A stretch of DNA of 64,000 nt, taken from Haplodiscus bocki. Taxonomy: Eukaryota. The stretch lies in assembly GCA_965655095.1 (NCBI GenBank), contig OZ296651.1, positions 26,412,001 through 26,476,000 of the forward strand, read 5' to 3'. Each line of letters begins with the position of its first letter. Positions within the stretch are counted from its first letter, which is position 1. The notes under the pieces were generated by a model that saw nothing but the letters and a program-made list of their open reading frames with translations, made no database searches and was not told the origin of the DNA. The translations under genes and the position numbers were made by a program. Below, piece after piece: positions 1 through 64,000 of this stretch.

Positions 1-2610
1 TCCAAGGAGAGCGAGGAAAAAGTTGAAGAGTCTAGAAATTGCTGGTTGTGTGACAATCCACTTTATGAAGAAGAAGGAGGGATAAAATAAAACAAAGACA
101 TCATTAACACTTTACAGGAAAACATCATGAATCAGCAAATCCGCATTGTAATTTAAATACAAAACAAAGTTTTTCTTCTTCTGTACCAATAGCTATGCAT
201 AATAAGACTATTTTGGTTCACCTTTGTTTGTCAAAAAGTTAATACGGCGAAAAGTTTCTTCTGTGCCTAATTAAATCAATGCAACAGCTGTTGGAAAACT
301 TAACCCGTTTCTTTTGGACGGTTAGGAGTTTCCGATTTTGTATATTTCATGCTAATGTCTCACGATGTATTTGTTGAAGCACTTGGTAAAGTTGAAGTGA
401 AATGGTTTAAAGATAGATTTGTTACTTCACAAGATTTTAGGCATGTTTTTGTTTGGAAAAACATCCTACGGAAACGATCATTTGAAAATAGAAAGCGAAG
501 AAAAAATCGAAGAGGCTAGAAATTGCTGGTGTTATGACAATCCATTTAAGGCAGAAGAAAAAGGAGTACATTTTCAATGAAAACACCATTGCCACTTTAC
601 AGCCAAAAATCTTGGATCAGCACCTCCATTGTAAATTAAATACAAACAAATTTTTTGTCCAACTAACCAATTGTTTTGCATAATATGAATCTTTATGGTT
701 CACATTTGTTTGTCAGAATTTTAAAACGCTGAAGAGGATCTTTTGTACCTAATAAACTCATTCCAATAACTGATCAAAGGCTCAATCCGTTACTTTCGGA
801 GGTTAGGAGTTTTGATTCTGTAAATTTTTTGCAAATGTCTTACGATATAATTGTTAAAGCACTCGTAAAGGCTAGGTGTCACTTTAGAGCTATCTGAGTC
901 ATTCGCTGATACTACGAAGGTAATTGGAGAAAAGTGGGAGTTATCTACTAGAAACTAGCCCATCGTTATGAGCTTTTCGAAGAACATTCCTCACCCATTG
1001 ACAGACGTCGAAAATGAAGATTGTTTTTCAAAAGTAATAGGAAGGATACCATGTCGAGAAAAAATGCTAGAACCAACAAAATTATACGAGGAATAACCAT
1101 AAAAGCAGGCAAGGAGCTGGTAGTGTTTTATCGTAAATCAGATACAGTTTTATCAGCATACTCCTTACTAAAGCTCAAAAAGATTTTTGAAACCTACGGC
1201 TTAAATACTATATATTGTGTCTTAGTACCTAGGGTAACTCATGAATGTTGTCTATTAAAAAGAAAATAAGAAAAAGAATACATATGCAATGAAAGTTTTT
1301 TTTTCTTAAAACGGAAAACGCGACGGAATCTCAAGTTTGCACGGACTAAGACAATTTGAAAATGACGCAGAATGGGAAAAAAGCATGGCGATGCTATCAA
1401 TTGATCTGGGTTATCACTGACACAGTTTTTAGCATTTGCGGACTTTGAATGTGATGATACAACTTCTTCAGAAACTGTGCTCGAAACAAAAGATGATGCT
1501 AACTTTGGCTGTTTTGTAGAAGTATCTTTGAAATACCAGGATGGCATAAGACAAAGGAACATACTTTTTATATTTTGTCGAATAATGAAAATAGTAGATG
1601 TACCGTCTTTCGAGAAAAAAATTCGTATGCACAAACATTTGGAAAAAAAATTTGTGATTGCACTGACAATGGAGAAAACTTTGACACTTCCTCAAACTGA
1701 AATTCTGGGTGATAATGGGTATGGAAGTTAAACAGCTAGAAAGAAGTATTACGTTTTGACAAAAGCAATGGATGAAAATAAATGTAGGTACACATAGTGA
1801 ACTAAGGCTAAAGCATATAATAAACTTAGAAGACTTTCATCTAATGTCGTGAAAACTAATTTAGATGGAAAAATATTGAAGGACATGAGAAAGAGAAAAA
1901 GAAAATTCTTTGTAACTGTTTATGGAAATTGTGTGAACGAGTATTCTCTAGTTAGTTTTTCGGTATGAAAAAAAACGAGGTTAACAGTGTTGAAACTTCG
2001 TTACAGTCGGATCCGATTTAAGAAAATTAATTTTCGACAAAACTAAATAACCTAGGTTCCAAAAGTTTAGTTTTATCAAAATGGCAAATGTGTGAAAGTT
2101 ACTGTGAAGTTCAGCAACCCTATGACGGGGAAGATAACTTAAATTCACATTGTATGGGCATTGATTCAAACATTCAAAGTCTTTTACGTAAATCAGCATC
2201 AACAGCTTGATATATGAGAACTATACAAAAAAAGGTTTTACGCGCTATACAAAATAAAGAATTATACTGAAATGTTTCCTGATTTTTTGAGAACAGATGA
2301 GTTAAATTTAGTAAACAAAATCCTGACATATTATCAGAAGACGAACCTTGTGCCTTCGAAGCAAAACAATTATACAGAAAAGCGAAATGAAAAAAGGTAA
2401 GATAAAGGGTCGGAAGTTTTAAAGGTACACTAAAAGGCTCAAGATTTGATAATGTATTGACTGTCCATTTCCTAAACTTACAGAAGAACAATTTTTATAC
2501 CAACTTTCTTATTAGGTATGACAGACATATTGCAAGATCACCAGAAACTAGGAAAAAAATTATGTCAATTTGATGATTACGAAAGTATGTTATTGCAATT
2601 GGAGGCGAAC
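1..2610 (+). pseudogene. polB: pPolB (protein-primed family B DNA polymerase) copy A, 5'-truncated by window edge
   Basis: Motifs in order across frameshifts: CWLCD..H.FTGK..CNL; VPIAMHN..GSHLF (ExoII-like); FDS..F.QMS; FYRKSDTVLSAY (ExoIII); YGLNTIYC..P; GCFVEVSLKY; TNLDGKILKDMRKR (motif B-like); FDKT..LG..L.LSK; CMGIDS (YxDTDS-like, ~2151-2170). Confidence 0.85.
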
Positions 2611-2619
2611 GGTAGAAAA

Positions 2620-5600
2620 AACGAAAAAGTTATTCGCAATTGGTGTAAGACTAAAGTAAGAGTTGTAGGAAAACATAACAATACATCAAAGCAAAGCATA
2701 TCAACAAATAACTGAAAATCAAACGCTAATAATAAATCTTTTTTAGTTATACACCAACAACAATACAAACTACATCAAATCTGCAAATAAAACCCATGAA
2801 TCATCGAATCAAATCGTGACAAAGTCGGAAACTAAAGCGATATCAACTTGCTCCTTTAAGTGTAAATTCCTCGAAAAAAGAGTTTTTTCAAAATTGAACA
2901 ATCCCCTTTTTGCTCCTCTAATCGAAAATGCAAAACAACAAAAAAAATCCTCCTCGCCCGCTTTACCTCTGTTGAAGCAAAAACCCATTTCATCCGACAA
3001 ATTTTTTTTGAAACTGAAAAAAAAATAATCGGGAAAAAACTGAACAACCTGTTCTATAGAAATTGGACAACCTAGCTTTAGATTTCAGCTAGCTTCTCAA
3101 TTTTTTTAAAAGGAAACCTCTGATGCTCTTTCTGATAAATTGTTGTTGTGGATGATGTCTTTTTCAGTCGAAAATAAAATTATCAAATTCATCGAAAGAC
3201 ACATGCGACAACTACTGAATCAGAACAAACTCAAGATGTTGAAAGCTTGGAAGTAAGAAAATCAGGTTGGGTGCTAATTAGAATATTCAGCATGAGTGTT
3301 AGTCTCTACAAACATGGGACCAGAGAATGTAGAAGTTATTTTTATATTCAATTTTGAGCAATCAAAATAAAAACCAAATTTTATGTGGAAATTGGAGTTT
3401 TCTAAAGCATTTATCCCCTACAAAAAACTCAATGTTGATCAAAAGTTGTTAAAATTTTCTAAAACAGTAAAAACAACTGCTTCATAAATGGAAAATGAAT
3501 CAGTGGTTAGAAACATCCTCAAACTAGAGAACTTATTTAATTGAACACTACGAATTTTTGAATTAGTTGGAAAACCAACCTGTCCGACTGTGTTCTGACT
3601 TTGCATTTTACGCAAAAAGTACCGAAACATAAGACAAGAGGCGATAGTATTTGAATTATTTGTTTGTCAAAACCATTATTGTTTTGATAAAGGAATTACA
3701 AACTTACATAGGACATAGTCATTGAAAACTTTTTTCTACTCTTCAAGTACTAAATCAACTGATAAGAAACAAAAGTGACCATAGACTTCATTTAGAACTT
3801 GAACCGTAAAATATAAAGTTTCCAAAGGAAACAGACTTCAGATTTTGAAAAAGGTCAATGAAAAAACCTTTGTGATTCCTTTGGATTGCAAGTCCATTCA
3901 GTTTGAAGCAATGAGTAAAAAATGTTTTTTCAAAAACAAGAAGAACAAAAAAAGATTTACGAAAACTTCACTGAGAGCATTTTTTTGTACAAGACGGGTG
4001 AATTCAGTGAAGTATCTTTTCTTGAGAGCTTCAATAAAACTGTGTGAAGGTTTTTAAGATAGATTTGTTACCTTCACATGTTTATAAGCCTAATTCTGTT
4101 CTGAAAATGAAAAAAGAACCCTGCGGAAGTGATCATTTGCAAGGAGAGCGAGGAAAAAAATGAAGAATCTAGAAATTGCTGGTTTTGTGACAATCCATTT
4201 TATGCAGAAGGAGGCGGGATATATTTAAAAAGAAGACATCATTGCCACTTTACAGGAAAATATCATGAATAGCAAAAACTCATTGTAATTTTTATACAAA
4301 ACAATATTTTTCTGCATCTGTACCAATAGCTATGCATAATATGACTAGTATGGTTCACTTTTGTTTGTCAAAAAGTTACTACGGCGAAAAGTTTCTTCTG
4401 TGCCTGATAAAATCAATGCAACAGCTGATGGAAAACTTATCCCGTTTCTTTTGGACGGTTAGGAGTTTCTGATTTTGTATATTTCATGCTAATGTCTCAC
4501 GATATATTTCTTGAAGCACTTGGTAAAGTTGAAGTGAAATGGTTCAAAGATAGATTTGTTACTTCACAAGATTTTAGGCATGTTTTTGTTTGGAAAAACA
4601 TCCTACGGAAACGATCATTTGAAAAAAGAAAGCGAAGAAAAAATCGAAGAGGCTAGAAATTGTTGGTTGTGTGACTATCCAATTAATGCAGAAGAAGATA
4701 GATATACTATAAAGGAGGATATCATTGCCACTCTACAGGAAAATATCAAGGATCAGCAAATAATTGTTGCAAATTGAAAACAAAAACAGAATTTTTGTTC
4801 ATCTGTACCAGTAGCTATGCATAATATGACTATATATTGTTCATATTTGTTTGTCAAAAGTTTACTATTCCGACAACATTCTTCTGTGCCTAATAAAATC
4901 AATCAAAGAACTGTTGAAACATTTAACCCGTTACTTTCGGACGGATGGTGTTTTTGATTCTGTATATTTTATGCAAATGTCTTACGATATATTTGTTAGA
5001 GCACTTGGTAAAGACAAAGTGTCACTTTGGAACTATGTCAGTCACTCATTTATATTACGTAAGTAATTGCAGAAAAGTGGGAGTTATCTACTAGCCTAAC
5101 GTTTTGAGCCTTTCGAAGAAAAGTCCTTAACCATTGACAGACGTCGAAAACTAGGAATGCTTTTCAAATGTGATAGGAGGAATACCAAGTCTAGAAGAAA
5201 TTGGGAGTACCAACAAAACTATACGAGTTTTAAACATGAACACGGGAAGGAGCCTACAATGCTTTATTGTAAATCAGATACAGTTTTATCAACATACTCC
5301 CTACTAAAAACTCAAAATGACTTTTGAAACCTACGGTTTAATTATTATATTTTTTGACTTATTAGCTAGGGTAACTCATGAACGTTGTTTTTTGAAAAGC
5401 AAACAAGAATAAGAGATTTTCGCGATCAAAGTTATAATCTTTTTCTGGAAACGTATGACGCGACGGAATATCAAGCGTGCACGGTCTAGGACATTTTTAA
5501 AATCGCCGAAGAAATAGAAAAGCAGCATCACGATGCTGGCAATTCATTTGAGTTATCAACGGCAAAGCATTTACCAATTGCGGACGTTGAATTTGATAAA

Positions 5601-6760
5601 AACACTTCCTCAGAAAATGTACTCAAACGAAAAGGTAATGCTGATTTTGGTTGTTTTGTAGAAGTTTAATTGAAATAACCGGATAATATAAGACAAACGA
5701 ACATAGTTTTTTCCGCTTTGTCGAGATTTCAAAAATGTAGATGTACTATATTTCGCAGAGTTTGAAAAAAAAGCTCGAAGTTTTAAACCTGTGGAAAAAC
5801 TAACTTGTGATTGCACTGACAATGGAGATTACTCTGTCATTTTTTCAAACTGAAGTTCTGGGTGACAATGGGTATGGAAGATACACAGCTAGGAATTGCT
5901 ATTAGATTTGAACAAAAACGATGGATGAAAATAGAGGTGGGTAAACATATTGAACTACGGGCTAACGTAGATACTGAAATTAGAAAACTTCAATCTAATG
6001 ACGTGAATACTAATTTTTATGGAAAAATAATGAATAACATGAAAAAAAGTCGTCTTTGTAAGTGTTCATGGGAATTGTTTGATCAAGTATTCTCTATTTT
6101 GTTTTTCGGGATGAAAGACAGGAGGTTAAACGTGATGAACCTTCGTTGTATTGGGATACAATTGATGAAAATGATTTTTGACAGAACCAGCTGAACTAGG
6201 TTTCAAAATTTTAGGTTTTATCCAACTTGCATCTGTATGAAAGTTACTCTGATTTTCAACAACCTTTTTACGGGAAGATACCATAACATTACAATGTATG
6301 GGCATTGACTCTAACATTCACAGCGATATGCGTGAATCAGCATCAGCAGTTTAAGATATGAAAAATTTACCACAAAATATGGTTTTACGCATTTTACAAA
6401 ATACGGAACTGTCGTAAAAAAAGTTCTTGATTTTTGAGAAAGCATTAGTTAAACTTAAGAAAAAAAACCTGACAATTTATCAAGAGACGAACCTTGTGCA
6501 TTCAAAACAAAAGATTATACAAAAACGCGGAACGCAAAGAGGTAAAGGAAGTGGACGGAAGTTTTAAGGGTACACTTAAAGGCTTAAGATTTGATAATGT
6601 ATTGACTCTCCAATTCTTGAACTCACAGAAGAAAAAACTTTATAACAACTTTCATATTAGAAATGACAGACATACAGCAAGATCACCAGAAACTTGAACA
6701 AAATTTATGTCAATTTGATGGTTACGAAGATATATAAATGCAATTGAAGGCAAACTTTAG
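2620..6760 (+). pseudogene. polB: pPolB copy B (full length, decayed, with ~490-bp internal duplication)
   Basis: N-terminal C..KH..T.KH zinc-finger-like stretch, LEV.KSGWVL..I (~3247), NHYC.IK, then the same exo/pol motifs as copy A offset by ~4.14 kb. The CWLCD block occurs twice (~4168 and ~4654). Confidence 0.85.
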
Positions 6761-7739
6761 AAAAAAAGTCTCCTGCTGGATGCTTATGAGTCTTATGTGT
6801 ACAAAAGTCAACAGAAAATGACAGTAAACGCACTCTCTGAGATCTTTAGTCTACCATTAGATCAAAACTTACAAGGAAGCTTGTGAAATCCCCTTTAGAG
6901 AATGTTTTGCCGGTAGAAACATGTCATTTGAAACCTTGTTTTGTTTCTGTAGTGTTGAAGAATTATGAATTTTATTTCCTACGGTAGTGGCCACATAAAA
7001 CAATAACGGGTCAGCCTCACAAAAAAGGAGCGTGATTTTTTTTTCGAGATAAGGCTGGTACTGATAATACTTGCATAAAATTTCGCATTTTTTCGCACTT
7101 TTATGTATTCAATCTTCATCCAATTTCGCCTCCTATAGCATAGTGGTAATGTCATAAGGAAAAGTTAGGGGTTCACTTCAAACCAACGTCCTCCAGTCTT
7201 AGACACTATCGACTGTTTCAGAAGGAACTCTAAGTCAATCAGTTCTGAAGGATGGAACTTCATCAGGAATACTTGCTCAAGATGCTTGAGAGGGTTGAAA
7301 TGATGAGTTAAATAGTGAAGTTTTTTTTCGAAAATTTGAATGAATTGTTATATAGTAAAAGACAGCTACAGCTGAAATTTTTTCGGGTGTTTTTTTTTCA
7401 GATTCATTGAAGCCAAATGAAGTACTATGTTTTTTGATAAATGCAAAAGACATTTTCAAAGATCGGCCTAATATAGGCACATAGAATCGAATATACACTA
7501 AACACTAAACTACTCTATATAGAAAATGAATAAAACATTCATCTTCCTAGTAAATGATTGAGTCCTAAAGGTGTGTATTGTTTTTGCAACAAACCATAAA
7601 AAAACTGAGATGCACAAAAAGTCTAAAACCCAAATAAATCTCGTAAAAAAGTATAATATAAAATCTGCATATCCGTTTTCGACCCCACCAATCTTGGTGA
7701 ACATCATAGATCTTAATTTTGTATGAGCCAGCGGAAAGT

Positions 7740-10700
7740 AATTGGTAACAGATGAAAGACTAAGGTAAGGGATATAGAAAAACATAACAATACAACAAAG
7801 CATATCAACAACACAACTAAAAGTCAAACACCAAAAAATTATACCCATTGTCGTACAAAATACATTAAAAGCTACAAAAACTGCCCATTAATATTACAAA
7901 CAACAACCTAAGAAAGTCGAAAACCAGAGCGGACTCAATTTGTTCTTTCAAATGTAAATTCTTGGAGAGAAAAAATTTTCAAAAATGAACAACCGATCCT
8001 TTGTTTCTCTAATGAAGAATACAAAACAACTATAACATCGTGCTCGTCGGTTTACCTCTGTTGAACAAAAACTGCTACATCCGAGAAAAAAATTCTCGAA
8101 ACTGAAAACAACCAATTACTTAGCAAAACAAGTACAACCTGTTCTACATCAATTGGACAACGTAGCTTCAGATTTCAACTACCTTCTCATGTTTTAATTG
8201 ATAAGGGAATCTACGATGGTAGTCCTGTTAAAGTGCTGTCGTGGATCATGTCTTTTCATAGTCGAAAATAAAGCTAATAAATTCATCAGAAGAATTAGAA
8301 GAGATAAACAATGAATTAGAAAATGCTCAAGCTGCTGAAAACTTGGAAGTAAAGGAATCAGGTTGGGTGTAAATCCGAATTGTTAGCTTGAGTGTTAATC
8401 TCTACAAATATGGGAGCAAAGAGTGTAGAAGGTATGTTGAGATTCAAGCAAAAAATATCAATTTTGAGCAAACAAAACCAAAACCAAAATTGGTGTGGAA
8501 ATTGGAGTTTTCTGAATCATTTACCCCTACAAAAAACTCCAAGTTAAACAAAATTTCGTAAAAATTACTAAAGCAAAAAAAAAACAATTGATTTAAAGAT
8601 AGAAAAAGGAACAGTGTTTATAAACATCCTCAAACTAGACAACTTTTTTAACTTAACACTACACGTTTATCGACTTAGATGGAAAACCAACCTATCCGAC
8701 TGTGTTCTGACGTTGCATTATACACAAAAAGTACGGAAACATAAGAAAAGAGACAATAGTAAGGGAACTAAATTTTTCTCAAACCATTATTGTTTTGACG
8801 AAGGAATTATATACTTATATGGGACCTAGTCCTTGGAAAAATTATTTGAAAGCTATTTAACTACTAGATGAAATGATAATAAACAAAAAAGACCAAAAAC
8901 TTTGCTTAGAAAATGAAACGTGTAAAGTGAATTTTCCAAAAGAAACAGCCTTTAGATTTTGAAGAAAGTCAAAAACAGCCTTTGTTATTACTTGGGATTA
9001 CCAGTCCATTCGGTTTGAAGCAATGAGTTGAAAAGGTATTACTTCAAGAAGAAGATGAACAAAAAAGCATTTACGAAGACTTCACTGAGAGCATTTATTT
9101 GTACATGACGACAGAATTCGTAAAGTATATTTTCTTGAGAGCTTCAATAAAAACTGTTCAGGAGGTTCAGGGTTTCAAGATAGATTTGTTAATTCACAGG
9201 TTGTCAAGCCTGTTTTTGTTTTGAAAATTTAAAAAAAAATCCTATGGAGCTGATCCAATGCAAAGAGAACGTGGAAAAACTTGAGGAGTATAGAAAATGC
9301 TAATTTTTTGACAATCCAATTTATGCGGAAGGAGAACGTACAAAGTATGGAAGGATAAATGTTGGCCACTTTACAGGAAAAATCGTGGATCGATACATAC
9401 TCATTGTTAAATAAATACAATACAAAGTTTATCTTCATCTGTACCAAAAGCTGTTCATAATATGACTATTTATGGTTCACATTTGTTTGTCAAAAGTTTA
9501 ATACGCCAAACAGATTCGTCTGTGCCTAATTAACTCAATCCAAAAGTTGATGAAAGATTTAACCCGTTACTTTCGGACGGTTAGGCGTTTTTGATTCTGT
9601 ATAATTTATGCAATAGTCCTAGGATATTTTTGTTGAAGCACTCGGTAAAGACGAAGTGTCACTTTACAACTGTTTCGGTCAATCGTCAAAATTACTGAAG
9701 TTGTTGGAGAGAAGTGGGAGTTATCTGCTAGAAAACTAGCCTATTACTATGAACCTTTCGAAGAACATTCCATAACCAATGACAGATATCGAAAACGAAA
9801 AATGTTTTTCAACTTTGATTGGAGGGATACACAGTCGAGGAGAAAATACTAGAACAAAATATACGAGGAACAAATATGAAAACAGGCAAGGAGCTGTTAA
9901 TGTTTCTTTGTAAATCAGATACATTCTTATCAGCATACTCTTTATTAAAAGCTCCGAAAGCTATTGAAACCTGCGATTTAATTACTAAATATTGTGTCTT
10001 ATTTCCTAGGTTAACTCATGGATGTTGTTCATTGAAAAACAACCAAGACTTAAAGACTTCCGCAATCGAAATTTTTTTTCTGAAAACGGATTATGCGACG
10101 GTTTATTAAGCATTCACGGTCTAAGACAAATTCTAAATTCGATGCAGAATGGGAAAAGGAACATGGCGATGCTAGCCATTAATTTGGGTTATCAAAGACA
10201 CAGCATTTATTGAATTTAAATATTGAATTCGATAAAACCACTTCTTCAAAAACTGTACTCGAATGAAAAGGTGACGCTGACTATGGTTGTTTTGTAGAAG
10301 TATGTTCGGAACACGTGAATATTATAAGACAGAGGAACATACTTTTCTCCACTTTGTCGAGAATTCAAATTGTAGATGTACCATCTTTCGTGGAGTTTGG
10401 AAAAAAACCGTAACTACAAACCTTTGGAAAAACTAATTTGCCATTGCACACACACACACTGGAGAATACTTTGTCGGTTTCTCAAATTGAATTTGTGGGT
10501 GATACTGGGTCAATGAAGTTACATAGAAAGTGGTTTTAGATTTGAACAAAAACGATAGATGAAAAAAAGGTAGGTAAACAGACTGAATTAAGGGCTGAAG
10601 GAGACGCTGAAATTAGAAGATTTTCATCTAATGACGTGAATACTAATTTATAAGGAAAAAAATTGAAAGACACAAGAAAGAGAAAACGATTAGTCTTCGT

Positions 10701-11400
10701 AAAAGTTTATGTGAATTGTGTGAACGAGTAGTCTCTTCTTAGTTTTTCGGTACAAAGAAAAGGAGGATCACAGTGTTGAACTTTCGTTGTATTCGGATAC
10801 GGTTCAAGACAGGTGGTTTTTGACAAAACTAATCAACTTAGGTTTTAAAGTTTAGATTTATCAAACGTACTTATGTATGTAAGTTACTCTGTTATTCAAC
10901 AACCTCATTACGGAAAGATACCATAAAATGACAGTGTACGAGCATTGATTCTAACATTCACAACTATATGCGTAAATCAGCATTAACAGTTTAAAATTTG
11001 AAAACTGTTCCACAAAAAAATGTTTTACGCTTTCTACAAAATAAGGAATTGTCGTAAAAACTGTTCCTGATTCTTGAGAAAGCATTAATTAAACTTAGGA
11101 AAAAAAATCCTGACAAGTTATCAGGAGACGAACCTTGTGCATTCAAAACAAAAGATTATACAAAAACGCGAATCGAAAAGATGTAAGGGAAGTAGACGGA
11201 ACTATTGGAGGTACACGTAAAGGCTTAAAATTTGATAATGTATTGACTGCCCATTCATTGAACTTACAGAAGAAAAAATATCATAAAAACTTTCCTATCA
11301 GAAATGAGAGACCTACAGCAATATCACCAGAAACCAGGAAAAAAAGTTATGTCAGTATGTTGATTACGAAGATACAAAAATGCAAGTGAAAGCGATGAGT
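7740..11400 (+). pseudogene. polB: pPolB copy C (decayed, single CWxCD block)
   Basis: Nucleotide similarity to copies A/B throughout. Examples: ORF 9819-10109 KSDTFLSAYSLLK matches ORF 1021-1269; ORF 11135-11389 matches ORF 6494-6697. Confidence 0.85.
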
Positions 11401-12699
11401 GGAAAAAAAGGAAAAAAAGGGATCAGCGGAGCCGAATCGCTTCAAAAAAACGTTAATGTTCTCAAGACTGAGGAATACGGTAAACTCCCCAAAAAGAATT
11501 GTGTCACCAGAAAAAAACGATTTGGAGTAGATAGATGAAACTAGGAGTATGGATTTATTGGAGGTGATTGAATAAGAGCCAAAAAACGGAAATAATTGAA
11601 AAAAGTTTAGCAGCAATTGATATTTTTAGTAGAATTGGACTGACAGTTTTATCGGCAAAAATGCACAAACTGTGAGAATTTCACCCGATAAATCTATTAT
11701 TTTATCGAAAAAACTGATTTCTTTTGATACTGACTCTGGAAAATTGTTTTTAGGACCAAAATCATCAATGATTTTTGGAACTGATAAAGGGAGAAAGATA
11801 CAGTTGCTATACATCAAAAAGGGCACTATTTGATGTTTGTTTGAAAAAAAATGGTAGAAACCTGAAAAAAAGCTGTTTTGGAAAAAAAGTAATGCTATTT
11901 GGGTAGATGGAACAAACGCAGTGACAAAAAAATGAATTCATTCCTCATTCAAGTTAACACCAGTCCAGACAGCTTTCACGAAGTGAATAACTCCTTCACA
12001 GAGTCTATTTAGACAAAAGAAAGGGAAAAAGTCTATTTTCATTTTTGGAGTTTTAGTTGAAGCTGCAGACAGCGAAACATATTTTTTGTAAAAGTCATAT
12101 TACAATATGGACTTATGATGGGAACTCACAGAAATTATAACTGAAACAAAACAAAGTTATCTTACAGAAAAACACTCGATGGATGTAATCAAACAGTGCT
12201 AAAGAAATCAAATCAGATACAACGATGAAAGAAAATGATATTATAGCACGACATTTTGGTGGGTGGACAAGCTTTTTAAAATAGTGGGTAAGTACTAACT
12301 TAACTTTACAATTATCATTACCTTTGACGATAAAGTTTGACGTTCGTTTGAACCTAGACTAAGTCGAATTGTCTTTTGTCCATTGCCACTAAGTGGAAAT
12401 TTTTAGTGGTGAAAATGTCAAAAATTAGTTTTAAGAAACAAAACAGCCAAATTACCACCTCCAAGTTTTTCTTTTTCCTCTATTCTCCTTGAAACTCTTG
12501 AATATTTCCTCAATTTCACCCTTTTAATCGTTAAAAATCTTGAAAGCATACAATTTCAAGCATAGTATCAGGAAAATGGAGAGTTTTGGGCAAATACAGT
12601 TGAGAAAAAGGAAAAAGTGAAACGTACAGGTGGTTTCGTAGCTGCTATGGTTGCCCCAACCTTTATCCCACAATACTGATACGAAAAGGTATAACCGAA

Positions 12700-13150
12700 A
12701 CTCGACTCTACTTTCTTTTGAAGCAATAACTTTTTTCAGTCTTGGACAAATGTTAATCCAATTAAAACACTTTCCTTTTTGTTCTTCATCCGAAAGATTT
12801 AAATACAAACATGGAAAGCTATGATCAAAATTTCCGATCACACTATTTTTCTCGAGTTTGATATCTTCAGTAAATCGAGATGGTATTCATTTTTTAGAGA
12901 ATTGATGAGTGCAGCCAAACATGTCACTTGTTTTACTTTTTTGGAACGTTTTGTGAAATAAAATCTTCTTTTGTTCGATTTTATATTTGTAAGCACAACT
13001 TTTCTCACATTAAGTTTTGTTCCACTCCATTTGATTGTCATCCATAGATTCTTCACAATCAATTCTTAAGTTTTGTCCATCAATTCTAAAATTCTAACAG
13101 GAAATATCTTTCTCAAAATTACAAGTAATACTTTCTTTTCTTTCCATATA
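12700..13150 (-). pseudogene. Possible remnant of A32/FtsK-like packaging ATPase C-terminus
   Basis: Only a weak resemblance (DHSFPCLYLNLSDEEQKGKC) to the C-terminal ..YL.ID.....GKY region of Polinton ATPases. Walker A was not seen. Confidence 0.25.
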
Positions 13151-13239
13151 TAATACAAGGTTCTTCTGAATAAATAATAAAAAACGTTAGACCCAAGTTT
13201 TCTTGTTTGACTTTGTAGATGGATTTTTTCGATTTTAAT

Positions 13240-13600
13240 CAAAACATTTGTCAGCTTCTCGATTTAATAATAATTGAGATTCTAAATCACAAAATTTAGA
13301 CTCAATTTCGAAACTATGATTATGAAAACGAAGTACGTTGTGGTTAAAACATATGGAAAAAAATCAACGATCTGAAGTTAACTCAAAAACAAGTAGCGCA
13401 ACAAATCGGAATTTCTGATAGTACAGGTAATTTATACAGAAATGACATAAATATAAAAAGCATATTAAAAAACTAAAGCAAAAGGAACTCTCAAAGATTT
13501 TCTGAAACCCAGTCATATGTGAAAGCTGGGTCTACGAGACATATTCGTTTCGCAAATGCTGTAAATTGTGATAATGAGAATAAACTTCTATCTGGTAAAT
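13240..13600 (+). pseudogene. Helix-turn-helix protein remnant
   Basis: Translation LKLTQKQVAQQIGISDSTGNLYRNDIN at ~13372-13455 is a classic HTH pattern. Confidence 0.6.
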
Positions 13601-14559
13601 TTTTAACTGATTAAGTTTTTTTTAATAACAGATTCACGGAGTTTATAGAAAAATATAGACAGATTTCAAAAACAAAGTGATCTACCACTTTTTGGTAATG
13701 ATTTTTCAAAAGAATCCTTCCAAAATCAATCTCAAAAAAGTGAAACTGCACTTTTACACCAACAATTATTCGAAGAAAGATTAAAAATATTGGGAGAAGC
13801 TGTTAAGGAGACGAATAAAAAATTGAATTTCAAGATAAAACAAAAAAAACTGCTAAAAGAGGAATTTCTCGAGGAGAAACTATAATCAAATTGAGAAAGT
13901 AAACTTAACTGTGAGTTTGGATAAAACAAATAGAGTAATAAAAACTCTAGAAAAAACTCTTAAAAGACACAAACAAATCAACTACGGAAGCAACAGCAAA
14001 AACAAGCAAAGATAAATGTAAACAACTTTTTTTATATCAGTATAAATAATAATTCGTCATACTTATCTTATTGCTGTTCTCTTTTTGTACTTAATTGCTT
14101 TAATTAAATGAGTTATATAAGCCATGATATTTTTTGAGGCAGTGTATTTTATAACAATGTATCTGGAATAGTTGAACTGCAAGATGGGATTTGTGATGGG
14201 GTTAACAAATCACCACATGAATAGTCTGAACAATTGAAAGAAACAAATGGTCATTTAAGTTTTATTGAATGAAACGTGAAAAAATTAAAAAAAACTCAAA
14301 ACAAAAGATATAGAGAAGACATGGAATCATCTCTAAAAGCGTTTGATATGTAATTGAATCAAATTACAATTAGATTACAATAAGTTTATAGATATCTCTG
14401 TTAAAAGTACTGTACAAACACTTTGTAATGTAGGTTTGCCTGACAGATCCGAAAATGAAGATTAATTTTCTAAAGATTATCTTAGCCGAGTTTAGCTTTC
14501 GGAAAGCGAAAATCTCAACCCTACTAGGAAAAATTTCAGTTACTGAATGACATTGATAA

Positions 14560-14960
14560 CAATCACTGAGTTTTTTTCTTTTTTTTAGAAAACAAAGCAA
14601 CATCAAAATATCAAAAAAGTGAAAAGAAGTAGTAAACACTTTGAGATTGAATACAAGTACATAAATGAGAGCTAGCAAATTTACAATGAAAGATAGAATT
14701 GTTAATTCACATCCGACTAGAGGAACATATTGGACTTTATTTTACGGATCAGTATAACTTTGATTCAAACGGTTGTGCAAATCCAAAACTATTAACAAAT
14801 TAAACTGAAAAGGGAAAGAGAAAATGTGTTTCTTCTGAATATAAGATTCAAAAAAGTGAGAGTTATTGTGCAACGTATTGCTTACAAAATTTTGTTTCAC
14901 AAGGAACATAAAATTAGATTTTAAATCATCTGTATTACATTTTTTTTGATAAATAATGAC
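14560..14960 (+). pseudogene. Adenain/Ulp1-like viral maturation cysteine protease remnant
   Basis: IVNSHPTRGTYW (GTHW, catalytic His decayed), NFDSNG (YFDSxG) and KIQKSESYCATYCL (IQ...CxxYC) occur in the expected order. Confidence 0.75.
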
Positions 14961-15174
14961 ACTACGAAAAAAGAATTTTTATAATAGTGTAAAATATAAA
15001 TATGAAAAGAAACTTGGAAAAGGAAAAAATTGTGAATCAGAAAACAGATATAAAAAGACTTCCAACAAAATTATGAAATTATTAGAAATTAATTCAGTTA
15101 TAGGATTTTAACTTGATAAAGAATGTCTGTTAAAGTATTACATTAAACTGAAAAGCCGACTGATATTTCTGGGG

Positions 15175-16120
15175 AACAAACTTGAATAATTTTTCCAAAA
15201 GCACTAGAATTCCAAATGAACTCATCAGGACAGATGCCATTTTGATTTTCCACTGAAAATTATAAATAGTTATCAGCTCTAACTAATTTAAGATTTTATA
15301 ATTCAATTTTTAACGTAACACAAGAAATTGAAAAATTTTCACTCTTCACTCATGATTACTTTACCGATCCGCTAACTATGGAAAGAACAAAATTTTTATC
15401 GGAACTTCACGACTTGAATGATCTCGAAATACATGTGAATGAACTTAAGAAAAGAGTTGGAAAAACGGAAAAAGCTCGAACTCATTCAGTTTGTCAGATT
15501 TTGATGACTATTTTCTGAGATATGTTATATTTGAAGTTTAAAAAAAATGAATAAAGTCTTCATGAAGACATGGTATTCAGAAAAAATTTAACATAGGCTG
15601 AAACTGAAAAACTTCTGAAAATCAATATTTTGGTTCTGATTTACAAGTATTTGGGATACCTGAACGTGTTTATGAAATTGTGCAAATACATTCATATTCT
15701 ACCATTTTTTTAAAGAAATTATTAATAACGATCCTAGATTACGATCAATTTTTAAAAAAGAATCTATTCAACAGTTTTAAGGTTCAGAAAAAAAACGTTT
15801 TTTTTCCATACAATTCTTGGATATAAAAAACCGGAATACAAACCAGGAATTCCTGATTTTCGCGGAAAAACTATAAATTTTAGTGGATTGATAAACTTCT
15901 TTTAACATGTGATTGCGGTAGTAGTAATAATATTATGATTGACAAAAGAGAACTCATTTCATACTGTTTAATTTTAAAAAAACCAGAAGGTTAAAAAGGA
16001 AAGAAAAAAATGAAGATCAAACAGTTAAAAAAGTAATGAAATCCAATATTAGGGACAACACATTTTATTTTGAAGATGATAGAAACAGGGATAAAAACCT
16101 ATTCTGATTTTACAACTATC
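15175..16120 (+). pseudogene. Probable minor capsid (penton-like) protein remnant 1
   Basis: ALEFQM..., FYNSIFNVT, INFSG.DKLLLTCDC..., KKPEG, TFYFEDD. This pattern resembles Polinton/adintovirus single-jelly-roll proteins. Confidence 0.5.
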
Positions 16121-16174
16121 AAAAGTTTTTATTTCAAGCATGACGTTAAATATTATCAACAAAAAAATAAAGCA

Positions 16175-16920
16175 GATGAAATACTACTTTCAATTAAAAA
16201 ATACTGAAATTCTCATAAAAGAAACTCGAACAAAATCACAAGGAACATTAGAATCAAGAATGAAAAATCCAACAAAAAAAATTTATTGATACTCCACTAA
16301 ACCGGGATGACAAATGGGTGTTAGGTTCGGCAAATTTAGAAGCATATAATCCTGGTTTTTTCTTAAAAAAATGAAGAAAACAACAATTTCAAAAATTTCA
16401 GGCATGAAGAGGAACTCAGTAATTGGGGAGAAACTTTGCTTGATGAAAATGATCAAAATAACTATTTCTTCTGGAAAGAAAAAAAACGATAAAAAATAGA
16501 ACAAATTATTCCTAGGAAAGTGAAATCAATTAAATACAAGAAATAAAATTTAAACAAAATCACAAAGAAACTAATAGGTGAAGAAACGAATTTTGTTTCA
16601 GATCAAGACACTGTTTTTGAAAATCTTTTAGAGGGTTACAATAAATCTGTTATTCTAGATATGGAAAGTTCTCTCGCAGCAAAAAGTGTTTCAGAGAAAG
16701 ATATATAAATTGTCGTGAAAGTATAAAAATCTCGATTTGTTAGTTTTTAGTTACCTTGGTTAAAATGCCTCCAGGGTGTAATTTTTTTTCTGAAACACAA
16801 ACAATACATTTTAAGAAAGCAAATAAATCTCCTTGGAGTAATAACACATTTTATTTTGAAGATGATCAGGAAATCAAAGTAGATTTCAATGTTGAAACTT
16901 TGACCTTTTCTAAATAATTG
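16175..16920 (+). pseudogene. Probable minor capsid (penton-like) protein remnant 2 (paralogue)
   Basis: EILLSI..TEILIKETRTKSQGTLE, LEAYN, NKS..NNTFYFEDDQEIKVDFNVETLTF. It shares the TFYFEDD motif with remnant 1. Confidence 0.5.
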
Positions 16921-16949
16921 TAGAAAAATAACAAAAAGAGCTGTCAAAA

Positions 16950-17330
16950 ATTCGAAACTGACGCTTGGTGCATTGGAAGGCGGCATAATGGTGGAACAAT
17001 AACTATTGAAAGTTTTATAACATCTCAAGGTACGAAACTACTAGTCAGTAGATAAGTTAAATTCAACAAAAAACTCAAAAACAGTTAATGATAATCCAAT
17101 ATCAGCAGAAGGGTTACGCAATTTCTTTCAAAACATAGCCAAAACTTCAACTCAAGCAACCAAAAAATCAGCTACAAGTGTAGTGAAAAATCAACGAGGA
17201 GCTTTGGGGATTGGTTCAAAAAATTGCGACTGCTGCTGTTATTAAACAACCAAAAGCAGCTTTAAGTACTAACCCACATGTATTAATTTTTTATCTGACT
17301 GGTAAAGGATTATTTCTTTCAGGTTTCTAG
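16950..17330 (+). pseudogene. Small viral protein remnant with amphipathic segment and GKGLFL end
   Basis: AEGLRNFFQNIAK...KSATSVVKN..GALGIGS..ATAAV...PKAALST....FYLTGKGLFL, reminiscent of adintovirus small virion proteins. Confidence 0.4.
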
Positions 17331-17339
17331 ATTATAGAA

Positions 17340-17850
17340 TATATAAACGTCTACTAATTTAAATTCATCTGCTCCATTAGAACCAAATACATTTATTGAA
17401 GAGAAAATAGATAAAAAGGGGAAAAAATAAAAAGCTTCGAAAAATCTATCAATTATCCTTAGGAAATGATAACCTACTTCAAAGATGAAAACCATAAATG
17501 AGAAAAGATATTTGAAAAATACAAACTACTATCTACTATAACAAAAACAATCGATACTTTTGTGAATAATGCTACAACTTCAAGTTCTGTCACATTATCA
17601 AATACTGGATTTATATTAATTATGGTACCAATATCAACAGCAATTGCTTGTGGATCAACTTTAAATAAAGAACTTTTATATGGAATCATGAGGAAATACA
17701 AAAAAAACAAGCAAAAAATGATGAAGCTCATCATACTAGTAATTCGTCCGGCAAACAATTTATTCAGTAAAGGTTCACAAGATGACGCAATTGATGAAAA
17801 GGATATGACTCTTTAGGAAATATTTTTACAAAATCTGTCGGCAAAATCGA
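17340..17850 (+). pseudogene. Membrane-protein remnant typical of Polinton-like viruses
   Basis: EMITYFKDEN...YKLLSTI.KTIDTFV..ATTSSSVTLS.TG..LIMVPISTAIACG (hydrophobic hairpin), followed by a basic KYKK segment (ORF 17562-17816). Confidence 0.45.
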
Positions 17851-18299
17851 TTGTGCTTGAAGCGCACATGTAGGCTAACACAAAAATGACTCTCCTATTT
17901 TAGAAAATCTAAAGATGAAAATATAAACTTCCTTGGCAACAAAAAAAAGAACCTAGATTTTTACTAAAACTGAACCTAAATATTAGCCTAGAACTAAGCA
18001 TAGAATTAAGTCTAGATTTAAGTGAGGAACATTTTTTCTTTTCGATAATGACTTTGACCTATTTTTGTGAGAAAAATGTAGAAATAATTTTGGAAGGGGT
18101 AAGTACTACAGTGAAGTGCAAAAATATGGATTTAGATTGGTTAAATAGAAAAATTAAATGTCAGTATTGTGAAACTTTTTATCGTCAAAAATGGTTAGCG
18201 AAAGATAACTTTGAGAAAGAAATTACTAATAATCGAACTTCAACCAAGAATGTAATTATGTTAAACAATTAAAGGACAGCGAGCAGCTTTGAAACGGTA

Positions 18300-19290
18300 G
18301 GCAGAATTGCAAATTAAAGTAAAGCAAAGAGATTAAAAGAAAGATTAGGTAAACATGATTTTCAATATGACGATCACATTTTTTCGGACCACTAAAACAG
18401 TTAAAGATACAAATCAAAATTTAATTGAAGAGCCTAAAGCTACAATAAAAGCACCTGATGATATAACCAAAAAATTCCCTACGATTACACCTCAAAGTGA
18501 AGAACAACGTAAACATTAATTGACCCACAACCAATTCATCTAATGCAAATGAAGGAGTTGAGGAAGCTTATGATATTATTGAAGAAAAGGAAAAAAATTG
18601 ATCCAGATCCAATTGATGATATACAAAGCCGCTTATGATTTGTAGCACCTAAGATAGTATATTTCTAATTAGGTTCAAAAGAGGCATTGAGACGACAAAA
18701 AATATAAATACAAAACAAATGGTATAAAATTTAAAATTACTGATACTAAACGTTTTTTCATAGATAACTATAGCTCATCTGTTCTTACACGTGGTCTGTT
18801 GGGTTTGGTAGCAAAGAAAGCCATAACATCAAAACTCTTAAAGATTTCATTGAAAGCGAAATTCTTCCAGGAAAAATGGATTTTAATCAGAGTACTAAAA
18901 CAGGACGGATATCTAAGAGATAAAAATATTGTAGGTAATTCAATCAATGCATTAATATAAAATCCCTAAGAAATTTATGAAAAGAGGCCAAGATCTAGGT
19001 CGAGATTTAATGTTTCAGAAGAAGAAGATTATAAAAACAAATCTTTCAGTGAACAAGAAGATTATATTTATTTTTTACATGCAAATCAATATACTTCACC
19101 TTTAGGGCTAATAACTTTTTATTTCAAGATTTCAGATGATTTGTTTGACAGATTAAAGTTAATAAAACAACAAATCAATGTGGGAATGATACAGTGAGAT
19201 TTGATGATGAATTTGTTTGGTAAACTATTGGAATATGAAAGTTTTACTGAAACTCAACGTTAATTTTTTTATTGAAATTTAAACTAATAT
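18300..19290 (+). pseudogene. Conserved Polinton-type hypothetical protein remnant
   Basis: C-terminal DLFDRLKLI.Q...GND....KLLEY pattern at ~19140-19245. Confidence 0.35.
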
Positions 19291-19294
19291 AAAA

Positions 19295-20553
19295 GGTTCA
19301 AGTTAGCTGAAAAAAATCTAGTTGATAGATCAATTCTTAAATGTCTGTCTGTTCATCAAACTTCACAATCAAAACTTAATGCCAATTGACCTAATTAACA
19401 ACCTTTTATTCATATACCAAGAGAGGGCTCAGTATAATCATCAATGATAGTTATCCTGAACTAGAAATTGATGTAATACGTGAAAAAACTGACGAGAGAT
19501 TTTCAGCTGCTGAACAAATAAGATTTGGTTGTTTAGATCCAATTGCAATATCTAGTGAATATAAACTATCAAGTAGTATTGGAAAAGAAATTGAAAATTT
19601 GACCATGCCCACATTGATTGTTTAATGTATAAATCATCAACATCACCAAGAGATTATGAAGGTTTATCAATTGGTTTTGCTCATGAGAAAACTAGTCGTG
19701 CAGAAAACTCTATTGCTAATAGACAAGTAAACATTGATAAAATTCCTGTAAGAATTTTCTGAAAAGAAATTTCTGGTGCTGAAAAACAATTTGAGAAAAC
19801 TACGGTTGGCTTAGGTTAAAAAGTAACAGTAAAAAGAATTTTCGACAATGGAATATTATCTCGAAATGCTGGTACACTTGATGGAAAAAATGGTATAAAG
19901 ATATTAGTTTATTATATCCCCCAATATACCCTTCTGCTTTTCGCAAGATTTTTTGCATCAGTGAATTATAACTAAATTGCCAAATGAATTAGCTTATAAC
20001 AAAAGATCGGTTTCTTCAAAAGATGTGAAACAACAATCTGAATAGATTTTCGATCTTGGTGCAGGTGAAGGAATATATGTACCTATTTATGTTGGAGAAG
20101 CTTTCAATGAAGATGTAAATTGAATAATCAACTCCTAAAGAAAGATAAGTTTTATGCACTACCCGTTAAATTTGCTCAATGTCTTATCGGAACTGAAAAA
20201 TATCCTGATGCTGATATAAATATAATGTATGCAGACTATAATTATTTTCAAGGTTTTAGTCAAAGTGTATCTTGTTTTAAGCACCTAGTTAAAGATAATA
20301 TCCTTCAATCTTACCAAATCACAAAAAGTTTTAAATCAATTAATGTATATGCAGCTGGTCTTAATACAGATGATCTTGGATATATATAATTTGTTTCGAA
20401 ATACGATACCCAAAGAACTTCTCTTCTGCTGAACCAAGAAAATTAAAAGTCAATTGTGTTGGAAAAATACCAGCTGGTGCAGTTGCAGATGCTCCTATAA
20501 TAACAAACAAAAAAATCAACACTAATGATTATCAAAGATTTTTGATCTAATAT
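19295..20553 (+). pseudogene. Major capsid protein (double jelly-roll) remnant
   Basis: ~1.25-kb decayed ORF: VDRSILKC, IHIPRE, LEIDV, PIAISSEYKLSSS.GKEIE, CLMYK, LSIGF, YIPQYT, and ORF 20120-20389 (FYALPVKFAQCLIGTEKYPDA). Size and position downstream of protease and penton fit. Confidence 0.6.
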
Positions 20554-21360
20554 AAAGAAAGAACCTAACTTGTATTTCCCTTGGAAAAGACTCAATTTTG
20601 TTTATGAGCGATCTGTTGTCATCAAGTGAGTTTATTGCTAGTTTGTTATTTTTTTCTAAGTACATTTCATTATCTTCAGTTCTACGAAAGTAAATATGGA
20701 CATATTTCTTATGTTCTCCTTCTTCAATAGACAATTGTAATAATCTTTCATCTCCAGCAGCTATTTCACTTCCCTAAAATATTGTTTTCTTTTCTCTTTC
20801 ATTTGACATAGAAATGAATATAAATTTGCTCCCAAAAATCTCATTTTATCACTCCAAAAACATTTAGGATTTTCAAATATAAATTTGGCCAAAAACTTTT
20901 TCTTTTACGTTTGGGACTATTCCATGATTTTCTTCCAGGTTGCTGAAATAAAAAAATCATTTATTTTATTTAGGTCATTCAATATGTCTTTTGTTTCAAA
21001 ACTAAGAAAGAAGGAGTCACAATCGATGTAAAACATTTCTAAGCATTCAACATTTGGTTTTACTTTATTGTAACAAGTTTTGTACAAAAGTAATAATGAA
21101 CATTCTATTACGCAAGATCCAAAAAGTTGTTTTTCAAATGTTACAGTTTGGTTTTTAAAACAAGACAATCAAAGTTACCATAAGATCTGAATTCTAAAAG
21201 TTTGATTTTTGTTGAAAATTGTACATAGTTTTTGTGTCATCAGATTTTACAGGCTTCAAATGAATTCTGTTTCTTAAGTTTTTCAATGTTTTTTCCATAA
21301 AATGCATTACTTTATAATCTAGAAAAACCTTTATAGGAAATCGTTGTTTGTTGCTTGTTG
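20522..21360 (-). pseudogene. polB: C-terminal part of a second, divergent pPolB convergent with the capsid gene
   Basis: Minus strand: NAFYGK..NLRNR (motif B), KQLFGSCVIECSLLLLY..Y..P..MFYIDCDSFFLS (YxDTDS), ...KLAINSLDDNR (LSxxDDKR end). Confidence 0.8.
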
Positions 21361-21370
21361 TCATGCACAA

Positions 21371-21374
<4 letters not shown>

Positions 21375-21429
<55 letters not shown>
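21375..21429. repeat. (AT)n microsatellite
   Basis: Directly visible; adjacent to the gap. Confidence 0.98.
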
Positions 21430-21433
<4 letters not shown>

Positions 21434-21458
21434 TTTTTATTAATATATATCTTCAAAT

Positions 21459-21658
21459 NNNNNNNNNNNNNNNNNNNNNNNNNNNNNNNNNNNNNNNNNN
21501 NNNNNNNNNNNNNNNNNNNNNNNNNNNNNNNNNNNNNNNNNNNNNNNNNNNNNNNNNNNNNNNNNNNNNNNNNNNNNNNNNNNNNNNNNNNNNNNNNNNN
21601 NNNNNNNNNNNNNNNNNNNNNNNNNNNNNNNNNNNNNNNNNNNNNNNNNNNNNNNNNN
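21459..21658. other. Assembly gap (200 N)
   Basis: Run of N; continuity across it is unproven. Confidence 1.
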
Positions 21659-23153
21659 TATATATATGCTTTCAGACAAAAAAAACTTGAAACAAATTTG
21701 GTGATTCAAGTTTATGTGTCCTTAGTCATGAAAAGATGCATTTAGTGAAAGTTTGTTCAAAAATTTACCCAAACTCCTTGCCTGAGAAATCTCCGTGATC
21801 TCAAATCGAGATATAGGCACTACTGTGGAAGCCCTAAACCGGGATCCAGGTTCTATAGTCTATCTTAATACATGGAGGCTCCTTCACCCCACCGGATCGA
21901 CTCTTACCACACTTGTTGTAGAGCATTTTATACTTCAAATTGTTCCTCATTCATTCGATTGTCTTTTCAGACAATTCATTTCATTTTTTTTTGGAAAATG
22001 GAAATGACTGAATCTAGAATTTCACCACATTCATCTGGATCATATGATGAATTGTGTACAAGATCAGTACCTGCAAGAAAACTCAAAGTGGACTGAACCT
22101 AGGAACTGGAACTGTAAATATGTGAGTTTGGAACGTGAACTTGTGATTCTCTGGAACTGCGAACTCCCAAAAAATTGAACGGGAGTTTGAAACTGAACCT
22201 GAACTGAACGTATGCTACCGAAGACGCTGGATTTTTGATTACAGGAAATAGTAAAAACTGGAAATGTGAGAAACGACAAATGAATTAAACTTTCTGAACG
22301 ACATGGATTTTTATCTTTATTTTATGCAGCCGTTGGATGAAAAATTTTCCTTTGACCCAGTCAAATCAAGCTAGCCTCGAGTGTCCCGAACATATCCTTC
22401 AACCGCGATCAGACGGGGCATGAATTCAAGTTCATGTAGATTTACTGAAATCCAAAGTGTTCCCCCACTGACCCCAGTAATTGTTATACAATTTCTTTTG
22501 TTTTAATTCGTTTAGGAAATGCTGTAATACTATTTTGATAAAATGTGGGAGCGTTTTCTCCAAAAATTTAAACTGATTTATGGAAGATTTAATTATTTAG
22601 TGAAACTTAAAATCGAATATTGTACCCGAAAGATCTTAGCTTAGATAGGACGCTAGCTAGTATTCATGTCAGATTTCCTATCCTGGGCAGTCTAGTTATG
22701 CCAACTTAGAAGTGGTCGCCATGTTTGTTGCATAGATTTACCAACCAAGTCCTTCAATACTGCAGCATGCCTGCGTTAGCAGGTAAAAATACCTGCAGCC
22801 TAAGGGGAAAGTATTTGCGGTCGGCTGGTAAAATTGCCTACTTTTTCATGCAATTTTTCCTGGGCCGTTTTTACAGTGTAAGTTGGTATATTTATACCTG
22901 TTCAAGTGAATCATTTTAATTTTAATGTAACTACTCAAAACCATTTTTTTTTCGTTCACGTGTCATTCAGCTTCGGCATCATCGTTGTGCACAACGAATT
23001 CCGAAAACACGTAAATTAAGTAGCGCAATTTTTTTCCTCATCAGAATGTCGTATCACGGCCAATCACTGTTGAAAAACCAAGTTTTAGTTTTCACGAACT
23101 TACTGTGGCTTTTTAATCATCGCATCATTTTCTAATTTGGAGTCCAGAAGTTA

Positions 23154-24079
23154 CCCGGGTTGAAGTCCCAGAGGTAATCAGCGCTGAACAGCGCTGTTTC
23201 ATAGTTTTGACGTTTTCGCGCCTCGAATCATTGACGACGAATCAGCGCTGTTCAGAACTGAAAAATTCAGCGATGTTTCAGAGCTGAACAGCGCTGTTTC
23301 AGAGACAAACAGCTCTGAATCAGCGCTGTTCAGCGCTGATTTTCTTAGCTCTGAAACATAGGATTTTCAGCGCTGAACAGCGCTGATTCAGTGCTGATTT
23401 ACTCTGCATCAGCTCTGATAGTTACACATGTAGATGAGACTATCAAATTATGATAACTTAGTCCGAAGTGCTGAAAACGCACGAAGTGGTCATTAAAATG
23501 GTATTCCTGTATTAAAGAAAGAGTAAAAAATCTGCAAATTGACAGCAAAGACGCGGATTTCTTGGAATAATCTTGAAACTTCACCCCTATAAACGCAAAA
23601 ATGTTTTTGAAAAGTTGAACCATATCTGTTTTGTTACTTGAGCAGTAACAGTAAACCCAAAAATTAAAGCATGTATTATAACTTTCGTCTATACGCAAAT
23701 GGTAAAAAAAATTTTTGTTTCTCACTTCTTTTCGTAAACTGGGCTGAAAACCAAACTTATGTGCCTCGAACTTGAGGTACTTACAAAAATTTTGAAAATA
23801 GTTAAAAATTAACCGAAAATTGTCATTCGGAATTGATCAAAAATCAGCGGTTTCAGAGGAAATCAGCGCTGTTCAGCTCTGAATCAGCGATGTTTCAAAG
23901 AAAATCAGCGCTGTTTCAGCACTGATTTTTAGCTCTGAAATTTTCCGTTTTCAGCGCTGTTCAGAGCTGAATCAGCGCTGTTCAGAGATTTTCAGGTAAT
24001 GAACAGCGCTGAAACAGACCTAAAAGTATTCTGAATCAGAGCTGATCAGCGCTGAATGTCTCTGAGACGTCAACCCGGG
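23154..24079. mobile_element. Non-autonomous DNA transposon (MITE), CCCGGG termini, TA flanks
   Basis: TIR CCCGGGTTGAAGTCCCAGAG versus reverse complement of CTCTGAGACGTCAACCCGGG (18/20). TA at 23152-3 and 24080-1. Dense subterminal CAGCGCTG palindromes at both ends. Confidence 0.85.
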
Positions 24080-24274
24080 TAGCTCAACGCATATTTTCAA
24101 AAGATACTTTGATCAGACAGAGATATTAACAGCGGTGCCACAAATAAACACATAAACCAGTTTGTCAGTTATAACTTTCGCTCCCTTTCAAGCAAGATTT
24201 CATTTCATTATAGCAATTATAACTGCACCGAAAAATGAGTTATAGCGAGCAGATTACTTTGAACCAAGTTACCT

Positions 24275-24479
24275 GTGGTTACTACTGTAGGTGCATACGG
24301 GGTTGATATTGTGAAGTGTACGGTAGTGGGCGATCGAGAGGTTGGGAAAACATGTTTGTTATTGAACTACATCACAAACAAGTTCTCTTGCGATTACGTT
24401 CCCACAGTGTTTGATTGCTATAGTGCAGTTGTACAAGTCAACGGCCGCCAAGTTCACCTCAGTCTGTGGGATACAGCAG
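24275..24479 (+). CDS. Exon of Rac/Cdc42-like Rho-family GTPase (G1-G3 boxes)
   Basis: [56 protein letters not shown], ending at a phase-1 GTTAGT donor (24480). The 5' boundary is uncertain: acceptor TGTAG at 24290, or out-of-frame ATG at 24235. Confidence 0.9.
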
Positions 24480-24749
24480 GTTAGTCAGTTAATTTAACGA
24501 CAAATTAATGAGTCAAAATATCAAAACGTAACAACGACAGACTCTCCTAAAGATTGTCCCATCAACGAGTGTACGTAACTTATCACTGATACACTCAAAA
24601 ATTTCAAATTCAACATTTATTGAATTGAAACACAAATTACATGGTTTGAGGTTGCGAAAATTTTAAACAAATTCAAATTGATCATAACGATCACTATTGG
24701 TTACAAAGTGATATGCAACAATTCCCATATAATTTGATCAGATGCTGCC

Positions 24750-26434
24750 TGTCGCGGCGGTCTTCTTGGTCAGAGTTTCGCATTGTCTGGTTGCCGAAGA
24801 TGCCTGCTTCAGGATGAAGATCACTCTGGGAGTCGTCCTCATTCGTTCCCTGGTTTGTATTAAATGCGTTCTGGGACATATCCGGAGTGGTTCCGGAATG
24901 GCCTTGAATTAGCGAGTTCATGAGAAAGTCGTCTTTTACATGGGTAAAATGAGTAGGGAACGTGTCACTGTACAGGAATTATCCTCAAAATAATAGGAAT
25001 ATCCGTATGTATTCCGCATTGTATCCGGAATCAAATTTTTGGTGGGTTTTCCGGAATGGTTCCGGAATGGTTCCGGAAACGTTCCATAATACGTTCCTGG
25101 GATGTTCCTCAAAATTTTTCCTTATTTATTGCTGCGAACTTTCTTTTGTTTCGGGTTGCCATTTTCTAGGGAAAATACTGATAAGCTGTTAATATTCAAT
25201 TATTTCTTGCTGAAGGAAAATCAATCTGAGGTTTTTTACAGTTTCCAATATTACAACGAAGGGAATTAACAATACTGGATAATATCATCAGTACTCCAAA
25301 ATAATAATAACCCTTCTGTTTTTGTACTTTCATTTCTCTTATTTATGCCTTCTCCTTGGCGGGAAACATAATTGTTTACACGCCAAGTCAAGGTACAAAT
25401 AAGAAAAAGTACTTACAATATTAAAACATCAAAGTCTGAATGCCGACTCTGGCGGGAAAAAAAAACAACTTTTCCATCCATCGCTTCCGTCATAGGACGC
25501 GTCTTTTCCATCTTTCGACAGAAAATGGACGGACTTAATCCGTCAGAGATGGATATCAAAGTGTTTATTCCCGCGCCGACATATTGCGTATAAACAAAAT
25601 AATGTTTATTCCATAATTGGAGAAGTTGAACAATTCCTTAATTGGAAATATGAAAAGATTTACAAAATTAAAGTAGCAAGTGTAGAAATCTAAAAATGAT
25701 GGTAAATAAAAAGTATTCATGGTATTTCATGCATGCACATATCATCAATATTCACTCAGTAGTTCATAAGACTTTACTCTTTAGAAATGAGGAAAAACTA
25801 GTATCACTACTAGTTTATTCCTCATTCATACGAGTAGCAACTAGTGGTTTCCGGATAATTCCGTTTTCACTAGTAGTAGTATTTGTCTTCAGAAATGAGG
25901 AGAAACTAGTAGAAAAACTAGTTTACTCCTCGTTTAGACGAGTAGCTAATAGTGGTTTCCGGAATGATTCCGGAATATTTCCGTAGCCACTAGTAGTTGA
26001 GGCAAGCTAAGCTCAAATGAGGAGTGATTCCGGAATCACTCCAAGTTCACTACAGCACTGCAGCACAGTGTAGCTATAAGAATGATTGTGACGTCACCAG
26101 ACTAGTAGCGACGGAACGCGTACGGAACAAATATTCACTCTGCTGCTAGACAGAGTACGTGTCCGTTCCGCAGCAGTTCTGTCCCAATCTGGATTAGTAC
26201 ACGGGAGTGCTACGTATAAAAAACGTAGAATTTACATGAAAATTTACCGTGGAGTAATACGTATTTGATACGTATCAACTCCATGTAAAGGCGTTGATAT
26301 GTTATTGCAATATTATTATATGAATGGAAATGGAAAAGTCTAAAGTTTCGATACAGTTTCTTTTAATCTTCAGGCAATCTGGGGATGTCCTTTTCTTTCT
26401 TTATGCCCGTAGGCTTCGAGGGTATACTGCGACA
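24750..26434 (-). repeat. 3' LTR of copy 1 (~1.69 kb)
   Basis: On the minus strand it starts TGTCGCAG (26434) and ends CCGCGACA (24750). It is homologous to 57798-59529 and contains the MATRNKRK gag start. Confidence 0.85.
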
Positions 26435-26446
26435 CTCCCCCTCTTT
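26435..26446 (-). promoter_or_regulatory. Polypurine tract
   Basis: AAAGAGGGGGAG immediately 5' of the LTR TG. Confidence 0.85.
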
Positions 26447-26709
26447 GTGAAAGGACATTCCCATGGTCAATCTTCTTTTCTGTTTTCGATGCACTCTACT
26501 CATCGATGATTGTTCTACATAGAAATCACAAGTGTGAAGAATTCACAAGATGGCCAATAGCCATTAATAATTTGAAATCATGAATGAAGATTTATGCTCG
26601 CTGATGAGGTGATGAATTAACCAAGGGTACTTTATTAAGTGACGAAGTACATACGTAACTTCTCCGTCTCGAATTGGCCTGCCGCTCAGATGGGCGAAGT
26701 AATAGTTGA

Positions 26710-27917
26710 TCAAACATTTCTGAAAACTGTTTTGAATTCCCTCACAAAAAACCAGTCCGTTTTCGTCATTTCGTCCCGAAAATGGTCCTCGAAAGCGTCG
26801 ATTTATTCAGGCGAGAGACGACTAATAAGGAGATCTGTGCTGTCAAAATGTCTCCCATACAACTTGGTCGCTTCACCGTTCGTATTTTCAATTTTGATGC
26901 AGACGTCAGTTCCTTGTCTAGCAAAATCTACTGGCCTGTTGTTCGCTTCTAGAGACGCAAATGTACCCAGTATCAGCCCTTCCTTGGAAGGCACGCAACT
27001 TTGTTTTCCAGATTTGACAATTCCAGCTACTGTCACACCAATGATGATAGGGTCTCGGGAATTGAAGATACAAGTGGGCAGTATTCTCAATTTGCATGGG
27101 AACATGGCAATATGACGGTGCTTATCTTTCGCTTTTTGCTTCAAGTCTTCTTTATAGCCTTGGAACTTGTCGAATAAATGATAAATAATGTCTGCTGTAA
27201 AAATCTTGATGCCCGAGCGATCTGCCAGTTCCAGAGCATCTCTTTCCACTTTCACGTCGAACGCCAAAATGACGCCGTAGGGTTCGTTGTGTTCCAACAT
27301 GGTCGAAGCTTTCATCACATCTTTCTTGTGCACAGGTCCAATGTTGATACCTGAGTATGGGATCTGCGATTGCTTCAGGAACTCATATTGACTCTTCACT
27401 CTCGATCCCTTCATGGTTGGAGGGGCAAGTAATGCTTTTACATGTGTCTGTACTGTTCCTTCGTAGCCAGCCACAACAATTGAATCGGCTTCTTTCAATT
27501 TCCCATTTACAAAGATGATGTCAATAGTGGTGCCGAGACCCTGAATTTCCCTAATCTCCAGAACAGTGGCCTGAGGTTCACTCCTGAAGGCAAGTCTCTT
27601 TTTCAGATGATTCTGACAGAAGTTGACCATGTACCACATCATGTTGTCCATTCCGTCTCCCGTGTGAGCAGATGTGGGACAAATGGATACATAAGTGGCG
27701 GGGTCTTCGTTTTCCCAGAACGGGACAACGTTCAACAAACTTTTCTCTTCGAACTCACTGATGATCTGCTTCAGTCGCATGTCGAACTCATCGTTCGTGT
27801 GGTTTCTTCTGCTTCTTGATCGTATCTCTGATGTCTTTCTGAGCATTTGATTTCCACTCGAACAGCCTGTCGATTTTGTTCAGACCCACCACGGAATGCG
27901 CTTGTCTTTCTTTCAGC
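26710..27917 (-). pseudogene. EIF5B: Intronless 5'-truncated eIF5B (IF2-like translation GTPase) copy
   Basis: LNKIDRL (G4), PTSAHTGDG (G5), GLGTTIDII, INIGPVHKKDVMKAS, ILAFDVKV, IFTADIIYHLFDKF, FPCKLRILP, and C-terminal FRDEMTKTDW after a premature TAA at 26803-26805. There is a frameshift near 27800 and an internal deletion at QYE/EFLK. Confidence 0.93.
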
Positions 27918-27919
27918 AG

Positions 27920-28189
27920 AGAATTTTTTCGTAGTTCTTGTATTGAATGGTAATTTTGACGAAGTTACGTAGTAGTGAGTAAAATTTGAGGGCGTTAGTG
28001 TGTAAACAAGTCAAGGAAAGCAAAGTTTTGAAATGAGGAAATTTTGAGTTTCATTCCTCAACGGTTCCTTGAAATATCATGCTGACGTCATTGCTGGCAG
28101 ACAAATTCACCAAAATTGCAATGAGTACGTAATAAATTAATAAGGCATGTAAATCCACCAATTGATTATCAAGCTTTGCTATTCATGGA
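27920..28189. promoter_or_regulatory. Putative bidirectional promoter between cargo slot and antisense gene (copy 1)
   Basis: Conserved with 56640-56950 (reverse complement); lies between divergent ORFs; perfect TGACGTCA at 28083-28090. Confidence 0.45.
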
Positions 28190-29387
28190 ATGTCTGAGAA
28201 AAGTGTGATCCTGCATGAGGAGATCACTTCATCTCAAGCAGCTTCTGAGTCAGTAGTAGGTTCTGCCAGAACTCATTTTACCATTTCTCTCAACCTCCAT
28301 GTGCCCCTGAAGAGAAATATGTTGTGTAGATGGGCAGGGAGAGTCCGGGAATTCAGATGAAGTTCTAGAACAGCTTTTTGTTAATGGAGATCATGGCAAA
28401 ACTGATGCAGATGCGGGGAAGGAGGCACACATCAAGGGTGAGGATGTCGATGTTGTTTGTGCTGCTCCCGCGTTGGCGATCTCAGGGTTTGAGTTGCATG
28501 GTTTTATATTCTCAGAAACTGTCCGAAGGAAAGGACTGGAGAGACAGACTACGTCTGAGGGTGGTATTGGCACCGCTCGACCTCCGCAATGTGAGTTTTC
28601 AAATCTTCATACCTCATTAGCTTTTGGTTTGCTGGAATAATTTGGCGGCTGCTCATATTTTCCATAAGCTAGTAATCAGTGCGCACCTCTTCATGAAGAT
28701 GACTTTGTGAGGCTATTGTGTTTTAGTGTATAATCGTTCTGGGGAACCATTTGTTTGTCCGGATATCTCCGGGACCTTTTGGATTGACTCGGTTGTGATC
28801 CGAGTTTGAAATTGTTGCTCCCACTTCGGAGGAGGATGTCCGGAAAGGGGGCTCTAGATAAAGATCTCTCACGGCTACTCTTGAGAGTTAGATTCTCTCT
28901 AATCTACATTGTGGATTTGTTTTTGGGCAGTGGTTTGTTATCCTCGTTTTTGCAGGTAATGCCGAATTTGCTCCTAGAGCCAGAAAAGATGACGATGTCG
29001 ACTGGGGTGGAGACTGATGGTCAGCCGAAGGTACGCCGCGCCGTTGTTACCAAAAGCCTGGTATTGCTAGCTGCGGGCTTCAGCCTGACGTCTCTGAAGC
29101 AGTCCACAGTCGTAGTCGAAGTTGGGAGCTAAGGAAGCAGGTTTTTGATGATGGCAATAGTCATGTTCAAATGAGGAACTTACTAGTATTGTTCCTCATT
29201 GGTTCCAAGTTTTACCTCATTTTTGCGTTTTAGAATATTTCGTCACCGATCCTGCTGCCACTGTTGTGTATGCCACTAGACATCAAATTGTTTGTTTGTG
29301 TCGCTCCGTCAGTGAGGTGGAAAAGGCTCAGTTGCTGAATCCTCTAATGAATAGTAGGCATTCCCGTCTGATTTGTGTTTGGGCAAT

Positions 29388-29444
<57 letters not shown>

Positions 29445-29700
29445 GTATATTTTATGTTGGCAGATTTGAATGAATTACTGGTTCAGCTGCGACACTTTGT
29501 GGTACGTTCCGTAGAATTTCCGGCAATGTTCCGTATCACTCCTTGTTTTTCCTCGGGTGGAAGCAGTAATGTCGTTGATGTCGCCCATACTGGGGTTATC
29601 TGGGCTGTTCAAAGTTTTCCCTCATTCAGTCTATTCCTTGCCTGTGTTGATTTGGTTGCACACAATATCTTCGAATTGCCGTCTGAGAAAGAATGAGTAG
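28190..29700 (+). pseudogene. Antisense spliced accessory gene of the LTR element (copy 1, deleted/decayed)
   Basis: ATG TCT GAG AAA AGT GTG matches the ATG at 56639(-). Conserved donor AAT|GTGAGT at 28591, acceptor TTTTAG at ~28726, and CAG|GTAATGCCG exon. Confidence 0.6.
29390..29441. repeat. (TG)n microsatellite
   Basis: Directly visible. Confidence 0.98.
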
Positions 29701-30699
29701 AAAATGAGCCAGTCGACAAGGATTATCCTCAAAAAATGATATCAGAAATGCACTATTGCAATCAGCACTATCCATTGAGAACTAGTAGTCAAAACATCGT
29801 TTTTGTTCCAGGAGAACTGTCGAGGGCTTCCAGGAATAGGTACGTGTTTGCTCCGTATCAGTTCCATAACACGTTCCTAGGAATTCCGGAAAGTGTACGT
29901 GGGCGTTCCGCGGAACATACTAGGACAGGTTCAAAAATTCAATGTCTATAATTTTCGTTGCAATTCGGCTTCAGGTGATGACGTAGATCATATTTTGTGC
30001 TGCGGGGCTTGGTAGATTTAGGGTTTTGATGCTTCCAATTCGTGTCCCGTTTATAAATGAAAACATGGTCCATATCCATTCCGTCATATATCCGTTCTTT
30101 TATAGAGACTGTGTGGGCAAACTTCTCGTATTGTGCCTGGTGTACTCCTAGTCAAATGGGTTGTGTAATTAGATAGTTTACGAAATCCAGAGGCAGCCAC
30201 AGTTTTCAGGAAATATGATGGAGAACACTGGCATATAGAGCTCATTCATGCCTCATCTCTCACAAGCGTTTCCCAAACAGCGTTGAAGTTGTTTTTGTGA
30301 GAAAGGAAAATATTTTCATCTCCATTACATTTCAGTTGTGATGCCGTTTGTCGTTTCTTGGGTTTCGTTTTGAAAGTTCTGGGAGTTTTTGAGGCACAGT
30401 ACTTGTTTGCTACTAGTTTCATTTTCTCGGAACTGTTCCGTAGCGGTTCCGGATTTTGAAGTGAGGTTTCCTTTAATGACGTCGTTTGTGAATCTACATC
30501 ATTTCTCTGTTTAGTTGGGACGTATGTGTGTTTTCATTAGTTTCAGCACTAGAGTCATTCTGAATATTAGCTAACTTGAACTCTCCACAGATATCTCCAG
30601 AAGTTGCTGCCACAGAACACATGGGATTGGTGGAATATTTTTCTGCTGGTCTCCGGTCTGTCGGTCACTGTTACAGATAGTAGTTAGTAAGCTTAGTTG

Positions 30700-33060
30700 T
30701 TAGTGGGCCACGAAAAAGACGAATAATTTGAAATCAGCGCTGTACCGCTTGATGCGAATCAAGTTGAATATCACAACCTTCCTCAAAGTTTTGTCAATTC
30801 CTGTAATAAATGGAAAAATCCAACAATGCAAGGCTTCTTTGATTTTTAAAACTGCTCCGTAGAAAACTGGGTACCTTGGCAATCTGTTATGGGAGAGAGA
30901 ATGAAAGACAAAGCAAACATTCGTTTATCCGGCGGAAAACCATGATTTTTATATGAAACGCATACCGAAAATAAAGTTTAGTCCCCACTGACAACATCAG
31001 CGAAAGAAATCACTGATATCTGATTGGTGGCCCTCTGAAAAATTGTAATGATACTCCGCAACTCCTGTGACATCATCGACTTATCTCATCCAGGAAATGA
31101 AAAAAAAATCTCACCCAATACACTAAAAAATTGACCACTTGAAAATAAAGCAAATCGTATTGCCTGAATATTCACAAGAACTTTGTATAATCCTGCCACC
31201 AATCTCCGTTGACAAATTTACAATATCTGAAGTTCTTCCACCGAATAGGATTTCTGAAGTCTTCAAAATGGCCCAAATAGTAGTTTTCTCGGCTTTAAAG
31301 CAAGTAATACTTCACGGAAATGAAATAAAATGGTTTGACTGTCGCCTCTGTTATTTCAAAAAAACATCCGTAATTGTTCAATCTAGCTCTGGTCTTTCTC
31401 TGATTGTAAAATTTGATGCTGAACCTTTCAAAATTTAGTTGTTTCAACAACTAATGTAATGGCAAACTCAGGTGATTCAACAAGCAATATGATAACAAAA
31501 CTTTCAATTATCTATTAGTTTTTGTATGTCCTACCTCACCACATAAACGTATCGCCCACTGGCGGTACGTTCAAACTGTCTCCAGACTGTGAACTATATC
31601 ACTTTGTCTCATTTGAGCCCCGACTTTTGGGAACACAAACTTTGTTAAGCAAATTTGTCACAGTCTTTTTGCCATCTACTTCGGATTCTTCAAGCTGTCT
31701 CCTCAATGTCATACATAAGTGTCTAATGTACTAAGTTATACGCTTGTTATAGCCAAGATTGTGGAAACAGTTCATTAAAAGTGTTTTTTGCCTTTTCAGA
31801 ACCTAATGCAGCTTTGAATTAATTTTTCCAAATGCCATTTACGTTTCTTCTTCAGCACGGAAGCAGAAGTCAAGTTGAACTTGCATATCTTTTGAAGAAA
31901 GATCAACAAAACGAACACTAGTTATTCTGTATGACGACAAATTGAGAAATTCCCAATCCCAATCCCACTCCCCAAGATACAGCTACCAGAAGAATCAACA
32001 AGCAATAGAACTATGCATCAACGTGTCGATAACGAAAATTATTACCTGAAAACACCCGCATTTTCTAAAATCACGCCTATGGTAGGCTAGTCTTTTTGTC
32101 AGCAACCATCAAAGTGTCCCAATTTCACTAAAACGAACGCTCTTATTTCAAAATATTCTGTCAACTCCTAATAATTTCTTCCATACATCCTAAATGAAAC
32201 ATCGAAATGTTAGGAGGTGCCAAATAATTTCGAAGCTGATGTTTTTTTTTCAGCGTTTTTTTCAGGTTTTAGCCTGCACTTTCTCCCAATTGAAAAGATA
32301 TTAGACACCCTTTTTAGTTTTGATCACATGCTCACGTTTTTGGCAAAAACTGAAAATCATGAAAAAACTGATTGAAGTTCTATTGTATTGACAAGAGATT
32401 TTGATAGTTTCAATAAATCCGTACAAAACAGTCAAAACAGATCAGTAATCATCAGTTTTCACTTGTTTCGATTTTTTCTGCAATTGCCTGCCACACCTTC
32501 CTGTTTGTCGTTGTAATGTGAAGGTACTCCCACCACTTCATTTTATCGGCCACCCAAAATAAGTTTCAGAAAATCATCTCGCTTTATGGTTCTCGAAGAG
32601 ATGTGCTCCAAAAAATGACATCTCCATCAAAATTTTTCAGTTCTAAATTCCAATTTAGCACCTCGGAATTTGAAATTTGAGGCTGTCGTACAGTTCAAAA
32701 CCACTCAAGAACTAAGTTTTTATACTATTCAACACTTGGTGAATTCCTCTAGTTCATCGTTGTCGCAATTAGCCTTCAATTACGATTATCTGCTCAAATT
32801 ATTTCGTCACTGAACCTAGTTTAACGTCAAAAAATCTTCAATTTCTCTCGCTCACGTTAACCAATCACAGTTCTATTCTTAAAGTCTTTTTGGCCTCTTA
32901 ACCTTGGGCTTGATTAACTCCTCGCATTCCCACGTTCCATCTTCCTGCAAACAGCTCTCATTCCCGTCAATTTAGCGTTTCTGATCCTCATCTCAATTTA
33001 CTTTTCATTGGTTCAAAGCTCCATCTTAATTGCATCCATGTCAATAATTTCGTCAGTATT
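30700..33060 (-). mobile_element. Highly decayed LINE fragment (APE-like)
   Basis: Faint NYLAPP and LGHFDG (NIYxPP / GDFN-like) motifs on the minus strand near 32130-32230. Confidence 0.35.
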
Positions 33061-34999
33061 TTTTAGTGGTTCCAAAATTATGAAGCGAAAATCTCTACTA
33101 TGAAATTTTAAAAAATTTCAATATTTGTTCAGAGGGATTGCTCTGCACTTTATCTGCTAGATTTTTGTGCAGCTCAAGAAGAGTATCAGGAGAGAATGCA
33201 GTAAAAACGGAATGCTGAAGGCTTGCTTAGCACAATAGGTTGACGGATTTTCAGTGCGTAAAAAACATAAAGAAAGGATCAGGAACTCAGGTTTCAGTGA
33301 AAGCAGTGGTTAGGTTTGACATATGGCCTTGTAATCTTACAGGTAAAACATTTTGCGGTTGGTGTGCTTGGCATTGTGGTAGATGTTATTGTTTGACCTG
33401 GACAAGCAGAGCCAATGAAATTGAACTCTAATGTTTTTTCTAACAATTGATTGATAACAACTGAAAGATAGTTACCAAAAACGATCAATTACGCCAACTG
33501 AGCAAATGGCAGCATCAGGTGTTGCAATTGTGTTTACGCTGATGAAACCATGAATAGAGGTTGATTCTCATAACTGACGAGATGTTCTGCAGATGATTTA
33601 GAGGGTAATTGGTAAAAACAACAAAATTCCGATTTGAGTGAACTAAAATTTTGTGGGTCAATATGTAATGCAGTTGCAGCTGCCTAAACGAAGATTCGTC
33701 AAGTGTTCGGATTAACTGTTCCACGAGTAGAAATTGACACATTGTCAAGTCAGTTATCAATTTTTTAAAGTGGAGATGACGGATGTGGGCAATCATATAA
33801 AAATAAAGGATGCCTCGGCATATTCTTCAAAAAAACAGCTGATTAATCAAGTTTAGATGTAGTATGCAAGTCCTTGTCACTTTTGGCATAATTTTTTTTT
33901 CATGCTAGTAAAAGGAGAGGTTCATCATGTGCAGAGCAACTAATGAGACGTCCCGTGAAAGGGCACTTCTTTGAAATATTCGGTGCATTAGTTTCTCGGT
34001 AAGATAGAGGGATTTTTCAAACGGTACATTTTTTAAGAAGTAGCAAACGAATCAGAGTTTCCAAAACGTAAATTCAGTATTCATTTTTGACAAATTATTT
34101 AGTAATAGATTAAAGTTTCAAGTGTGAAAATCTAATTTTTTCCTCATAGCTAAAGGGTATTTTTTCCTCAGGTGCACAAAGGTTAAAAAAATGAACGACA
34201 CTCCGGTTGTGTGACTAAAAAGAAACGGTGTGTTTCGAACCAATAATCAAGAACGGTTGTCCTAAGTCAACCAGAACAATCCGGAATGTGGAACTTCAAA
34301 AAGGAAGTTTCTCAAAATCATACAATGGCAAAAGGAATTCTGGTTGCTGCTTCACAAAGGCCATTTCCTTGGAAGGTTTTGACCATCAAAGCCGAATGAT
34401 TTTTTTTCTTTTGGTCAGAATTCAAATTTTCTTGGGATTATATTGAAAGCAACTTTTCGAGATGAACTCCAAGCTCAGCATCATCAGAGTGTTTCAAAAG
34501 TTTCTCTTGTGCTGCCTTGGGTTGTTCCCAAACCATTGTCAAAGGCATCTGTCGAAGGTCCCTAACCAGCCTAAGAAACTTCAGTTTCTAAAACCTGAAT
34601 AGGACAACGACCTCGGACGTTTCCGTTAGTTTTTTGAAAATAATGGTTGTAAACACAAATGAAGCGTTCTAGCTGAATGTCTCAATGAGATTTTCTATTG
34701 TTGTGCCATTTAAATTAAAAATCTGGTGTAAAGACAACGTGGGGTGAAGTATGAGTAGTTGTGGTATAGGGATGACCAAAAAAACGATCAGGTCTTCTAT
34801 TATAAGATGGTGTTTTTTAAGAAATAACTACTAGTTTTTTTTCATTTTATGTAGCTCTACACTCAAAAGTAATTGACCGAGTATCTTTTTGATGAGCAAT
34901 GAGGTTGGTAAGTAGGCGACAGGTTTCTAATTCAGTGGGTTTCGCCAAGATATCTTGGACGCGGTTCAAACTAATTTTTTTTAAATTGCATTGGCGAGC

Positions 35000-37900
35000 G
35001 CAATCAAAGTGAATAAGTTTTAGCGGAGATAATTTATGGTTTTCATTTGGAATAAGAGAAACTCTTTTTGTATGTTTAGGGTTGTTGCAGGACTGAATTA
35101 AAAAAGTTCCAGCATTCTTTAAATGTGTTTGTAATGGAAAGTGGAACTGTTGTAAATATGCTTATTACACTAATCTAAATTTAATTTGAAAACGTGGAAA
35201 CTGCTAAGTAATGGGTGTCTGTCAACATTGATAGGAGGAAACTTAGAAAAAATGCACGAAAAAAAGCGGTAGAAAGGATAGCAGTGCATCAATTGAAACT
35301 TGTTTTGAAAATTCTAGAATGCTTCGTGAAAGATTGTCAGGTTCGGTCAAGAAAATTTATTATGAGGACTTTGAGAAACTGTGAAATGAAGACTTGTTGA
35401 AACAAAAGGGTTTAAAAAACTACACAGTGTTGTTCTATGTGAAATTAAGATTGTAGTATATACTGTGTGAGGACCAAGTCCATCAAGTTTACCTTTAATG
35501 TCGAAATCAGCCCCAAATTTTTAGGTTTGTAGAAGGAATACTTCGTCTCATGAACAAATACAAGAAATTTAGTTGTGTTCTTGTTTTCTTATGCAACTAT
35601 CTATCAAAAACTGAGTCAAATTCTTTAGTGTGAAAATTACGACATTCAAGAGTGAAGGAGACTGCGTAAATGTTGGAAGAAGAAAAATTGGACGCAGTGG
35701 TTTGTGATTGAAATGTGAGGGGCATATTCGAAATTGAAAGAACATAGGATTTTGGGAAAAGAGTTTAGTGGTTCTTTTTGGTTACGAAGGATCCGTTCGC
35801 AACCAAACGAGAGATGAAAAACACAAGAAACGGTTGAAGAACAATTTGAATTCCAAAAAGTATTTGAGTTCCAGATGTCCAAGGTAGGCTTATCAGAAGT
35901 TTTTCGTGAATTAGATGCAGAAACGTTACTTGTTATTGTAGTTGAAGAAAATAGTTCACTCTGGGAGGAACCTAGAAAGGTTCAAAACTGTCACGGTTCG
36001 TCAAAGCGAGCATATCTGGGGAAAATTACGGCAAAGAAAGTATTAAAAAATGGATTATACTAACTGCCTCACGAACTTGATTTAAATTCTGATAGACAAT
36101 ATGAGGAGAAGATTCAAAATCACAAACAAACTAACTAAATGAGCCACAAGGTTGGTTGAGAGGCTCACTAGAAGTACTTGGAGCATACACTTTGATTAAA
36201 TCTGCTGCAGAAGGGTTTATGAAACTGTTCTTTTGGGATTTAGGATTAAAGTTCTATTGACATGTGTTTATTTTATTGTACAGAGGGTTTCAACACCAGT
36301 TTGAATAGGATTTGTTGAACAAAACTTAGTTCAATAAAAGGGAAGTTAAGTGAAGTCAGCGGTAGAGGTTTTTTTTCTGGGTGAGCATTCAGATAAAAGC
36401 AGTGTGTTACAATTTTGAAACCGAAATAATAGATTGATTATATAACCTTCAAAGGGATATGGGATGCCTTTACCTGTTGAACGAAAGTCCAGAATATCGG
36501 TAACAGAGATGAAAAAGTTGCTGAGAGGTTTGAATTGTTGAAGTGTTTTACTGCAACTGGAGCACGGAGGACTTGATTCATTTTTGTTATTTTTAAGCAG
36601 AACTTTTGCGAGGTCTTTTCAATAGAAATTTGAATTATTTTTGACCGTTATTTGAAAACAGTGGAAAGTCAAAAAAGTGTGTCTTTTCGAGAAAATTTTG
36701 AGAGATTTCATGGTTATCATCAGTTACTAGTAAAATCAAATTTGGGTAACCAAAAAAGTTTGTGAAATTTCATGAGCGTGTGGCTCTATGTTTTATGTTT
36801 TGTCCAGTGTGTATGTATAGACGGCTTTATTATTCTGCTAAAGAGGTGTGCACTGATGGCTATGGTTGGCTTGTATCTTGTGTACAGTTGCTTTCCATAA
36901 GTTTTATAATTCTGGTTCCAATGGTTGTTGCTATGGTCAGGATTTGATTGAAGGTTTTTGGATTTCGACTGGAAAAAAAAACTTGAAAGTACGCGAGTTG
37001 ATTTTCACAATATCAGGACTTTCAAGAGATAGTCTGAGGGTAGACTCAGTGATGGTACACTAGGCGATGGAACATTTCTTTTCAACAGATTCAAGAGATA
37101 AATGGCCGTCAACCAAGTTGTAAGGGATCAACCACTGAAATTGAAAGGTGAGATTTGATTTGTTTTCATTCAAAAAGAAGAAGTTTGAATTTGTGAAGTA
37201 GTTAGATTGTGATAACTTCCAATAGGTACTTTCAGGATAGTTTTCGAAGTCAAAATTAATTCACTTCGATTTTTCTAAACTCGACTGTAAGAAGTAGGTT
37301 GGGTTCATTACAAAGCTGTTCTTGCAGTGGAAAATTATTCATGAAGAGGTTGTGATGAAATGCGAGGAGAACAGACTTTTGTTTTTGTATTTTGATGGTC
37401 CTAAAAGTAGGAGCGCCGATGAAATTTGAGACATAAAACTGCTTTTTTAACGCTTTGTTAGGTTTAAATAAAGAAATGAAAGAAAATGTCGGACTTTTCA
37501 AGATTGTGACGGTAAAAAATTGGTTAGTTGTTGCGTACCACGGGCCGAAACAAACAGTGTGGCTTCGAGATCCGCTATTCCGCCAAAAAAATTGAATATA
37601 CCTTTTCATCATCATCAGAAATTTGATTCGACTCCCTGGTGAACGCTTAGTCACTGGAGAATTGAGAATTTGGGTTGAATGATTAGTGTTCCAAATTTTC
37701 GAAAAAGCTGAAAATTGAAGAATACATCTATCACAGACTGAACAAAAAGATCGGGAGCCAATCGTGTACCATTGCCGTCGTTGGCAGTAGTAGAGACAAC
37801 ATAAGAAAGAAACCTAAAATCTTTAATATTGAAATGAAAACTGTTGCAATAATTTGGTGACGGGAAAGGGAGCTTATGTTGCAATGTCGTGTTGAAGAAT

Positions 37901-39600
37901 AAAGTAATCGGCAGTTCTATTCCGGGGCCGTTTGTTCTTGTGGAAAAGAGATTCCTTCGTTTGACATTGTACAAACTCGAGACTGCAAACTGTAAATCTG
38001 GTCGAAAATCAGATTCCAAGTAGAATCTTAGGGCTTTTGGGCTCGTTAATCTTTTCATGAAGTTTCGTGGAAGTTTCTGAATTTTCTCGTGCGGCCAACT
38101 GAGAAAACCCTGCGTCGGCTTCATTTTAGTGATAACGTCAATTTCAAAGAACCAAGGTTTATCGTAACGGATAGGAGGAGGGAAATGTAAGTTTTCTGGA
38201 GGAGCACAATGAGTCAAGTCTGACTAGAAAACGAGAAATTACTACAATGACGTCTAAAATGGAGCGTACCATTGTGGTTAGAATACGAAGGACCAGAAAC
38301 TAGGAAAATTGAACATTGAAAGCTCGGTTTCTTGGAAAAAAAAAGATTTGGGTTTCGGGAGGGGTGTGAAAAACCAGATGACAGTGGTATGCTATCACAA
38401 CTGTGCGTCAATTGGGTGAGTAAGGATTGGATTGCTACCGTAAGTGAACGGGGTGGTTTACTTGGTAGCAGATACAATACTTTTCAAAATTGTCATGTTT
38501 TCATCGCGCCTTGGAATATTATAGTTTCAAAGAAGTTTTAAGAAAGGAAAGATTTGAAGGGAGCGCAAAGGCGAATTGCCATTCAATTCTCACCAAAATG
38601 CAACCGACGGGGATACAACGAATTGATATGTTGTTGATCAAGATGAAGAGGACGGCAAAAACGTTCCGCAGGGGGAGGTTTTGAAGCTCTTGAAGAAGAG
38701 AGTTTCCCAAAACCTAAAGCTGCAGCAGGATAATTATTGAAAAGTTTTGGCGGGTTTGCTTAACAAGGTTACTGGTTGATACGTTTATGTATATAAACGA
38801 CGAGTTTCAACAGCAATTCGAATAAGGGTTGTTGAACAAAGCACGGTTCATTCTGTTTGAAGCAAAGTAAAATCAGTGGTAGAGGGGATCTTTCTAGATG
38901 CGCTTTGAAAAAGAAGGAGTTTGCCTTCACTTGTTGAACAACTGTCCTGGATTTTATTATCGGACGAGACAGAGTTGCTGAATGGTTGATTTGTTGACCG
39001 AAAAAAGAGAAACTGCAAAACAGAGAACTAAATTCAATTTTGTTTTTTGAACCGTCTTCAGTGTTACGTTATTTCACTACTGATAAGGAAACTGTTTTCG
39101 GATTTTGTTGAGGATGAGTAAAAAATCAACAAAAAAAATTGTCTACTTATGATTCTTGATAAATTTCGTGGCTGTCAGCTTTAATGAACAGTTTCACGGA
39201 AGGCAATGGAAAAATTTTTAAGTTTTCAGGTTATGACTGTACGAATTTCAGTGTTTTTGTTTTTTTTCTTTTCTGGCTGAGAAGTTTTCACTTAAGCCGC
39301 TGATTTCCTTCCAGTTTTGTGAGAGTTATTGTTAATGATTTTTCAATTTCCTGGTGTTTGTGATTTTTCCTTTGTCACAATAATAGAGAAAATTGTTGGC
39401 TATTGAAAAGAAAACAGTCCCTGAATTTTCGAATTTCGATTGTTGCACGTGAGGGGGCTATCATTACACTGTTTCTTAGTAGGCTCGGTGATGAAAGACT
39501 CGCATGTTCATCAGAGGTGAAAGATAAACAGCGTTCAAACAAGTTTTGAGAGAGGTCACCTACTGAAAGTGAAAAAGAAGGAGATGAATTAGACTCTTCG
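35000..39600 (-). mobile_element. Decayed non-LTR retrotransposon (LINE ORF2/RT)
   Basis: KRSPG...MMK and FKPNK (SPGxD / IxKPxK-like) in ORF 37256-37654, and KGIP near 36465. Many stops; boundaries approximate. Confidence 0.5.
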
Positions 39601-42600
39601 GATAAAAAGAGATTTGGATATGAAATCATTTCTTTTGAATTTAAAGTAGGAAATGATTACCAAAGCTTTGGAGCGTTAAACCAGCTCGGGATTTTGAGGT
39701 AACAACTGTAATTTGTTCATCAAAAATTGAATCAGTGTAGGAAAAAAGTTTCACTTGACTTGATTTTTTTGGAAATTTGACAAGTGGTTAAGTGCAATAA
39801 ATCCAAGAATATACTTCCATGATGTATATGGGAAACAACTTTAAAAAGTTCATATCTCCACATTTCTACCAGAAAGAAATCAACAGCAGTGTAACCTGGC
39901 TCGTTCAGCAGCTACAAGCAAGTCGTCATGTTGCGGTTGTAATACTTTGCGAGACATGCAGGTATTTAGGTTTGACTTTTCACAAGCTGATTTCTAGCAG
40001 AATTGAGGTACACAAACACAAGTGCATCTCTTATCTCATTTCACCATCAAATACAAAATTGAAGCAAGTCTGGATTTGACTCGGCTGACAATATTATGGC
40101 TGAGAGTTATAGTTTGGCTTCATGTGGCGTGATATGAGGTTAATGAAGCAGTTTGGCTTGGATGCCCAATTATCCTGAGTTTACTCTAAGGAAACTCTGC
40201 TATTAGTATCATGGTTCCTATCTTGAGCTCTGATTAACCGGTTAGTCCAAGGAGAGTTCGGGCCAAAGGGTGCTTCTTCAATATCCGATAAAGTCTTCAT
40301 AGTTGCAACAATCGTGTTTTTAATTTCCGAACATCCGTCGGACACCCAAATTACAGGTAAATGTGGTAGTTTTCGCCATCGTAGTCAAAAATGCAGGCAA
40401 GAGCATCAAAATCACTGAAATTTTCATCAATAACATTAAAACAGTGCGAGAATTCGATTATGAGGGATTGAAAAACTTTGTATCTATGGAGATTCGAAAA
40501 GAAATTGTTTAACAGGTCTGGCCGTCTACTGCTGGAGAAAACTTTTGTTATACTCGAGAAAACTGACCGTCATGAAAGACAATAGGATTGCCCTTGACCA
40601 AAAATGGGGTATAACGGCGTCCTTCCAATAACCTGACTGTAATTACTTCAAATTTTTGGGTTTTATGGTGAGCAGTGTAAAAAAGTTAAACATGTTTTCC
40701 AAAACAATTTTAAAGAGCGACAAAATTTGAATGCAGACTTCATTATTGTATAAATATTTTTTTCACCTTATTGTTTAGTCAATCAAACATTTGATGGCAA
40801 AGTCTTGTGTTAGCTCTGGCTTGTATAATATCTTCGTTAATGAATTCACGCTGTAACATGTCCGCTCCAGCTCTTTCTTTTAGGGTACCCACACATATTT
40901 CATTTCACGAAATATTGTGACTTGCAGTTGGTATGCATGAAATTTATACTTTTTAACGTTCTCGAATGAATTTATGTTAGTGGTATAAAATCAGTGATAA
41001 TTGCGATCAGTAAAAAAATCCTCCAATCGTCATTGATCAACATAAGGAGGGAAAAAAACAAATTTTGCTACTTTAGGGTGAATACTCGCTACTTTCTTTG
41101 TTCTAGGCTCAAACTTTGAGGTTCGAGGGAAATGACATATCTTCTTGATTTTTTGTGTTTGTTTGAAAATTTGGGGTCTGCGTGGAAAAAATACCATCGA
41201 TGACATTCAGGAGTGAACCCTTGGTGATTTATATTGGTCGGAAAACATCAAATTTTGTTGATTCAGGACGAGCACAAATAGAAGTTTTATTGTGGATTTA
41301 GTTTTTGTTCATCGTGGGCCTTTTTTATTGAAAATCAACATGTATAAATCCATAAAGGGTGTCAATGATTTGTGGAGCTTAGCTGATAGATTCCGATTAA
41401 AGAATGAAAGTTCCAGAAATCTTTGACTCCTTTATTGATTTCTGATTACGTATTCCGTAGTTTTTGGTGTGGATTAGCTCGAAAGTTTTGATTCTTCTTC
41501 TTGTCCCTGCGATTTGACAGTCAAAATCAAGAAACCTTGTTTGGTCAAGTCTGTTTTCATGAGGGTTGAATTGATGATATCTTTGATTGTATGAATCAGA
41601 ACGAAATTGTTTCATAAATTTCTTAATGTGCTTCAACATTTCGTTTTACTTTTGCATCATAGTTGTGTATTTATATGGCGGTCAAAAGAGAATAGGTTGT
41701 CTAAAGGAACAGAAAAACAAAGGATGGAAATTTGATTTTTCTTCATGAGACTGGTGCTGTATGATTGAGTTGTATAGCAGGGTCCAGATCCTGGTTTAGG
41801 TGTTGAAGAAGGTTTGAAGGAGTTTTTTTTTGTAGAATCAAAAGAAAAACTTAGGCAGTGGCAGTAAGTGGTGAGTGAGAATTACGAATAAAAGCGAATA
41901 TTTTGCTCTAAGATCACAATGGTACCGGTTGTGATTTTTAACCATTCTAGAAACAGAGAAGCAGCAAGTCGATTCTCAAGTTTTGACTGAACAATACTCC
42001 ATGGAGACTTGCGAGCTGGCGATGCTCGAGGAAAAGCAGGTGAAATACTTGAAATTGAAAATTTAGCAGCAACAAAATCAAACGTTTTATCAGGGATTAA
42101 ACTTAGGAAGGGACCAAGAACAGTAATCCATCATCCAATTGCTAATCAGTGTTTCTCCAGCAGTCTTGCCGTCGTTGTCCAAAAGAAGGACAACAACAGT
42201 GAAACAACTCACTCAATTTGTAACAAAAGAAAAGCGAAACACTTTGCTGCTGCAACAAAATTTCGCGTCCGCGCGCAGTCAGTTTTAGGAGAAAAGAATT
42301 TTCTTTTTGGTTGGCTCTCGAGACAAATTCGAATGCAAGAAAATCACTTGGTTGAAAAAGGCATTTTAAAAAATTGGTCAACTGTTTTTCTACGTTGAAT
42401 GTTCACCTGAAATATTGGAAATTACAGAAAACAGGATCTTATTGATTCACTGGTAGAGAAAAATGGTTACAATCGAAAACTACATGTAGAGCGAAAGTGG
42501 GTTGTTGTGTTCCTATTTTATGGGACTCTACGGAACAACAAATGAAATCGGTTTTTTTGTCACTAAGAAAATAGGTAGAATGTTTTTAGGGTTCAAAAAC

Positions 42601-42699
42601 AAAACTTTCACTTATAATATCAGAGTTTGATGGATGAGATTTCCACTCTTCCAAAATTGGCCTGAGAAGATGGTCATTGAAAGATTTGTATTTCTTTCA

Positions 42700-44000
42700 C
42701 AGGAAAGAGAATAATTATGAGTTCAACTGAAAACAGTTCAAAATAGTTTGAATGACTAAAAACGAGTTTTTCGGAGGAACTTCTCAGAAAAAATATGTAA
42801 CACAATTAAAAGATAAGATTCAAGAGATCTATCTAATCGTTTTCTCAAGTTTCTTGTCAGGTACGCAAAAGGAAGACTCATTGTTTCTGAAAAAAGGTAC
42901 TTTCGGAGCACAGTAATTTTCCTTTTGCGGTGTGTTTTCGCATCATCATTAGGTATTGTACCGGGATGTTATATATTGTTGCACAAATGTTAGCAACTGA
43001 ATAGTGCGGCGCAAAAACGTTGTCTTTTTCTTGATGTATTTTAGCACATTTTTGTGAAGTTAAATCAACTTATGGCGAAAAGCAAGGTTTGTTTCGGGCG
43101 TTCATACAATCTCCAAATTGCTGATGGTTTATGATTTGCCTTTGATATCGGTGAAATCTAGGAGCAGCATGGCCTTTGAGGCCTTTGACTATGAAAAGCT
43201 TCAAAGTGACTAGATGATACTTCATTAAGTCAACGCGGAAATTCGAACATTTCTTAAGGAAATCAATATCTTGGAAAGAAATTTCGTTTCGTGTTTTTTT
43301 CGTTCTTGGCTAGTTGAACTTCGAGAAATAAGAGTAAAAACTTCCTATTGCTTTTTTGGATGAAATGAGTGGCATTTGCTTCGAATTTTATGCTGACAAC
43401 GCCAATTACTCTTTCATCAACTGTAATATAGGGAAATATTGAGGTGTTTCATGATAAAAATTCGTTGTTCATTGAATTAGAGTTCTCACTTCCATAGATA
43501 ATTTTTTTCTGAATCGTCAATCCATCTGGTTATGATCTCATGAACTTGAACACAAACAGTCCGAATTCAACGTTGATACTTACCAAAAATTTGGCGTGAA
43601 GACTTATAGTACCAACACTTTTCAATACAACTTTCTAATGTTTCCAACTGAATTCAATTCTTGTGATAATGCCATTCTAAAATTGATTGATTCGGCAGTT
43701 TAATGTCCTGTTTTTTGTGTACGAAATCAGACAACTAATAGCATGAGCGAATACATGGAGAGGGCAGGCTTTAAATTGTGTCTTTTACCTGAGTACTGCA
43801 ACTGTTAATTAGATAGAACAAAATCTTTTCAGAAAGGCGTAATGTCAGAATCCCTTCAATATAAGCTATTGCATCATTCAATTGTTCAACAATGGAGGAT
43901 CTTTGTGTTTTGAAAAACTGGCAAGTCTTTCATGACCATATGGGCCGCGAATGTAAGAGAAAACTTTATCAGCAGCTGTTCTTCCTGTTGCAACAAGCAC
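42700..44000 (+). mobile_element. Decayed LINE reverse transcriptase fragment
   Basis: FDYEK(A)F (~43186) and FYADN (YADD-like, ~43386-43400). Confidence 0.45.
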
Positions 44001-45199
44001 TTCTGCATGCAGAAGAACTTGAGCATTTGTGTATTTTTAATCCAAAGGTCTTCTTGATTTTTCAACTGTGCGAGCTAAATGCGAAAGTGACGGCTCAATG
44101 CAACAAGAAAACAACGATTGCTCAGTGTTTGAGTGGGATGGAGGAGCATCTGAAGGGACTTTATGTGTGTCTTCTCTAGGGATAAATGTAGGGTTATTCA
44201 TACCTGTGGACCAATGTGTCAAAAGATCAGCGTGTTATGAAACAGTTGGCAAATGGTTTTAGGTCTTTTTTCTCTTGAGTTCAATTTTTCTTGAAAATGG
44301 AAAATATCTTTTGGTGGCCGTTGAGTTACCAATTAATTTTCCCTTTTGACCAATTTTGAAAATGTTGGGATTATGAAAGGAACAACCTAACAGTGGGTTG
44401 GTCTGTTAGTTTTGAAAGTGTTAGGACGTTGGGAAGACTCCACGTAGTCATCATCCGAGAAGTCGGAAAAGTGAACCTTGCTTTTTTGAATGAGATGGAT
44501 AGTTTCAGAGGATTGAGGGAGTTGTAGAGAAACATTTTTCTCATTCATGTAAGCGGATCATCGAACGTTCAAAAAGGTTTGAACTTGGTTTACTTCAATT
44601 TTCTGAAATGCTATGTAATTATGAAATGGGCAGTTTGTGTACTTTCGTCTGGAAGATGAACTTCAATTCGGTGAATCAATTCAATAATAATGGTATGGCA
44701 ACGGACCTTTTTTTGAATTACTGCTCTGACATACCATTTTAAGGCTGTGATTCACCGGAAAAAAAAAGAGATATCGATGTCTCCTACCAAGGTTGTTGAA
44801 AGTGTTGCTCGAGTCATAACGAAAATTTGGATGATGACGGAAGCAAGATTTTTCAGGCAGATCAAACAAATTTCTGGCGCAAAAGAGTATGAATTATTGA
44901 CCAATTTTACTTTTGAAGAAAAATAGAAAGAAGGAAAAAGTGTCAAAATGATAGTTGAGTTGATTTTTGAAAACAAACATAGATAAATTTCAAAACTGTC
45001 GGCTCAAATTGCATCGGGTATTTCAAGTTTACGATTGCAACAAGAAAGAAGAGGCGCAGTCACACTGCGACATTTTCCGTCAAGGTGGTGCGTTACTTAT
45101 TGATCGAGCATGCAACAAATCTTTTTTACAAACAACAAAAAATTGACGAATGAACCATCTTGATGGATACCCTGTAGAGGGAAGGCGTACCGATACCTT

Positions 45200-47100
45200 A
45201 AGAGTTTTATAGATTTGGAAATCGATACAATATGAAGAGTAATAGGCCCTTTTGGCTTGTTCAGCCTATAGATGTTCCAACTTAAGGAACACAATGGAAA
45301 TATGATCTATCTGAGAAACCTATGAAAACTGATAGATCAAAACTTCAGACTTTGATATAATAGAATAGAATCCAAATCTTATTTCCGAGAAGGACTAGTT
45401 GGAAAAAAATGGAATCTCAATAAATGCAGCATGTTTGCCACTTTTGGTAAATCTGGTTTCCAAATCCAATGTACAGGACTACCTCCAATATATCCAGAAA
45501 GCAACAAGCTGCCTTGAGTGAGAAGTTATCGATTGACACTTCGAAGGAAAGATGAACAAAATAAAGCTGAAGAAATGTGAGTTGGTTTATCAAAGCATTT
45601 GACGATCCAGCGCAAATTCTGACATTTCTGGTCCATCAAGATGCCTCTGGATTTAACTAAAAAACAAATGTAAAAGTGAACTTCTATCGAAATTAAAATA
45701 AAAACTAGGTTGACACCTTGAAAAGAAGCTCAAGACTGTATTTTTAGAGATAAACGGGTTTCAACAGCGAGATGAATCCAAATAAAAAAAACTTCTAAAT
45801 TTCTGGAATACTATTTTTCTATTGCGGAAACGGATTTGATAGTTTTTTTATCCCAACACTTTGCAAAATATACAAGATTCTGAATTTTACCTTGATGGAG
45901 TAAATCCACTTTGTATTTATGAAGAAAACTGATTTTAAATGTAGATGTTTGCCAAGGTTAGGTGCTTTCTGGATTTCTAGAAATACGACATCGCGACTCA
46001 CAGAACCAATTAAATCAATTTGAAACGCCTGATGCACTGAAGACACAAATCGTTAGACTGAGAAGGTTTTCCAACAAAACTAGTCAGCGTTATGGATATC
46101 CATGAGTTGGAACAAGAGAAAAACATAAAAATCAGTAGCAATCCGTTGGTTTTTTTGAACTATCAAAGTCCAATGCGAGGAACGAAGTCCAAGCTTTTCA
46201 TAACTAGAATTCTTCTGCATATGAAGGTCTGTCCATTGAGATCTTGATGAAAGAAATTATGCCCGGACTTACGGCGAAAAAAAATGTATCTCTTGATGAA
46301 TCAAAAATTATGTCTCCGTTTGGAATCTTCAGAAAACCCGAAAACTCATCAAAAGAACGCCTTGAATGATTATTCAATCGAAGTCTCCTCTGCAACTAAA
46401 AGTTGTCCGACTGGTAACTAGATGAACTGATTCAAGCCTGTAATCACCGAGAAGAATGAAATCGATTATCGATTCATACTTAAACTAGTGCCCTTTTTAG
46501 GAAGTTTCGGACTACCAGGATTTTCGTTCAAGATCAAAATCGAAGATTTTCTCATATGTTGCTTCCATCAATGTTAGAACTTTTCAAGTTAGACGTCGTT
46601 TACAGAAAGTAAACTTGTAGTGATCGAATAAATTGAAATCCAACATCAAGGCCAGACGTTTCCAGTAGCCTTTTTTGGAACTTTGACTTCTCATGATTGT
46701 AATGCAACGTCGAAACTCAGAGACATCCTGACAAAGCATCCTCCAAAAAATTGAAGTTTCTCATCGACAACTGGTTAGGAGAAATCAAAAGGATTTTGAG
46801 TTAAAACTCGAGAAAACTCCAAATCACAAGCTTTTTTTGCAACTTTGGGCGCTCAGGAACTTGGTAAATGGGACAAAACCAAACGTTTTCAGATCAAATA
46901 TTTCAAAACATATGTATACTTTTCGATTTAGCCCTTCATGGAAGAAACCAGGCTTGTGGTTTCTGAGAAAAATAGTATGAATAACAAGATAAATCAAAAT
47001 TAAAAGCAATTTTGGGAATTTCGGAACAACCGTTACGGGACGCAAGGTACAAAACCTCCAAATTTTTGATAGAGTACGCTTCTAAAAGTTCCACATTTCT
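45200..47100 (+). mobile_element. Decayed Ty3/Gypsy pol fragment
   Basis: LEKNGISIN.. (RT), QDASG (RNase H), VRCFL, FRKFGLP...QD (integrase), all broken by stops and frameshifts. Confidence 0.5.
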
Positions 47101-48936
47101 AATTGAAACCTAGATAAAAGAAATGAGTTTTGCGTTTTCATTTTAGAAATGGTGGCAACATTGTTCAATTTCAACACTAAATGCGTTTTATTGTTTTGCC
47201 TCAGTCTGGAAATCACTAGAAGTTTTTTCGAAGTCAAAATCTTCTTGATCGTGGGAAAAAATTTGTCGTGAGTAGAATTGATTGCAAAAAAACTGTAAAA
47301 AAATCATATATTTATATCAATAACTAAGTTTTTTAACAGATCCCCTAATTTTTAACTTTTTTCGGGTCTTTTTGGAAAATTTAAACGTTTTTTTTCAAAT
47401 TCTTCTGAAAATACCGAGAAAAACCAATTTGTTTCATTTACGTTGGTGGTTTTTGAGAGAAACAGAGTCGACTTATCAGAAAACCGTTGATTTTGTCAAA
47501 AAACACTGTTGTTCTGGTGATAAAAAGTAAGACTAACTTGACAAAAATCTAAGAACAAGTATGAAACGTGGATGGTAGCGGAAACCGAACCCGCCACCTC
47601 TGACTTCTTAACCGAGGTGACGTTCACAAAATTTTTTCTTGAAGAACAAACCAACCAATCTGCTCTGCAATACGCGTTCATAAGTCTGGGGGTCGAGCGG
47701 GAAATCAGGAAAATGAATTGAATATTGACTACTGATTCGAGTATTTCCATTTGGAAAAAAAAATTGGGCTGAAAAAAATTCAGATACTCCTATACAATAA
47801 CTGATTGAAAACTTAGCAAGTTTGGTGTAGCAAAGATTCGATTTTCAATTTTGAGTAGCTTTCTTTGAAATGTTTCGATCGTTCTTTTTCTGAATAGGGA
47901 GTACCTGGAGGTTCTTTACATTGATGAGTATTTTTCAAAACTCTGTTTTCTACCCAAAATCGATAAAATCAAGTTAGAGTAATTAGGCTAGAGAAAGCAC
48001 AACAATAATATTCGCGACCAATAGTTGTTATGATTGATGATCAATGTTGAGGGTTGATGAAATGTCGAAATACTTAGGTGTAGCTCTTTTTGTATGTGGG
48101 TTAGTAAAAGAGACAGATCCGAAACAAATTGACCGAAATGAAACATCTTTTCTACAAGATGAAGATGACTTATAGGTAGACGAACTTAAAACTTGAACTG
48201 CAGGAGCTTGAAAGGACTTGAGGGTATTTTGTGGAGTTTGAAGGATCTCTAGAGTTTGATACCTTCCCTTTTGAAATGTGATTTTTAAATCTCTAGAGGT
48301 AATCAAATCCTATCTAGCATTTGGGAAGAGATTTTTTGAAAATGGAAAATACACAGAGAGTAACAGCTTTTGGGATTGTTTTCTCATGGAAGACAATATG
48401 GTATGCTATATTTTTGAATGCGAACCTAACGGAGTTGTAACTTTTTTGTTCTGCTCTGCGAAATCTCTTGGTTTGAGGTGATACTCTGATATCTCAAACT
48501 TCAATAGGATGGTTGGTTCTTAAAGTGATGGGATATTGACAATCTGCGTTTGAAGGGCGACTAGTTCGTTTGGAGTTGCGACACTTTGATCTTAATGTGT
48601 AGTTTTTTCCTTTATTTGAACTTTTTTTCGATTTCTCTATAACTTCTGAATCAAAGGTTTTACCAAGTGCATAAGAGCTAAAAACAGTTTTGATATTTTT
48701 TGTTTCTCACAGGGACAGGCAAAGAATCACGAAAAATGTAGTTGAATAAACTCTGAAGAGATTTGAATATTGGTCGTCCGTTTGTAGTTTTTCGTTGTCT
48801 CGCCAGTCAATCGGAGCCAGAATGGTTGGATAATTAAAGAAAATTCTTTTTGGAATTGGGGTGAAGATTCAAAATTAGCTAACATTGGCATCATGATGAA
48901 CTTGAAGCAGGTTTTATTGGAATCAGTAGAAGTTTC

Positions 48937-50669
48937 TGTCGCAGCACACCTGCGAGGCATGAGGCCGGCCCCTACCAGCCAAAAAGACACTGTAACGCTC
49001 AGGGAAAACTCAAACAATACATACCTTTATTCAAACTCTAACTATCACAATAACATGTTTTTCTAACTGTTGTACATAAATACGGATACGTATATAATAC
49101 GTATCCCTACCAATGCACAAAGACATGGGTACGTATTTATGCGGAACCAAACTGATTCGGACTAGAACGGAACCACTAGGGAATAAACAAATATTCATAG
49201 GGTATAATTAACATAAAAGGTGCCATTTTTATATTATTATATTTATTTATCTAGTAAATATAAATCCACATCTTTTCAATGAAATCTGACAGTTTGATTG
49301 ATTGCAAAAATTGCAGTTTAATTGGAAATTACGATTAAATCGATGCTATAAGCACAACAACTGATTTCAGGTGTATTGACTCTCAGAGTGAAAATTTGTT
49401 CCGTACGTGTTCCGTCGCCATTAGTCTGGTGGCGTCACTAATACTACTCTTACTAAACCCGTGCTGTAGTGAATACGGAATGATTCCGTAATCACTCCTC
49501 ATTTGAGCACATACTACCACAACTATCAGTGAATACGGAAATATCCGGAAACCACTAGTTGCTACTCGTACGAATGACGAGTAAACTAGTAATGCTACCA
49601 GTTTCTACTCGTTTCTAAATAGTAAAGACTGATGAACCGTTACTAATAATGATGAAGTGAGCACGAAGATGATGCTTGTCTATATTTTTCATATTATCCA
49701 CATATTTAAAGTCATGCATTCTGTAATTTTTTTATTATATTTTATTTCACTTCTCTAACTAAGGAAATATTTTTCCTTTTTCCATCTAGGGAAAATACCT
49801 TTTTATACTGTAAACACAAGAACGGCGGAAGAACAAACACTTTGATGTCCATTTCTTACGGGTTAGGACCGTCCATTTTTTCTCGAAAGTTGGAAAGGTG
49901 TGTTCCATGAGGGAAGAGAAGAGATGGTTGGAAAAGTTGTTTTTTTTCCCGCTAGGGTCGGCATTTCTTAACTTCGATGCTATACTTTATTAAAAATTTT
50001 TCCCTTTTTCTGCCTTGACTTGGCGTGTAAACATTTATGTTTCCCGCCAGGAAAAGGTAAAAATAGGAGAAATGAAAGTAAAAAATCAGGAATTTGAGAA
50101 CTTTTCCAGAATCTTATAGTCTTAAGCTTGTGTTCTGTTGTACTGACGATATTAACCAGTATTGACACATTTTTATTTCCGCTACTCTAAACTGTAAACA
50201 CCACTTTGATTTTCCCTTCAAGAAAATACAGTCAATTATTTATCACTGAGAAACATTTTTACCGTAGAAATGGCAACTTGAAACAAAAAGAAACTGGCAG
50301 CCCTAAACAAAGGAAACTGTGAGGAACATCCTAAGAGCAATTTGGCACAAAACTCAAATGCTTTCAGATCACAGGACGACCATATAAATGAAATTTTTGA
50401 AGAAACTGAGGGAAGAGTCACTAAAAAGTTTTCCCAAGGGTTTAGCAGAACGGAAAACCGCATAGTAGGTGCATTAGCACGTCTTGATGACTTCCTCATG
50501 AACCCGCTAATTCAGGGCCGCTCCGGAGCGGCTCCGGAGACGTCCCGGAACATATTTAGTAAAAGCCAGGGAACGAGTGAGGACAACTCCTGGAGTAACC
50601 CTAATCCTGAAGCAGGCATCTTCAACCACCAGTTGACACAAAAATCTGGCCCAGGAGACGGCCACGACA
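48937..50669 (+). repeat. 5' LTR (1733 bp)
   Basis: Direct repeat of 57798-59529; TGTCG/CGACA termini; preceded and followed by GTTTC. Confidence 0.9.
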
Positions 50670-51927
50670 GTTTCATTTAGGTTGCCACTTTAGGTGGTCG
50701 TTGTATTACATAAATTTCAGTCACGAGTTTTTTTCCCATTAGGTGAATCCTCTGCAGCGAAAATATTAGCGAAAAGAATGACTAGTTTGAATGGCATTGT
50801 TCTCGTTCAGTGCAAACTCTGTAAATTGCAGCTTAGGGTAGAGAACTTCGATTGTTTTAGGTATGCTTTAATTGATTTGTTAGGTGAAGACTGCTACGAC
50901 ATGGTGACAGGAGCTACAGAACAGATTCGCAATCGCCACGACATGACAGGAGTTCACAATAAAGTCAATTACTGCTCCCCTAGTATATCTTCAGGAAAGC
51001 AAAAAGAGAACCGCTGTACCAGTCAGCCGCCATTCCGCAGCAGTGAAAACACCCCTGCGACAATTGAAGCATACTAAATTCTGTTGACCCTTCAGCAGTT
51101 GGCAAACAAAAACAATTCTGCAATTTTCCATAACAATAAAAACATTATTTCCAAATTGTCCAAGACACGTACAACAACGATGCCCACGTTCGATCGAAAA
51201 TCTGAAAAATTTGAGTTGTTTGTCAAACGAGCCTCAAAATCCATATTCAACTGACTGGAGAGGACAGAATCAAATACTTCCAATCTCTCATGGGGGAGAC
51301 GCATTACAAACACTTAAAAACATTAATGGCCCTAACCGAGAGAATCTGGGAGAAGTTCTGGCAGTTTTTCTAAGGAAAAATTTAGAACCCCAATCGATGG
51401 CGACAGTCAAACACAAACTCCAGAATCTTGTCTTCAACCCAACAAATCAGAAATTAGTAGATTTTCTTCATCGAATGAGGCTGCGCCAATTAACACCCCG
51501 CCAACTCTTACCAGACATACCAATCACACCACTTGAATGGCAATTAGACCCGGGAGTTATCATCAAACAAGATGACTTGTACGCCAGAGCATGGGATTGT
51601 GAATATGAGAAAGTGAATATGTCAATATTTGATAACGATTACATCAATCTGGTAAAACCTAATTCACCCGAAATCACAGTACGATTTAGATTTGAAGAAT
51701 CAGCTGATGAAATGAGGAGCAGTCCGGAAACCACGCCAGAAAATTCCCCAGAAATTACCCCTCAGACAGACAGATCAGATGACGGAACGGACACGGATCA
51801 CTACATGCAGCCTGATGCCGATACTAGTGTAGAGCAACCCAACCCTACGCCTACCAACCCCCGCTGCTCAAAATATGATCTACGTCATAATCCAGAGCCA
51901 AATTGTAATGATGATTACAGATATTGA
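50270..51927 (+). pseudogene. gag-pol: gag N-terminus/capsid fused by deletion to the pol (integrase) C-terminal tail
   Basis: MATRNKRK start inside the LTR; MPTFDRKSEKFELF; YFQSLMGxDALQT; junction LVDFL|HRMRLR at ~51467. Protease, RT, RNase H and integrase core are absent. Confidence 0.8.
50902..50913 (+). promoter_or_regulatory. Primer binding site (TGGTGACAGGAG, tRNA-Leu-like)
   Basis: TGG immediately after an LTR-end remnant GCTACGACA. The tRNA identity is tentative. Confidence 0.7.
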
Positions 51928-52327
51928 CCGTCTCCCACTACCGTTTACGGAACGCATACGTACACAATCCGGAAATCCTAGGATTGTGTTATGGAACTGA
52001 TATGCGGAAAGCCTACATAATCTTTCAAGTGCTCATCAGCCTTTCTGAAGTAACTATTGAGCACTACAGACCGAACCATACGAATTTTGGCATTTGAAGA
52101 TACTGGGAATTGGATCTTCAACAAAACGCCCCAATATATCATGAGATAATATACGGAATGTTTGCGGAACCAATCCGGAAAAACTACCCAAATTTGATTC
52201 CGGAAACAATACAGAAAACATAGAAATATTCCCAGTATTCTGAGGATAATTCCTGTAAAGCGACACGTTTGGTACTCATTTTACCTATACACAAAGAATG
52301 GCTACTCTAACTGAATTCAAACTAATA

Positions 52328-55300
52328 CTAAATTTTAAATGCGAGAAGTCTATACATATATACAATTAAACTGTTATTGATATCCCCCTTGGAAAACTGG
52401 GAAATTACGGAGATCACGACTACCTCTTCTTGCACCCGACTTCTCAAAACTCTTCTCGAGAGCATCTTCAAATGAAGGACGGCTAGCAGACAAACTTTCA
52501 ACAGAAAACTGTTTTTTTTCGCAGCATCAGGACTCACTGGCACTCGCCCCTTCTTACTTTTCCGGAGACTTGACACAGCTCGACTGCAACAAAGGAGACC
52601 GAGCTTATCATGCTCTTCAACATATTGCAGATCTCCTATATCAACGATATCAGAGATGCCGATGGTTTTGCAAGTTGCAGCCTCACCAACAGCTGATGAT
52701 GCAACAGTTTCTGCACCAAACCAACGCTCCCGTGTATCTTTTACCGCCTTCCTTCGTGATACAATTTTCTCTCGGCATGACTTTATATCTGCAATTACGG
52801 GGCCAGCCTCTACACCAATTGCTCCCCAAGGGTCAAATTTGGATTTGTTCCGAACAGCTTCTGCGGCAGTAATGGCAGTGTTCAGCATGCTGACCCCGGC
52901 CTCGAAGAAAAAGTTCCACTGCGTGAACAAAGTCCTACACACATGCCATTGCACCTTTCACTTTCTCATGACTGGTTGCAACCCCATTGAGAGACACAGT
53001 AAGGAAGGGATGCAACTCTGAGGGACCCTTCACCACTAATGCTGTCAACTGAACAATCTGAGAACAGCACATGTGTTAAATCATGAGAACATCGAGATGA
53101 TTTTAAAGCACCATATTACTAACTTTGTGCAAATTCCGCCGAGAACGGAAGCCAGGCTGGTTGAGAACGCAAAGACGTTATTGATTAGCACACGAGACCT
53201 ATTGCCACTTAATTCCAACTGTCACTGCTCGTGGACTAAAGAGTGGAATTTAGCCCTTGCATGTTCAATTTCTGACCCCCGAACCGAGCCAAGCTCAAAC
53301 AGCCCATCCAGAATTTGCCCGAAGAGATGGAAAGCTGAATAGTCATCACCTCCAATGAAAATTTCAGAACAAAAACAGCTCAGTCCTTGCCCAACCTCAA
53401 AGAAGCACGACAGTCTCTGCGGAACTCTTTTGGGAGGAAACTGCTGTTTTTTTCAAGGGACGATAACAGACGGGTCATTTCCAAGAAATGCTCCTGTGCA
53501 ATTGCTCCAAAGCACGAATGATTTGGGAGCATGTACGCCTCCCATTTGTCTATCACGGGCGGCTCGCTACTCCGTGTCAGTTTTTGCAATAAACAATACA
53601 CAAATCGGAAGAGCTCCCCAAATGCCAGATAGCCAACATCGGCACGCCCAAGATCCAATTCGGAGAAATTGTGTGCAACTAAAACAACGCACACAATGAC
53701 CAGAGGATTATGGAACCTAGAAACTCCCGCCCACCCCTACAAGCAGACTACCAAATGAGGCTCAAAACCAGGAATGATACAGAAAATTTCCTAGTTTGCC
53801 TGAAATGAGGAATAAACCAGGAGTGCTACTAGAAATTCCTAGTTTATCTTGATTGAAAACTAACAAGGATCACATCCACAAAGACGGTACAAAGCCTAGC
53901 AATCGCTCAGGAAACCATGAAAGTACCGCAACTCCCAAAAACGCTCATTAAACGGGTATGAAAGTGGATACTTCTTGATTCAGCCCAGTTTCCCAAAATG
54001 AGGAAAAACGAAGAATGGTGCCACAAGTTTCCTAGAAAATCCTACCGATTTTCTGGAATGTATACGTACCAACGTGAACCAGATGAGGAATATGCGAGAA
54101 GCTGGACTTACAGATCTGGAGAAACTTTTGGAACAGGCGTAATTTGCTTCTTGCCATCTAGTCAATATAAAAATAGCCATCCATTCCCATCTTCTAAAAG
54201 AAAACAGCGAGATGAAGGCGTGAAAGAAAATGCAACTTAATTAAAAGCGGAAAATGCATTCAAACGCGTGACAATAAAATCGGTCATCGAGAAGGGATCC
54301 AAGGATCCAAAGACGGAAGGAGACACTTTTTGCAGACATCGTTTCAGGACACGCAGATCGAACACTGGGTACTCTACTAGCTTGCGGCTGTACTCACTTC
54401 CCAAATATTCGCCGTAAGTGTCGGTCAAGACAAGCGACACACCAGAAACTGCAACGAGGGACGCCGAACCACGCACAGCAGTCACAACCGACCCGAGCAG
54501 TGACAACTCGTATGTGGCATCAACGGAGAAGCGGTCTGTAACGGCCACGGCAACCCGACGGGAAGTGTCCTTCTCCCACGTGCGCATGAAGGCCCACAAT
54601 GACACACCACGCTCCTTGAGTTCAAGGCTGTAAAAATGGTGAGCCTTAGCCCAACCAACCACGTGAGACAGAATTTGGGGCGGCATTCCAACAACGATGA
54701 TTGACTAAAAGCAAAACAACAATGTAAATCGGGAATGTAATGAAGTGATTCCCGAATTTTACGGAACTTACCAAAACTTCGTCAAAAGTCCAGACTACTT
54801 CAGTATTGACTGGCCCGGCGGTTAGCACGAACCCTGCCCACAGCTTCTCAATCAGTTCATTGCTGCCTCTCTTCCTCAGCGCATCCACCAAGCACGACAC
54901 TTTTGTCAGAACAGGCAACTGATGGTCAACGGCACCAGCTTCATCGGTGATCAAGTCTTCTGCAAACGGATGCTCACGATCACGTACCATAAGAGGACCT
55001 TTTCTGATCTTCTCCCTCTGACGCTCCAGTTCATCCTCACTTGATGGATTTCCGTGGAAATCCAGCACGCGCTAACCAGGTGTTTCCAGACGCCAGCGGT
55101 TATCACGGGCAAAGTGACGACTACTTCGGAAAGGCTCCAACACTTCATGATGTCCATGTGTGAGCACAGAGTCATTCATCCGGCACACCGGACAGTAAAA
55201 ATGGCTTGGTATATTGTCAGCATCTGATGATATTGTCACAAAGAACCTGCCAAACTCGGTGGCCGCGTGCACTTTCTTCATCCGGAAAGTCTTCTTGGAA

Positions 55301-56639
55301 AAAATTTTCCGGCGCCCTATGCTCGTGTTTGTCTCATCTCCACTGGTTTCCCAGATCTCAACTCTCTGTGGACTTTGCAATCGCCCTTGCTTTAACCTGT
55401 CTAGCACCTTATTCAGTTCTGTCAACATAAAGGCGTATTTTGTACACCAAACACAAAAACTGTTGAACCCGATTGAGGCCAAAAATACTAACTATTCATT
55501 AAGGGAGACAGCAGTTGTGCTTTCTCCTCCTCACAAATGGACCGACACAAGGACACCATCTGATGACCAGTGGCAGGAATCACAGTGGCAGCAGGATCGT
55601 TGACGAACTGATCTAAAAGTCAAAAATGAGGTAAAAATTTGGAGTCAACATGAAACAATACTAGTAAATTCCTCATTTGAACAAAATATTACCATCATCA
55701 TACGCCCGCTCCAACAACTCCCGGCTCCGACCTCGACTGTGGACAGACTCAGGGATATCATGCTGGGGACCCCAGCCAACGGTACCAGGCTCCTGGCAAC
55801 AACAATGTGACGCCCCTCAACTGCCCATCAGTCTCCACGCCGGCAGATACATCTTCATTTCCGGAAACTCCCGGAATCGTTTCGGCATCACCTGGAAACA
55901 GATGGGAAATGAGCCACTGATATGACCAAAAAAAGCTGCAATGTAGAATAGAGAGCAACCAACTCTCATGAACAGCCGTGAGAGGACTCTTTGGAACGCG
56001 CTTGGACCGACTCTTCTTCTCAGCTTCTTCCTCTGAAGTCGGCGCGCCAACCTCAAACTCGGAAACAGATACGTGTGTTCGAGGCAATCCAGGTTCAGTT
56101 GAGAGAACCACTGGTTCTCCAGAGCGATCATACATTAAAATACAACAGCCTCACGAAGTAATCTCCATGTTCCAGCGCGCGCAGCACAAATAGCCTAATA
56201 GAATTCAATGATAGGCCAGCAGAGAAATTCTAATAGCAAGGCAAATGGTAAATGTCAAAGAGTCGAAAACTCACATTGTTGAAGGTGAGCGGTGTCAACG
56301 ACACCCTCGGACACATTCTCTTTCGCAAGTCTCTTTCCAAGAATATCTGAGAGCGTGAATCCCTCAGACTAGTACCAGAGACCCCAACCTCGTCAACGCC
56401 ACCAGCAACATCAACGTCCTGTTCTTCGTCCTTCGCATCTGCCTCAGTGCCAGCTTCTGTCTCGCACACACCGCCTACTTCATCTGGACCTTCCACAGGA
56501 CTCTACTCGCCTCTCTCTCCAGCAACTTTCTCTTCGGGTTCATCAGAGGGGAAGGGGAAACAGCAGCTTGAACACCTGAGATACTGTCCGCTTAGCAGGA
56601 ACTAATCTCTTCAAGCAAGATGACGCTTTTTTCTGACAT
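52328..56639 (-). pseudogene. Antisense multi-exon accessory gene(s), probably hAT-transposase derived (Zn finger plus inactive RNase-H-like core)
   Basis: HFYCPVCRMNDSVLTHGHHEVL...SSRHF zinc finger (ORF 55072-55482). A 67-bp GT-AG intron at 54705-54771 joins DEVL|SIIVVG in phase 0. FYSLELKE...FMRTW and LVAVSG resemble hAT core strands without the Asp residues. Donor GTGAGT at 56274. Confidence 0.6.
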
Positions 56640-57053
56640 ATTTCCAGTTCAATTCGAAGAACGTGGTTAATAAGCTATATCATGGTGGATTTATAATTTC
56701 ATTCATGAAATTCATTGTTGTTTTAATTTTTACTATCACCGATTTGCCTGCCAGCAATGATGTCATCACAAAATTTTCAAGGACATATTGCGGAAAGAGA
56801 CTAAATTTTTATCAATTTTTTAAAACAACTTCATTCCTTGATTTGTTTACAATTCTTCATCTTCAGTTATACCGTCAACAACTCGACTTCAGCAATTAGA
56901 AAGCTCCCGCGGGAATTTCAAAGCATTTCTTTGGCTTCAAACGCGGGAACTTCAAAAGAATAACTTTTGTTTATATCGTCAATTCTTCAAGTAACTTCAT
57001 CAAACGTAGCAGCTCATCTTATCTCTCAAACTTCCTTGTCTTTAACAATCGCG

Positions 57054-57902
57054 ATGGCAATCCAGGCTCAGTTGAAAGAACCACTGGTTCTCCAGAGCGA
57101 TCATATATTAAAACACAACAGCCTCACGAAGTCATCTCCATGTTCCAGCGCGCGGAGCACAAATAGCGCAGCACTTCTTTCTTTGGATTTTTCATCCACA
57201 GAATTGGATGTTTTCTATGTGGAGCGCTCCTCAGAAAAAAGTAATCCGGCTCGAAATATCACTCCGTCCGTGCTCAATTCAACACAATTATCAGGGGCAA
57301 TGGCTAGGGAGACAATTACTATCTCATACGTCGCCTCGCTGGATCCACAGATCATCACAATTGATTCGGATTCCAATGAACCCACAATTCCATATGGGTT
57401 TGGCAGTCAACATCCAATTGTGTCTCCCAACCTCAGTGATCTCAACTTGCCTCCCAACCCATTTAATGTTTTGGCTACTATGGCCGCGATTCGAGCGGAT
57501 GAAGAGTACAGCCCCCAATCACCGGAGCCATCCATCTTGTCTTCAATTTCGATGCCCCCAGTGAATGTGAGTACCATTGAAGGCTAGGAGACAACACACA
57601 CAACAACGGACGACGCTACATTTTATACTGACGATGAGCCCAGACGAGTCTATTCGGATATTTCTTCAACCGACACCTTTGACTCCAATGAGCCAGGAAA
57701 CGTATCTATCGCTCCGAGCCCTTCCGCCACACCACCACCTCCACGAAGACAAAAAAGGAAGCTGAGCATGGGAAAGTCTTTTCCCAAAAGGGCGGAGTGT
57801 CGCAGCACACCTGCGAGGCATGAGGCCGGCCCCTACCAGCCAAAAAGACACTGTAACGCTCAGGGAAAACTCAAACAATACATACCTTTATTCAAACTCT
57901 AA
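57054..57902 (+). pseudogene. Sense accessory ORF C: disordered S/T/P-rich protein with SIM-like and NLS-like motifs, running across the PPT into the 3' LTR
   Basis: 283 codons in one frame with a single internal TAG (57585-7); IITIDSDS; PPPPRRQKRK; terminal TAA at 57900-2 inside the LTR. Confidence 0.6.
57786..57797 (+). promoter_or_regulatory. Polypurine tract
   Basis: AAAAGGGCGGAG directly before the LTR TG at 57798. Confidence 0.85.
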
Positions 57903-59529
57903 CTATCACAATAACATGTTTTTCTAACTGTTGTACATAAATACGGATACGTATATAATACGTATCCCTACCAATGCACAAAGACATGGGTACGTATTTA
58001 TGCGGAACCAAACTGATTCGGACTAGAACGGAACCACTAGGGAATAAACAAATATTCATAGGGTATAATTAACATAAAAGGTGCCATTTTTATATTATTA
58101 TATTTATTTCTCTAGTAAATATAAATCCACATCTTTTCAATGAAATCTGACAGTTTGATTGATTGCAAAAATTGCAGTTTAATTGGAAATTACGATTAAA
58201 TCGATGCTATAAGCACAACAACTGATTTCAGGTGTATTGACTCTCAGAGTGAATATTGGTTCTGTACGTGTTCCGTCGCCACTAGTCTGGTAACGTCACT
58301 ATTACTACTCTTACTAAACCCGTGCTGTAGTGAATACGGAATGATTCCGGAATCAATCCTCGTTTGGGCAGATACTACCACAACTATTAGTGAATACGGA
58401 AATATCCGGAAACCACTAGTTGCTACTCGTACGAATGAGGAGTAAACTAGTATTGCTACTAGTTTCTCCTCATTTCCAAAGAGTAAAGACTAATGAACCT
58501 TTACTAATAATGATGAAGTGACCACCAGGGTGATGATTTTTTATATTTTTCATCTTATCCACACATTTAAAGTCATGCATTTTCTATTTTTGATTTTATT
58601 TTATTTTATTTCACTTCTCTAACTAAAAAAATACTTTTCCTTTTTCCATTTAGGGAATATACTTTTCTATACTTTAAAAAAACGTCGGCGCGGGAATAAA
58701 CACTTTGATGTCCATCTCTGACGGATTAGTTCCGTCCATTTTCTGTCGACTTATGGAAGAGGCGCGTCCCATGAGGGAAGAGATGGATGCAAAAGTTGTT
58801 TTTTTTTCCCACCAGAGTCGCCATTTTCCAACTTTGAAGCTATATTTTATAAAATACGTTTCCCTATTTGTACCTTGACTTGGCGTGTAAACAATTGTGT
58901 TTCCCGCCATGAAACGGTATAAATAGGATAAATGAAAGTACAAATTTAGAACTTTGAGAAACTTTCCAGAATCTTATACTCTTAAACTTGTGTACTGTTG
59001 TACTGACGATATTAACCAGTATTGATTCATTTTTATTTCCGCTGCTGAAAACTGTAAACACCAATTTCCTTTTCCCGTCAAGAAAACACAATCAGTTATT
59101 TATCACTGAAAAACACTTTTCCTGCAGAAATGGCAACTCGAAACAAAAGGAAACTGACCAGCTCAAACAAAGAAAACTGTGAGGACCGTACTAGGAGCAA
59201 TTTGGCACAAAACTCAAATGCTTTCAGATCACAGGACGACCATATAAATGAAATTTTTGAAGAAACTGAGGGAAGAGTCACTAAAAAGTTTTCCCAAGGG
59301 TTTAGCAGAACGGAAAACCGCATAGTAGGTGCATTAGCACGTCTTGATGACTTCCTCATGAACCCGCTAATTCAGGGCCGCTCCGGAGCGGCTCCGGAGA
59401 CGTCCCGGAACATATTTAGTAAAAGCCAGGGAACGAGTGAGGACAACTCCTGGAGTAACCCTAATCCTGAAGCAGGCATCTTCAACCACCAGTTGACACA
59501 AAAATCTGGCCCAGGAGACGGCCACGACA
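57798..59529 (+). repeat. 3' LTR (1732 bp), containing open 133-codon gag start from 59130
   Basis: Direct repeat of the 5' LTR; followed by TSD GTTTC. Confidence 0.9.
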
Positions 59530-60521
59530 GTTTCATTTAGGTTGCCACTTTAGGTGGTCGTTGTATTACATAAATTTCAGTCACGAGTTTTTTTCCCATT
59601 AGGTGAATCCTCTGCAGCGAAAATATTAGCGAAAAGAATGACTAGTTTGAATGGCATTGTTCTCGTTCAGTGCAAACTGTGTAAATTGCAGCTTAGGGTA
59701 GAGAACTTCGATTGTTTTAGGTATGCCTTAATTGATTTGTTAGGTGTTTTTACGTTGCTTGTGGGTACTGATTCAATCATTACACCAGCCTTTCTCAGCA
59801 AGTGTTCGATATCGACTCCCGTACTGGAGAAAAAAGTGTAGTCTCTTTGGTAAAAGTATGCTCGTCAATTGGAGACTAAAACGTAATTTTTTCTGCAGAA
59901 GTTTGAATAAAAGATCAGCCGTCACGTTTGAGAGTAAAGAGGGGACATGTTCCCCAACTTCAGATTGATTCTTCTATGAGGAACTTTGACCCTAAGTACT
60001 GCGCGCCAAAATAAAATAAATGGCGATCATTTGTTTCACGGCCAATTTGAAATGATTGGGCACCACTTTTTTGCTCTTCAACTGTGATGAGTTTTATGAC
60101 TGAAAACATCAAAATGTTTAGAACGTTCTGATCTGGAAACATAAAGCACTGAAAATCCATCAAGAACTGGGCTCAGAGTGGCACAAAATGCAGGTCCAAA
60201 AACTTCTACGAAGCTTGGTGTTTGGTAACGAAGTCTGATGAAATCAATGCTTACACCTCAAGAACTCAAGAAGTTTTAATCAATACCTTTAGTATATGGT
60301 TGAAAAAGTTGGGAGCTTGTGCTTCGAGTTATTTTTCCGTCTGAATTTGAGCTCGTGGGAAAGTATCTGAATTTATTGGGTTTGAAAGAGTGAGATAAAA
60401 TTGATGCAATTTAAGTTTTATTTTGAAAGAACTTGGCTGGCTGAAAAAGTCTGTGATACTGTGGGATGAAGTGAAGCACATGTTTTTATTTGAGGTTTTG
60501 ATGGGTTTGTTAAAAGAGGTA

Positions 60522-61794
60522 TAGTGGTGAGCGAAAAAAATGTCGCTTTTACAAAAAGGGTTACTGTGAATCTTTGAACCGACGAATGTTCTTGATATTC
60601 ACACAATATATAGACATGGAACTTCTCTTTCAAAACATGTAACATTTATTCTCTCGTGTGTAGCTGCTGAGAAGCAGAACACGTAAAGTTTGTTCACGAT
60701 TTCGTGAAAACATGCAGAAGCAGCGAGATATTCTTGAATTATGCTTCAATGAGTTAACTCATGATCGGAACACCTTACGAAACTTATCAAGTATGGCCCC
60801 AGGAACATTTCAGCGAAACATAAAAAAGCTCGAAAACGGAGAAAGACTGGGACGGAAGGTTGGATCTGGACGACCGAGGATGTTTTCAGACTTCGAAAGG
60901 CAAAAAATCTGTGAATTTGCTCGCAGTAATCCGCTTTCATCATCCTCAAAACTCTCGCAGAATGTGGCTCAGGAAACTGGAAAGACAGCGCATCGGACTA
61001 CGGTAGCAGAATACTTATTCTCATCAGGATATGTGCAAAAATTGCCAAAAATTGTGCCAGAACTTAATGAAGTGCAAAAACAGAAGAGAAAAACCTTCTC
61101 AAGGGACTGGGTGGAATACAGTTTCGAAGACGTTTTTCTCACTGATGAAAGCGTTTTCCAACTTCACCGAAATACCATAAAAGTTTGGTGCTTAAAAGAC
61201 GAAAAACCCAAAAAACCTCGTCCAAAGTTTTGCCAAAAAGTTATGGTATGGGGTGCACTCAGCTTAAGAGGTTTTTACCTGAAACTCATTGAAGGCGGGA
61301 CTGTCAATGCAGAAAAGTATTGCCAAATTGTGGATGAGTTTATTCCTTACGCAAACCGTCTGTATCCTGAAGGCTGGATCCTTGAGCAAGACGGTGCGAC
61401 ACCTCACACCGCCAGAAAAACGATGGAATTTTTTGAAGAAAAAAATCTTCAATTTCTGCAGTGGCCTCCCAATTCCCCAGACGTAAATCCCATAGAAAAC
61501 GTCTGGGAAATATTGAAAAATGCAGTTGAGCAAAAAATCCAAAAACCAAGCAAGAACTGATTGAAGCAATACAGAATTCCAAAAGTGTCATCACGAGGGA
61601 AATCAGAGAAAATTTGATGAATTCTGTTGGAAAGCGTCTAAAGTCCTGTAAAAGATTACAAGGAGAATTAATCTAAAGCAAATCGAGAGACGATATATCG
61701 TTCTGTTGCTCTGTTAAAAAATCTGTTCTTTGTTTGCTTTTGATTTGGAGAAAAAAGAGAATTTTCAATGCGACATTTTTTTCGCTCACCACTA
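60522..61794 (+). mobile_element. Tc1/mariner DNA transposon, 1273 bp
   Basis: Perfect 25-bp TIRs TAGTGGTGAGCGAAAAAAATGTCGC; TA target duplication at 60520-1 and 61795-6. Confidence 0.95.
60712..61676 (+). CDS. Tc1-family DD34E transposase (one frameshift in an A-run near 61533)
   Basis: GSGRPR, HTH, FLTDES, VMVWG, EQDGATPH, WPPNSPDVNPIENVW; 34 residues between the second D and E. The alternative frame continues NPKTKQELIEAI...RLKSC..GELI* to 61676. Confidence 0.93.
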
Positions 61795-63136
61795 TAGATT
61801 GACGATTTTTGCTTCTATAATTGCAAGATAGTTTGTCTGATTTTGTTGATGGGTTTTTAATATTTGTATATATTGTGCTCAGTGCTGACGTGTTTGCAGT
61901 TGCAGGTTGTGCGCTGCTTTGTATTGACGGGAGGGATTGGAATAGAATGTTTGGAGAGACTAAAGTATGTGGAGTGTACGGAACAGGTCGGACATACTGG
62001 TGTAAATCAAACTTGAAGAAGCAAGAGGAAGCTACAAATTTTTTCAAGACGTAAAATTGGATGAGATTGTAGTCGTTGAGGGAATTTTTTGGCTGAGGAT
62101 TGCTAAGAGTAAGTTTTGGTAATGAGTAAGTTCTGTTCGCTGGAGAACCGCCGGATTTTGACCAATACTAGCTGTTTCTTGTGTCGAACTCAATATTTAG
62201 ACTTGAACTTGAAAAAAGCAGCTTATATAGATGGAGCTTCTAACGTACTTGGTGAAATATTTTGCAATGGCGTGTATTCTCTCGGAACTGAGATAGTTGG
62301 ACACTGATATTTGAAAAAATACCTACAGTTGCTTAATTTTTGATTGTTTGCACAAAATTTTCCGGTGACTTTGTTGATTTTGGATGATCCAGGTGTGCAG
62401 TGGTCTACTTAGGTTCACCATTAGCGTAGTGTTAAGATTGTGGAGTAGCTTCCCAAAGAGTCAAAAGATTGATTTGAATTGTTCGTACTTCGAAAATCCT
62501 GTCGTCGTCTCGAAGTCAAGAAGCGGTAACTACATCGAATTTTTCCTTGGAAGAACTTAGTTTCATATCAATCAGTTTAATCTATTGATAAGTTCGGGTA
62601 GCATCTGGAAAAATTGTATTGGAAATGTTTGAGGTGATGTTGACGATTTATGAAACAAGAAAAAGCATTGTGTTCACTTTCAAGAAGTAGAGCTTTCATA
62701 CTGCTGATGAAAAGCTTTTTAAAAAAACTGTGAAACATTCGAAGACTTCACTGTTTGGTGTCTTTGATAAAGTTTTCAAATGAAAGCCACATGAAATTGG
62801 TCCTAATTCTCTACTTTGAGCACTCTTGAGAACAGAATTGATGAGAACCAGTTGATTGTTCAACTGACTTATGAAAAGAGTTATCGGAGAAAAAATGGAA
62901 GAAAAATAAATAAATAGGCTACAGGTAGGAGAGAAATTTCGAGCCACAGGTTGATGACAACTTTCGATCCCTACTTGAAGTGAAGGTGGAGTGGTTTTCT
63001 TCAAGGGACGTTTCAACAAAAGGGGAAGATTAGGTTGGAGATAATGGTCGCAAAAGCATAGGATATCAACGTCCGTGAACGAAGTGTGAAGATATTGACC
63101 GGATAGCAGAGTTCTACTCTCGCGTTATTCAAAGTA

Positions 63137-63933
63137 TAGAACACTTTTTCTTCAAAGTAGGTGTGTGCCTAAACTAGACAACAGTAGGCAGAAAACTAAA
63201 ATATGAAGACCCAGAACTGACTCTTGACGTTATGTCAAAGCAATCAAAATCATACTGATTCAAACTCATACACGAGAGGATACCAAAGATTGCCTAAATT
63301 GAGAAAAATACATAAGAGTGAAGAAGTTGCAGAAATTGACAGAACATGGGTGACTAAAATTTTTGTGAATTATTGGAAGAGTCCAAGCAAATGTTGTAAA
63401 AGTGGTGAAAGTGAATGTTAAAATGGTTGGGAAGCAGGAAAATCTTTGTCAAAAAACTGGAATTGGAAGTTTAGGTAATTTTGTTTGTTTAAATGTGGAT
63501 CGATTTTGAATAGAAAATTATATAGTAAAAACTTTTTTCTTTCTAACGCTGTTGGATAGGAGGTGTAAACGAAGGCCTGAAAAAGTTGGATGGAAGCTCA
63601 GTGAAGGCCTGACAGGACTGATGGATAGAAACCTTAGAGAAGATGAGACAATAATTGCAGGACAGAGGGGAGTGTTTTGAGGAAGCAGAATTTGCCAAAA
63701 AAAATTGAGTTTCACTTCGTTTTCAATTCGAGATATCAGAGCAAAAACGATGCATGTATTTAAAAGGAGGTTGAGAAGAATTGTGAAGAAAAAAACAGTG
63801 AAACAACGAGATTGAAAAACGTAGCAATTTTGCAATGAGTTCAAAGACGGGAAATCAAGGCAGAGAAACTCCATAGTGGCACCAGTTGTGGTCTAATTTA
63901 GGCACACACCTACTTTGAAGAAAAAATGTTCTA
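63137..63933. mobile_element. MITE with ~43-bp terminal inverted repeats
   Basis: TAGAACACTTTTTCTTCAAAGTAGGTGTGTGCCTAAACTAGAC at 63137 versus its reverse complement at ~63891-63933 (2 mismatches). The terminal TA may be the TSD. Confidence 0.8.
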
Positions 63934-64000
63934 AGTTGGGGTGATAAGTTGGAAAACATTTTGCAAAACAAGGATTGTTATCTTGTTTAGAACAATTCAG

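Follow-up and report, generated by a model that had tools for sequence, protein, structure and literature searches.

The locus described here raises the question of how a fragment of the gene for the translation factor eIF5B came to lie inside an LTR retrotransposon, and whether it works there or is carried as a passenger. The window is a 64,000-nt stretch of the Haplodiscus bocki genome (assembly GCA_965655095.1, contig OZ296651.1, positions 26,412,001 to 26,476,000), and the fragment occupies 1,252 nt of its minus strand (27919-26668). The fragment matches a solved eIF5B structure in the PDB (E = 1e-121, with a gap in mid-alignment) and contains the Pfam domains IF-2 and GTP_EFTU_D4, which bears out the original prediction of an intronless eIF5B piece sense to the element. 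The spliced coding capture (26710..27919, 4.1% diverged from the parent) begins after the G3 motif and reaches the native stop codon at 26712-26710. G4 and G5 are retained and the parent's G3 sits just upstream of the capture start, as expected from the predicted lack of G1-G3. The internal deletion noticed earlier removes 228 nt (76 codons) in frame at 27370..27385, together with one exon-exon junction, and is flanked by a pair of host stretches, each of 16 nt, that agree at 13 positions. Two reported lesions of the window copy were also located. These are a +1 frameshift at about 27803 (27800..27806, position read by eye) and a private premature stop at 26805-26803; a 3-nt deletion lies near 27030 as well.

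The 3' end of the fragment differs in part from what had been proposed. A 3' UTR is present as 32 nt (26678..26709, minus strand) and the last-exon match stops at 26678, but the AATAAA hexamer at 26631-26636 assigned to it is element sequence. The hexamer is a point variant of the element found in 2/17 eIF5B-bearing copies and in none of the 52 empty copies (of 56) in which the site was read, and was rejected as the eIF5B poly(A) signal. Beyond the UTR lie 10 nt of host sequence (26668..26677) that originate 7,464 nt past the last matched eIF5B base. The cargo was thought to reach the last ~45 nt before the polypurine tract (PPT), but 233 nt of ordinary element sequence (26667-26435) come after it, consisting of the rest of the slot (26447..26667, including the hexamer) and the PPT itself (26435..26446).

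The carrier lies on the minus strand and is truncated at its 5' end. Its 3' LTR (24750..26434) is of the about 1.68 kb type and matches the LTR of a full copy at 92.5%. Upstream of the slot are a spacer (27920..28190) that has no coding constraint in any frame and the remaining internal region (28191..30665), which has no gag start. Similarity to the full copy stops at 30665; the window copy lacks a 5' LTR, and no pol was found in it. Full copies are 7.5-8.7 kb when uninterrupted and have LTRs of 1.4-1.7 kb, canonical ends, a primer-binding site, a PPT and 5-bp target duplications. Their gag matches PF03732 (E = 2e-5) and the BEL-associated DUF1759 (E = 1e-6), and no recognizable pol or reverse transcriptase was found in them. 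Because no pol was found, the carrier appears to be a non-autonomous gag-only LTR retrotransposon mobilized in trans. A search for an autonomous partner among the best 150 gag matches found none, the longest frames there reaching no more than 592 aa. In a related element, one piece matches Integrase_p58_C below its cut-off. Ty3/Gypsy was considered as the superfamily, but the gag matches to PF03732 and DUF1759, with no reverse transcriptase, do not settle the assignment. The genome contains 475 exact matches to the PPT-LTR junction. In full copies (L037/L038, L047/L048) the LTR contains the start of the gag frame, which continues across the primer-binding site; that site lies in tandem 42-nt in-frame units numbering 2 to 12 per copy.

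A second, decayed element of a related subfamily lies on the plus strand (48937..59746) and is 66-80% identical to the first in patches. The original prediction placed the eIF5B cargo where ORF C sits in this element. The position is indeed the same, but the ORF C region (about 56964-57902, plus strand) is native to the wider family and belongs to the other subfamily. ORF C was rejected as a cargo, since the genome contains 150 or more matches to it (of 1537 candidates, 150 were scored), and no database relative of it was found among longer proteins. A TGA interrupts ORF C (57304-57525) in most of the 150 matches and many have a common 131-aa open frame, so a frame or start other than the one originally assigned may be the true one. 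Elsewhere in the window, three tandem units of 4.1-4.6 kb that have diverged from one another and include a 484-nt internal repeat lie at 1-11400, MITE-like palindromic repeat units in an inverted arrangement at 23149-24084 and a Tc1/mariner-type transposase frame at 60664-61560 (DDE_3, E = 3e-21).

A genome search identified the eIF5B parent at G000:C1:105828999-105807375, on a contig other than that of the window and 91-97% identical per exon. The parent is not intronless, an alternative for which the original prediction had left room. Five GT-AG introns of 425, 677, 273, 803 and 17,975 nt interrupt the captured span; the cargo crosses four of the splice junctions exactly and the fifth falls within the 228-nt deletion. 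Comparison with the empty haplotype shows that the cargo stands in place of 16 nt of the element, with discontinuous element sequence on both sides. At the 5' switch point (27912..27921, minus strand) the parent agrees with the empty element at 9/10 nt in 15/56 empty copies and at 8/10 in 17/56, and is identical in 1/56. The 11 nt of the 3' switch point (26657..26667, minus strand) are common to the downstream host site and the element, with identity in 5/56 empty copies and 10/11 in the commonest allele (27/56). The 10-nt downstream host piece occurs once in 17.4 kb, on the same strand as eIF5B, and at that site runs on into the 11 nt common with the element; the expectation for the combined 21-mer in 17.4 kb is 3e-9. 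Read depth at this site is single-copy in DNA contigs from one study, perhaps of the assembly's own sample. The capture template was probably a longer eIF5B transcript that extended to the site 7,464 nt downstream. The join between the UTR and the 10 nt starts at a possible splice donor and has no acceptor at the exact base; it may represent a UTR intron or a further template jump. Three features of LTR-mediated retrocopies, namely intron absence, discontinuous element flanks and microsimilarity at switch points, are present. The parental introns, exact junctions, microsimilarity and empty haplotype support the predicted capture of a spliced eIF5B mRNA by template switching.

The eIF5B cargo was found at 21 loci on 12 contigs besides the parent, with all 41 protein-search candidates scored. 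Fifteen copies are full, two lack the 5' part and four lack the 3' half, and the 5' and 3' junctions are the same wherever they could be read. Exact, mutually different 5-bp target duplications at 9/20 of the other loci, with one-mismatch duplications at two more, indicate that the cargo spread by retrotransposition. Within these copies the two LTRs are 0.13-4.6% apart. A tree built from the first 760 nt places the parent on a branch of 0.003 within a star of copies whose support is mostly weak; this short branch suggests that spreading began soon after capture. The shortened four copies include the youngest. These four (L081-L088) have one further deletion at a 10-nt repeat, found on two cargo backgrounds, and two types of LTR accompany the cargo, a combination that points to probable recombination between copies.

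Coding status was evaluated in an alignment of 19 of the 21 copies, leaving out two partial ones and cutting the four shortened copies to 255 codons. All 19 are broken by a stop or frameshift. The +1 frameshift at nt 117 is present in 14/19, a stop at codon 28 in seven, and a 3-nt deletion in 11/15 full copies. These lesions are common to many copies, including the youngest (LTRs 0.13% apart), and the broken cargo was therefore inherited through transposition. dN/dS was estimated from variant counts against the host codon, ignoring the tree and recombination, which leaves wide intervals for shared variants. Cargo values were 1.33 (0.60-3.38) for variants in three or more copies, 0.81 (0.46-1.49) for those in two and 0.98 (0.79-1.23) for private variants. 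The corresponding values for gag in 13 copies were 0.25 (0.13-0.51), 0.65 (0.32-1.38) and 0.55 (0.41-0.74). The six copies with both regions gave 0.88 (0.63-1.25) for the cargo, a weak contrast with gag (Fisher P = 0.09). Only two differences are fixed in all eIF5B copies, both synonymous and too few to read. The eIF5B cargo is not a working gene and most likely a neutrally decaying passenger.

The occupancy of the slot was surveyed in 90 of the first 100 exact junctions listed among the 475, located on contigs C1 and C2; these are not a random draw, and the counts refer to copies rather than capture events. The spacer anchor was present in 87/90. The three loci without it are a mosaic identified by eye (L121), a copy with a large deletion and a foreign piece (L181), and a member of another subfamily (L137). 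The slot is empty in 56/87 and contains foreign inserts in 31/87; none of the 90 loci carries eIF5B. Twenty-one inserts belong to one five-part mosaic lineage, four are importin-5/Dscam-like and two are Miro, with one each of Miro/Dscam-like, Dscam-like, epsin and SH3-like/Miro. By our reading, the 31 insert-bearing copies stem from roughly ten captures. The inserts of the 31 copies lie within about 215 nt before the PPT. The identified cargos, which come from at least four other host genes, are all sense to the element, and their junctions lie between about 250 and 35 nt upstream of the LTR. Database matches support Miro (E = 6e-46), epsin ENTH (E = 2e-33), importin-5 (E = 2e-15) and Dscam-like (E = 4e-8) assignments; weaker leads are USP-type (an Atlas lead flagged as weak), cadherin (E = 0.003) and SH3 (E = 0.09). 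An upstream control covering 172,421 bases of 69 elements, which is blind to old inserts fixed in the family, contained three unmatched stretches, none host-like by eye. Copy L181 and database protein P0050 suggest that some captures may begin further upstream. Occupancy of 31/87 copies by varied cargos strongly supports the predicted exchangeable slot, on evidence other than that first offered for it.

The cargos of this slot record repeated replacement. Miro cargo of about 890 nt is present at 24 or more loci (L103, L182, L189-L196), and its last 45-90 nt persist as a tail behind later cargos, including an SH3-like cargo and one with a Pro/Tyr-rich frame (L155, L220-L223, L226). The Miro parent was not found among the best 40 of 71 candidates. 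The importin-5 parent is located at G000:C3:92769293-92761898 with no element within 30 kb; its introns are absent from the cargo, which is up to about 1.75 kb long, spans four of them and also exists as shortened derivatives (L124, L210-L213). Most importin-5 cargos have 71 nt replaced by a tRNA-like piece that has no ARAGORN or Rfam match; we take it to resemble a tRNA A/B box. The first 40 nt of the cargo do not match the parent and presumably resemble a MAST kinase tail. One importin-5 cargo (L211:720-2160) has two further segments inside it, one from the integrase tail of a related element and one cadherin-like. The commonest mosaic (21/87) is ordered as putative USP-type piece, importin-5, tRNA-like piece, importin-5 and Dscam-like Ig piece (L099, L106, L037/L038), and its LTR pairs are 0.07-1.1% apart. 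Serial overwriting is indicated by the longer and shorter cargo forms and by the surviving Miro tail. Epsin cargo is present at 10 loci that are 98-100% alike (L153, L214-L216, L236), and its parent was not found in 10/10 DNA or 20/20 protein candidates of the assembly. One low-depth 3.8-kb read contig matches 563 nt of the epsin cargo and then continues, which is a hint only. Unnamed ENA gene calls (P0001, P0003, P0005 and P0050) are translations of cargo chimeras, further mosaics included, and would be mistaken for host paralogues in annotation.

Cargos of other genes gave dN/dS values like those of eIF5B, with 0.98-1.67 for four of them and 1 within every interval. No coding constraint was detected in six frames across the 3' 1.4 kb (spacer and slot) of the 56 empty copies, and the proposal that spacer and slot provide a coding frame for fusions was rejected. 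A role of the spacer as a splice-acceptor zone was not convincing (AG count of 1.9 versus 3.2 expected).

These data make a single eIF5B capture by template switching, followed by neutral carriage in a reused slot, the highly probable history of the locus. Reverse transcriptase would have jumped onto a co-packaged eIF5B transcript and returned, both times at short common sequences. During minus-strand synthesis the enzyme would leave the element RNA 234 nt inside the PPT end, copy 10 nt of the far-downstream eIF5B transcript and then the 3' UTR and coding sequence, slip across 228 nt, and re-enter the element 16 nt upstream of the departure point; we infer this order of jumps. Later switches onto cargo-bearing RNAs would yield mosaics. 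The slot probably consists of leftover sequence that the element can spare, bounded upstream by required sequence (gag and cis-elements) and downstream by the final 35 nt, which include the PPT and are kept in every cargo haplotype. Chimeras formed there would stay mobile, and the slot would be reused for this reason. In all likelihood the slot tolerates and accumulates the products of copying errors and is not a source of working proteins. It may instead be a genuine hot spot of template switching close to the PPT. Inserts are almost absent from the 3' region upstream of the slot, although that region shows no constraint at the protein level, and this suggests either RNA-level constraint or a hot spot.

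Other origins and roles for the eIF5B piece were weighed against this history. An intronless copy in a repeat-rich region might be expected from a LINE-made processed pseudogene inside one element or from an assembly error, either of which is extremely improbable. The window and sister junctions, read by eye, contain no poly(A) tail or target duplication around the cargo, and 16 nt of the element were lost instead. The original prediction had allowed for a LINE-mediated insertion into a single copy, but the shared junctions at 21 loci exclude a single-copy event, and read contigs cross the 3' end of the cargo at several times single-copy depth. The original prediction also suggested that an eIF5B lacking the P-loop might have modulated translation. 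Production of a truncated eIF5B that alters translation initiation to the element's benefit would be compatible with the in-frame deletion, with a piece that reaches the native stop, and with open stretches of 333-358 aa in several copies, the shared frameshift being absent from 5/19. An in-frame outcome has a one-in-three prior, however, and here follows from repeats in the same frame. There is no in-frame start between the upstream in-frame stop and the 5' junction, every aligned copy is broken, dN/dS is about 1, and the frameshifted lineages (14/19) went on transposing. The protein-level suggestion is not supported and is very unlikely.

The original prediction also raised the idea that the copy may generate small RNAs against the host gene. 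Retention of the cargos would be explained if their transcripts fed small RNAs that hit host genes, either regulating those genes or making the host silence cargo-bearing elements more gently, and such a function would be invisible to dN/dS. The genes of origin are conserved and have housekeeping or neural roles, a single mosaic lineage with very young insertions accounts for 21/87 copies, and Pxyfem (PMC9674220) and the epigenetic conflict described in the accessible part of a maize study (10.1101/777037) are precedents. Against this, the 56/87 empty copies are thriving, eIF5B cargo makes up at most about 4% of the family (21 versus 475), four copies including the youngest have lost half of it, cargos overwrite each other, and captured elements in maize show no copy-number gain in that same part of the study (10.1101/777037). 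RNA-level retention is accordingly judged unlikely. A related reading, which we consider doubtful, is a standing capture slot that samples co-packaged host mRNAs to the element's gain, with fragments of essential genes such as eIF5B and importin-5 blunting piRNA silencing or allowing host genes to be tuned. The slot and the mosaics are observed; the gain to the element is hypothetical.

Taken alone, the eIF5B piece is a clean, ordinary LTR-mediated retrocopy, and the family is the interesting part. Its young copies number in the hundreds, its empty state is known, parents can be located and intermediates have been preserved. These traits make the family a natural archive of the host RNAs that enter retrotransposon particles, of the sites at which reverse transcriptase switches and of the way in which mosaics arise. 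Cargo-bearing and empty copies form a matched comparison for asking whether an element gains protection from silencing by carrying host fragments, a question studied so far mainly in maize.

Retroviral oncogene transduction is the familiar example of spliced host mRNA captured by co-packaging and template switching, and the resulting defective genomes need a helper. The src gene sits 3' of the viral genes, and oncogene cargos are selected as proteins. The cargos described here differ from them in decaying neutrally. Pxyfem of Plutella xylostella is likewise a multi-copy spliced host-gene fragment joined to an LTR element at short motifs, but as described in the accessible text it is W-linked and clustered and makes silencing RNAs, whereas the copies here are dispersed, sense to the element and known from DNA alone (PMC9674220). 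Maize Bs1 is an LTR element with pieces of three host genes that was recopied with shared junctions, and the portions of the reports available describe a transcribed and translated chimeric gene of 1-5 copies (PMC13317346, PMC5131818). Unlike Bs1, the present family lacks coding constraint on its cargos, and many alternatives occupy one slot.

The closest precedent is the set of LTR-mediated retrocopies described by Tan et al. in 2016, in which partial spliced mRNAs lie between discontinuous LTR-element flanks (PMC5131818). The accessible part of that work reports switch-point microsimilarity, multi-gene chimeras, secondary retroposition as non-autonomous elements, and switch-back at one fixed site in the BLASTOPIA family (PMC5131818). 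The capture mechanism, multi-gene chimeras and secondary spread are known already, to judge from these partly accessible sources (PMC5131818, PMC13317346). In the openly accessible literature that was searched, no eIF5B capture turned up, nor did any animal LTR family that reuses a single slot in over a third of sampled copies. Two LTRs and a target duplication, also features of such retrocopies, are present in sister copies (9/20 exact), whereas the window copy is 5'-truncated. Retrocopies in the accessible text of Tan et al. replace part of internal ORFs, whereas gag here is intact and constrained (PMC5131818). They number 15 polymorphic copies in flies and few per vertebrate genome, with few insertion sites each (PMC5131818). 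Compared with what that text describes, a single family here carries cargo in one short 3' slot in 31/87 sampled copies, its cargos have been amplified to 10-24 or more copies, and the intermediates of serial overwriting are preserved.
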